64,000 nucleotides of DNA, from positions 13,516,001 through 13,580,000 of the forward strand of contig NC_086128.1 of the NCBI RefSeq assembly GCF_963921235.1. The letters are read 5' to 3'. The position numbers and the translations under genes were made by a program. The notes below the pieces were generated by a model, which saw only the letters and a program-made list of their open reading frames with translations, was not told where the DNA came from and ran no database searches. The stretch's first letter is position 1. Each line of letters opens with the position of its first letter. Positions 1 to 64,000 of the stretch are shown here, one piece after another. Source of the stretch: Mobula hypostoma. Its lineage: Eukaryota.

Positions 1-289
1 GGTTGGGGTGGAGTGTTGGTGAGGAGAGATTTATGGTGAAGGGGGACATACATTGAATCTGTAACTGTAAGTACACAAGACTGTGCTTGTGTTGAAATGA
101 AACTGGGAGGGAAGTAAGTGTAACACAAGCAGGCTGGCAGGAAGAAAATGTAACTCACGGTGAGAGCCACTTAGCAGGAGGTTGTCTTAAGGATGTTCAG
201 TTTTAATGAGATGTTATTAAGAATTCAAGCCACTGTGGCCCAGCTAATATTTTTGCACACAATTTATCTACATGAACTATAAAGTGGGC

Positions 290-930
290 TCATATTAAAA
301 TGTCTTGATCAAAATGAGTTACATTTCTGAAACCAATTTCAGCTAGTGTTGTTTTATGTTGTGGTCCACGCTTTTTTTTTAAAGCGGTATTTCTGAATGG
401 GGTCCAAGGAAAAGGATAACATCTGAATCTCTGTAGCCGAGTTCCTTCCATCATTCTGGCTGGGCATGTAGTGGAGTAGGGTGATGCTGGTTTCACTTTG
501 CTTAGATATATCTTATGTCCAATTTCACAAGAATCCTCCTCAAATAGTAATTTAAAATTTCCAACTCTGGCCATACTTTAAATGACTTGAAAAACCAGTA
601 TTTTTGTCACTGGACTAAGAGTGCTTCAAAATTATTGTAGGTTCCAAAAAGGTAGTTAAAGATTATTTCAACTGATTGATGAATTAGTAAAAAGGAGGAG
701 AATAAACACAGGATTTTCACTAAAATAATAGTCCTGAAGAATTTTTCATCCACTGAGGAAGACCAGGGAATGTGATCTGCTTTGCTACAAGTGAGGACTG
801 ATTCAAAGCCATAACATAATGTGAAAGGGAATTGGATAAAATGACAAAAGGAAATGGAGAAAGGCCTAGAAATGTGAGCATACAAAAGTGTTCAGGTTGA
901 CAAAAAAGCATGATTATTGATATGGTCAAT
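290..930 (-). pseudogene. Very decayed PIF/Harbinger (DDE_Tnp_4) transposase relic
   Basis: Frameshifted ORFs give motifs in the expected order: HFIQFP, ITFPGL, LFEE..IGHKIY (cf. LGDKGY), ARMMEGTRLQRFRC (cf. R..IE.T.G.LK.RFRCL). Alignment by eye only. Confidence 0.4.
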
Positions 931-1057
931 CTTATGTTCCAAACTCAAGAATGGTCAATTCCACCATTTTTTGTTTTGTGGAGATATAAGTATATCACAG
1001 CGAAGTAAATGTCTAATCAGAAGGGATCTGTAAGATTGCTGCATAATAGCTAAACAG

Positions 1058-1400
1058 AACATAAAATCATAAGAAATAAATCTAGGCTATTCAGCCCCTC
1101 CTGCCTGGTAAGATCATGGCTAATCTTTTACCTCAGCAGCACTTTCCCGTTCTACCCCATAACTCCTGATTTTCTGGATATCCAAAAACAGAACTATTGG
1201 TGTCTCTCTCTGAGATACTCAGTGACTGAGACTCCACGGTTCTTTTGGCTCGAGAATTCCAAAGATTCACTACTCTTTAGATAGTTTCTTCTCATCTCAG
1301 TCTTGACTGGCCAACCGACCCTTGAATTGGAACTGTGACCCCCCCCCCCGCCCCCACCGCCAGTTCTAGATGCACCAGTGATGGGAAACATCATGCTGTT
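1058..1400 (-). mobile_element. CR1 LINE 3' fragment
   Basis: Reverse strand resembles the other CR1 3' ends in the window (TEMRRNY-like coding end, ggctgaatagcct and cttatg tail). Confidence 0.65.
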
Positions 1401-1739
1401 GAACCTTGTGAGAATTCAATAATCATTTAATGTCATTATTCCAGCAAGGAATTGAATGTTATCTGTGTGTGCTTGACAGATATTTAGCAAGGCAAAAAAG
1501 GTTAATGCTGGGTGGGATGTAAACATATGCTCAATTAGTTCAGTCACCTCAGGGGTAATGCCAAAAGTGTGCTAATACTCCATTAGACCCTGTGTTAATG
1601 GAGCACTGGTGCATTTATTTCCATGCTCCCTCAACAATTATAGACCAATTCCTGCTCAGCCTATGTGCAAAAATAATGCAGATGCTGAAACTCTGAAATA
1701 AGCACGGAATATATTGAAAATACTCAGCAAGGCTCACAA

Positions 1740-3430
1740 GCATTTGATGCATTTCTGCTCTCAACATCGGGCAGGAAGTACAGAAGCCTGAAGTCCCACA
1801 CCACCAGGTTCAGGAAGACCTACTTCCCTTCAGCCATTCAATTCTTGAATGAATCTGCACAACCCAAATCACTACCTCAGAAGAACACTCTGCAATTGTG
1901 CTCTTTGTATAAATTAGAATCATAAAGTCAAAGAGCAATGTAGCAATGTTTTTACAGGTCTTCCAGCCCAACAAGTCCATGCCAATCCTGGTGCCTACCA
2001 ATCTTTTTCATGCTGTTCAATTTATATTGTTAATTTATATTTTTCTTGTGAATGTTGTCCATCTGATGCTGTGATGTTGCTGCAAGTTTTTCATTGCACC
2101 TGTGCCTACGTGTACTTGTGCATATGACAATAAATGTAACTTTGATTTTTATTCCCTATCATCCCACCCAAAGGAAAGATAGAGCTGTCTTTATCTTCCA
2201 CACCTCAGCCTTCAACGTTCAACAAATTGTCCTCTATAGTTACTACAATGTGATGCCACCACCAGACACAACCTTCCCTCCCCTTTCAACATTTTCAAGG
2301 GATCATTCCTACTACATCTCCTTGCTTTACTCTTCCATCCCCACTCCCCTTCTCCTTGCACTTGCTTCTGCAAAATGAAAGAAACAGAAAATGCTGGAAA
2401 TACTTTGCAGATCAGGGAACAACTGAGGAGAAGAGTGTATGTTTTAAGTCATACACTCCTTCCTAATGAAACAGTGAGATGGTCATGAGGTGGTCGCTTC
2501 TGCGTTAGAGAAACCAAATGTACTGTAGGTTCGGTGACTGCTTTGCAGAATATCTCCATTTGGTCTGCAAGGGTAGCCCTGAGCTTCAGTTTCCTGTCAC
2601 TTCAATTCTCAATCCCATTCCCTCTTTGACCTCTCTATCTTCAGTCACTTGCACTGTTTGAATGGAGCCTGATTTAAGCTTAAGGAAGAGTACCTCCAGA
2701 TAGACACACCACCAGGGTCAGGAACAGTCATCACCCCTCAACCATCAGGCTCTTGAAGCAGTGGGGATAATTTCACTTCCACAACTCTGAGCTGTTCCCA
2801 CAGCCTTTGAGACTTTTTTTTTTACCATGCCCATGGTCTGTTCTTCATCAAATTACGGTATTGCTTCGCACTGTTGTAACTATATGTTATAATTATGTGG
2901 TTTTTGTCAGTTTTAGTCTTGGTCTGTCTTGTGTTTCTGTGATATCACACCGGAGGAACATTGTATCATTTCTTAATGCATGCATTACTAAATGACAATA
3001 AAAGAGGACTGGGTGTCCTCATTATCTAATCTAAACCTATGGACTCACTTTCAAGGATTCATCATCTCATGTTCTCGATATTTATTGCTAATTTATTATT
3101 ATTTTTTCTCTTTTGTAGTTTCACAGCTTGTTGTCTTTTACACACTGACTGTTTTTCTGCCCTGTTGAGCTCGGTCTTTTACTGATTCTCTTATGGTTCT
3201 TGGGTTTACTGTGAATCCCCACAAGAAAACAAATCTCAGAGCTGTAGATGGTGACGTAAATGCATGTTGATAAATTAACTTTGAACTTTCCACCCCCCAA
3301 GTGCTCAAAGAGCAAACCTTTCAAGTTTGTCAGAACTGGCCAGAGTTATCATCAATCTGTAATATAATTTTATTATTCTTCCCACAGATGCTGCCTGACC
3401 TGTTAAGTGTTTCCAGCACTCCCTTTTATT
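1740..3430 (+). mobile_element. Cluster of old Rex1/Babar 3' ends and decayed Penelope-like fragments
   Basis: caccaccaggttcaggaa... and aataaa...tttgaacttt Rex-type ends like 48720-49020; 2150-2700 resembles the PLE coding end; PLE 3' tail near 3380-3430. Confidence 0.55.
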
Positions 3431-3707
3431 TCAGGTTTCCAGAAGCAGCATTATTTGATATCTAACAGTCCTAGCATTGCTTTTTACTCTTCCATATTTC
3501 CTCAATTATCCTCTTCTACTTACATCTCCTCCAGATAGATAAGCTGTAATGTACGAGCCTTAACCACCTTCTCTAAGCCAGCACCACCATCATTGATGTC
3601 AACGTCAACCCTATCACACACATTCCCTTTGTTCATTCCATCCCTTGTCACGAACGGGGTAAAGTTTAAAGGATATGTGCGGGGCAAGTTTTTTCACACA
3701 GAGTGGT

Positions 3708-4096
3708 TCATTCATGATGTTCCATGTCTATGATGTGGGCAATCATGGTCTTTCCATGACCATGATTGTTCTTGGCAAATTTTTCTGCAGAAGTGCTTCT
3801 GGGCAGTGTCTTTACAAGACAGGTGACCCGAGACAGTATCAATACTCTTCAGAGATTGTCTGCCTGGCGTCAGTGGTCGCATAACCAGGATTTAGATATG
3901 TACCAGCTGCTCATACAACCATCTGCTCCCATGGTTTCATGTGACCCTGATCTGGAGGTGGAGAGGGGTGGGGGGGGGGCTAAGCAGGTGCTACACCTTG
4001 CCCAAGGGTGACCAGCAGGCTAACAGAGGGAAGGAGCACCTTACACCTCCTTTGGTAGAGACATATCGCCACTCCGCCACTCCGCCACTCCACATG
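3708..4096 (-). mobile_element. Short non-autonomous RTE/BovB-like element inserted in a CR1 3' end (3650-4310)
   Basis: Same family as 58622-59009 in opposite orientation; BovB-like 3' end; flanked by gagtggt at 3701-3707 and 4097-4103. Confidence 0.65.
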
Positions 4097-4742
4097 GAGT
4101 GGTAGGTGCCTCAAATGTGCTGCCAGGGAAGGCAGTGGAAGCAGAAACAGTAGAGACATTTTTTAGAGGTATTTTGACAAATACATGAACATGCAGTGAG
4201 TGGAGAGATATGGATCATGTGCAGGCAGATGGCATTAGTTTCAATTGGCATTGTGACCAGTGCGGACATTGTGGGCCAAAGGAGCTGCTCCTCTTCTCTG
4301 CTCAACGTTAAGATCGTTTGCTCATCTTAACAATCCAATGCATAATGATCGTTCCAATGGTAGCACAACCAAAGGTTGTGATGTTTTTTACAAATTCTTT
4401 TGTAGTTTGAAATATTTATTATCCATTTCTAATGCCGTTGACAAGGCGGAGCTACCTTTTTTTATTTCAAATATTTTTATTGTTTTTTTTAAAATAGAGA
4501 CCATAGTATAAAGAAGGTTTGTGCAGTTCATAACAAATGTATCAAATGTACAATTCACATCTATGAAAGAGATGCACCCATAGTACAGTCATGCTTTAGT
4601 TGCCTCCCTGCCCCGACCCACCCCGACCCACCCCGACCCACCCCTCCCAATCCCCATCTCCAAGCCAGCACTGCATTAGCAAAAAGGGTTAACAATATAT
4701 ATTTTGTATTTAATATATATGTATTTAAGTCATTAATATACA

Positions 4743-5740
4743 TATATTAATGACTTAGACAAGGGAATTAAATGCAGCAGTTTACAATATATACCAATGA
4801 CTTAAACAAGGGAATTAAATGCAGCATCTCCAAGTTTGCGGATGACACGAAGCTGGGTGGCAGTGTTAGCTGTGAGGAGGATGCAGGGTGACTTGGATAG
4901 GTTGGGTGAGTGGGCAAATTCATGGCTGATGCAATTTAATGTGGATAAATGTGAGGTTATCCACTTTGGTGGCAAGAACAAGAAAACAGATTATTATCTG
5001 AATGGTGGCCGATTAGGAAAAGGGGAGGTGCAATGAGACCTGGGTGTCATTGTACACCAGTCATTGAAAGTGGGCATGCAGGTACAGCAGGCGGTGAAAA
5101 AGGCGAATGGTATGCTGGCATTCATAGCAAGAGGATTCGAGTACAGGAGCAGGGAGGTTCTACTGCAGTTGTACAAGGCCTTGGTGAGACCACATCTGGA
5201 GTACTGTGTGCAGTTTTGGTCCCCTAATCTGAGGAAAGACATTCTTGCCATAGAGGGTTCACCAGATTGATTCCTGGGATGGCAGGACTTTCATATGATG
5301 AAAGACTGGATCGACTAGGCTTATACTCGCTGAAATTTAGAAGATTGAGGGGGGATCTGATTGAAACGTATAAAATTCTAAAGGGATTGGACAGGCTAGA
5401 TGCAGGAAGATTGTTCTCGATGTTGGGGAAGTCCAGAATGAGGGGTCACAGTTTAAGGATAAAGGGGAAGCCTTTTAGGACTGAGATTAGGAAAAACTTC
5501 TTCACACAGAGAGTGGTGAATCTGTGGAATTCTCTGCCACAGGAAACAGTTGAGGCCAGTTCATTGGCTATATTTAAGAGGGAGTTAGATAGGGCCCTTG
5601 TGGCTAAAGGGATCAGGGGTATGGAGGGAAGGCTGGTACAGGGTTCTGAGTTGGATGATCAGCCATGATCATAATAAATGGCGGTGCAGGCTTGAAGGGC
5701 CGAATGGCCTACTCCTGCACCTATTTTCTATGTTTCTATG
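4743..5740 (+). mobile_element. CR1 LINE, 5'-truncated RT C-terminus and 3' UTR
   Basis: KFADDT motif, LVRPHLEYCVQFWSP, RRLRGDLIETYKI, FFTQRVVNLWNSLP; (tttctatg) tail. Confidence 0.95.
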
Positions 5741-6527
5741 TTAAACAGAACCTTTGTCCCCACAGAGCTGCATTGGTATAGAGGTGGTGTATTTTCCTAA
5801 TACCTAGACTGTTGTACGTTTACAAATCTGGGTCCATAGAATTTTACCAGGAAATGCTGGAAGTCAGGGATTTATGTGCAGAGGAAAGGAAGAAAGGATG
5901 GACCTTTAGTCTGGCTGGGAATTCTGAGAATATTCAAGAAAGAGTCCCCACACCTTTTAGAACTTTATGTCCGAGTTGAAAATTGAATACTGGATCTTCT
6001 CAAGGTTTAGACTGGACAGTGATGTCCCTGAGCCACTGAGCGTGGGTGGGCGGGGCAGCATCCCTCCACCTGAGCAAGACTGCGCACCTGGCCAAAAGAG
6101 AGGCAAAGGACAGTGTGCGACATCTGGTTGGACTTAGGTGCGTGTCCCCCTCACCGGAGGTGCCGAAAACAGCAATCAAAGGGCTAGGTTCCAAATTATA
6201 ATTAAGTATTTGGGATAGAGTTTGGAAAACACCTTTCCAATATTTTTCCAAGCTAGGGCGTGTCCAGTGCATGTGAATAAGTGAAGCCTCGCCCCCTTTT
6301 GCATTTGTCGCAGCAGGGATGAACATCTGGGTAAATGCAGGATAATTTAGTTTTAGACATATGGGCCCTGTGTACGACCTTGAGCTGTAACAAGCAGTGG
6401 CGGGCACATAAAGAGGTTGAGTTAACTAACTTAAGAACTGAATCCCATATGTCATCTGACAGTGAGAAATTTAAATCTTGCTCCCAGGCAGTTTCAATTT
6501 TGTCGAGGGGGCTCGCCTCAGGACTGC

Positions 6528-7807
6528 CGCATCTGCTCTCAGGATGAGGCTTTTCATTCTAAAAACGCCATCCCCTTCTCGCAATTCCTCCGTCTCCGCC
6601 GCATCTGCTCTCAGGATGAGGCTTTTCATTCTAGGACGAGGGAGATGTCTTCATTTTTTAAAGAAAGGGGCTTCCCTTCCTCCACTATCAACTCTGCTCT
6701 TAAACGCATCTCCTCCATTTCACGTACATCTGCTCTCACTCCATCCTCCCACCACCCCACTAGGAATAGGGTTCCCCTGGTCCTCACCTACCACCCCACC
6801 AGCCTCCGGGTCCAACATATTATTCTCCGTAACTTCCGCCACCTCCAACGGGATCCCACCACTAAGCACATCTTTCCCTCCCCCCCCCCTGCATTCCGCA
6901 GGGATCGCTCCCTACACAACTCCCTTGTCCATTCGTCCCCCCCATCCCTCCCCACTAATCTCCCTCCTGGCACTTATCCGTGTAAGCGGAACAAGTGCTA
7001 CACATGCCCTTACACTTCCTCCCTTACCACCATTCAGGGCCCCAAACAGTCCTTCCAGGTGAGGCATCACTTCACCTGTGAGTCGACTGGGGTGATATAC
7101 TGCGTCCGGTGCTCCCGATGTGGCCTTTTATATATTGGCGAGACCCGACGCAGACTGGGAGACCGCTTTGCTGAACATCTACGCTCTATCCGCCAGAGAA
7201 AGCAGGATCTCCCAGTGGCCACACATTTTAATTCCACATCCCATTCCCATTCTGACATGTCTATCCACGGCCTCCTCTACTGTAAAGATGAAGCCACACT
7301 CAGGTTGGAGGAACAACACCTTATATTCCGTCTGGGTAGCCTCCAACCTGATGGCATGAACATCGACTTCTCTAACTTCCGCTAAGGCCCCACCTCCCCC
7401 TCGTACCCCATCCGTTACTCATTTTTATGCACACATTCTTTCTCTCACTCTCCTTTTTCTCCCTCTGTACCTCTGAATATACCTCTTGCCCATCCTCTGG
7501 GTCAACCCCCCCCCCGTCTTTCTTCCCGGACCTCCTGTCCCATGATCCTCTCATATCCCCTTTTGCCTATCACCTGTCCAGCTCTCGGCTCTCTCCCTCC
7601 CCCTCCTGTCTTCTCCTATCATTTTGGATCTCCCCCTCCAACTTTCAAATCCCTTACTCACTCTTCCTTCAGTTAGTCCTGACGAAGGGTCTCGGCCTGA
7701 AACGTCGACTGCACCTTTTCCTACAGATGCTGCTTGGCCTGCTGCGTTCACCAGCAACTTTGATGTATGTTGCTTGAATTTCCAGCATCTGCAGAATTCC
7801 TGTTGTT
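6528..7807 (+). mobile_element. Penelope-like element (Neptune type): RT thumb, Cys-rich linker, GIY-YIG endonuclease, 3' end
   Basis: Open frame to 7385 with CKRNKCYTC linker, VIY...LYIGET...RFAEH and E..LI..LG..P.GMN; TSD ctcgcctcaggactgc at 6512-6527 and 7808-7823. Confidence 0.93.
7675..7710 (+). ncRNA. Minimal hammerhead ribozyme motif in PLE 3' end
   Basis: AGTC-CTGACGA-AGGGTCTCGGCCT-GAAA-C-GTC-GACT: core boxes, stem I AGTC/GACT, GUC cleavage triplet. Confidence 0.75.
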
Positions 7808-7973
7808 CTCGCCTCAGGACTGCTAGCTTGTTGCAAATAGTAGATATTAGACCTTTGCGCAATGGATTCATGCAGAGAAACATATCAATGACGTTTGTGT
7901 CGGGTGCCTCAGGGAAGATTGATATCAAAGGGCTGATAAAATGTCTAATTTGCAAATATCTGAAGAAATGAGT

Positions 7974-8291
7974 AAACACAAGGAATTCTGCAGATGCTGG
8001 AAATTCAAGCAACACACATCAAAGTTGCTGGTGAACGCAGCAGGCCAGGCAGCATCTCTAGGAAGAGGTACAGTCGACGTTTCGGGCTGAGACCCTTCGT
8101 CAGGACTAACTGAAAGAAGAGATAGTAAGAGATTTGGACTAACTGAAAGCAGAGCTAGTAAGAGATGTGTGACTAACTGAAAGACTAGCTCTTCTTTCAG
8201 TTAGTCCTGATGAAGGGTCTCAGCCCAAAATGTCGACTGTACCTCTTCCTAGAGATGCTGCCTGGCCTGCTGCATTCACCAGCAACTTTGA
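7974..8291. mobile_element. Inverted (fold-back) PLE 3'-end insertion
   Basis: Minus copy 7974-~8184 joined to plus copy ~8184-8291; TSD tgaagaaatgagt at 7961-7973 and 8292-8304. Confidence 0.9.
8072..8107 (-). ncRNA. Minimal hammerhead ribozyme motif
   Basis: Reverse complement reads AGTC CTGACGA A GGGTCTCAGCCC GAAA CGTC GACT. Confidence 0.75.
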
Positions 8292-10571
8292 TGAAGAAAT
8301 GAGTGTTGGGTAGGTTAAACTTTGCAGACAGTTGTTCAAATGATGCAAAGCAGTTGTCCATAAAAAGATCTTTAAAGCACCTAATGCCCTTTCTATACCA
8401 GTCTTGAAATGTTGGATCATTATAGAAGGCTGGAAGAGATGATTATATAGAATAGGACCTGAAAGAGAGAAGCCATGGAGACCACTATGCTTTCTGAACT
8501 GAGCCCACACTCTCAGGGTGTGCCTGATAACAGGATTAACAATTGGTTTAGGCATAAGAAAAGGGAGTGCAGATCCAAGAAGTGCGGAGATGGAGAAATT
8601 CTGAATAGAGTTCAGCTCCATTGCCACCCATATTGGGCAGTCAGATTGGTTGTAAAAATGAGACGAGAAGATGAGAAAGCGTATATTAGCTACCCAGTAA
8701 TAGAAGCGGAAATTGGGCAAAGCCATGCCCCCAACACTTTTAGATTTTTGAAGATGGACTTTATTCAGTTGGGGACGCCGGAGCTACCTTCTTTAAACGT
8801 TGCTATTCCTTAGTGCTGTTGGAAAGTGAGTTCCAGGATTTAGTTCAAGCAATGATGAAGGGACGGTGATATACTGTAATTCCAAGTGTACAACTCGGAG
8901 GAGAACCCGCAGGTGTGGTGTGTCCACGTGTTTGCTGCTCTTATCCTTGCAGGTAGAGACTATGGGTTTGGAGTGAGTTGTTGGAGTAGCCTTGGTGGAT
9001 CACTGTGATGCTTTCTGTAGATGGTATTGGTTTGGCATGAACGCCACTTACCACATTAGTTCATGCAAGAATGTCTAAATTGGGATTCTGGCACTGTACT
9101 CTGAAACTGATATAGGAAGAATTGTTCTATGGACCCCTACTGATATCATACTCAGTTCCCTGAAGGACTATAGAGCTCACCATGATACCACAGTAATATT
9201 TACTTTCCTCAGGGTTGTATATGGTGACATATATATACTTTAATAATAAAGTTACTTTGAACTTTGACTTGATCGGTCCAGTGCGCTGTTGCTGTCATCT
9301 CACTGATACTGTTGAGACTTGTGAAGGACAGCTAAGCAGTGGGAGGCATTGGTGCTAAGTGTGCAACCTGAGCATTCTTACTTCAACTTAACAATAAAAG
9401 TTTTCCACAACCATAACTACCCCTTCCCCCTTTCTACCACAAACCCACCATTCCTAAATCAAGATAATGTTTGATACAAATGCTTGAATTGTTGCATTTA
9501 TTGCACAAAAGCAGCCCCCACCCCATTCCTGCCCCGACCCCTTTATTTAAGTGTGGAATTTTTCCAATTGCATGCTTTATGGTTTTCTGGGGAGTTGGAT
9601 GGTCCCTGAGCTGTCAGACAAACTCTTTGTATTGCAATGGTGCCGTTTAAATTGGACTCCAGCTCAGCTCCACACAAACCAATTTAAAGGGAGTCAGGTC
9701 ACACATTGTGCATCGTGGCAAACAGCCAGATCCCTCCACTGGTTGATAAACGACAACCTCGTAACCACCAGGGTCGATAACAAGGAGACAGAAAGCTACA
9801 GCAGAATTTAACCTCGTTTATTCCACAGTTCAATTCCATCCCTGTTTTGCTTTCAAGGCAACACCTGTGGGAATTTACTGCTTGTTCTGCATTCTTATAA
9901 TAACCAAGGCAGACAGTTATAATTCTTCAATGAAGAGGATGTAGTGTTTTAAAATATTATCCAATGCATTCAAAAGGCAATATTCAATACACAAGGGGTC
10001 TCGTAATAATGCAGTCAACTTCAAGTAACCATGCACCTGATCCAAGCACAGAATTCCTGTAAGATAAAATTGATTCACATTCTTCCTCAATTCCTAAACC
10101 ACAAAAGCCATTTAAATGCATAAGCCTTCTCTGAGCAAAATACTTTCCCCATTTTTACTCATTAATTACTCAGCATGTTGAACATTGTCAAAAGCTATAT
10201 TTAATCTATTCTAATTTAAACATAGATATAGCTATGAATCACAGAACCACAGAATGATGCAGCACAGAAGGAGGCTTCTTGGCCCATTGCATGGATGTCA
10301 ATTCTTTGGTGGAGCTATCCAATTAATCCTGCTCTCCAGTTCGTTCCCCAGAGCCCAGTAAATTAAAGGACAAGTTCAGAAGTGGGGATGTTTGCTGATG
10401 ATTGCATGGTATTCAGGATCCTCACAAATGAACCAGTGCGTGCCTACTTATGGTAAAACCTAGACAACATTAAGGCATAGGCTGATTAGTGACATAACAT
10501 TCATACTGGAAAAGTTTCATGTAATGGCCATCTCCAACAAGAGAGAGCCTGGCCACCTACCCCTAACATTA

Positions 10572-12070
10572 GTGCCTCTCTAGCCATAGGCAAAGTCCTG
10601 GAGGACTGGTGAGTAGCTAATGCTGTTCCATTTATCAAGAAGGGAACCAGATAGAATCCTGGGAACTATAGACCGATGATTCTTACATCAATGGTAGGGA
10701 ATTTACTGGAGAGAATTCTTAGTGATAGGATATATGAGCATTTGGAAGACCATGGTCTAATTAGGAGGAGCCATCATGGTTTTGTCTGGGGCCAGTTGTG
10801 TCTTACTAACTTGATTGAGTTTTTTGATGAGATGACAAGTTTGATTGATGAAGGTAGAGCTGTGGATGTTGTCTGCATGGATTTTAGTAAGGTGTTTGAC
10901 AAGGTCCCTCATGGGAGGCTCATCCAGAAGATTAAAGTGCATGGGGTTCATGGTGAATTATGTATTTGGGTTGAGAACGGGTTTGCCCTAGAAGACAGAG
11001 GGTAGTGATCGAAGGAACTTATTCTAGTTGGAGGTCTGTAATTAGTGGTGCTCCTGCAGGGATTTGTACTGGGAACACTGCAGTTTTTGATGTATATAAA
11101 TGACCTGGATAAAAATGTAGATGGGTGGGTCAGTAAGTTTGCAAATGATATGAAGATTGATAGTGCTGTGGATAGCACAGGTGGCTGGCAAGGAGTACAA
11201 CATGATATAGATCAGTTGCAGATACGGGCAGAGAAGTGGCAAATGGAGTTTAACCTAGATAAATGTGAGGTGTTGCATCTTGGTAGGGCAAATGCAAGGA
11301 GACAGTGCACTGTCAAGGGCAAGATCCTTAACAGTATTACTGAGCATAGAGATCCTGGGATCCAAGTTCATAACCCCCTGAAAGTGGCTACACAGGTCAA
11401 TAAGGTAGTTAGGAAGGTTTATCGAATGCTTGTCTTTATTAGTCAAGGCATTGAGTTCAAAAATCAGGCAGTTATGTTGCAACTTTATAAAACTCTGGTT
11501 AGGCCACACCTGGAGTATTGCATACAGTTCTGGTCACCCCATTAAAGGAATGACGTCAAAGCTTTGGAGAAGATGAAGAGGTGGTTTACCAGGATGCTGC
11601 CTGGATTAGAGGGCATGTGCTATAACAAGATGTTGGACAAACTTGGGTTGTTTTCTGTGGAGTGGTGGAGGGTGAGGGGCAACCTGATAGAGGTCTATAA
11701 CATTGTGAGAGGCAGAGATAGAGTAGGCAGGGAGCATCTTTCTCCCAGGGTAGAAATGTCTAATACCAAAGGGCATGCATTTAATACTTGAGGGGGTCAT
11801 TTCAAAGTAGATGTGAAGGACAAGTTTTTTCACACAGAGAGGGGCAGGTGCCTGGAATGTGCTGTCTGGGGTGGTGGTAGAGACAGATACATTAGGAATT
11901 TTGAAGAGATGTTTAGATAGGCACATGAATGTGGGGGAAATGGAAGGATATGGACATTGTCCAGGCAGAAGGGATTAGTTTAGTTGGCCATTTGATTACT
12001 AATTTAGTTGGCCCAGTACAACATTGTGGGCCAAAGGGCAGGTTCCTGTGCTGTACTGTTCTATGTTCTA
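10572..12070 (+). mobile_element. CR1 LINE RT fragment inserted in an older LINE
   Basis: NYRP, LTNLIEFF, DFSKVFDKVPH, QGFVLG, KFAND, LVRPHLEYC; (gttctat) tail; older LINE sequence flanks both sides (10365-10571, 12071-12300). Confidence 0.92.
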
Positions 12071-13067
12071 TTATTCAATGGTATTACCATTGCCAAGTTG
12101 CCTGCATCCACTGACTACAAACTCAGCTAGATCAGCTGCATAAATATCATGGATACCAGAGCAGGTCAGAGGTTGGGCATCTTGTGAAACTGATTCATGT
12201 CTTGACAGCCCCAAGCCTTTCCATCATTTACAAAGGCACAAGTCATGAATGTGATGGAATAGTCTCCATAATGTACCATAGTTTTTCATTGCAATATTTA
12301 TGGGAGAGATTTCTGGTGTCACCCACTTGCCCACTCCTACCCTTCCACTGTGCTAGATTTGGGCCTAACTTCTTTAAATGAGGCCCGTGAGCTGATTAAT
12401 CCTCAGTCTCACTTTGTGAGTGAGATTTTTAAAAAACTGCGATTCTAGTTAACTTCTGGTTCGATATAGTATCAACCTCCAAGTTTATTAGGGGAGCCTC
12501 TACAGATTTATTTTTTCAATGAGTCAGTAAACTGCTTCTTCAGCTTTGGGAGCTCAGATTAAATAAACCCAACTTGGAGGGAGAACCTCCTCATTCTGAA
12601 GGCCAAAATGAGTCCTTGTATGCAATGACTTCATGCTGTTTCATTGCAGGAAGCAAGAGAGAAGAATGTTAGCTCATAGCAAAGTACCAAACTGAAAAAT
12701 AAATAATCAACAAAGAATTTTACAGAGAATGGTAGTAGTTATAAACTGGTCAAATAATGATTCAGAGACACAATGACAATGGGTCATTTACAATCAGTTA
12801 ATCAAACAATCTGGAATTCATATCAGTAATGTTGACCATGAAATTACTGGATTGTTGTTCTTTTCTTGGTCTGGACTACGGTAGCTCCAAACTGCCCTCT
12901 GAATTGACCTGGCAAACCACTCAATTCAAGGGTAGTGAGGCTTGGGCAACAAATGCTGATCTTACCAGTGTTATCCATATCCCACGAAAGAACTACAAAT
13001 AAGGTGGTTCCCTGCAACTTTCATGGACAATTTTGTTTGAACAACAAATGCAGATTATATAATTGGT

Positions 13068-14269
13068 ACAGTTGACGTTTCAGGCCAAGACCCTTCGTCA
13101 GGACTAACTGAAGGAAGAGCTAGAAAGAGATTTGAAAGTGGGAGGGGGAGATCCAAAATGATAGGAGAAGACAGGAGGGGGAGGGATGGAGCCAAGAGCT
13201 GGACAGGTGATTGGCAAAAGGGATATGAGAGGATCATGGGACAGGAGGCCCAGGGAGAAGGAAAAAGGGGGAGGGAGAAGGAAAAACCCAGAGGATGGGC
13301 AAGGGGTATAGTCAGAGGGACAGAGGGAGAAAAAGGAGAGTGAGAGAAAGAATGTGTGTTTATAAATAAATAACGGATGGGGTACGAGGGGGAGGTGGGG
13401 CATTAGCGGAAGTTAGAGAAGTCAGTGTTCATGCCGTCAGGTTGGAAGCTACCCAGACGGAATATAAGGTGTTGTTCCTCCAACATGAGTGTGGCTTCAT
13501 CCTTACAGTAGAGGAGGCCGTGGATAGACATGTCGGAATGGGAATGGGATGTGGAATTAAAATGTGTGGCCATTGGGAGATCCTGCTTTCTCTGGCGGAC
13601 AGAGCGTAGGTGCACGATCTGAACACCTATGCTCTATCCGCCAGAGAAAGCAGGATCTCCCAATGGCCACACATTTTAATTCCACATCCCATTCCCATTC
13701 TGATACGTCTATTCACAGCCTCCTCTACTATAAAGATGAAGCCACACTCAGGTTGGAGGAACAACACCTTATATTCTATCTGGGTAGCCTCCAACCTGAT
13801 GGCATGAACATTGACTTCTCTAACTTCCGCTAATGCCCCACCTCCCCCTCGAACCCCATCCGTTATTTGTATACACACATTCTTTCTCTCACTCTCCTTT
13901 TTCTCCCTCTGTCCCTCTGACTATACCCCTTGCCCATCCTCTGGGTTCCCCCCCTCCCCTTTTTCCTTCTCCCTGGGCCTCCTGTCCCATGATCCTCTCA
14001 TATCCCTTTTGCCAATCACCTGTCCAGCTCTTGGCTCCATCCCTCCCCCTCCTGTCTTCGCGTTTCATTTTGGATCTCCCCCTCCCCCTCCCCCTCCCCC
14101 TCCCCCTCCCCCTTTCAAATCTCTTACTAGCTCTTCCTTCAGTTAGTCCTGACGAAGGGTCTCAGCCTGAAACGCCGATTGTACCTCTTCCTGGAGATGC
14201 TGCGTTCGCCAGCAACTTTGATGTGTGTTGCTTGAATTTCCAGCATCTGCAGAATTCCTCATGTTTGTG
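13068..14269. mobile_element. Palindromic PLE insertion (two ~550-bp arms, GIY-YIG C-terminus and 3' end)
   Basis: Minus arm 13068-13612, plus arm 13619-14269; TSD ttatataattggt at 13055-13067 and 14270-14282; hammerhead motifs at 13070-13105 (-) and 14145-14180 (+). Confidence 0.93.
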
Positions 14270-14899
14270 TTATATAATTGGTGATGACTGTGAAGAATTA
14301 CCAAACCCAGCAGTATGGCTGACTTGAACCTCTAGCAGAAGAGATGTAGTCATTAAGATGGTTCACCAGTCTTGTTAGACCATAAGACACAGGAGCAGAA
14401 TTAGGCCATTCATCCATTGAGTCCTCTCCACCACTGGATTATGGGTGATTTGTTTTCCCTCTTGACCCTATTTTCCTCATAACCTTGGACACCTTTAGTA
14501 GTTGCTTCAACTTCATACATGTTAACTCAATTCTGTCCTGTTGGCAAAGTTGTATATGTTGCCCTCTTACTAAGCAATATGATTTCATAGAAATCATAAA
14601 ATACTACAAATAATAAGAATTCCTTATAATTACCTTATTGCCAAAGATGGCACTGCTGATAATATTGCATCTTTAAACTGAGCAAGGGACTAGTCATGGA
14701 GATGATCTATTGATAATTCTGGACTGCGATTAAAATTTTATCTGAAAATCAAACAGGTGTCCACCTACTTCAGCTACCACATAGCTCAATGGTTAACTGA
14801 AATGTACAGTGTGATAACGAGTTACATGGACCAGCATGTCTCGAATTCAATCTCTGTTGAGTTCATAGTACAGCAAAACTTTTTGTATCACTATGCGTG

Positions 14900-14901
<2 letters not shown>

Positions 14902-14939
<38 letters not shown>

Positions 14940-14940
14940 C
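14902..14940. repeat. (TG)n microsatellite ending in (GC)n
   Basis: Read directly. Confidence 0.95.
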
Positions 14941-17724
14941 TTTATTTATTCAGCTTAAACAAGCATAATCTGCCTTTTATGTCATTACTAAATTTCTGGT
15001 CTTCGAGAAAGGAGGCATTTCTGCCTCCAAAAATCACGGAGGATCTCCCCGCTGTTTGCTTTGGAAAAGTCATGGCTAGGGTGATCAGAGCAGTTAAGAA
15101 CTGGTCCCTGATTGGCAGTGAGGATTCCATCCACCGAGAGGCACAAAGGAAATGATTGCAACCATGTGATGACACCAAGAAAAATTCTAGTACAGAGTCA
15201 CAGCTCTGCATTATCAGCAAACTTTGATACATTGCACCTTATCTCCCGTTTAAGTCATTAATATAGAATGTAAATAGCTGGGCCCCAGTAGATTCTATAG
15301 CTTCTGTAGCTCTCCCTCTCCTCTTTTATTCAGCTTGGTTCTCCACTGAATCTGATTGCAGATTAGCAATAATTGCAATAGGTTTATGTGTCCTTGGGCC
15401 AGTGAAGGAGGGAGTAAGTCAGCTCAAAATACAGCTTTCCATTGACACCTACTGGAAAATATAGATGAGTAAACATCTGGTGAGGTCAGCATGTTTTGAT
15501 TAAATATGCCCCATCTGCATCATTACAAAGTAGCCTGCAGCCATCTCTTGTCTGGTCCCATACAAGAAGAGTAATGAAAAGCTTAAGGCATTTATGGTTC
15601 TGAATCAAATGATGGGTCTGACTGTCCAGGCCAATGTGGCAGTGAGTATATTCAAGGCACAGCTCAATAATCATCTGGTTATTATAGGCATCAAGGGCAA
15701 CAGTGTCAGTGCTCTAAAGTGGCTAAAGTAAAAATATGAATGGCAGAATTGACAGGAAGGGCTGAATGGTCTACTCCTGCTTCTATTTTTTTTTGTTCGA
15801 GTACAAGAACCCAAGAATAGTGTAAAAGAATACAGAGAGATAGGCAATATTTAAACAAAATGGAAATGTGCTTTAAGATCCCAGTGAAGGCCCGAAAACA
15901 ATTACTGGAGTAACAATTATACTTTGTCTGCTGAGGTGATTAGAAATGCAGTGGCTTCTTTGCAGCTGATGCAAACAACATTAAAGAAAGATGAGTTTTA
16001 TTGAACCACAGTCCTCACCAAAGCAAGGTTTCATTATAAATAGGATACTGAAAACCTCCCACTGTAATATGGATGAGGCAGTCAAGGGAGAAATATGCTT
16101 TTTTTTTAAACATAGGAGGCATTTGGTATTTAACTTAGAAACTACGTTGCATTTCTGTCCCATAATCATATTTTATTTCTAAGAGGAATAGTGCTCAGTT
16201 GTATAAAGTGCTGGTGAGGAATAAGTTACTGGGGTAAGGGTACATATTTTGTAGATATATACATCTGTTCCTGTCATGATATGGAGAGTATTAGTATAAC
16301 GGCTGTTGTAGCCCTTTCATCTATTCGAGTCACAAAAGAATTGTTAAACTAATAATTGTTGACTGGCGTGAAGAACCTTACATACCCAGAACTAGGAAAG
16401 TAAATCCATAAGGCAGCAAAAAGTTGACATTTGTAGGATAAAGTAAGATAATTTGCTCTAACTATATGCCTCAGGAAATACAAAAATAATCCATCCACTG
16501 CCTCACATTTTATTAAAAAAGCAAGGTGAAATAAGCTGCAGGACAATATTGGTTGCTTTTGTGATATTGTACCATGGATGAACGACAACTTTGTATCAAG
16601 AAAACCATTTTGTTGTCAATAGATTAATCAAATAGAGCAAAATTGAAAGGGAAGTTATAAGAATTAATGGCTCTCTGGCACTATGGAATATATCATTTGT
16701 TAGATCATAAAGTATTTTCTATCAATCCCACAAAGAGCTACAGCACTCTTACTTCCATTCCTAATAATGATCCAAATACTTTGAAAACCAAATATGGATT
16801 TATTGGACTCCATTCTACAGAATTTTACTCAAGGGATCTTTATTATTTAATACTACAAACTAGTTTGAATGGTTGAGCCACATTTTGAAATTTACAACAC
16901 TTGAGAACATTCAATAGTAGTAATAAATTGCATTGATTGTGAGTAACATTATTTGATTTTCTAATAGTATGGCATTTTCATTATATTACATTTCAATCCA
17001 TTTGGGAAGGAAATGATACAAACCAAGTTGAGATACATATATTACAGACCTGTTCTCCTCCATTTGTTGTTCATTCTAATCCTGTTAGCAACATTATTAT
17101 GTTCCGAGCAGGAGATTATCTTTCTATCTAGCCTACAGTTCCACACTATTTATCAATTTTCTTAATGTTTCTGAAACCTACAATTTCAGATCTCCTTTCC
17201 CAGTCATTTAGTCTTTCTTTAAAAGTATCCATTGCTTTCTGGTCTACCAGCCCCAGAGGTAATTTAGCTTACAACTCATGCTCTTATGACAAAATTTCTT
17301 ATTTTCTCTTGACATCCTTCAACCTTTTGCCCAATGTAAGAAAATACCCCGAGTTTGAACATTCCCTACCTCTGAAAAGTCCGCCATTAGTTTCAGGAAT
17401 CAACCTTGTGGATCTGACATATTCCAAGATGAGCTCTCAGTTTCGCTAACATCCAGACTGCCTTTCATTGTTCAGGGTAGTATGCTTCGTAAAAACCCCA
17501 GAGCATTGAAATTTACTTGACTCTTCTCAACATCAGCTAATAATAATTATGCACCATTTCAGAAGTGACAAATTACAGTAGAGTGCTGTAAAGGCCTTCA
17601 AATATGTTGTTGTCAGTTGTCCCTGGTACAGAAGAGAAGCACTTTGTGGTGTTATAACTGAACTACAGATGGCAAAATGACAAATGGGTATTTGAGGTAG
17701 ATGGCCAAGGTAACATGCAGTTAT

Positions 17725-18387
17725 CAAGTCATGCAAGTCACTGGGGAAATGTGTAATGGTAACACAATCCATTCCTTAACATGAGGGACTAGACAGGTAT
17801 CCAGCTCTTATATCCAAACAGATAAAAAGAGAGAAAAAGGAACTGAAGAAAAAAAGAGAAAGAAAGGTCAACACTGCATTGGTACAGCAACTTATTTTAT
17901 CTGTCAGAAATGTCGTACAGCATTTTACTTAACATGAATTATTTCTGAAACACATTCACTATTATGTAGACGAGCTGAACCAGAGCTGTCCAGCCATGAC
18001 TCGCCCTCTATATTCCCTTGGGTTCCTGTGAAGAACCTGACTTCCATTTGACACTTCTCTTAATTGCATGGTCAGCATTGGAAAGTTGTCATCCATTAGA
18101 ACTAACCCTTGCAGAAATAAGGCCAAAGTCACTGGAGCAGTTAATGCTGAAGCATCACAAGACTTGCAGTTGCCACGGTAAATCAGAATCTTTTCCCAAA
18201 TGGTGGATTTGGATTGTTTAGTGATTTCAAATATATTCATAAGCTTAAGTGATAAACATCGATTGTCACAAACTCTGGTCCTTTCAAATGTTATAGCTCT
18301 GCTGAATTCAGATTCAGTTTTGCTGTCTTGCTCCAATAAAACAATATGGGGACTGTACTCCATTGTACATCTCATACCAAAATACAC
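17725..18387 (-). pseudogene. Very decayed PIF/Harbinger transposase catalytic domain
   Basis: MEYSPHIVL (cf. IDCTHIAL), KSCDASAL (cf. GSCHDAFIL), LQGLVLMDDNFP (cf. GWLLGDKGYP), FICLD at 17812-17826 (cf. FRCLD), LHDL (cf. LHN), all collinear. Confidence 0.5.
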
Positions 18388-19410
18388 TTACAAGTTGAAC
18401 ACAATAAGTTAGCCAAATATAAAGCACTGAAACATGGTCTATGCTCACTTACATTTTGACATAGTCCATTCCTACTATGTAGTTAGTTGTGTTTTGTTAG
18501 GCAGCCTTGCAGTAATGTTAATTTTTCACTATAATAACCACTAGGGGCTATGGAACAAGGATATACACATAATTTCAGACTAAAGTACAAGTTAAGTCAC
18601 GTGTATGATAATATCATTCCATTGTTTACGCACATAACTTGGTTACATGTTTACCTCCAGAGATACCAGACAGCTTTCTATCTTTGAAAAACCAGTTCAG
18701 CCTGTTAACTGGCTTTCTCAGATGCTTGGCTTCTTCCCCTATGCATGATTTGCTCATTGGCATTGTAGTTATGGGTGGTCTAACAAATATGTGACACCTG
18801 ACTCATCTCACTGTTGATTTATGCTTCCTTTTCAGTGGTTGGTTCTAGATCCACTATTGGAATAAATTCATCATTATACAGGCACAAGAGACTGCAGATG
18901 CTGAAATTCAGAGTAAAATAACATGAGCTGCAGGCATGAGGGGCTGAATGGCCTACTTCTCTTCTGCTTTGTATGTTTGAAGACAAGCTGCTGCTATTCA
19001 GAGCTGTATTTCTTTTATCTTTTCTTATATTTCTTATAAGAAAATACTTATTACATTAATTTTAGAAATATTCATTGTTAAACTCTGGTCATTTAGTCAA
19101 AACCTCGTTACTTCCTACCATTTCTATTCGTAGCTTAGAAGCTATACGATTTCAATTTTGCTCTTTTTGAATCAGCTTTGATTTAATGCAAACTCCATCT
19201 TTGCATTTACCCATTGGATTTTTTTTTTTTTTTATATAAACTGTGCAGGGTAATGTTGCCAGCACTGTTCTAATTAGTTATTTAGGTTTGGGATTTGAAT
19301 AGCTTAGCTTTACCTCAGTTCTTTTGTCACACGTAACACACTTTGCCTCCTTCAAGGAATCTAGTGTAGTTAGTGGCTGTCATCAACTTTGTATACGTCA
19401 CTTACACTCA

Positions 19411-19972
19411 GTTCCTTAAGGTTGTTATAGCCGGGGGTGATAATGGGGATAAGCTCCCCCTACCTATTAAATGCTCCTAATGGCGTAGGTCTCAAATAGC
19501 CTCTGACAACCAAGTCCAGCTCCTGGCCATCAGGTGTGGCTTAGCTACTAAACCCGGCAGAACCATCTCTACTGACAGGAGAAGGGGCAAAAGTGGGTTA
19601 CTGGCCCCTTAAAACCAGTCACTTCTGGTAGATGGGGCTTGTCAGCCGTGGTTAGCAGCTCATCTAGAAGGAAAACTCTAATCTCAAACCTTGGCTGCCT
19701 TGCAGCTATACCCACTCATGGGGAAGGCTTCGGGAGCAAACCCAGAGGAAAATTCCGGAGCTGGAGTCTAAGGCAATCCAACATTGAGTTCAATGCTGAC
19801 TGGCGCCAAACTGTATCGGTCTCTGCTGTTCCGTTGGGCTTATCAGATTCATGGAGAGGGGGAGCTTGCTATATAGACAACAGCTTGCTCTCCATATCGT
19901 ATGGCCCAGGCTTGCATATCCAGACAGTTATGATGCAATAACCATGGTCAACCCTGACTGACTGAGGCCTCA
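19411..19972 (+). mobile_element. Short non-autonomous retroelement with RTE-like 5' UTR motifs
   Basis: Exact 13-bp TSD tcacttacactca at 19398-19410 and 19973-19985; agaaggaaaactct..aaacc motif recalled from RTE 5' UTRs. Confidence 0.65.
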
Positions 19973-20089
19973 TCACTTACACTCATCTAGTGTTGACTTT
20001 GCTCGGAGGGAGGTGACAGGCAGGTGGGGAGAAAAGAAGGGGTGAGATGGTAACCAGAATGGAGATTTTACCCATTAAATTCAACTTTC

Positions 20090-20697
20090 CATTAGCCATT
20101 TCAATTTGACTTCCCATTCCCATTCTGACATGTCTGTCCATGGCCTCCTTTACTGCCATAATAAGGTTAAACTCCATTTCCATTCCATTTGGGAAACCTC
20201 CAACCTGATGGCATGAACATAGATTTCGCTAACTTTCAGCAATTTCTCCCCCCTCCCTCCTTTTAGTTTTCCATTCCACTTACATTCTCACCCCTTGTAT
20301 CTCCTCAGCTGCCCATCACCTCCCTTTGGTTCCTCTCCTCCTTCCCTTTCTTCCATGGTCCACAATCCTCTCCTATCTAGCTCCTTCTTCTTCAGCCCTT
20401 TACATCTTCTACCTATCACCTCCCAGCTTATTACTTCATCCCCCTTCCCTTCCCCTCCCCACCTCCCTTCCCCCTCACCTGGTTTCACCTATATCACCTG
20501 CCAGCTTGCATTCCTCCCCTCCTCCAACCTTCTTGTTCTGGACTCTGGCCTTTCCTTTCCAGTCCTGATGAAGGGTCTCGTCTCAAAACATCAACTATTC
20601 ATTCCCCTCCACAGATGCTGCTTGACTTGTTGAGTTCCTTCAGCATTTTGTGTGTGTTGCTCAAGATTTCCAGCGTCTACAAAATCTTTTGTGTGTA
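20090..20697 (+). mobile_element. Older PLE 3' fragment with decayed hammerhead (20561-20596)
   Basis: Homologous to 7230-7807. Confidence 0.8.
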
Positions 20698-22803
20698 TTG
20701 TAGTTAAAGGTTTCTTTTCCCCCCCCCAACTGAAAAATCCAGGAAAAATTAGCTTTTATCACAGCTTAAGTTCTGAGAGTGCTTTACTAAACCTTAAGCT
20801 TGGATTTTTAACCTAAAACATCTGCTAGTCACAGGCTGAGTTCAGGTCAAATTTTAATTTTTAACTCACCCATTTGTTCTCTCTCATCAGGAGAGATGTA
20901 AATAAGGCATCAGACTCAAACCCACCTGCTTCCTGCCAAGCAGGTTCATTTTAAATTGAGGCTTTAATAATAAATACCTCCACAGCAGAACATGAAAGTT
21001 GAAAATTAGAATTTTGCTTTGTAAAAAAAAGTATCAGACGTTTGGCTGCAGCTTAGAAATTTTCAGGTAATCCACTCAATAATCAAACCATCTTGTCCAC
21101 ACCAAAGGAGAAAGGACAGTGAGGTTAAACATTCAAAGATATTGAGATAGTGCCTTCTTTTCTAATTGCCACTGTAATTGGGTCAGCTGCACTTGATTTT
21201 CCAGTTAGACATCTTTCTTCAGCAATGACAAGTCTGAATGGGAAGTGGGGATTCATTGTGTAATGACTTTGCAATTTGAAAATAAGTTAAATTGTTCTGT
21301 GGTATAGCACACCAATGCATTAAAATAAGGCCCATTGCAGCACTGCATATTTATGTCTGTGCCTTATAAGACTATAAGAAATAGAAGCAGAATTAGGCCA
21401 CTCAGCCCATCGAGTCTGCTGCACCATTTGATCATGGCTGATTTACATTTCCTCTCATCCCCATTCCCCTGCATTCTCCCCGTAACCTTTTACACCCTTA
21501 CTAATCAAGAATCTATCAATCTCCGCTTTAAATATACCCATTGACAGCCTCCACAGATTCACCACACTCTAGCTAAAGAAATTCATCTTCATCTGTGTTC
21601 TAAAGGGACGTTCTTCTATTTTGAGGCTCTGGTTATAGACTCTTTCACAATTTGAGACATCCTCTCCATAACCGCTCTATCCAGGCCTTTCAATATTTGG
21701 TAAGCCTCGATGAGATCCTCTGTCATCCTCCTCAATTCCACTGAGTACAGGCCCAGAGCCATCAAATGCTTCTCACATTTTTACCCTTTCATACCTATAA
21801 CACATGAATTTAAACATCTTCTAGACCCTCTCCAACACCAGCAGGTCCTTCCTTAGATAAGGGGCCCAAAACTGCTCACAATACTCCAAGTGAGGCTTCA
21901 CCAGTGCTTTATAAAGCCTCAGCATTACATCCCCTTGCTTTTACAATCTAGTCCTCTTGAAATAAATGCTAACAATGCATTTACCTTCCTCACCACAGAC
22001 TCAACCTGCAAATTAACCTTCAGGGAATCATGCACAAGGACTCCCAAGTCCCTTTGCAACTCTGATTTTTGGATTTTCTACCCATTAAGAAAATAACCTA
22101 CACTTTTATTCCTTCTACCAAAGTGTATGACCATACACTTCCCCATATTGTATTCCATCTGCCACCTTTGTCTATTATCCAAATCTGTCTAAGTCCTTCT
22201 GTAGACCTCCTGCTTTCTCAACACTACCTGCCCCTTCACTTACCTTTGAATCATCTACACATTTGGCCACAAAGACATCAAATCTGTCATCCAGATAATT
22301 AACATACAAGGTGAAAAGAAGTGGGCTCACCATCACTGGCAGCCAACAAGGCCCCCTTTATTCCCAGTCTGCCTCCTGCCAGTCAGCCAATCTTCTATCC
22401 ATGCTAGAACCTTTCCTGCAATACCACAAGCTCCTAATTTGTTTAGCAACCTCATATGCAACACCTTGTCAAAAGCCTCTGAAAATCCAAGTAAACAACA
22501 TCCACTGACTCTTTGTATATCCTGACAGTTATTTCCTCAAAGAATTCTAACAGACTTGTCAGGCAAAATCTGTGCTACCTCAAAACCTCATCCTCAATAA
22601 TGACTATAAAATCTTGTCAACCACTGAAGTCAGGCTAACTGACCTATAATTTGTCTTTTCCCTCCTCTTTTTTTTAAAAAAAGAGGAGTGACATTTGTGA
22701 TTTTCCAGTCCTCCGGAACAATTCCAGAATTTAGTGATTCTTGAAAGACCACTAATGCCTTCACAAGCTCTTCAGCTACCTCTTTCAGAAACCTGGGGTG
22801 TAG

Positions 22804-23082
22804 CTCCCCCCCTCCCCCTTTTCCTTCTCCCTGGCCTCCTGTCCCATGATCCTCTCATATCCCCTTTGCCAATCACCTGTCCAGCTCTTGGCTCCATCCC
22901 TCCCCCTCCTGTCTTCTCCTATCATTTTGGATCTCCCCCTCCCCCTCCCACTTTCAAATCTCTTACTAGCTCTTCCTTCAGTGAGTCCTGACGAAGGGTC
23001 TCAGCCCGAAATGTCGACTATACCTCTTCCTAGAGATGCTGCCTGGCCTGCTGCATTCACCAGCAACTTCGATGTGTGTTGT
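22804..23082 (+). mobile_element. PLE 3'-end fragment with hammerhead motif (22984-23019)
   Basis: Homologous to 13950-14230; short duplication gtgtag at 22798-22803 and 23083-23088. Confidence 0.88.
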
Positions 23083-23786
23083 GTGTAGTTCATCAGGTCC
23101 AGTTGATTTAACTACCTTTAAACCTTTCAGCTTCCTGAGCATCTTCTCTTTAGTATTAGCAACTACACTCACTTCTACTCTCTGACTACCTCAAATTTCT
23201 GGCATACTCCTGGTGTCTTCCATAGCGAAGACCGATGCAAAGTACTGTACATATTCAGTTTGTCTGCCAATTCTCTGTTCCCAATTACTACTTCTCTAGT
23301 GTCATTTTTCAGTGGTCCGATATCCACTATCACCTCTGTTTTACTCATTATACATTTGTAAAAACTTTGGTATCCACTTTTATATTATTGGCTAGCATAG
23401 CTTAATATTCCATTGTTTCTCCCCAGTTGCTTACCTCCTAGTTGCTTTCTGTTAGTTTTTAAAAGCTTCCCAATCCTCTAGCTCCACACTAAATTTTGCC
23501 CTCTCTTTTGCCTTTATGCTGCTTTAACTTTCCTTGGCAGCCACGTTTGCCTCATCCTCCCTTCAGAATGTTTCTTCTTCTTTGGGATGAACCAATCCTA
23601 TGTCTTCTGAGTTGCTCCCAGAAACACCAGCCATTGCTGCTCTATTGTTATCCCTGTTAGGGTCCCCTTCCAAACAATTTTGGCCAGCTCCTCTCTCATG
23701 CCTCTGTAGTTCCCTTTACTCCACTATAATACTGATACATCCGACTTCAGCTTCTTCTTAAACTGAAAGGTGAATTCTATCATATT

Positions 23787-24920
23787 CTATCAAGCATTTG
23801 ACAAGGTACCCCATGCAAGGCTTATTGAGAAAGTAAGGAGGCATGGGATCCAAGGGGACATTGCTTTGTGGATCCAGAACTGGCTTGCCCACAGAAGGAA
23901 AAGAGTGGTTGCAGACGGGTCATATTCTGCATGGAGATCAGTCACCAGTGGTGTGCCTCAGGGATCTGTTCTGGGACCCCTACTCTTCGTGATTTTTATA
24001 AATGACCTGGATGAGGAAGTGGAGGGATGGGTTAGTAAACTTGCTGATGACACAAAGGTTGGGGGTGTTGTGGATAGTGTGGAGGACTGTCAGAGGTTAC
24101 AGCGGGACATCGATAGGATGCAAAACTGGATGAGAAGTGGTAGATGGAGTTCAGCCCAGATAATTGGGAGGTGGTTCATTTTGGTAGGTCAAATATGATG
24201 GCAGAATATAGTATTAATGGTAAGACTCTTGACAGTGTGGAGAATCAGAGGGATTTTGGGATTTTGCACAGGTTGACTGTGTGGTTAAGAAGGTGCATTC
24301 GCCTTCATCAACTGTGGGATTGAGTTCAAGAGCCGAGAGGTAATGTTACAGCTATATACGACCCTGATCAGACCCCACTTGGAGTACTGTGCCCAGTTCT
24401 GGTCACCTCACTACAGGAAGGATGTGGAAACTATAGAAAGGGTGCAGAGGAGATTTACAAGGATGTCGCCTGGATTGGGAGAACATGCCTTATGAGAATA
24501 GGTTGAGTGATTTTAGCCTTTTCTCCTTGGAGTGGCGGAGGATGAGAGGTGACCTGATAGAAGTATATAAGATGATGAGGTATTGATCGTGTGGATAGTC
24601 AGAGGTTTTTCCCCCCCAGGGCAGAAATGGGTAACACGAGAGGGCACAGTTTTAAGGTGCTTGGAAGTAGGTACAGAGAGGATGTCAGAGGCAAGTTTTC
24701 TTTTTAATTATTACACAGAGTGGTGAGTGTGTAGAATGGGCTGCTGGCGACAGTGGTGGAGGTGGATACAATAGGGTCTTTTAAGAGGCTCCTGGATAGG
24801 TACATGGAGCTTAGAAAAATAGAGGGCTATGGGTAACCCTAGGTAATTTCTAAAGTACATGCTGGGCACAGCATTGTGGGCTGAAGAGCCTGTATTGAGG
24901 TGTAGGTTTTCTATGTTTCT
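23787..24920 (+). mobile_element. CR1 LINE RT fragment
   Basis: [33 protein letters not shown]; (tttctatg) tail. Confidence 0.93.
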
Positions 24921-26299
24921 ATATTATGATCACTCTCTCCTAAGGGTTCCTTTACCTTAAGCTTCCTAATCAAATCTCATTCATTACACAACACCCAATC
25001 CAGAATTGCCTTTTCCCTAGTGAGCTTGACCACAAGCTACTCTAAAAAGCCATCTCATAATCATTCTATAAATTCCTTCTCTTGGGATCTAGCACCAGCA
25101 TGATTTTCCCCATCTACCTGCTTATTGTAATCCCCCATGACTATCATAACATTGCCCTTATTACATGCCTTTTCTATCTCCCTTTGTAATTCATATCCCA
25201 CATTCTGGCTACTCTTCGATGCCTGTATATAACTCCCATCAGGGTCTTTTTATCCCTGCAGTTTCTTAACTCTACCTACAGAGACTCTACATCTTCCAAT
25301 CCTATGTCATTTCTTTAAGGATTTGATTTCATTCTTTATCAACAGAGCCAGCCCACTCCACACCCTCTGTCTACCTGCCTGTCCTTTCGATACATGATCT
25401 TCTTTCAGCCACAGTTGTACCTGCATCTTTCTAGTATGAGCTCATCTAACTTGTTTTGTACACTGCATGTATTCAAGCACCTTCAGTCCTGTATTCACTA
25501 CCCCTTTCTTAAATTTATCTCCATCTTGACTATATTCTGTAAAGTACGCCTATTGCTTTCAATCATGGATGATTAAAAGCAATAGAAGTTACAGACGAGG
25601 AAAAGATGGCCATATGTTATAAAGCGAGAAGCTCTAAAATTTGTTTTATGCAAAATATTCTATGTTTGCAATTTTAAAAAAAGGACAAGTCTCAGTAACG
25701 GTGACCATGAATACAGAATTGTTAAAGAAGTCCATCTGTTTCCTTAATATACATTAGGAAGAAATCTGCCATCCTTACCCAGTCTTGACCAGATGTGAAT
25801 CCAGATTTACAAATATGGTTGAATATTAACTAGCTGCTCAGCTCAGGGGCAATTGGCAATGGACAATAAATGCTGCCATGAAAAAGTAAATGAGAAAGAA
25901 TTTATTCATATTTGTGGACGCAACCTCTTCTTTTATTTATCGTCATCGTTTCCAAAGGAGATCCATCTAGGATTGTTCACAAGGCTGTTTCCAATGTTAC
26001 ACCAATAAGATATAAATGTCTCCACCTGGCAAAGCCAGTGGTATCTGAACATAATTGATGTTGTCCAGCAGGATGCTGAGTAATAGTATTTGACCCATGT
26101 ATTGCATGCAAGTGCCAAGAACTGACAAGTACTACATGACCTTTTTCAATAAGCAAAGCCACGACTGTGTCATTAAGCTCATGATTTGTGACCAATAGCT
26201 GAAGATATGCAATATGATTTACCAGAGTGACATTTACAATGCCTGCATTAATAATGGAGCCTGCAACTGATCACTCCTGTGGGTCTCTGCTGGATCACA

Positions 26300-26845
26300 A
26301 TTTCAAGAGGATTTGAGCACAAGGTGGAACTGTCTTGCTCCAATTATGTAGGATGCTGATGAGACTACACTTGGAACAAAATGCACAAGTCTTGTCTCCC
26401 TATATAACGAAGGGTAATCAAAATTGCAACAGACTGAGTACTGAAATAAGGGGGGGGGGTTGTCATATAAGGGAGAGATTAAGCAGACTAGACCCTAACT
26501 CACTAGAGTTTAGAAGAATATCAAGGTTGAGTTTATCAGTCAAGTTTACTGTTTTGTGTACAAGTACATATTGTGCCACACAAGTACAATAAAAAACTTA
26601 CTCGCAGCAGCATCACGGATACTTGGCATCAGATAAACAGTATTCACAAGAGAAACAAATGAAAGATAAATTATACACAATTTTTACAAGAAAACACAAT
26701 TAGAACAAAAAATGGGAGGTGGTTTCATCGAAATATAAAATTCCACAGGGCTGGATGAGATAGGTGTGAGGTGTAGATTACCCTAGCTGGCGTATTTCAA
26801 ACCAGGGGTCACAGGCTCAGAATAAGGGGTCAAATAATCAGGACT
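26300..26845 (+). mobile_element. Old CR1 3' fragment with an inserted retroelement 3' end (~26520-26715, minus)
   Basis: LQLCRMLMRLHLEQ and SLEFRR are decayed CR1 motifs. Confidence 0.65.
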
Positions 26846-27004
26846 TTTCCAGCACTTGTTTTTATTTCAGATGTAGTTTATTTTATTTTCACCTGCTATA
26901 ACTCACCAGTGGTGTTTAAAACCAGCCCACTTCTCTTAAAGAGGTACATCGTGACCGAGAGGTATTCTAGAGCTGAAGCTGCCTGGGAGAGATTCAGGAG
27001 TGGG

Positions 27005-27213
27005 GCAGCACAGTTCTCTTCTGTTCCATTGGAAGGCTTGCTGCAAGAGATGGAGAAAAGGAGAGACATTTGATGTCCACAGGAGAACAAGAGATCTTCT
27101 AGACATGTTCAGCAGTGGGAGGAGGTAGATGTGCCTGCATTTTCTGGGGTCAATCCCTCACTATCTGGATGGAGTGCTGCAAAAAGTTCAATCACCTCAC
27201 TGGAGTGGTCCAA
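27005..27213 (+). pseudogene. Harbinger ORF1 Myb/SANT-like DNA-binding domain relic
   Basis: Translates AAQFSSVPLEGLLQEMEKRRDI*CPQ..RSSRHVQQWEEV then, after a frameshift, WMECCKKFNHLTGVVQ followed by a gtcagt donor-like site; fits the F...LE.L...E.RRD.L...W.EV...W.QC.KKFNDL pattern. Confidence 0.7.
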
Positions 27214-28390
27214 GTCAGTGAATGCATCTTCAAATATCATATCCCATTAATTGCTTTGCTAGCCTCAGACACTTAATACATCACAACCTATCACCCATCA
27301 ACAATTACTCACCTATCAACAATTTCTATCAATCAGACTCCTACCTAAAATTCATATGTTTCATAAACCCCTGAAATACTTGGCATTTTGGCAAAGCTTG
27401 AAACTACATTCCACAATAGCAGACGTTGAAGGCTGTTCAACCACGAAAGCCACATTAATGCCATTCCCTCAGTCCCCTTGTTGTTGCCTCTCAACCAGCC
27501 AGCCCAGACTGCTACCACTCATGTGAAGAAGGGGCAGTCTAAAGCTGTGCCATTCAAAGTTATGGCTGCCCAGTGTTGGCTTCCAAGGCTGTTCTGTGGT
27601 CTTCTTTGCTGAAAATTGGCAGCCTTCCTCCTACCACCCCACACCCAACAACATAAAATCCAGATAACATTCTACACTGCAGTGCTAATAATTGGGACAT
27701 GTGGCCATTTTTCCTCTCATTTTCTTTGTGGACACTCAGTCGAGATGCAAGTGTAGGCACTAACTTAATGTAGACCAAATGCACTCTGTGGGGCCTTCCT
27801 GCTCTGAGTGGGTCTGCCAGTAACTGGGCCACTGGGGCAGACCATGTATTCATAATGACTATTACTTCCCTGTACCTCTGACATGGTACCAAGGCATCCA
27901 CCAGCACTGCTGCAGTAGAATAAACCTTACGCATAATTTACAGGCCAGAACCTGGCTATTTTGCCAACCTGGTCTATGCTGCACAAGTGGCAGAAAGGAT
28001 ACATCAGTATCCAAAGGATACCTTCCAAGCCATATTACACTTCAGACATCCTCAAGAATCTAGAATTTCAAATTAATTATTAGGAAAGTGATTTCAAGTA
28101 TGATTAAATTCAAGTAATCTGATAACACAGCAATAGTCTGAAATATGCAGCAATTAATTGAGACTAAATTAATTCATCTCAATGCATATTTCACCCTAAT
28201 TATTTAATAGTAATTTCTGGGAATCATTTTGCAAAGATATTTAAAAATATTTAAAAAGCCAAAGTATTTAGATGTCTTTTTTAAAATTTTTTAAAAAACA
28301 CATTTCATGATAAGGAATATTGGAACACCTCTCCATATATCATCATCAAGTATTTCCACCAGAGATGACAAATATTCACTGATCCCAGCT

Positions 28391-28576
28391 TTACCACAGT
28401 CTTGGAACAACACTTCCCGCTTCATTACATTCAGTCAAATGGTGCAATGTACATTCCAAAAAGTTCATTTGAACTGAATGGAATTTTGAGGTCTTGTTAA
28501 ACCAAAATGCAAAGTACCCAGATTCAACTTGACCCACATAAAAACTTACATGTGAAGAGACAGCAATTTGCAACAT
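28391..28576 (-). pseudogene. Harbinger transposase relic
   Basis: SSHVSF...FNKTSKFHSVQMNFLEC...AGS resembles THVAI...FINRKGFHSLNVQLVC...PGS. Confidence 0.45.
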
Positions 28577-31175
28577 GGACCTTTGTTATGGCATTCATTC
28601 ACATAATGCCAATATTTATTGTCTGTCCCTAATTGCTCTTGAACTAAGATGATTGTTAAGAGTCAATCACATTACTGATTACAGATCCGGGTCTGATTAC
28701 AGATCCAGGCCAGATTGAAGATGAATCTCAAAGCTGTATATAGAATACATAACTTGATAATAAATGTACTTTGAACTTTGATTGGAGAAGCTTTCTTCCC
28801 CTGAAGGACATCATTAAACCAAGTAATACAGTAATTTCAAGGCAGCCATTACTAAATACATACAGTATTTCACTTCTTTTACACACTACACATTGGTATA
28901 ATAAATGTTCCAGTGAACCCAGTAAGTTTAAGAGGAGTGGAAAATATACAAGCACTCAGGACCCTGACTCTGATTGCAAACCCAGCCTCTCGCCGAACCC
29001 ACAGCTCTGGCCGTACAGTCTGTTTGCACCCTGGACCCCCAGCTCACACCGGACTAATGAGTGAACCAGATACCAAATCATCAGAACGGGATGACAAATT
29101 ATTGGAATTTTACTATAATTTGAAAATAATAATGATAACGTAATGCAGGGTCATATGTTAACTCTGGATATTTGACACACTCAAAGGAATTAAAAATGGG
29201 GAAGTTGTAGGTCTATGGAGATGGGTCATAAATCTGTCATGACTCTGCCAAATAGAGAAATAAAGTCAAGGGGCTAAATAGTCTCCTCTAGATCCTCTCT
29301 TCCAGTGTTGCTGATGATGAATATTACCAACACCAGTGTTTGATTGGAGAGAAGAATGGATTCAACCAGATCTAGAGAAGGTAAGCAGTGAAAAATTCCA
29401 AAGGTAACAAATAATTCTTTAATTTTATGCCTTGCCCGAGGTGAAAATGGCAGCATGTAGGCACAGAACTTGTACTGTAGTAACTATGCAGCTTATTAAC
29501 ATTTTTATGTTATTAGGTACAGTTGCATTGCTGCTAGATTGGGTCTGAGGCCGATGATGGGGCAACCAACAAGAGGGAAAAACCTACTTAATCTCTTCCT
29601 CACCAGTCTACCTGCCGCAGATGCATCTGTCCACAATAGTATTGGTAGAAGTGCCCACTGCACAGCCCTCGTGGAGAGGAATCCCCATCTTCATGGTGAA
29701 AATACACTTCATCGTGTTGTGTGGTACAACCTAAATGGGGGCAGACTATGAGTAGATCTAGCAGCTCAGGATTGGGTATCCATGAGGTGCCATCGGCCAC
29801 CAGTTGTCATAAGGGGCGGCTGGGTGCGGACCCAAATGCAAGACACAGACACTGAAGTACTAGGAACAGGACAGGACTAGAGTTAGGGACGTGACTGGAT
29901 GCAGACTAGGAGCTGGGACAAGAACACAGACTTGGGCTAGGACATTGGCTAGGCAAGCGGGACCAGGACTAGGAACTGGGAACTAGGAGCCTGGGCTTGG
30001 ACTCCGAGCCAGAGACTGGTCAAGTCCCAGGTTCTGGGTCCTTGTCTCGGGCTCGGACCCCGGAACTAGGTGAGGATATGACATGGCTACCGGACTGGAC
30101 ATGGCTTGGATTCTTTGTGGCTTGGATATGGACTCCGAGCTAGAGACTGGGCAAGGACCCAGAATCTGGGTCTTGACTCTGGCTTGGACTCCAGAACTAG
30201 ACGAAGATATGACATGGCTGCAGGACTGGACATGGAACTCCTGCCCAGGACAAGGCACGCAGACAGGATGAGGTTCTTGGACGTGGCTTGGACAGGACGA
30301 GGTTCTTTTGGACGTGCCTTGGACAGGACGACGGAACCCCAGCACAGGGCTGGGCGAGGCACATGGACAGGATGAGAATACGAAGCCTTGACTAGGTTGA
30401 GGGAGACAGGAACGCAGAGCCTTGGTCTTGGGAGACAGGAACGTAGAATCTTGGTTGAGGGAGGACAGGAACGCAGAGACATGGAACACAGAGCCAGGAC
30501 CCATCCTTGGGAACAGGACTTGGGGCCAGGGCTCTACACAGAGTCAGGACCCCTCCTAGGGAGCAGAACGTAGGGCCAGCACTCGTACACAGAGAGACAG
30601 TTCCCAACACAAGGTAGCAGCAAACGGTCAGACCTACCTAGGAAGGCGTGGACACAGAAGGATCCCAACACAAGATAGCGGCAAACGGCCGGACCTACCT
30701 AGTGAAGGTGTGGACACAAAGACAGTTCAAAACAATGATGGACAGTTCCTCATCTTGCTCCAGCAGTTGAACTCGACAGTGGTGCAGGTGAAGATTGCAG
30801 GCAAGGCTCCAGGGCAAGGCAAGGCTCCAGACACAGGTTGCAGCTCAAGACTTCAGGAGGAAGGGGCAGAGAAGGAATTCAGACAAGGGGTCTGGACAGG
30901 AACAATCCAACAACTGAAGCTTCTTCTTGTGTTGTTTTATGGCGGTTGGGAAACCAGCTTTTAGGTGCATTACCACCACCTGCTACACTGGAGTGTGGAT
31001 CATTGGATAAACAGGAGAAGGGAAAAGAATTGTATTCCCTATATTCTATATAATAAACCTGAGTCTTTCAGATACTTCATGATACGGATCTGTATTTCTC
31101 TTGAATTCCCACTTAAAATGTCTTCTATACCCACATCAGTTTATCTTAAGTGCTCCTAACATCTTCACTTTTTTT

Positions 31176-34100
31176 TTAATAATACTTCTTACATTTTATC
31201 AATACATGTTCAACTGTTTCTGGTTGATTACAGTATTCACACAACCCAGTTGGATGTTTCCCTATTTTGTGTAATGTAAAATTAAGACTAGTGTGTCCAA
31301 TTCTCAAATGACTGATGATCACTTCTCTCTTTCTATATCCACTTGACAATCTTTTGTATCTGACTTGCCTCTGTATTTTGTACAGTTGTCTCCCTGTTTC
31401 ACTCTCATCCCAGTGCTTCTGCCATGTCTCCTCAATACGTGTTTTTATAATGCCCTTGACTTCCACTTTGCTAAGAGGGATCTGGACCTCTATTATAGAT
31501 GATTTGAGCGATTGTTTAGCCATATTATCCACCTTTTCATTACCCTCCACTCCACAATGAGCAGGAACCCAAAGAGAGCTTACTTCTACCCCATTTTTGG
31601 TCAGTGTATGTAACTTGCATAAAATCTCCAATAAAATATCCTGTCTACTTTCTGATTTCCTTGATTTGATCGAGGTTAATGCAGACAAACTGTCTGAACA
31701 GACCACAGCCTTTTTGGTATTATTTTCTTCTATCCAAGATAATGCTCTCAATATTGCCATCAATTCTGTTGTATGCACTGATAAATGGTTTGATGTCCTT
31801 TTCCTGATACTAGTTTTGCACTGAGGAATGTAGACTGCAATACCTATCTGGCCAGATCTAGGGTCTTTTGATCCATCCATAAATATTACAAGTTCATTTC
31901 TAAAATGCAAGTCTATATATTCTTGTACTATCTATTTGATTCCATAGTTAGACTTTTTTTAAAAAAGTTGTTGCAGTTTTTTTTATCTACTGTATGCATT
32001 GTAAAGAGCCATGGAGGAACATCAGATATTGGAACTGTAAGGTTATATTCCATTTTTGTGTTGCTGCATCCCCAATCCATCCAAAGCTATTATAACTTGA
32101 CTTATTATGTTCCCAGCGGTCTTTTAATATAGCTTTAGCTGGATGTGAGTAGTTATGTCCTATGATATTAACCCAGTAATTTAGCATTAGCTTTACTCTT
32201 CCAAGTCTTAAAGGCATTTCCCCCATTTCGACCTGAGGAGCTGATATAGGTGATGTTCTGAATGCACCACTACATATCCTGAGGGCCTGGGCTTGCTCAT
32301 CATCCAGCATTTTTAAATTACTTTCTGCAGCTGACATGTACGCTACACTTCCATAATCCAATGTAGCCCTCATTAAAGCTTGATAAATATTGAATAGCGA
32401 TATCCTGCTCGCACCCCAGTCCTGTCCGGCAAGATCCCTCAATAAGTTATTTATTTTTTTACATTTCTTTGTAATTTTCTTGATTTGCTTTTTCCATGCA
32501 AGTTTCTCATCAAGTAACAAACCAAGGAACCAAATTACCTTTACCTGCTCTAATTTTTGTTCATATAATTTCACAGAAACTGGGTTGTGAATTCTTGAGC
32601 AACATATCACTTGTGACTTACTTGTAGACAATTTGAAACCCCATTTATTTGCCCACTCCTCCACTTTATTTATTGCATCTTGAATTTCCTTTGTATATAA
32701 ATTAAATTTCTCCCCCTCACCCATAAAGCCCCATCATCTGCATACAAGGATTTCCCCTCACTATGTCCAACTTGCGCAAATATGTCATTTATCGCTATGG
32801 AAAATAGTAACGGACTGCAGACACTACCTTGTGGTGTTCCATTTTCAACCAAATAGGTCCTGGAGTACTGTTTCCACCTTGACTTGAATTGCTTGACCAA
32901 AAAGAAAGCCTGGAACCCAATTATATAATTTTCCTTCCACCCCTAGTTCTTTCAATTTAATTAACACTCCCTCTTTCCAGAGCATATCGTATGCCTTTTC
33001 TATGTCAAAAAATACTGCCAGGACCATTTCTTTATTTGTTTGAGCCTTCCTAATTTCAGATTCCAAGCTAAGTATTGAATCTACTGTAGTTCTTCCTTTA
33101 CGAAAACCACTTTGGTAGGGAGAAATAAGATTTCTTTTTTCTAGAAAGTATGTAAGCCTATCAGTTATGATTCATTCCATAAGTTTACCTAGCTGTGAAG
33201 TTAGTGCAATTGGTCTATAATTTGTTGGGATGAATCTTTACTGGGTTTTAATACTGGAACAACAACAGAAGTGCACTTCTTGATAAATGCTTCAGTATTA
33301 TACCCCATACTTGATCCTTCCCAGGAGAAGTTGGTCGCGCATTCGTAATGGCTCTTTCTATTTCTGTTATGCTAATGGGTGTATCCAGTACTTCTTCTGA
33401 CGTTGCTCTTTTGTCCGTAATTCCTGAATTTTGCTTAAGCCTCTCCTCCCTTTGCTGTCTAGCCTCGACTGTCAAATTCTCCGAGCTATGTATGTTTACA
33501 AAAGTCTTTGCCAATATTGCTGTTTTTTTCTACCTTGTTAATTGCCATTTTGTCCTTACTTTTTAAGCACAGGAATCTCTTTACTACTTCTTATACCATT
33601 CATTTTCCTTATCATGCCCCATATTTCAGACAGTTGAGTTTCTCTTCCAATTTTGTTACAATACTGTCTCCAAAATGCTCGCTTTGCTTGTCTGATTGTT
33701 TTCCGAACTTCTGCTTGTGCCCTTTTATATTGTATTAATGTTTCTACTGAATGTTGTCTTTTTAACATTTTAAATGATTTATTTCTTGCTTTTACACTTC
33801 TACTACATTCACAATTCCACCATAGAACAGTTTTCCTCTTTCCTGTACCTTTACTTTTCGGAATTGTTTTTACTACCGAATTTATAATTGCTGTGACCAA
33901 TTTATCATTCATTTCTTCTATATCTGATATATTTTCATTGAAAATCTTTGTGCATCTTACTTCACTTCTTTTTTGAAATATCTCCCACTCTGCCTTATTT
34001 AGTTTCCACCTTGACACTCTAGATCCTACATTTTGTTCTATTTTAACCTGAATCCTTGTGAGTATGGGATAGTGATCACTTCCTACTGTAGTTTGTTTCA

Positions 34101-34690
34101 ATACGTTCCAAGTACTGATTCCTGCTAATTCTCTACTTGCAAATGTTAAATCTATTGCAGTTTATGTTTTGGGATATATTATATCTTGTACCTCCTCCAT
34201 TATTTATACATATCAGTTTTTCATCACCTAGAAATTCTTCTATCACTAATCTGTTTTCATCCACATTTTTACATCCCCATCGTGTACTGTGTCCATTGAA
34301 ATCCCCACACCATATTATTTTCCCTTTCATCCCACCACCCAATTTGTTTAATGTATCTTTGCTTAGTCTTCTACATGGATTACAATAGTTTATTATTACC
34401 AAACTTTCTCTGCCTATCCATATTCTGATTATTATTGATTCATACTTCTACCCTATGTTGACTATATTATATCTCATCCCACTGGCTATAAATATTGCTA
34501 CTCCTCCACCATTGCCATTGCTTCTCTCCCTCCTAATTGCTGTATATCCTTGTAAAACAAAATCTAATTGTGGGTTCAACCATGTTTCTTGTATACATAG
34601 AATCCGAGGTTTTTCCTTAAGTTCTGATACACATTTCTTAAATTCTTGACCATTTGCGATGACTCCTTGCATTCCATTACAAAATATATA
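31176..34690 (-). pseudogene. Nimb/I ORF2 (AP endonuclease, reverse transcriptase, RNase H), frameshifted
   Basis: LCIQETW, GDFNGH, SDHYPI; FFDIEKAYD, GTPQGSVCSPLLF, YADD; IFMDGSK, ELMAI, SDSLSAL, WVPAHCGVEGNEKVD; CEYC..PETVEHVLIKC. Confidence 0.92.
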
Positions 34691-34696
34691 TTGCTA

Positions 34697-35867
34697 TTAA
34701 GATCCCACCTCCCCTGCCTGTGATCTGTTTGATCCTCCATTCAGCGTTTTTTCAACTGCTTCCCACCTAAGCCCTGTAATACCAAGATATTTTTCTGCAG
34801 ACGACTATAATTTTAATTTTTTCTGTTCTTTTGTCTGTTTGCGCTGAACAGTTAATTGCATCTACCATAAACAGTACGAAATCTTTTCTATTCATTATTA
34901 GTGTGTCCCTATTTATCATATTACAGCCCTCACAGTTCACTGGTTTATTATTCCCTGTACTTGTTTGCTTAGTAGCTTTCTCCTTTTCAGCAAAACCTTT
35001 CACTGCCTCAGCGTAACTAATCCCTCGAGTTACTTTTACATATTGTATCTCAGCTGCCTTCTTGCTATAAATGCACCCTTGATAAGCTGCACTGTGTTCC
35101 TCGCCACAATTGCAACATTTCAGCCTAGCTCCCACCTCACATTTCCCATATTCATGTTCTCCAGTGCATCTTCCACATCTTTGTTTCCCTCTGCGGACCG
35201 CCGCAACGTGCCCGAATTTCTGACATTTAACACATCTTAAAGGCGGTGGTATATATATTCTGACCTCATAACACATATACCCTAAGTAAACTTTAGTCAG
35301 CAATCTCTCTTCATCAAAGTTAATCATCACCGATAAACTATCACACTTTTTCCCATCTCTTGTAACTTTCAAACGTTTGGCCTCAATAATCTTTGCTCCT
35401 TTTATGTTCTGTTTAATCTCATCCATAGTAACTTTTGTTGGTATCCCCAAAATAACTCCTCTAGTCCACTTTCTATTGTCGAGTATTGAGCATTGTACTT
35501 TTTTTTGCTGTCTATTTTATTTAATCTTATCACTTTGCCTTGTTGAGCACTATCCCGACATATCACTAATAGCGATCCATTTCGTAATACCTTGGCTCTT
35601 ATGACTTCGCCTACAAGTTTGTTGATTACCTTCGTCAAATAAATTGGGTTCCAATCCCTGAAAGATGCCCCCTCTTCGCTCAGTTTTATAATTGCTTTAA
35701 TCTCATCTTCTTTCCATTCTTTTGCTATCCTTTTTCGATTATCCCCTGACCCCTCAGAATTTTACTGCTCATACCTGTTTTCTTTTCTTACTCTTTACAC
35801 TCCATTCCGCTTTCTTGCCATCTTCCATCTCTAACTCACTTTCCGAATTGTCACTTCCTCCTGCCAT
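34697..35867 (-). pseudogene. Nimb/I ORF1 gag-like nucleic acid chaperone, frameshifted
   Basis: PPLRCVKCQKFGH, RCGRCTGEH and KCCNCGEEH zinc knuckles; likely start MAGGSDNSESE at 35867. Confidence 0.88.
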
Positions 35868-36061
35868 CCTCCATCTATTCACAGTCTAGATGTTTAGCTA
35901 ACCGCCGTCGTCCTCCGAAAAACCAGCAAAAATCCAATGCAAAACACTGCAGGCAGAACTCCAGTCGTCTCTCCCCCCCAGCCCAGCTCAGCAACTGAAG
36001 CTGAAGCAAGGAGCTATTTACGTAGCCAGCCCAAAATGTGAATCAGCTGCCTCAATTAGAG

Positions 36062-36865
36062 CAGGGGTCCCCAACCTTTTTTGCACCGCGGACCAGTTTA
36101 ATATTGACAATATTCTTGCAGACCGGCCGACCAGGGGTGGGGGTGGTGTTCAAGTAGGGTTAAACTCACCTCACCTCAACGTCTTTTACAGTTAGTGTTG
36201 TCAACTTTCTCACTCCCAAATAAGGGACAAAAGTAGCAGTGAAATCCCGGGACACTTCTGTTTACCCCAGGAAAGACTACCATGACCATGAAGCCTTGCG
36301 TGGGCACCTGTGTGCGCATGTGTGAGTGACATGTGCATATGTGATGTTCGCATGCGCGGATATGCCGATTTTTTTCCCCCCACAAATCGGTTTTGGTTTG
36401 ATCTTCCCGACTACACTGTACATACATTATTTCTACTTTATATAGGCTGTGTATTTATCATATCATTCCTGCTTTTACTATATGTTACTGTTATTTTAGG
36501 TTTTATGTATTATTTGGTAGGTTATTTTTTGGGTCTGAGAATGCTCAAAAATTTTTTCCCATATAAATTAATGGTAATTGCTTCTTCGCTTTACGCCATT
36601 TCGGCACGAAAGGTTTCATAGGAACGCTCTACATTAGCAGGGGAAATACGGGACAAGGGCAGCCCTGTATGGGACAAGCCAATTTAGCCCAATATACAGG
36701 ATGTCCCAGCAAATACAAAACAGTTGGCAACCCTATGTTCAAGTTCAACAGTGTGTGACAGGGAATGAGGAAAGGTGCAGCTGACCCATATCGTTTCCTC
36801 ACGGCCTGGTAGCACATGCTCTGCAGCCCGGTGCCGGTCTGTGGCCCGGTGGTTGGGGAACACTG
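36062..36865. mobile_element. hAT (Charlie-like) MITE
   Basis: TIRs CAGGGGTCCCCAACC / GGTTGGGGAACACTG (13 of 15 match); 8-bp TSD aattagag at 36054-36061 and 36866-36873. Confidence 0.92.
36155..36735. mobile_element. Second hAT (Blackjack-like) MITE nested in the first
   Basis: Ends TAGGGTT / AACCCTA, with a longer TIR copy tagtgttgtcaact at 36193-36206; 8-bp TSD tgttcaag at 36147-36154 and 36736-36743. Confidence 0.8.
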
Positions 36866-37098
36866 AATTAGAGAACCCAACAGAAAAAGGGAAAACCAGA
36901 AAACCTGGAATAAGGACCAGAATCCGGACTTTTACGGACCAGACCATGACAGTAACCCCCTCTATGGGAGCCTCCTGGCGACCCAAAAGGCTTCCCCAGA
37001 TTATGGATGACACGGGCGGGTGGGGGGACATTCAACAGGAGAGAACCCAGGATAGCGAGAGATAAACAACAGTGTCTGTGTTGCTGGTTCCACGTCTA

Positions 37099-37110
37099 GC
37101 TGGACTGTTC
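37099..37110 (-). promoter_or_regulatory. Self-priming primer-binding site of the mini-Gypsy element
   Basis: GAACAGTCCAGC directly after the 5' LTR, complementary to LTR sequence at 38077-38088, which starts 30 nt downstream of a CATAAATA box (38111-38118). Confidence 0.7.
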
Positions 37111-38334
37111 TGTCATAAGGGGGCGGCTGGGAGCAGACCCAAATGCAAGACACGGACACTGAAGTACTAGGAACAGGTTAGGACTAGAGACTAGAGTTAG
37201 GGACGTGACTGGATGCAGACTAGGAGCTGAGACAAGAACACAGACTTGGGCTAGGACATTTACTAGGCAAGCAGGACCAGGACTAGGAACTGGGAACTAA
37301 AAGCCTGGGCTTGGACTCCGAGCCAGAGACTGGACAAAGACCCAGGACCTGGGTCTTGTCTCAGGCTCGGACCCCGGAACTAGGCGAGGACACAACATGG
37401 CTACCGGACTGGACATGGCTTGGGTTTCTTCGAGGCTTGGGTATGGACTCCGAGTTAGAGACTGGGCAAGGACCCAGAACCTGGGTCTTGACTTGGGCTC
37501 GGACCCCAGAACTAGACAAAGACATGACGTGGCTACAGGACTGGACGTGGAACTCCTGCACAGGACACGGTGCACGGACAGGACAACAGAACCCCAGCAC
37601 AGGACTGGGCGTGGTACTCCTGGGCTGGGCAAGGCACATGGACAGGACAGGAACGCAGAGCCCTGGTCTAGAGGGCGACAGCAACACAGAGCCCTGGTCT
37701 GGTGGGCGACAGGACTAGAGGCCAGGGCTCTACAGAGTCAGGACCCCTCCTAGGGAGCAGGACATAGGGCCAGGACATACACAGAACACAGAGAGACAGT
37801 TCCAAACACAAGTTAGCAGCAAACAGCCAGACCTACCTAGCAAAGGCATGGACACAGATACAGTTCCCAACACTAGGTATCAGCAAACAGCCAGACCTAC
37901 CTAGCAAAGGCATGGACACAGAGACAGTTCAAAACAACAATAGACAGTTCCTTATCTTGCTCCAGAAGTTGAACTTGACAGCAGTGCAGGCGAGGCGAGG
38001 CTTCAGACACTGGCTGCAGGGCAACACTTCAGGAAGAAGGGGCAGCATAGGGATTCAGACAGGGAGGTTTGGATAGGAACAATTCAGCAACTGAAGCTGA
38101 ACCAAGGAGCTATTTATGTAGCCAGCCCAAAATGTGAATCAGCTGCCTCAATTAGAGCACCCAACAGAAAAAGGGAAAACCAGAAAACCTGGAATAAGGA
38201 ACATGGACCAGACTGTGAACCGGAATCCTGATTTCATGGACCGGACCATAACACCAGTGGGCAACAGAATTTTACTTAACTACAGTCTGCGAGCTGATGG
38301 CGTGGCATACCTCCCACTCTTACCAATTTTTGTC

Positions 38335-38690
38335 AGTGTACCATAGAAAGCATTCCATCTGGATGCATAACGGCCTGCCTGTGACCACAAGAAACTGCAG
38401 AGAGATGTGGACACAGCTCAGCACGTTGCAGGAACCAGCCTCCCCTCTATAAACTCAGTCTGTACTACTCACTGTCTCAGTAAAGCAGCCAGCATAATCA
38501 AAGATCTCAAACACCCCAAACATTCTCTAGTCTCCCCTCCCCCACCAGGCACACGATACAAAAGCCTGAAAACATGTACCACCAGGCTCATGGGCAGCTT
38601 CCACCCCACTGTTATCAGACTCTTGAATAGACCTCTTGTACCATAAGATGGGCTCTTGGCCTCACTATCTACCTTACTATGATCTTGCAG
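38335..38690 (+). mobile_element. Rex1/Babar 3' fragment
   Basis: KAASIIKD..HP.HSL...GTRYKSLKTCTTRL..SF.P.VIRLLN. Confidence 0.75.
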
Positions 38691-38691
38691 T

Positions 38692-40340
38692 ACTACACTT
38701 GCCCCTACACCTCCTCCCTCACCACCATTCAGGGCCCCAAACAGTCCTTCTAGGTGAGGAACATGTCACCTGAGAGTCTGTTGGGGTCATCTTACTGTAT
38801 CTGGTACTCCTGGTGTGGTCACATCAGTGAGACCAGACCCACATTGGGGGGTCCACTTCATTGAGAACCTCTGGTCCATCTGCCACATTCCTCTGGCGAC
38901 ATCATCCAGGTAGCAAATCTCTCAAAATATTTCATCTTGTCCATGCCTTCTGCTTGTTCTTTTTTGTCTTGTTTGTGTTAAGGAAACTGTTGGAGCCTGT
39001 GACGTACAGTTTGGAACTCGATCGAAGGACCCAGCGTTGTGCTGTGTCCAGAGAGCTGCCTCATGGAGATTAGAGATGGGGGCTGAAAAGGATCAATAGC
39101 ACGAGTTGACTGGTGGAAAAGATCAGAGAGATGAGGCACCGGGTCACGAGTCACTCCATCTCGGAGCGGCAAGGAAGATTGAAGCATTGAGGTGAATGCG
39201 GAGGGAGTCAGCGATGGCTCCTGACGGAGTTCACTGGGGTAACGATGATCAGCAGCCGGATCAGCGCGTTCAGACCGGGTCAGCGGTCACTCTTCACAGC
39301 AGAACGATGTTCATGCGGCTGCTTTCCTCATATGCAGATAAAAAGATGTTTCCCATATTCTGAGATTTATGAGAATATAGGACTGTACTTTATGTTGGTT
39401 TCCTTCAGTATTTCAGCATTTTCTTTCTTGTGAACAATTGGCGGGGGGGGGTGATCTGTTAATTTTTTGTATGTAGGGCGGTTGGGAGTTTTGGTGCTAT
39501 TGTTGCTGTTTATTTCTGCGGGTGAGAGGGTCGGGGATTGCTACTGTTGCTGTTTTTTTCCCCTGAGTGTGAGGGGGTCGAGGTTGCTATTGTCGCTGTT
39601 TATTTCTGCGAGTGAGGGGGTCGGGGATTGTCACTGTCGTTTTTACTGTGGGGAAAAGTTGGGAGTTTTTGGCTCTGCGAGTTTTGTATCCTTTTTCTAT
39701 CGTGCCGGCGGGGGGAGAATGGTGGAGTTGATGACAACTCCCATGGTCTGTATTTAATGACTATCTGGAGTGGACAAACATCACCGTTGTATTGTAAATA
39801 CACACTCAGACAATAACATGTACTTTTGAACAAAATGCGGGATTTCCAGGTGTCCACCCATTTCAATTTGACTTCCCATTCTCATTCATACATGTCATTC
39901 CATGGCCTCCTCAGATTTGGAGGAACAACACCTCATATTCCATCTGGGTAGCCTCCAACCTGATTGCATGAACATCAATGTTTCCACTTCCCCCTTCTCT
40001 CGTGTTCCATTCCCCATTCTAGTTACTCTCTCACCTCTTCTCTTCTCTTCATCTGCCCATCATCTGTCCCTCTTCTTTCCCTTTCTTCCATGGTCATATC
40101 ATTTTCCACTTATCACCTCCCAGCTTCCCCACCTATCACCTGCCATCTTGTACTCTTACACCTCCCCAAACTTCTCATTCTTGGTTCTGTCCCCTTCCTT
40201 TCCAGTCTGAAGAAGGGTCTCAGCCCAAAAAGTCGACTGTTTATTCCTGCTCATAGTTGCTGCCTGACTTGCCGAGTTCCTCAAACATTTAGTGTGTGTT
40301 GCTTAAGATTTCCAGCATCTGCAGAATCTCTTGTGTTTAA
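38692..40340 (+). mobile_element. Older PLE fragment split by a ~0.95-kb non-coding retroelement (38886-39829)
   Basis: PLE GIY-YIG sequence stops near 38885 and resumes near 39830; the insert is related to 52221-53220. Confidence 0.75.
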
Positions 40341-40963
40341 GAATGAGCTTGTTTGATTTGCATACTTGTTTCACTCACATAGCAAAATGTCAGTTTCATC
40401 CAGGCAATGTCACACATAAACGACTGTGACTCACCTATTGCTTCTCAAAAGGGTTTGGAGGTTCAGTGATGCAGATTCCAGATGACATTAGACTAGCAAG
40501 TCTATAATTGTTTTCTTAACACAATTTACAATTTATTACATAGTAGCGTACTCACTCAAGAGATTTGTGATGCTGGACTAAAACTGAAATAGGCTAAAAG
40601 TTTAATCTGTAAATTTCATTCCTCCCAGTCAGTAGTTTATGGCAATAATTTTATCTATTAAACTTATTTCAGGTGCCAACAAACATTTCACCAAAATACC
40701 TTTCTTTTAGAAAAAGTTTCTAATGGCTCTTTTCACAAGTAAAAATGCATTGACGTATCATGAATGTCACATTTGTGTTCCCTGAACATGGCAATTGTAA
40801 TTTAATGAAGAAATATGCAAGACAACGTGGTCAAATGTATCAAAACCAATATAAAACAAATGGAAATACTTGTAGTTTGCCAGACTTTTCAGTGATGCTT
40901 AGTGTTGAGTAAAGTACTTTTTAATGAATTTGGTCAATATAAATCCTAACAATTCTGTAAAAT

Positions 40964-42683
40964 CGGAAACATGAGAAAATCTGCGGATGCTGAAAATTCA
41001 AGCAACATACACAGAAAATGCTGGTGAACGCAGCAGGCCAGGCAGCATCTATAGGAAAAGGTACAGTCGACGTTTCGGGCCAAGACTCTTCATCAGGACT
41101 AACTGAAAGAAGAGATAGTAAGAGATTTGAAAGTGGGAGGGGGAGGGGGAGATCCGAAATGATAGGAGAAGACAGGAGGGGGAGGGATGGAGCTAAGAGC
41201 TGGAGAGGTGATTGGCAAAGGGGATACAAGGCTGGAGAAGGGAGAGGATCATGGAACGGGAGGCCTAGGGAGAAAGAAAGGGAGAGGGGAGCCCAGAGGA
41301 TGGGCAAGGAGTTGTAGCAAAAGAGATAGAGGGAGAGAAAAAATAAAAGGGGGGAAATAAATAATAAATAATGGATGGGGTACGAAGGGGAGGTGGGGCA
41401 TTAGCTGAAGTTAGAGCAGTCAATGTTCATGCCATCAGGTTGGAGGCTACCCAGATGGAATATAAGGTGTTGTTCCTCCAACCCGAGTGTGGCTTCATCT
41501 TGACAGTAGAGGAGGCCGTAGATAGACATATTAGAATGGGAATGGGACATGGAATTAAAATGTGTGGCCACTGGGAGATCCTGCTTTCTCTGGCGGACAG
41601 AGCGTAGGTGTTCAGCGAAATGGTCTCCCAGCCTGCATCGAGTCTCGCCAATATATAGAAGGCCACATCGGGAGCACCGGACGCAGTATATCACCCCAGC
41701 CGACTCACAGGTGAAGTGTCGCCTCACCTGGAAGGACTGTTTGGGGCCCTGAATGGTGGTGAGGGAGGAAGTGTAGGGGTATGTGTAGCACTTGTTCTGC
41801 TTATAAGGATAAGTGCTGGGAGGGAGATCGGTGGGAAGGGATGGGAGGGGACGAATGGACAAGGGAGTCGCGTAGGGAGCAATCCCAGCGGAAAGTAGAG
41901 GGGGGGGGAGGGAAAGATGTGCTTAGTGGTGGGATCCCGTTGGAGGTGGCGGAAGTTACGGAGAATTATATGTTGGACCTGGAGGCTGGTGGGGTGGTAG
42001 GTGAGCACAAGGGGAACCCTATTCCGAGTGGGGTGGTGGGAGGATGGGGTGAAACCAGATGTGCATAAAATGGGAGAGATGCGTTTGAGAGCAGAGTTGA
42101 TGGTGGAGGAAGGGAAGCCCCTTTCTTTGAAAAAGGAGGACATCTCCCTCGTCCTGGAATGAAAAGCCTCATCCTGAGAGCAGATGTGGTGGAGACAGAG
42201 GAATTGCGAGAAGGCGATGGCATTTTTGCAAGAGACAGGGTGAGAAGAGGAATAGTCCAGGTAGCTGTGAGAGAACATTGACTTCTCTAACTTCCATTCA
42301 TGCCCCACCTCCCCTTCATACCCCATCTCTTATTTATTATTTATTATTATTTTTTCTTTTCCCCTTTTTTCTCCCTCTGTCCCTCTCGCTACAACTCCTT
42401 GCCCATTCTTTGGGCTCCCCTCCCCCTTTCTTTCTCTCTAGGCCTCCCATCCCATGATCTTCTCTCTTCTCCAGCCTCGTATCCCTTTTGCCAATCAACT
42501 TTCCAGCTCTTGGCTCTATCCCTCCCCCTCCTGTCTTCTCCTATCATTTTGGATCTCCCCCTCCCACTTTCAAATCTCTTACTAACTCTTCCTTCAGTTA
42601 GTCCTGACGAAGGGTCTCGGCCCGAAACGTCGACTGTACCTCTTCCTATAGATGCTGCCTGGCCTGCTGCATTCACCAGCATT
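40964..42683. mobile_element. PLE with inverted 3'-end copy (minus 40964-~42272, plus ~42273-42683)
   Basis: HSYLDYSSSHP through GIY-YIG on minus strand; TSD aattctgtaaaat at 40951-40963 and 42684-42696; hammerheads at 41065-41100 (-) and 42600-42635 (+). Confidence 0.93.
42600..42635 (+). ncRNA. Minimal hammerhead ribozyme motif (consensus-like copy)
   Basis: AGTC CTGACGA A GGGTCTCGGCCC GAAA CGTC GACT. Confidence 0.8.
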
Positions 42684-42979
42684 AATTCTGTAAAATATCC
42701 CTTTACAAAAGCAAAGCAGCTCTAGTTGGTGCAGAGATGAAAAGGTAATTGAAAAACATCAGAAACAATTACACAGAATTAATTATTCATGTCCAGAGAT
42801 TCTGCTGCACATTGCTGTGCCCACACATTTTGGTGCTGATCCCTGCAACTTCAAACTCACAATCCTTGCCTGCTGCCCAACCTAATCCCACTTTAACCTG
42901 TTAATCTCCCGACCACCATGTCCTGATCACCTGAATCAACAGGGTTCTGATCACCTGATTCCCTTGCCCCAGTGATAAG

Positions 42980-43430
42980 ACCTACCCTGACCAACCAAGG
43001 ATGAAAGTGGACTGGCGATCAGAGCTTGGTTGGGCATGATCAGAATGTTGACCTGGGAGGTGACGTTGATTTGGAGGATTTTGTGGTAACTGAGCAGTAC
43101 TTTGATGTGTTGGATGTGGGCTGTCCATGTCTCCAAAGGTCAGGGATTCCTAAGCTTAGTGCCAGGCTTGGTCTTTGAACTCTCTTTTCCTTCGTTGGCC
43201 AAAGTCTGTATTGGTCCCCAGGAGGTGGCGGTGAATCCTGTCATTGATATTTGCTTATTGTGGGCCCGGGGGGGGGGGGGGAAGAGCTTCTGAGAGATCC
43301 ATATTTCCCAGGGTCAACCAACGATCTTAATTGTTGGTGAAGTGGGACATGGGGAGTTGATGGTGTTATACATTAACAGGAGATCTTTGTCTTACTGATG
43401 TTTAGTGTAAGGCCCATGCCTTCCTGCGTA
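42980..43430 (-). mobile_element. Decayed RTE-clade LINE fragment
   Basis: GLTLNISKTKI and ETWT..IQHIKVL..YH.KILQI resemble the RTE post-RT region. Confidence 0.55.
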
Positions 43431-43431
43431 A

Positions 43432-44226
43432 TAGAACACAGAACAGTATAGTACAGGAATAGGCCCTTCGGTCCACAACGTCTGTGTCAAACAAAATCAC
43501 AGAGTAAACTAATTCTCTTCTGCCTCTACATGATGCCCCGCACATCTCCTTTAAACTCCGCCCCCCCCATTTTAAATGCATGTCCTCTGGTCCTTGACAT
43601 TTCTACCCTGAGAAAAAAAAAGAGATTCTGACTGTTTACCCTATCTATCTATGCCTGTCATTAACTTATAAACTTCTATCAGGTCTCCCCTCAGCCTCCG
43701 ATGCTCCAGAGAAAACAACCCATGTTTGTCCTACCTCTTCTATAGCACGTGTCCTCTAATCCAGACAGCATCCTGATAAAGCTTTTCTGCACCCTCTCCA
43801 AAGCCTCCACATCATTCCTGTGATGGGGTGACCAGAACTGCACATGATAGTCCATGTTTAGCCAAACTAAATATTTATATAGCTACCACATGATTTCAGT
43901 GCCCCAACCAATGAAGGCAAACATACTATCTGCTTTCTTTAGCACCCTATCCACTTTCAGTGAGATATGGACTTGGACTCCAAGATCCTACTGTAAGCCA
44001 ATGATGCTAAGACTTTTTCCATCAAATGGGTGCTTACCCCTTACATTAAACCTCCCAAAGTTTAACACCTCACATTTGTTCAGATTAAATTCCACTTGCC
44101 ATTTCTCCACCACTAATATGTAACTGATCTATATTCTATTGTACTCAACACTATCCACATCTCTACCAATCTTTATGTCATCTGCAAACTTACTAACTCA
44201 TCCATCTACATTTTCATCCAAGTCAA
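43432..44226 (-). mobile_element. CR1 LINE 3' fragment
   Basis: Reverse complement of CR1 RT C-terminus (SKFADD region) and (gttct) tail. Confidence 0.85.
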
Positions 44227-44654
44227 ATAAGGGAATCAATGGGATTAGTGCAGGAAAGTTCTGCTGTGGGATCAGCCATGTATTACTGAATGGTGCAGTG
44301 GGCACAAGGGACTGAGTGGCCAACACGTACTCCTGCTTCTTATGTTTTATAACATTGAGCTCAACCTCCAAACGTCACATTCCACCTTTCTATTTCTTCA
44401 ATGGCCATAGAATTTGCTGTTTAACTACAATTAATAATAAATTATTTTGGGGAAATTCTTGCAGAATTTAGATTGAATTATACCCAATAACATCAGGTCC
44501 AGTAATATCTTGGCCTACAGCCCCATTTTATGCATACGATCTTGATTGTTCCCCCATAATCCTCTATTCCTTCTGAAATACCACGTAGAGTCTCACATCA
44601 AATTCACAACTTTAAGCATTCAGCATAATGAGAAGTCGAACTGAAATGGGTAAA

Positions 44655-45025
44655 TTCCCCTATTCTGGTTACCTCTTCACCCCTTCTCTTCTCCTCATCT
44701 GTCCACCACCTCCTGCTGGTTCCCCTCATCCTCCACTTTCTTCCTTGGCCCACTGTCCTCTCCTATCAGATTCTTTCTTCTTTAGCACTTTATCTCTTCT
44801 ACCCATCACCTCCCAGCATCTCACTTCATCACTCACCTCCCCCTCACCTGGTCTCGTCTATCACCTGACATCTTGTACTATTTCCCCCCCCCCCAACCTT
44901 CTTATCCTGCCTTCTGCCCCCTTCCTTTCCAGTCCTGATGAACAGTCTTGGCCTGAAACATTGAAAACATTGACTGTTTATTCCCCACTACAGATGCTGT
45001 ATCTGCAGAATCTCTTCTGTTTAAA
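44655..45025 (+). mobile_element. Old PLE 3' fragment
   Basis: Pyrimidine-rich tract and agtcctgatgaa...gaaac hammerhead remnant at 44931. Confidence 0.75.
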
Positions 45026-47172
45026 CATGTGTGTTTTTTTTCCCCCTTTGCTGCTTTTAGATTTTCAACACATTCTAAGTGAATCTCAACCCAATATTTT
45101 GGAATTCCAGGGCCCCAAGCTCTAATTAATGGTGGATGTCGACTAACTGGTGAATGGAGTTCTTGGAATTTTCCATTCATGTATTCTTAGTGGGGATTGA
45201 GATGAAATGTGGAGTCCTTTCCTAGATCTCACAAATCAGGTTGATAGGTTGAAAGTTTTATTTGTAGGCATAGTGACACTAGGCGTATTTTAGAAATTTA
45301 TTTTAGTTCCTCAGTTTGTACACTAAATGAATTTGTGTATTTAACTTTTTTTGAGCCTCCTTTCAACTAGGAAGGAAATGGATTACCAAGGAGTCTTGAG
45401 AAGTTGTTAAGAATGCAGCAAACAGGAAGAAAGCAAGACAGAACTGGTTGATTTTGCTAGAGTCGTTACCTTTCACCTTGCAACTAATCCATTTAGTTCT
45501 AATTCAATCTAACTGTGCTGCATCTAGAAATGATTTGGAGTTTACAGTGGCACTGTGTACTCGGGAGGGAAGTTGATTCATTCTGTGGTGATAAGTAAAG
45601 GTGGAGTCTGTGTTTCATGATAAGCTCTTTGTGCTGCTCAGACATGGTGGTCTTGTCACACACATGCTCCCCTGACCTGGAACATCTAATGATTAAGTGC
45701 TGAACATTCTACTTACCAAGCGAGTCTCCCCCGATCCTGAGTGCAGTTTACATACCGTCAAAGACCAATGTATTGAGTGTAGTGATTAGCAAACAAGAAA
45801 CAGCCTACACCAACACCTTTAAAATCTTTGTCAATCAGGCTTGTTTCAAGGAATCTCCGCCCAATTATCATCAACATATGACCTGCAGCACAAGGGGTCC
45901 CAACGCACTCGACCAATGTTTATTACGATTGGGAATGCCTACTGTTCCATCCCTAAACCTCACTTTGGGAAATCTGACCATCTGGCTGCCCTCCTTCTAC
46001 CTGTATTCAGGCAAAGCCGAAAGAGCGAGATTCCAGAGGAAAAGACAACAAAGGGGTGGTTGCAGGAGTCAGAGGAGTGGCTATGGGATTGCTTCAAGTC
46101 GGTCAACTGGGCCATGTTCAAGACTTGTCAGAGGATCTAAACAAATACACCACAGATGTCACAGACTTTATAAAAACAGCCATAGATGAGTGTGTCCTTA
46201 CAATATCATTCAGAGTTTTCCCCAACAAGAAGCCCTGGATGAACCAAGAGATCCGCCATCTGCTGAGGGCCAGATCAGTGGCATTCGGGTCTGGCAACCA
46301 AGTAAAATACAAGAGGTCCAGGTATGATCTCCAGACAGTCATCTCACATGCAAAGTGGCAATTCCAGACCAAACTTGCATCACTGAAGGATGCTCGACAG
46401 CTGTGGCAGGGCTTGAATGCTGTCACGTCCCACAAAATGAAAGCAAGCGACATAGGTGACAAGGCTTTGCTCCCAAACGAGCTCAATGCCTTCTATGCTC
46501 GGTTTGACTACCAAAACATGGAGGCACTTTCACGAACTCTCACAGCCCTCAGTGGTTTCAGTATCTGAGGCCAATGTGAGAGCATTCTTCAGGAGGGTGA
46601 ACCCACGGAAAGCATTTAGCCCAGATGGCGTACCTGGCCGAGTACTAAAGACCTGGCTGGAGCATTCACTGAGATCTTTAACCTCTCACTTCAGCAGTCT
46701 GAGATGCCCACCTGCTTCAAGCAGGCTTCAATTATACCAGTGCCCAAGAAGAACAGGGTAACCTACCTCATTGACTATTGTCCAGTAGTACTTATAACCA
46801 CAGAGGTGGAGTGTTTTGAGAGACTTGTTGAAGCAGATCAGCTCCTGTCTGAGTGGTGACTTGGATCTGCTCCAATTTGCCTACCAGAGCAACAGGTCCA
46901 CAGCAGATGCCATCCCAGTGGCTCTTCACTCAACCCTGGGACATCTGGACAGCAAAGATGCATACATCAGGATGCTCTTTATCAACTACAGTTTGGCTTT
47001 CAATACCATCATCCCCTCAAAACTAATCAGTAAGCTTCAAGACCTAGATCTAAATACCTCCTTGTGCAATTGGATCCTTGATTTTCTCACCTGCAGACCC
47101 CAGTCAATTTGAATTGGCAACAACATCTCCTTCATGATCACCATTAGCACAGGTGCACCACAAAGCTGTGTC

Positions 47173-47737
47173 TGTGGAAGTTGTGGTAAGGCAAAAGTCA
47201 AAGACAACATCCAGGCAAGAATAGCCTGGGGCAGTTGTAGTCAATTGAAACCTTTGAATTGAAACTGCTGGAGCTGGCCTTGCTCACTGCAGACCAGATA
47301 GGTGAGAAGACTGTGGCAGTGTGTAATCAATCTAGAAGAACATAGCTTCCCTTTACACAGTAGGGATGCCAGAGACAGACTGGATGGGAATAATGGAATA
47401 CACCCAACAACTAAGGGACAATTGCTTTACTAAATTCAAAATATCCTTAGCTGTCAGCTTGTATTTTCTATTGACTTTCAACATATCCATTGTGAATGGC
47501 ATTGATCTTGCAAGTAAGGAATTCAAAAATACCTAATTTACCAAATGGTCAATATCCATAACTTTTAAGCCAATTCTGTATAAAAATCGTAGTTTTCTGT
47601 TCTGACTTCGGAACTGTGTCGTAACAGAGGCCACACTGTTCTCCTCGTGCACAAGTAAATAAAATATGTTTGAATTGTAAGAGTGTGTGTTCTGGGCCCA
47701 GTTATTTTAGTTATTTTATTTTATTATCAGTGTGACA
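47173..47737 (+). mobile_element. Probable solo LTR
   Basis: Begins TGT, ends ACA, has TATAAAA (~47580) then AATAAA (~47658); interrupts the Rex RT motif GAPQ.CV-LS.LL; flanks tgtgtc / tgtgtt. Confidence 0.7.
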
Positions 47738-48375
47738 TGTGTTTAGCACACTGCTCTACTCACTTGATGCTTATGACTGTGAGAGTAAGTATAGCTCTAA
47801 TGCCATATTTAAGTTTGCTGATGACACCACTATTGTAGGCTGAATCAAAGGTGGTGATGAATCAGCGTATAGGAGGGAGATTCAAAATCTCGTTGAGTGG
47901 TGCCACAATAACCTCTTACTCAATGTCAGTAAGACCAAGGAGCTGAGTACTGACTTCAGAAGGAGGAAACCAGAGATCCATGAGCCAGTTCTTATTGGGG
48001 CGGGGCGGGGCGGGGCGGGGGGGTGGAGGGTGGAGAGGGTCAGCAACTTTAAATTCCTCGGTGTTATCATTTCAGAGGATCTGTCCGAGGCCCAGCATAT
48101 AAGTGCCATTACAAAGAAAGCACAGGAGTGCCTCTAGTTTCTGAGTTTGTGAAGATTTGGCATGACATCTAAAACTTTGACAAACTTCTATAGATGCGTT
48201 GTGGAGAGTATATTAACTTGCTGTATCACAGCTTGGTATGGAAAAACAAATCCCTTTGAACAGAAAATCCTACAAAAACTAGTGGATACAGCCCAGTCCA
48301 TCACAAGTAAAGCCTCCCCACCATTGAGCACATCTACATGAAGCATTGTCACAGGAAAGCAGCATCCATCATCAG

Positions 48376-48660
48376 ATAGATAGATAGATATACCTTATTG
48401 ATCCCGAGGGAAATTGGGTTTCGTTACAGCCGCACCAACCAAGAATAGAGCATAAATATAGCAATACAAAAACCACAAACAATCAAACAACAAAATGCAA
48501 ACTATGCCAGATGGAAATAAGTCCAGGATCAGCCTATTGGCTCAGGGTGTCTGACCCTCCACGGGAGAAGCTGCAAAGTTCGATGGCCACAAGCAGGAAC
48601 AACCTCCGATGATGCCCAGTGTTGTATCTCGGTGGAATATGGCCGGAGTCCAACAGCAAA
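48376..48660 (-). mobile_element. Young LINE 3' fragment with (ATCT)n tail
   Basis: gatagatagata tail; duplication catcag at 48370-48375 and 48661-48666. Confidence 0.7.
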
Positions 48661-49206
48661 CATCAGGGACCTCTACCACCCAGGTCATACTGTCCTCTCA
48701 CAGTTGCTGCCATCAGGAAGGAGGTACAGGAGCCTCAGGACTCACACCACCAGGTTCAGGAACAGTTATTACCCCTCAAACATCAGGCTTTTGAACAGAG
48801 GAGATAACTTCACTCACCCCATCACTGAACTGTTCTCACAACCTATGGACTCACTTTCAAGGACTCTTCATCTCATGCTCTCAATATGTATTACTTATTT
48901 ATTATGTTTTAGATTATTATCTTTGCATTTACTTGGAATGTCCACATGCAAATGAATCTCAGGGTGATATATGGTGACAAATATGTATTTTGATAATAAA
49001 TTTACTTTGAATTTTGAACTTTGTGATTGCTGCCTCTAACTCTGTCCATTATTGGAATCTCAATCTAACTTGGTCTACATCCATAAACTCAAGTGCCAAG
49101 AGAAGGTCAACATTCCACTGGCGCCCATTCCACTAATACGTGCTAGCAATGTTTGATGTGGCTGGAATTACAGCCACTTCACCAGCAACTGACTTAAAGC
49201 AACATT

Positions 49207-49600
49207 GTGATAACACAGGAAGTAAAAATCAGCCAATATTGCACTTCAAAAAACTTGAAAAAGAAGCAACAATTTGGCAACAACAGAACAGCAGATTTAG
49301 ATGTGTTCCTAGACATACGCCATCAGTTTTACACAGACAGAGGAGTACCCTGTGTGACTGCCACAGTATTACCTGCAGATGTGCAGTTCACTGCCAACAT
49401 GAACTCTGACAGCTACCGGGCTCAGGGGAAGGGTGATTATGCAAGTACCTTACAGTCAATCATGTCCAAGTGCATACAGCAGGTCACTGATTTGTTAGTC
49501 ATAAAAGCTTCCATTAGAGCCTTTACCCAAAAGTAGGAAAGCTACAGAAAGACTCAACAAAAGTTCTTTGCTGCAGATATTGAAATACACGAACGACTTC
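49207..49600 (+). pseudogene. Harbinger transposase N-terminal (HTH) relic
   Basis: VLPADVQFTANMN..SY...GD...LQS.MSKCIQQVTDLL..KA then TQQKFFAA; resembles ALP..V..TAALNF.ASGSFQ...GD..GISQS..SRCI.QVT.AL. Confidence 0.6.
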
Positions 49601-49607
49601 CAAATTC

Positions 49608-50944
49608 TTATCTACTGATATCTACTATAAGCCTAAGGACTCTCACAACTACCTGGATTATTCCTCTTCTCACCCTGTCTCTTGCAAAAATGCCATCCCC
49701 TTCCCGTAATTCCTCCGTCTCCGCCGCATCTGCTCTCAGGATGAGGCTTTTCAGTCCAGGACGAGGGAGATGTCCTCCTTTTTTAAAGAAAGGGGCTTCC
49801 CTTCCTCCACCGTCAACTCCACTCTCAAACGCATCTCTCCCATTTCACGCACATCTGCTCTCACTCCATCCTCCCGCCAACCCACTAGGAATAGGGTTCC
49901 CCTGGTCCTCACCTACCACCCCACCAGCCTCCAGGTCCAACATATAATTCTCCGTAACTTCCGCCACCTCCAACGGGATCCCACCACTAAGCACTCCCCC
50001 CACTCTCTGCTTTCCACAGGGATCGCTCCCTACGCTACTCCCTTTTCCATTCATCCCCCCCATCCCTCCCCACTGATCTCCCTCCTGGCACTTATCCTTG
50101 TAAACAGAACAAGTGCTACACATGCCCTTACACCTCCTCCCTCACCACCATTCAGGGCCCCAGACAGTCCTTCCAGGTGAAGCAACACTTCACCTATGAG
50201 TCGGCTGGGGTGATACACTGTGTCCGGTGCTCCTGATGCGGCCCTTCTATATATAAGTGAGACCCGACGCAGACTGGGAGACCATTTCGCTGAACACCTA
50301 CGCTCTGTCCGCCAGAGAAAGCAGGATCTCCCAGTGGCCACACATTTTAATTCCACGTCCCATTCCCACTTTGATATGTCTATTCACGGCCTCCTCTACT
50401 GTCAAGATGAAGCCACACTCAGATTGGAGGAACAACACCTTATAGTCCATCTGGGTAGCCTCCAACCTGACGGCATGAACATTGACTTCTCTAACTTCCG
50501 TTAATGCCCCACCTCCCCCTCGTACCCCATCCGTTATTTATTTATTTATTTATCAATTTATTATTTTATATATATATATGTGTGTGTGTGTGTATATATA
50601 TTCTCTCTCTTTCTCACTCTGTCCCTCTCACTATACTCCTTGCCCATCCTCTGGGCTTCTCCCTCCTCCTTTCTTTCTCTCTAGGCCTCCCGTCCCATGA
50701 TCCTCTCCCTTCTCCAGCCTCGTATCCCTTTTGCCAATCAACTGTCCAGCTCTTAGCTCCATCCCTCCCCCTCCTGTCTTCTCCTATCATTTCAGATCTC
50801 CCCCTCCCCCTCCCACTTTCAAATCTCTTACTACCTCTTCTTTCAGTAAGTCCTGACGAAGGGTCTCGGCCCGAAACGTCGACTGTACCTCTTCCTATTG
50901 ATGCTGCCTGGCCTGCTGCGTTCACCAGCAATTTTTATGTGTGT
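49608..50944 (+). mobile_element. PLE (RT C-terminus, GIY-YIG, 3' end with hammerhead at 50849-50884)
   Basis: Starts LSTDIYYKP..SH.YLDYSSSHP; TSD cttccaaattc at 49597-49607 and 50945-50955. Confidence 0.92.
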
Positions 50945-51447
50945 CTTCCAAATTCCTTTGGATTCCCAGCTAAAATTCCACTCAGTAAACTCACATACGC
51001 TGTATAACATCAAATCCCAATTTACTCAACTTCAAAGCCATCCTGCTTCAGCTCAGGTGCACCTGGAATATTTAGCTGGACTAATGTTCTCTGAGGATGG
51101 ATATTGAAAGATTGCGGTCATGGAATTAAATTATGCAGAGTGATTCTCCCTCATAAATTATGAAGAAAGGTTACATAAATTAAACTTGTATCTCACAGAA
51201 TAAAAAATGTTTATGCAGATTGGATATGGGGATCTTAGGATATTGAAAGCAAACCTTTTGTACCGATTGAAGCTGAGGGTGGAGATGAGTGAGGAGGTAG
51301 TCTGGATCAAGGTGCCATACCCTTAAATCCTGAGCCTCGTCATTCAGGAGTGAAGTTGAGAAACATTCTAAGTGGGAAGCTCTCTCTCATGAAAAGCAAC
51401 AGGTGATAGTTCTTTCTTCTCCAGCCCTTGACCTTTCCCACCCACCT

Positions 51448-51625
51448 GACAATTCACAATGACCAATTAAACTACTAATTGGTATGTCTTTGGTCTGTGG
51501 GAGGAAACTGGAGCACCCATACAAAGCCCAAGCATTCCACGGGGAGGACGTACCGACCTCTCACAAATGACATCGGAATTGAACTCTGACGCCCCGAGCC
51601 GTAATCGTGTCACGATAACCACTAG
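51448..51625 (-). mobile_element. tRNA-derived SINE fragment
   Basis: Reverse complement resembles 62440-62733. Confidence 0.65.
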
Positions 51626-52220
51626 ATTAATACTTTTTAAATATTATCGTTTGGTCTGAATCCTGGAACCCCCTCCTCTACAGAACAAGGGGAGCACCTT
51701 CACCAGAAAAATTCCAGCAAATCAAGAGGCAGCTCACCCCCATCTTCCTGATGGGTAATCAAAGATGGATAATACATGCAGATTTGTACACTTTTGATAC
51801 TTAATGTCATTTTTAATTTAGTTATGAGCTTCAAAAAAAAACACACACCCAAAATCCTACTTTTATGATTTTTCATCATTTGAGAAACAGGACTCTGGCA
51901 CTTAGTCTTTTCAATGATTTCAATGATATTAGAATAAATTTTAAGCACACTGTCAAGCTCCTGGGAAATATTTTGGACTTAATGGAGCTACTATAATGAA
52001 ATAGTTTCTGTAACTGCGAGCTTTGATATGTGTCCAAACTGGTCTGAATCAGTTCTACAACAGAATGTTTTAAGTAGTGTGGCTAATGAAGCTTTATACA
52101 AGACCAAAACCAACTCTGAGTTGGATTTGGGAATTGGGAAAATGCATTTGTCAAGTTTCTTGGTGGACAGGGCCTCCAATGCTTCCTAAGAAAGGCAGTT
52201 TCCTTCACACGCCACCTTTA

Positions 52221-53220
52221 AAGGTTCAAGTGTTTATTTTATTATTAAAAGATGCATGCAGGATACAACTCTGAGATTCCTCTTCTCCAGATAGCCATGA
52301 AATACAGAAAAACCATGGATGTTGTTGAAAGAAAAAGACATCAGCCCCACCTCCCCTGCACGATAAAGCAAAAGAAACAAAACCTCGCAAATGCCAACCC
52401 CCCTCAACCCCTCCCTCACACAAAAACTAACAACTCGCCTACCTGGAAAATGGCAGCATCAAACCCCCAAACCCCCAACACCTTCCCTCACAAATATGGT
52501 CCACAAGGGAAAAGAAACAGCAACAATAACATCAAACACCCGACCTCCTCTTTCTCACACACAAAAACTAACAGATCGCCCACATGGAAAAACACCAACA
52601 AGAACATCAGACCCCAAATCCCCAACATTTCCCTCACACAAAAACCAACCTATTGCCCACAGGGACATCAAACCCCCAATCCACCAATCGGCAATAAGAA
52701 AGAAAACACAGAAATCTGAAGGAGACCAATATAAACTGCAGTCCACACCAATAATCACATAAATCTCAGAATTTTGAAACCATCCTCCGTCAACATCAAG
52801 GAGAGCGACTGCTCAAACTCAGTCCTTCTGTGGCCTCCCGAATATCGTCCAGCGGCGTCTGTGGAGAGCAACCATCAACCCACAGCCTGTGTGGAGAGAC
52901 CACTGACTCTGCCTCCTTCGCATTCGCCTCAATGTTTCAATCATCCTCAATGCTTTGTTCAGCGGGAAATGGATTCGACCATGGCCTCTGGTCTTCTCCT
53001 CGAGGCAGCTTGTGCTTTTGGCCCTCTGCTGGAATTTTCGAGGGGACAGCAGAGTGCTCGGTCACTCGATCGATTTCCAAACTGCAGGTCACAGGCTCCA
53101 GCAGTTTTCAAAACACAATTAAGATGAAAAGAATAAGTAGAAGATATAGGAAAAGTGAAGTAATTGACTATCTGGAAGATGTTGCTCGAGGAATCGTCGT
53201 TCACTGGCGCCATCTTGACC
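52221..53220 (-). mobile_element. ~1-kb non-coding retroelement (AAGATGGCGCC 5' end, LINE-like 3' tail)
   Basis: 5' end ggtcaagatggcgcc, internal imperfect subrepeats, aataaa..ttgaacc end; related to 38886-39829. Confidence 0.65.
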
Positions 53221-54214
53221 ATGTGAGTGTTTCTGCTTCTGATGACATGTACAGAAATGGATGAAGGAACTTGCGCTGTTTCACAACCCTTTTGACCATC
53301 TCCACTCCACAGACCCTGTCCTGGTTACCAAGCAGATCTGGCAGGACCTAAGGAAAGATTACTGGTTGCATTCTTCACATAAAATAGAAATCCTCTTCTC
53401 TGTATTCAACTTGGGGTAGGACTGCGATATGTGAAAGAAGACCTGAGAGGATAACCATTTGGCTTGGCTTTCATTTGGATATGGCCCTGCAGGACATTAT
53501 GCATGCAGTAGCTGATGGGAATGGAGACTAGAAAGCAGAAATGTGATTTAGGCCAAAGGGGATAGAGGGGAACCTTTTAATTTTAAATCTATGGCATCTT
53601 GTGAAAAATATTTAATGGCAATCATCACAGGAACAATGATATTAATGACCTTGAGAGTCCACATCTGTGCATTAAAGAAAATTTTCTCCAGGGAGAATAT
53701 TAATGTGTTGAGTCCCTGGGATTATGTCCATTATAATCATATTTATTAAAAAAAGTGGCTATTTTTTCCACAAAAGTGGCCGTAAAGCTACATAGACTGG
53801 TAAAGGGAGGTGAACACCATTACACCATGTACCTTTGTTAACAGGACATTATTTACTCAAGTTCATTAAGTATTGACTGTGAATCCATACTTAGTCCCGA
53901 GGGAACAATTAACTCCAGACACACTATACAGTGGGTTTTCATACTATTTCATTCACATTTTGTTACTGAAGGTTCTCACTAAAAAAAAACTACATATAGG
54001 TTTTCACAAAAGGTTTTTGGAGCTTGTTTTATGACATAGTCACTTTCTTTGCTTCTGTGTGACTGAGAGCAATGGATACAATTGGTTGGATGGCAGCTAA
54101 TTTTTGGTTGCAGCTCAGCTGATTGCACTGTTACCTTTGAATTAGAAGATTGATGGTGCAAGACCAACTCTAGTGGCTTCAGCATAAGAGTAAGGTTAAT
54201 TTATGTGTGCTGCA

Positions 54215-54488
54215 CTGCTTTTTGGATTGATGTGAAACTGAGGTCCCCTCAGCTCTCCCAGATGAGCTTAAAAAGATTCCATACCACTATTTCAAAGCAG
54301 GTAAGTTATTCTTGGTGATCTGGCTAATGCTTCTCCCTCAGCCAGATGATAGCATTGCTGTTTGTGGGAGCTTGCTGTGTACACAATTGCCTGCTATATT
54401 TCCTATATTGCATCAGTGACAACATTTCATTGCTTGTAAAGTAGTTTGAGATGTCCTCAGGTCACGAATGATGCTCCATAAATGCAAT
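54215..54488 (+). mobile_element. DeuSINE (AmnSINE1/SacSINE1-like) fragment
   Basis: Deu-domain-like gatgtgaaactgaggtccc...aagattccataccactatt and tail cattgctgtttgtgggagcttgctgtg...ataaatgcaa, recognised from memory of the consensus. Confidence 0.75.
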
Positions 54489-54681
54489 ACAAGCTTGAGA
54501 AAGTCTGCAAATGCAGGAAATCCAAAGCAGCACACACAAACGTGAGAGGGGATCCAGTGGAAAGGCTGGATGAATGAACATCAGTCCGGAGGAAGGGTCT
54601 GAGCCTGAAACATTAACTGCTTACTCTTTCCCATAGATGCTGCCTGGCTTGCTGAATTCCTCCAGCATTTTGTGTGCGCTG
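54489..54681. mobile_element. Small inverted PLE 3'-end insertion containing captured flanking DNA
   Basis: TSD cataaatgcaat at 54477-54488 and 54682-54693; minus arm 54489-54541, plus arm ~54582-54681. Confidence 0.85.
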
Positions 54682-55125
54682 CATAAATGCAATTTCTATA
54701 TACCTGATTGCATTTCAGATCATTCTGTATGTGTCTTACAATTCTTATGTGAATTCATCCAGCCTTTCCACTGGATCTCCTCTCATTTTCAGAGATAGAC
54801 ACACTATAAAATCTTAAAAACTCCAAGCTGCAAAGTTAGGCTTGGTAGCCTATTGTTTTTGTTTGTAATGAGTATCCAGAGAATTTCAAAATGGCACTGA
54901 CTTGGTATCAGCGTACCATCTTGGAGCTGCCCAAAACAAATAGCATATTTTCTTAAGATTGCATAGCTGAAATCCTTTGAATAGCATGAAGGACTAACCT
55001 CACTGGATCTATTTAAAGGGATTGTTATCTACTTCATGAGAGAAGGCTGCATGTCATCCATGTTTCGTTGTTATTTTGAGAGAAAGAAAAATATGGGGAT
55101 GAAGTCAATCGAGCGATGGTTGAGG

Positions 55126-55516
55126 CTATTGTTGTTGGAGCGTGCTATTTGATAATACACGCACATTTTGACATTGAACTAACAACAATGGCACCCAGGC
55201 CTTTGAATTTAAACTCAGAGCATCCACCTCCACATATACTTGTTTCTCCCACTGCCTTCTTGTCTTGTATCTGATGGTGGTACGTTGCCAGTATCTCTCC
55301 TTCTTTCCATTTCCTCCAAAAAGAAAAATAACCTTTGTGCACATGTTCTTTTGTGGTTAGCCTTTGTTGATTTGAGTGATGCCAGCTATTAACTGAAGCT
55401 TTGTGGTTAACAATGGCTTTATGCCATAAGCAGCACCAGAAAACAATAGGAAATGAATATGCCACCACTGACCCCTGAAGCCATTCAATATGATCAAGGC
55501 AAATTTGGCTTTTCAA
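55126..55516 (-). pseudogene. Harbinger relic: transposase C-terminus followed by Myb/SANT-like domain
   Basis: KSQICLDH..WLQ......IVFWCCLWHKA (cf. RFRCLD..G.LQY.P...I..ACC.LHN.A) and LFGGNGKK...RRQWE..VYVEVDALSLNSKAW....QC. Confidence 0.55.
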
Positions 55517-55741
55517 TTTCCTTGCTTTTTTGTGAGGATATTCAATTTAGCCCCCATAGTTTTTGCAAGACCACATTCAAAATTCGAATAGGCAAAAATA
55601 CTTTAATTGTTTCACATACTTTCCTATATTGTTTGCTTTTTTAAATTCCTGGTGTGGCACTGTTCAAGGTGAACAAAGCCTGTTTTAAAAGGGCAGAAAG
55701 ATTATACAATGCAAACATGAAACTCAGTTATGAAAGTGTCA

Positions 55742-55905
55742 ACAACAAACAACAGGAATTCTGCAGATGCTGGAAATTCAAGCAACATACATCAAAGTTG
55801 CTGGTGAACGCAGCAGGCCAAGCAGCATCTATAGGAAGAGGCGCAGTCGACGTTTCAGGCCGAGACCCTTCGTCAGGACTAACTGAAGGAAGAGTGAGTA
55901 AGGGA
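55742..55905 (-). mobile_element. Young PLE 3'-end fragment with hammerhead (55845-55880)
   Basis: TSD ttatgaaagtgtca at 55728-55741 and 55906-55919. Confidence 0.9.
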
Positions 55906-56699
55906 TTATGAAAGTGTCAGTTCCTTTAAGGCTATATGGTGCAATTGTTTTGCATCTCTGCACCAGTTGCTAAGTTTATTATCAGGGAGGCTGCGGATCT
56001 GTGAAAATGGTCCGTTCAAAAAGTTGCAGATATTCTGGGTCAAAGTTTATACACAGCACAGGTTTGACAGCCTGATCCATCTACCCAGTTACACCAGATG
56101 ACTGAGCATCATTTATTGAGCCGCCAGCACTAAACATACTGTTAATACTTAACTTGCCATTTGAGAAGGTGACAAATCAGGCAAGCCTGCATCTCTTGAA
56201 AGAGAATGTTCAGTTCTTGAAGAATAGCGTGCAGTATGATATCAGTTAGCGATCTTTCAATGCAACTATTCGGTTCTTATGTAGCACTTTTGCAAGAGCC
56301 CAATTATTACAGACAACGATGCAACAGGAATGTAACGAGTGGACTTCTCTCAGAATGATTGTGCGTCTGGATTCTTGTTAATCTGTTCAGACAAAGCCCA
56401 TCCAGTGCTAGGATGTCAGCTTTGGGAATTTTGAGTTGCTGCAGTCTACAATCAAGTTTTCTCAGGTTTGAATTCCTAGACGTCACAGACCGTGAACATC
56501 TTGCAAACCATCATCTGAGCCACTGCAGCATTCTAGCTCCAATGCTGGAGCGGCTGATGGACTACAAGAGTAAATAGCAGATAACTTCAGACAGGCTGAT
56601 TTATCACTGTCCATCTGACCTCACTGAAGGTGCAGTTTGGTATATGCTCATTCCACCTGTTGCTGATCTCACTCTTGAGTCAGAACAGAAATTTCTTTA

Positions 56700-58190
56700 T
56701 ATATCAAAAATAAACTTTATTCATAAAACATATATACAAGAAGTCTTGTATTCATACTGTCTGTATTCATAATGCTGTCCAGTCTATACGTTTATAGCAT
56801 AGTCAAGTCACTACATTTGTAATGTCATCAAGTTAGTACATTCTATGTACAAAGCATCAGTGCCACTCATGCGATATCTTTCAGCAATACACACTTCACG
56901 TTTCTGAGAAGCTTTCCCGCAGGACTCAGACCCTCATTGTCCAGAGGCAGCAGGACTTTACACTTTACCCTCTCCCCACAAAGCCTTTCCATTGGCTGTA
57001 TCAAGCTTCAGTGCATCCTTAGCAGATACCTCATTCTGCAAGGCCAGCACATTTTGCACAGTCCGAAGTGCATCTTTCAGTGAACTGAGGATCTTCCAGC
57101 AGTATTTGATGCATGTCTGAGTATGCACCCCTGGGAACAGCCCAGAGATCAGAGAGCCCTCTGTTACATAGTTGCTCAGGGTGTACCTCGACAAGGACAC
57201 TTGCATCCTTTTCTGGATCTTCTTTGCAAAAGCATAGCGTGTAAAGAGATGGGAGATAATCTCATCCTTATGAAGCCATTCTGAAGGCGGTATGCATTAG
57301 GAATGACACTCCAGCCGTGAACATCTGACAGGCAGGGCTCCTCTCACTCCCAGTCAAGCAAGGACTTGGTGCTTATTGGTGAATTCTGTCAAATGGTTTT
57401 GACTGCCTGCACGGAAAACCATTCTATACTGCTTTGTGTCCCTTGGGGTCTGCAGGACACTCGGTGCTGGCCTCTGCCTGCTGAACTTGTGGCCAAAAGT
57501 GTTCCTTTTAAGGAACTTTCCTACAGAGAGCTGGCAATGTGATAAAGTCCAACTGAATGGAACATTATGTGGCAACAATTCCAGGCCTGTCCTTTGCCAC
57601 ACCGGGGACAGCTAGAACCTTACACATCATGATACTTGTGTTATTTCTCGGCCTAACTTGATGCCACACACGAAGACGTCTATCAGGCTGAGGGCAGTGT
57701 TGGATATGTTTCTCCTCCAGTTTTTTGGGGACTTGTACATTGTGGCCCATCGGGCATGCTCCAGTCTGCATCCCCAGATGAAACAGAAGATGGCTCGGGT
57801 GACCGCCAAACTTGTACGATGTACAGCAACACCAAGAGTACCTTGCACCTGAACCAGATTCTTGCCCATCACTGTGACAGAGAACCACTTCCATAGTTCC
57901 AATTTTTGTTGGACCTTGCCTATCCACTCCAGCTAATTCCTACCGTACGCTCCAGCTCCTTGAACCAGATCACCTCCTTCAGGTAGTCAAAGTTAACAGT
58001 GAAGGGAAGAGGAGGATTGACTGGACCATTTGCCAAAGAGCAGGGTCTCACTTTTCCTGGTAGTTGACTCTGCCCTCTAAGGCCAGCACAAACTGCAAAA
58101 ATTACATATAAGACTGGAGGTGCACTCTCCATGTTCCTTGGCACTGCAAAGGATCTGATGACGTATCAAACATTTCATTCTGTCTGACTC
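56700..58190 (-). mobile_element. Tx1-like (L1 group) LINE 3' fragment
   Basis: GLFPGVHTQTCIKYCWKILSSLKDAL...DALKLDTANGKALWG; AIFCFIWG..LE; aataaa near the 3' end. Confidence 0.8.
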
Positions 58191-58621
58191 ACACTGTGGC
58201 TCACTGGCATTTGGGCTATCCTCTATCCATTTGCACGCTGCCATCTCCTACACGCTCTGTAGTGTTGGAGTAATTCTCTCTTGTAGAGAGGGAGGTTGAG
58301 GTGGTGCTTCTGGGTGGTGGAGGTCTCTTCTAGTTTGGCATTGTTGGCATCTGCCACCTTCATCGCAATGTGCCTGCCATGTTATATAGCTGTAAGGTCT
58401 GGATATCTACCCTGGAGCAATGGTATGTGAGGTTGTAATATAACATATGAGTGTTAGGTAAGAGTTCTGATTGCCAGTGAGTATTAATAGGAGTGTCATG
58501 GAGGTAACGTTAGAAGATGAGATATGATGAAGTCTCCACTGACCTTGACCATGTGTTAGGTCATTAACTTCTTCCAGGTTTTTATAGCTTGATTTCTGGT
58601 TTTCTTGTTTGTTACATCCTT

Positions 58622-59009
58622 TGTTTAGGGATGGCGGGATGGAGACACATCTCTACCAACGGAGGTGTAAGGTGCTCCTTCCCTCCACTAGGCTGCAGGT
58701 CACCCTTGGACAAGGTGTAGCACCTGCTTATCCCCCGATCAGGGTCATGTGAAGCCATGGGAGCAAGAGGTGGATGGTCATGTGAGCAGCTGGTATATAT
58801 CACAAGCCCCGCTAATGCGACTATTGGCGCCAGGCAGACAATCTCTGAAGAGTAATGATCATGGCTGGGGTCATCCATCTTGTAAAGACACTGCCCAGAA
58901 GAAGGCAATGGCAAACCACTTCTATAGAAAAATTTGCCAAGAACAATTATGGTCATGGGAAGACCATGATTGCCCACGTCATACAACGTAGCACATAAAG
59001 AACAAAATA
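58622..59009 (+). mobile_element. Short non-autonomous RTE/BovB-like element
   Basis: Same family as 3708-4096; duplication acatcctt at 58614-58621 and 59010-59017. Confidence 0.7.
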
Positions 59010-59449
59010 ACATCCTTCCATTGTCACTTGACCATTGGAGAACTTATTGGCCCCATATAGGAACAGGACTAGCCTTGGACTGTTCAATTTGTTGACCAAA
59101 GCCTTCAGGACCACATCGGAATCTTGGGATACCCAGTCCCTGCTATGATGCAGAGAGCAAGCAAGCTTCCAAGATGTGTGGGTCACTTCCACCAGTGGGT
59201 GCAGCTTCAAAACACCTCCCCTTTAAGAGGTGCAGGTATAGCTTTGCTTCATCCACTCATGAGACTGTGTCCCATGGACATGCTGTGAGCCTGGCAATTG
59301 ACACTGGCTGGTCCCTGGAATCATGTTAATGGGATGGGACCAGGAATTTGTATATGGCCCCCGCATCAGGTCAAATGGGCACTAGTTACCTTCACATCAC
59401 AGTCTGCACACCCATTTTCCAAGGCAATTTAGGCCCTGTAATTTTTTAG

Positions 59450-59972
59450 ATGTTGTTTTACTGACATTGGAGAGGGTTCAGAGAAGATTCATGAGAATGA
59501 TTCCAGGAATGAGAGGGTTATTGTATGATGAATGTCTGGCAGCTCTTGGGCTGTATTCCCTGGAGTTCAGGAGAATGAGGGGGAATCTCATAGAAACATT
59601 CCGAATGTTAAAAGGCCTGAACAGATTAGATATGGCAAAGTTATTTCCCGTGGTAGGGGATTCTAGGACAAGAGGGCACGACTTCAGGATTGAAGGATGT
59701 CCATTTAGAACTGAGATGCGGAGAAATTACTTTAGTCAGAGGGTGGTAAATCTGTGGAATTTGTTGCCACAAGCAGCTGTGGAGGCCAAATCATTGGGTG
59801 TATTTAAGGCAGAGATAGATAGGTTCTTGATTAGCCAGGGCATCAAAAGGTATGGGGTGAAAGCAGGGGAGTAGGGATGACTGGATGAAGTGGATCAGCC
59901 CATAATTGAATGGCAGAACAGACTTGATGGGCTGAATGGCCTACTTCTGCTCCTAAATCTTATGGTCTTATG
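59450..59972 (+). mobile_element. CR1 LINE 3' fragment
   Basis: ERVQRRFMRMIPG...RRMRGNLIETF...FSQRVVNLWN; (cttatggt) tail. Confidence 0.93.
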
Positions 59973-60004
59973 CTTTCAACAGTTGGAAAATTGTGACATA
60001 CTGG

Positions 60005-60535
60005 CCACCCTGTTTCTGATAGACTCATGAAGGTGAGACAACTGAGATACTGCCTGAAATACATCTGGAGTGTCTTTAGATATTTAAGTCATCACTCTAG
60101 GAGCAAATGTAGTTCTAAAGGAGTTAGTTACTTTGTCAACAAACTGTGATGCTAAAATATGATGCTTTACCATTATAAAATATTTGTTGTAATGTTCATA
60201 ACCAAAATCCAATTGTAAATGGTAATCCAAAATGTTACAAAAGTAATATTTCTGGAGATTGGAGTTAAGCACTGTATACTCAAGGAGGTTAGTCATTTAT
60301 ATTCAGACAGACATTTGTTTAATCTGTGTCTCCTAATAATGCTTTTAGAAAGACCATTGGTTAGCAGACTGGGTTTCATGGATGTAGAAACCTGTGGTAC
60401 TAACATTAACAATTGCAAATGCTTCTTCGACAAAAGGATTGGAGCTGGATGTTCCGGAGCCTTTAGCTTTCTCAGATGAGATTGAACAACATTTTGTTTC
60501 CTTGAGAAGCACACATTTTTTTGTGTAAAAACCAT
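60005..60535 (-). pseudogene. Very decayed Harbinger transposase relic
   Basis: FSRKQNVVQSHLRKLKAPEHP..LLSKKH (cf. FP.VQG.IDCTH..IKAP.H....FINRKG), EHYN, and a later LHE (cf. LHN). Confidence 0.4.
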
Positions 60536-61284
60536 AAAATCCCATAAATGGCTGGGGGAGATCTGAAGAATTACATTGCAGAATTTGACATTTTACCAAT
60601 GTCCCCAGCTAAATTTCTTGACAGAGGGTAACTTTCAATTTGTTTTCTTTGTCACATTCATCTAACCATCCTAATTAACAACGGCAGAGGAGGGACAAAT
60701 CTGACTTTCCCCAGGAGATTATCTGCCTCAGTGACTCAAACACGATTTACGAAGAGAAAATATACTACAGGATATCACATTAGATTAGTAATTTATTAAT
60801 CAGTTTCCATTACAGAAAAGGCTCCTATACTCATATATCAATGCAAGTTGACACACAAAGGGATGAAATTTTCGTGACTGCCTGGCTCAGGATACTTGCA
60901 TTCATTATACATTCAGTGAGCATTCACCTGAGAAACACAACCTTACAAATAGGCATTTCAAAGAAACCTATTATATATATTCTGACCTGACATTTTAATG
61001 TTTTAAAGTGCAACTATAGCAAATACATAAAAAATATCCAGCTATAGCTATATAAAAATGAGTGGTTATGATGATAGAGAGCATTGATATATTATTCCTT
61101 TGGGCTACGAATCCTGACTCTGCATTAATTAGCTTGTAAATGTCACAGTGACTGACATTAAATATTGGGGATTTTGTTTCTCTAATAGCTGCTTTTATCT
61201 TTTTATTTCATTCTTTATATAATTAATTTCTATTAAGTCTGCTCAAGAAGCAAATTCTCCAGTTGGGATTTCTGACAATCCCTT

Positions 61285-61292
61285 GTCTCTCT

Positions 61293-61328
<36 letters not shown>
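61285..61328. repeat. (CT)n microsatellite
   Basis: Read directly. Confidence 0.95.
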
Positions 61329-61332
<4 letters not shown>

Positions 61333-62439
61333 CTGTACTTTGGACATCTTGTTTACACTCATAACCGGTTTATATTCAATTTACAAATCCCCATTTGTCA
61401 CAAATTGCAGAATGACAACCATCCAGGTAGCACATAGATGAGAGTTATTTGTCTTCATTGGTGGTGCATAGAACAAGTTACCACTGCAGGACCTTGTAAA
61501 CGGTATGAAGGTGATTAACATTGGGCTTTGTAAATAGCTTCTGGAAGCTAAAGGTTTATATCAGTCATGTAGCTTAATATCTCCCAGCACAAGAACTGAC
61601 TTTTAAGACTGAAGAATAATTTTTCATAAACCCTGGAGTTTGCATTCAGTTCAGCTCACCTTAATTTCAATTAGGAAGTACTGCTGTACAGTTGAAATAT
61701 AAAGACAATTTCACAGTATTAAGCAGGTTCTGCCACACAGTGTCCAGCATTTGGCCTAATCCTATTATTTATGCTCCATACAAGCCTCCTTCTCTTCTCT
61801 ACATTTTTTCAGCAAAATCTTCCACTTCTTTCTCTTACAGGCATGTACCTAACTTTCTGTTAACTACATCCATACCAGTTATCCTAACTCCTCCTTCTGT
61901 TAGCAAAGTCCATATTCTAACCACTCCCTCGAAAGAATCTCCTGAATAGCCCATTGGAAATATGAGTAACTTTCTCAATATTGTGAATACTCATATTCAA
62001 TGACTCTACAAGTGGAAATCGCTCTACTATGTCTTAGCTAGCAAACGTTCTCAGAATCTTAAGCTGTCAGGTCACCCCTAAGTGACATTGTTTTAAGTCC
62101 TGTCTGATAGTCATAACCTCAGAGCTCTGGTACCAATCCAGAGAATTACTTTTTTAAACTTTCTCTAATCCCTCTCCACTGTAGTTATTACATGGAAACA
62201 GAATTGTCCATGGAAACAGCATGCTGTCAGTTCCCAATGAATGGGTGTTTAAAATTAGGCAAAGATGGATCATAGCTAAGCCGTCTCAAAGCGTATCAGT
62301 GTGGGTACTCTGTACCTCAATATTTAAAACTGCCATTACTACACACAATATCAACACAATTTACCCAGATGTTTTGAATATTCAGCCCAGGGACAGGCTA
62401 ATTTAGCTTGGATATGGAGTGCGCACTATGATATATACA

Positions 62440-62733
62440 GGGCACCACAGTAGCATAGCTGTTAGCGCAACGCTATTACAGCTCAGGGCATCCTGGAGTT
62501 CAGAGTTCAATCACAGCGCTGTCTCTAGGAAGTCTCTGTACGTCCTCCCTGCGGAATGTGTGGGTTTTCCCTGCGTGCTCTGGTTTCCTCCTACAGTCCA
62601 AAGACGTACCGGGTAGGATAATTGTTCGTTGTAAATTGTCCCGTGGTTAGGTTGGGGTTAATCAGGGCTGTTAGGGGTTGCTGGGTGGTGTGGCCTCTAT
62701 CGCTAAATAAATAGATAGACAGATAAATAAATA
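62440..62733 (+). mobile_element. tRNA-derived SINE
   Basis: A-box-like tagcatagctg, B-box-like gagttcaatc, tgggttttcc...tggtttcctcc core, (aaat) tail. Confidence 0.75.
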
Positions 62734-63448
62734 ATATTTTTAGCTAAGCCATTAGTGCTCTTTGGAACATGAAGCAGTTTCGGAAGGTGTTAGCTGACAT
62801 TCACTGACTACTCAATATCGACCCCTGTAGGAAAAAATGTTGCCAGTATGCTTTTCTAATTTTAATCCACGCTAAATAGCTTAATGCTATCATATTAAAT
62901 AGTTCTCTTCCCTGCACATCTTCAGTGACGGCACAGGTCTGTCACATTTGGCAACAGAGATGGATGTAACAGGAGTATTATAATTACATCAAATTTAACA
63001 CAAATGCTGCTGTATGTATTTTTTTATGTGAGGCTTTGGCCTGACAGCACACATTACTTTTGTTGCTGTAGTGAAAACACTAAGCTGTCAAACTTCATTA
63101 TGTTAAAATAAAATAGGAAAAGATCAGGAAAGGACTATTGTCCCTGGTGGGCTAAGAGCCCTTAAAGGCATCTGTGTCTTTTCTTGAAGGGAGGGTCAAT
63201 CTGAATGCTGAAGTAACTACAAGGCGTATTGCTTCCTCAACTTGATATAGGCATTGCCGATGCCTTTGCATTTTAAGTCATTCAGCAAATTGCCTTCTAC
63301 AATTTGAAACATCACCCTGTGAAAATATTTCACTTTGCTTTTATTATACAGAATTTATAAATATCTGCAGGAATTCCTTGTGCTTATAGGACCTCTGCTA
63401 ATAAAGTAAAAATAAAATGTTACAACTATAACTAAACACCACTAATAG

Positions 63449-63686
63449 GACCATAAGACCATAAGCCAAAGGAGCAGAAGTAGGCCATTTGGCCCATCGA
63501 GTCTGCTCCGCCATTTTATCATGAGCTGATCCATTCTCCTATTTAGTCCCACTACCCCGCCTTCTCACCATAACCTTTGATGCCCTGGCTACTCAGATAC
63601 CTATCAATCTCTGCCTTAAATACACCCAATGACTTGGCCTCCACTGCCACCCGTGGCAACAAATTCCATAGATTCACCACCCTCTG
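63449..63686 (-). mobile_element. CR1 LINE 3' end
   Basis: QRVVNLWNLLP...GYGEKAG; same family as 59450-59972. Confidence 0.92.
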
Positions 63687-64000
63687 GATATTATTTACAT
63701 ATTCAGCCAATTGCCAGTGGAACCTGTTAATTAATGAGGTATTCACTTGATCTAAGTGAAACTATTGTATTTACTTATCAACAGAATGTCAGAACAATTT
63801 TTATTGCTTTCACATTTTCCTGACTGTTTGTCAGTTAACCGAGAAAAATAGGGAGAAAGATTTTTACAGGAAAGAAAGATCTGACAGTAATAAAGGGAAC
63901 ATTGCCATTAAAACTCTGGTTATAATGATTAACAACAGCACCTAAATTTCTCTCTGTGTCACTCTGCTGCAATATACAAAGTACAGTGTGTGTGTTCACC

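What the first reader, a model, noticed from the sequence alone, without database searches (positions are those of the whole stretch)
37070..38118. tRNA-independent self-priming structure preserved in a coding-less mini LTR element
Seen: on the minus strand the 5' LTR is followed not by a TGG-type tRNA PBS but by GAACAGTCCAGC (37099-37110). The LTR has a CATAAATA box (38111-38118). Thirty nt downstream of its start begins GCTGAATTGTTC (38088-38077), which pairs with that PBS at 11 of 12 positions including one G-U. The 3' LTR version (30900-30911) pairs at all 12 with G-U pairs. An inverted repeat also brackets the PBS (37070-37084 vs 37145-37161; the other LTR's version at 29838-29854 matches 12 bp perfectly). 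Known: Tf1/sushi-group elements prime reverse transcription with their own transcript 5' end plus a U5-leader stem. Inference: all cis signals survived loss of gag-pol, with a ~980-nt loop between primer and PBS.
Basis: partly seen in the sequence, partly recalled or inferred. Interest (0 to 1): 0.8.

Follow-up and report, generated by a model that had tools for sequence, protein, structure and literature searches.

The report
Coding-less LTR element with self-priming signals
This is an old, gene-less copy of a jumping-gene family in an animal genome; its RNA looks built to start its own reverse copying by folding its front end back onto a site just behind the first repeat, as the yeast Tf1 and fish sushi elements do, which makes it a neat but unsurprising addition to a known mechanism.

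Summary
On the minus strand lies a real LTR retroelement. It has a 5-bp target duplication (ACTGG) and TG..CA LTRs of about 1.14 kb. LTR-A is 38253-37111. LTR-B is 36951-29805, split by a hAT-like MITE and a LINE. The internal region is only 159 nt, from PBS to polypurine tract.

The 12 nt abutting LTR-A carry no tRNA-type TGG. They pair with a 12-mer that starts 30 nt after the only TATA-like box in the LTR.

In this copy the pairing is 11/12, which alone is not significant (12-20% of 12-mers do as well). But LTR-B, and 95% or more of family contigs in three organisms, read the pairing letter at the one mismatched place. That gives 12/12, which about 1% of 12-mers reach. A second stem of 12+3 bp joins U5 to the leader and brackets the PBS. 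Its one mismatch is likewise peculiar to this copy.

Diverged copies with the same short core exist at roughly 60-190 per genome.

Not shown: the transcription start, a poly(A) signal, the coding partner, and linked primer/PBS covariation.

Verdict: Tf1/sushi-type self-priming is the best reading (about 0.65). It is a new member of a known kind. First readers noted the same signature more than ten times elsewhere in this genome.

The parts
38254..38258 (-). 5' target-site duplication ACTGG
   Evidence: Same 5-mer directly after LTR-B at 29804-29800
37111..38253 (-). LTR-A (5' LTR), 1143 nt, starts TGTTAT, ends ATGACA
   Evidence: Alignment with LTR-B. Contigs with unrelated flanks break off exactly at 37111 and 38253 in three organisms
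38111..38118 (-). TATA-like box CATAAATA (CGTAAATA in LTR-B at about 36022-36015)
   Evidence: Only TATA-like motif on the sense strand of the LTR; same spacing to the primer in LTR-B
38077..38088 (-). Candidate self-primer, GCTGAATTGTTC; inferred start of R
   Evidence: Pairs 11/12 with the PBS. At 38084 this copy reads A where LTR-B and 95-100% of laid contigs read G, which pairs. Starts 30 nt after the TATA-like box
37788..37915 (-). Two 64-nt tandem units inside the LTR
   Evidence: the repeat finder family D3
37291..37583 (-). Two ~131-nt tandem units inside the LTR
   Evidence: the repeat finder family D1 and self-BLAST; by far the most abundant LTR segments in the runs
37145..37161 (-). 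U5 arm of the U5-leader inverted repeat
   Evidence: Pairs with 37084-37070: 12 bp, then a 2-nt bulge, then 3 bp. The one mismatch (37154) is peculiar to LTR-A
37099..37110 (-). Primer-binding site GAACAGTCCAGC, abutting the LTR end; no TGG
   Evidence: no majority difference listed here among family contigs
37070..37084 (-). Leader arm of the U5-leader inverted repeat
   Evidence: One of only two internal 12-mers with a 12/12 complement in LTR-B; a perfect stem of 12 bp or more never appeared in 3000 shuffles
36952..37110 (-). Whole internal region, 159 nt, no ORF
   Evidence: Diverged contigs span it from LTR end to LTR start in three organisms, at about 60-190 copies by depth
36956..36963 (-). 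Polypurine tract AGAGGGGG, 4 nt before LTR-B
   Evidence: Read directly; fixes the element's orientation
29805..36951 (-). LTR-B (3' LTR) in three pieces: 36951-36866, 36061-35989, 30921-29805
   Evidence: Junction alignments; 83-97% identity to LTR-A by segment
36062..36865 (-). Nested hAT-like MITE with CAG..CTG inverted ends and 8-bp TSD CTCTAATT
30922..35988 (-). Nested LINE (CCHC-type ORF1, RT and RNase H) with 14-nt TSD (36002-35989 and 30921-30908)
29800..29804 (-). 3' target-site duplication ACTGG

Best explanation
This is a fossil copy of a non-autonomous LTR retrotransposon family. Proteins supplied in trans by a coding relative would have copied it.

Inferred mechanism: transcription starts about 30 nt after the TATA-like box in the 5' LTR. 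The first ~12 nt of that RNA fold back over about 970 nt of R-U5 and pair with the 12 nt that abut the LTR. A 12+3-bp U5-leader stem holds the site in shape. The partner's RNase H cuts after the duplex, and the freed 3' end primes minus-strand DNA, as in Tf1/sushi elements. No tRNA is used.

Shown here: the element's anatomy, the two complementarities and their better state in other copies, and the recurrence of the same short core in many diverged copies.

Inferred only: the start site, the cut, the partner, and the mobility itself.
For: - Anatomy of a true LTR element: 5-bp TSD, TG..CA ends, PPT, 159-nt core.
- No TGG in the first 18 nt after the LTR. No tRNA or Rfam match in the element.
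- PBS and primer pair 12/12 with LTR-B's 12-mer (-16.4 kcal/mol).
- At 38084, 95-100% of contigs in four runs from three organisms read the pairing letter.
- Of 148 internal 12-mers, only two have a 12/12 complement in LTR-B. These are the LTR-adjacent PBS and the leader arm of the U5 stem.
- 12/12 occurs for about 1% of random 12-mers, and the match sits exactly 30 nt after the only TATA-like box.
- The U5-leader stem of 12 bp was never reached in 3000 shuffles.
- The primer:PBS duplex is in the minimum-energy fold of the two natural fragments.
- Contigs 10-17% different from this copy span LTR end, core and LTR start in three organisms.
- Literature: Tf1 self-priming needs a central primer:PBS duplex flanked by PBS-adjacent duplexes (PMC10085805). 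Tf1/sushi elements occur in vertebrates (PMC4600332, PMC6317226, both citing Butler et al. 2001).
Against: - The start site is not mapped. The RNA-labelled run gave contigs only and shows no step at 38088.
- In a fold of the whole 1049-nt leader of this copy, the long-range duplex has only about 5% probability.
- No canonical poly(A) signal follows the predicted start, so the R/U5 border is undefined.
- U3 would be only 165 nt, and the tandem repeats would lie in R-U5, which is unusual.
- The third 'pretzel' duplex is only 4 bp.
- No partner was found.
- Conservation of the PBS in a majority call says nothing about selection.
- Internal tRNA fragments as primer could not be excluded, for want of host tRNA sequences.
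Confidence: 0.65

Rival explanations
1. The complementarity is fortuitous or serves another purpose. The family is primed by a host RNA, such as an internal tRNA fragment or another small RNA, that pairs with the LTR-adjacent sequence.
For: 11/12 with G.U is common by chance. The start site is unmapped. Half-tRNA priming exists in other LTR groups (PMC6317226). Host tRNAs could not be compared (one search found none in the window).
Against: Pairing is 12/12 in LTR-B and the family majority. It ends exactly at the LTR border on one side, and its other strand starts 30 nt after the TATA-like box on the other. There is no TGG near the border. The only other 12/12 match is the expected U5-leader stem.
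Confidence: 0.15
2. The signals are inherited relics only. The short-core copies multiplied by tandem or segmental duplication and LTR-LTR recombination, not by their own reverse transcription.
For: Parts of the LTR are 100 times more abundant than the core, and the LTR holds tandem repeats. Another first-reader note speaks of arrays of such units (untested).
Against: This copy has its own 5-bp TSD and stands alone between unrelated flanks. The LTR ends join many unrelated flanks.
Confidence: 0.12
3. The self-primer is real but internal to the RNA. Transcription starts upstream, for example at the initiator-like TCAGTT with A at 38092, or in flanking DNA. RNase H trims the RNA to make the primer.
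For: The TCA(38092)GTT motif lies 4 nt before the duplex. Nothing fixes the start at 38088.
Against: None specific. This is a variant of the main reading.
Confidence: 0.08

Closest known systems
Tf1/sushi-group Ty3/gypsy elements (Tf1, Tf2, Tj1, sushi-ichi and vertebrate relatives)
   Same: No tRNA PBS. The PBS abuts the 5' LTR and is complementary to about 11-12 nt at the predicted RNA 5' end. A U5-to-leader stem brackets the PBS. These elements occur in vertebrates (PMC10085805, PMC4600332).
   Different: No gag-pol at all. The LTR is 1.14 kb, with about 970 nt between primer and PBS, against roughly 0.1-0.2 kb in Tf1 (from memory). The third flanking duplex is weak. Clade membership is untestable without pol.
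TRIM (terminal-repeat retrotransposons in miniature)
   Same: Two terminal direct repeats around a core that holds little but a PBS and a PPT. Non-autonomous and multicopy (PMC6934838).
   Different: TRIMs are under 1 kb, with 100-250-bp repeats and a tRNA-type PBS. Here the LTRs are 1.14 kb, the element was about 2.4 kb before the nested insertions, and the PBS is not tRNA-type.
LARD and other non-autonomous LTR derivatives
   Same: Long LTRs, no coding capacity, dependence on a partner.
   Different: LARDs have a long non-coding internal domain (from memory). Here the internal domain is 159 nt.

Membership tests
LTR retrotransposon (generic) | Direct long terminal repeats with TG..CA ends and short inverted termini | tested here: met
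   TGTTAT/TGTCAT ... ATGACA in both LTRs
LTR retrotransposon (generic) | 4-6-bp target-site duplication | tested here: met
   ACTGG at 38258-38254 and 29804-29800
LTR retrotransposon (generic) | Polypurine tract just before the 3' LTR | tested here: met
   AGAGGGGG at 36963-36956
Self-priming (Tf1/sushi-type) elements | No PBS complementary to a tRNA 3' end | tested here: met
   No TGG within 18 nt of the LTR end. The first TGG, at +19, would need a tRNA without the conserved C61 (established knowledge). No tRNA-like Rfam match. Internal tRNA fragments not testable.
Self-priming (Tf1/sushi-type) elements | PBS next to the 5' LTR complementary to about 11 nt in the LTR | tested here: met
   11/12 in LTR-A, 12/12 with LTR-B and the family-majority letter
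Self-priming (Tf1/sushi-type) elements | That complementary stretch is the very 5' end of the mRNA | not testable with these tools
   Only inferred from the 30-nt spacing to the TATA-like box. The runs are contigs, which cannot show RNA starts.
Self-priming (Tf1/sushi-type) elements | Two further duplexes between PBS-adjacent sequence and the LTR ('pretzel', U5-IR-like) | tested here: inconclusive
   One strong duplex: 12+3 bp, 37161-37145 with 37084-37070. The other is only 4 bp after a 1-nt bulge, and only in the LTR-B version.
Self-priming (Tf1/sushi-type) elements | RNase H cut at the end of the primer duplex | not testable with these tools
   Needs biochemistry
Tf1/sushi clade of chromoviruses | RT/IN phylogeny within the clade; integrase chromodomain | not testable with these tools
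   The element has no coding sequence. No gypsy pol in the window. No partner could be fetched.
TRIM | Total length under 1 kb with 100-250-bp terminal repeats | tested here: not met
   LTR 1143 nt; the element was about 2.4 kb before the nested insertions
TRIM | PBS complementary to a tRNA | tested here: not met
   See above

The most novel reading that the evidence does not exclude
A family of roughly 60-190 coding-less LTR elements per genome, shared by at least three organisms, multiplies by self-primed reverse transcription across a loop of nearly 1 kb. Because in this mechanism the PBS is recopied from the primer at each cycle, primer and PBS would co-evolve. That would make the family a natural minimal set of cis signals for self-priming in a vertebrate, and the first non-autonomous family described with it.
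Probability: 0.45. Interest if true: 0.5.

Novelty: new member of a known kind. Interest (0 to 1): 0.35.

Why it matters
Self-priming has been shown by experiment only for Tf1 and a few relatives. In vertebrates it rests on sequence inference in coding elements. A gene-less family that keeps only LTRs, PBS, a U5-leader stem and a PPT would define the minimal cis requirements. It would show that the fold-back tolerates a loop of nearly 1 kb, and its many copies would give a ready data set for primer/PBS covariation. For annotation, LTR finders that demand a tRNA-type PBS will miss or mislabel such elements. The gain is modest, because the mechanism and the idea of non-autonomous derivatives are both established.

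Tried and rejected
- Protein search with an ORF lying inside the LTR, hoping to fetch other copies through called 'proteins': no hit.
- Two exact-pattern scans of metagenome contigs, one for the LTR-end/PBS junction and one for the abundant U5 end: both blank.
- Second run search for RNA with raw reads: only contigs, so no start-site evidence.
- Whole-leader fold: the 5' end is unpaired in the minimum-energy structure and the long-range duplex has about 5% probability. This is not decisive at this length, and this copy carries the mismatch.
- Plus-strand orientation rejected. The purine tract and the TATA-like box fit the minus strand only. On the plus strand the site before the 3' LTR is not purine-rich.
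- TGG at +19 (37092-37090) as a displaced tRNA PBS rejected. It lies too far from the LTR, and the implied tRNA 3' end lacks conserved features.
- AGTAAA at 37264 as a poly(A) signal rejected. LTR-B and nearly all contigs read other letters at 37262 and 37261.
- The idea that the whole stretch from 37110 to 30922 is the internal region rejected. It consists of a MITE, a LINE and the front of LTR-B.
- Rfam and tRNA scans: nothing.
- Papers by Levin and by Lin & Levin (1995-1998) are not held. Their content is cited through later open papers.

Full report
**1. What is there**

Reading the minus strand and comparing the window with itself shows a complete LTR retroelement.

- LTR-A runs 38253-37111 (1143 nt). 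It starts TGTTAT and ends ATGACA.
- A 159-nt internal region follows (37110-36952). It holds no ORF and ends in a purine tract, AGAGGGGG (36963-36956), 4 nt before the next LTR.
- LTR-B starts at 36951 (TGTCAT) and ends at 29805 (ATGACA). Two later insertions break it.
  - The first is an 804-bp element with CAG..CTG inverted ends and an 8-bp duplication, CTCTAATT (36865-36062). It is hAT-like.
  - The second is a LINE of about 5.07 kb (35988-30922). It has a CCHC-type ORF1 and RT and RNase H domains, and it is flanked by a 14-nt duplication (36002-35989 and 30921-30908).
- The whole element is flanked by ACTGG on both sides (38258-38254 and 29804-29800).
- The LTRs are 83-97% alike, depending on the segment. 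The copy is therefore old.
- The purine tract and the TATA-like box fix the sense strand as minus.

**2.

All coordinates and pair counts are right.

- The 12 nt that abut LTR-A (37110-37099) pair with 38088-38077 at 11 of 12 places: one A.C mismatch and one G.U.
- The matching 12-mer of LTR-B (30911-30900) pairs at all 12 places, with two G.U.
- The primer candidate starts 30 nt after the C of CATAAATA (38118). That is the only TATA-like motif on the sense strand of the LTR.
- The inverted repeat around the PBS is real. 37161-37150 pairs with 37081-37070 over 12 bp, with one mismatch at 37154 in LTR-A and none with LTR-B's arm. After a 2-nt bulge, 37147-37145 pairs with 37084-37082.

**3. Is it more than chance?**

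- The 11/12 match is not significant by itself. 8.7% of shuffled LTRs contain such a match, and 12-20% of real 12-mers from the core or from elsewhere in the window find one.
- 12/12 is rarer: 0.45% of shuffles and about 1% of real 12-mers.
- Of the 148 12-mers of the internal region, only two have a 12/12 complement in LTR-B. One is the 12-mer that abuts the LTR. The other is the leader arm of the inverted repeat.
- A perfect stem of 12 bp or more between the U5 end and the leader never appeared in 3000 shuffles.
- Adding that the primer sits at the canonical distance from the TATA-like box (about 1% of positions), the joint signature is unlikely to be accidental.

**4. Other copies**

Contigs of four public runs, from three differently labelled organisms, were laid on 36850-38400 at 80% likeness or more.

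- About 11,000-15,000 contigs fit in each of the three genomic-scale runs (X1, X4, X9) and 441 in the small RNA-labelled run (X17).
- Contigs that run on into unrelated sequence break off exactly at 37111 and at 38253. This confirms the LTR ends.
- Summed word depth over the internal region is about 1,000-6,700. Contigs that look single-copy have a depth of about 12-35. That implies about 60-190 copies of the core per genome.
- Contigs 10-17% different from this copy span the path from LTR start (36951) through the core into the LTR end. So the short core is a trait of the family, not an accident of this locus.
- At 38084, the site of the A.C mismatch, 95-100% of the depth in all four runs reads the letter that pairs (G on the minus strand), as LTR-B does.
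- At 37154, the mismatch in the U5-leader stem, about 98-100% likewise read the pairing letter.
- No majority difference is listed inside the PBS or inside the leader arm. The table is truncated, so this is only weak evidence.
- Both defects are therefore peculiar to this fossil copy.
- The T at 30910 in LTR-B lies in one copy of the LINE's duplication, and the other copy has C. That G.U pair is therefore probably secondary.

**5. Folding**

- The 12-mer duplexes have -11.9 kcal/mol (LTR-A) and -16.4 kcal/mol (LTR-B).
- Folding the first 80 nt of the presumed RNA together with the 126 nt around the PBS, as two natural fragments, puts the primer:PBS duplex in the minimum-energy structure for both LTR versions. 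With LTR-B's version it is extended by 4 bp after a 1-nt bulge.
- In the whole 1049-nt leader of this copy, the long-range duplex has only about 5% probability and the 5' end is unpaired. Predictions at that length are weak, and this copy carries the mismatch.

**6. Not a tRNA site**

- No TGG occurs in the first 18 nt after the LTR.
- The TGG at +19 would imply a tRNA 3' end without the conserved C61 (established knowledge of tRNA structure).
- ARAGORN and Rfam find nothing in the element or the window.
- Host tRNAs were not available, so priming by an internal tRNA fragment is not excluded.

**7. How it most likely works**

Shown:
- the anatomy;
- the two complementarities;
- their intact state in most copies;
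- the recurrence of the short core.

Inferred:
- RNA starts at about 38088, or a few nt upstream at the initiator-like TCAGTT.
- Its first ~12 nt pair with the PBS across about 970 nt of R-U5.
- The U5-leader stem shapes the site.
- A partner's RNase H cuts after the duplex, and its RT extends the freed end.

This matches the mechanism described for Tf1. There, a central primer:PBS duplex is flanked by two duplexes between PBS-adjacent and LTR sequence, the 'pretzel' structure (PMC10085805). The mechanism is held to be common to the Tf1/sushi group, including vertebrate members (PMC4600332 and PMC6317226, both citing Butler et al. 2001).

**8. What does not fit or is missing**

- No canonical poly(A) signal lies after the predicted start. 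The only AGTAAA (37264) is peculiar to this copy.
- U3 would be just 165 nt, and the tandem repeats (64 nt x2, ~131 nt x2) would lie in R-U5.
- The third 'pretzel' duplex is weak.
- The RNA-labelled run shows LTR sequence but no step in coverage at 38088. Being contigs, it cannot show starts.
- No coding partner was found in the window, through protein search or in metagenome scans.
- Primer and PBS lie about 980 nt apart, while the contigs are 150-700 nt long. The covariation test could therefore not be done.

**9. Comparison and novelty**

- It works like a Tf1/sushi-type self-primer. Membership of that clade cannot be tested without pol.
- It is not a TRIM in the strict sense. Its LTRs are too long and its PBS is not tRNA-type (PMC6934838). 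It is not a LARD either, because the core is tiny.
- A full-text search found no paper describing a non-autonomous LTR family with self-priming. Even so, it is a natural extension of known biology.
- First readers have noted the same signature more than ten times on other DNA of this genome, two of them claiming compensatory changes. Those notes are unchecked and were not used as evidence.

**Verdict:** It is a new member of a known kind, of moderate interest.

Noticed in passing
window 30922-35988 (minus strand): A nearly full-length LINE nested in LTR-B. It has a CCHC-type ORF1 and broken RT and RNase H ORFs (Pfam RNase_H 1e-15). It has a 14-nt target duplication and no poly(A) tail at its 3' end.
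   Followed up: partly
window 36062-36865: An 804-bp non-coding element with CAG..CTG inverted ends (CAGTGTTCCCCAACC / GGTTGGGGACCCCTG) and an 8-bp duplication, CTCTAATT. It is a hAT-like MITE nested in LTR-B.
   Followed up: partly
window 37111-38253, by 52-nt bins: Segments of one LTR differ up to about 400-fold in summed contig depth. The ~131-nt tandem units (up to about 420,000 in X1) and the last 50 nt of U5 (about 190,000) are far more abundant than 37682-37733 (about 1,000), 37994-38045 (about 3,100) or the core. The LTR is therefore a mosaic shared among many subfamilies or satellite-like arrays.
   Followed up: no
window 38203-38369: A 173-nt contig of run X4 (organism B) spans the LTR-A/flank junction with only 3 differences. 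This very insertion is therefore present in that organism's sample too.
   Followed up: no
window 6462-7385 (+) and 41401-41862 (-): ORFs with GIY-YIG endonuclease domains, typical of Penelope-like elements. Related ~130-nt repeats lie at 6994-7123, 38689-38818, 41663-41792 and 50112-50235.
   Followed up: no
window 39495-39645: A short tandem array of ~45-nt units (CTGTTGCTGTTT...GGGGTCGGGG) in sequence near, but not adjoining, the element (which ends at 38258).
   Followed up: no
window 37111-38088 (minus strand): No AATAAA or ATTAAA anywhere after the predicted start in the LTR, so the family's poly(A) signal and R/U5 border are unexplained.
   Followed up: partly
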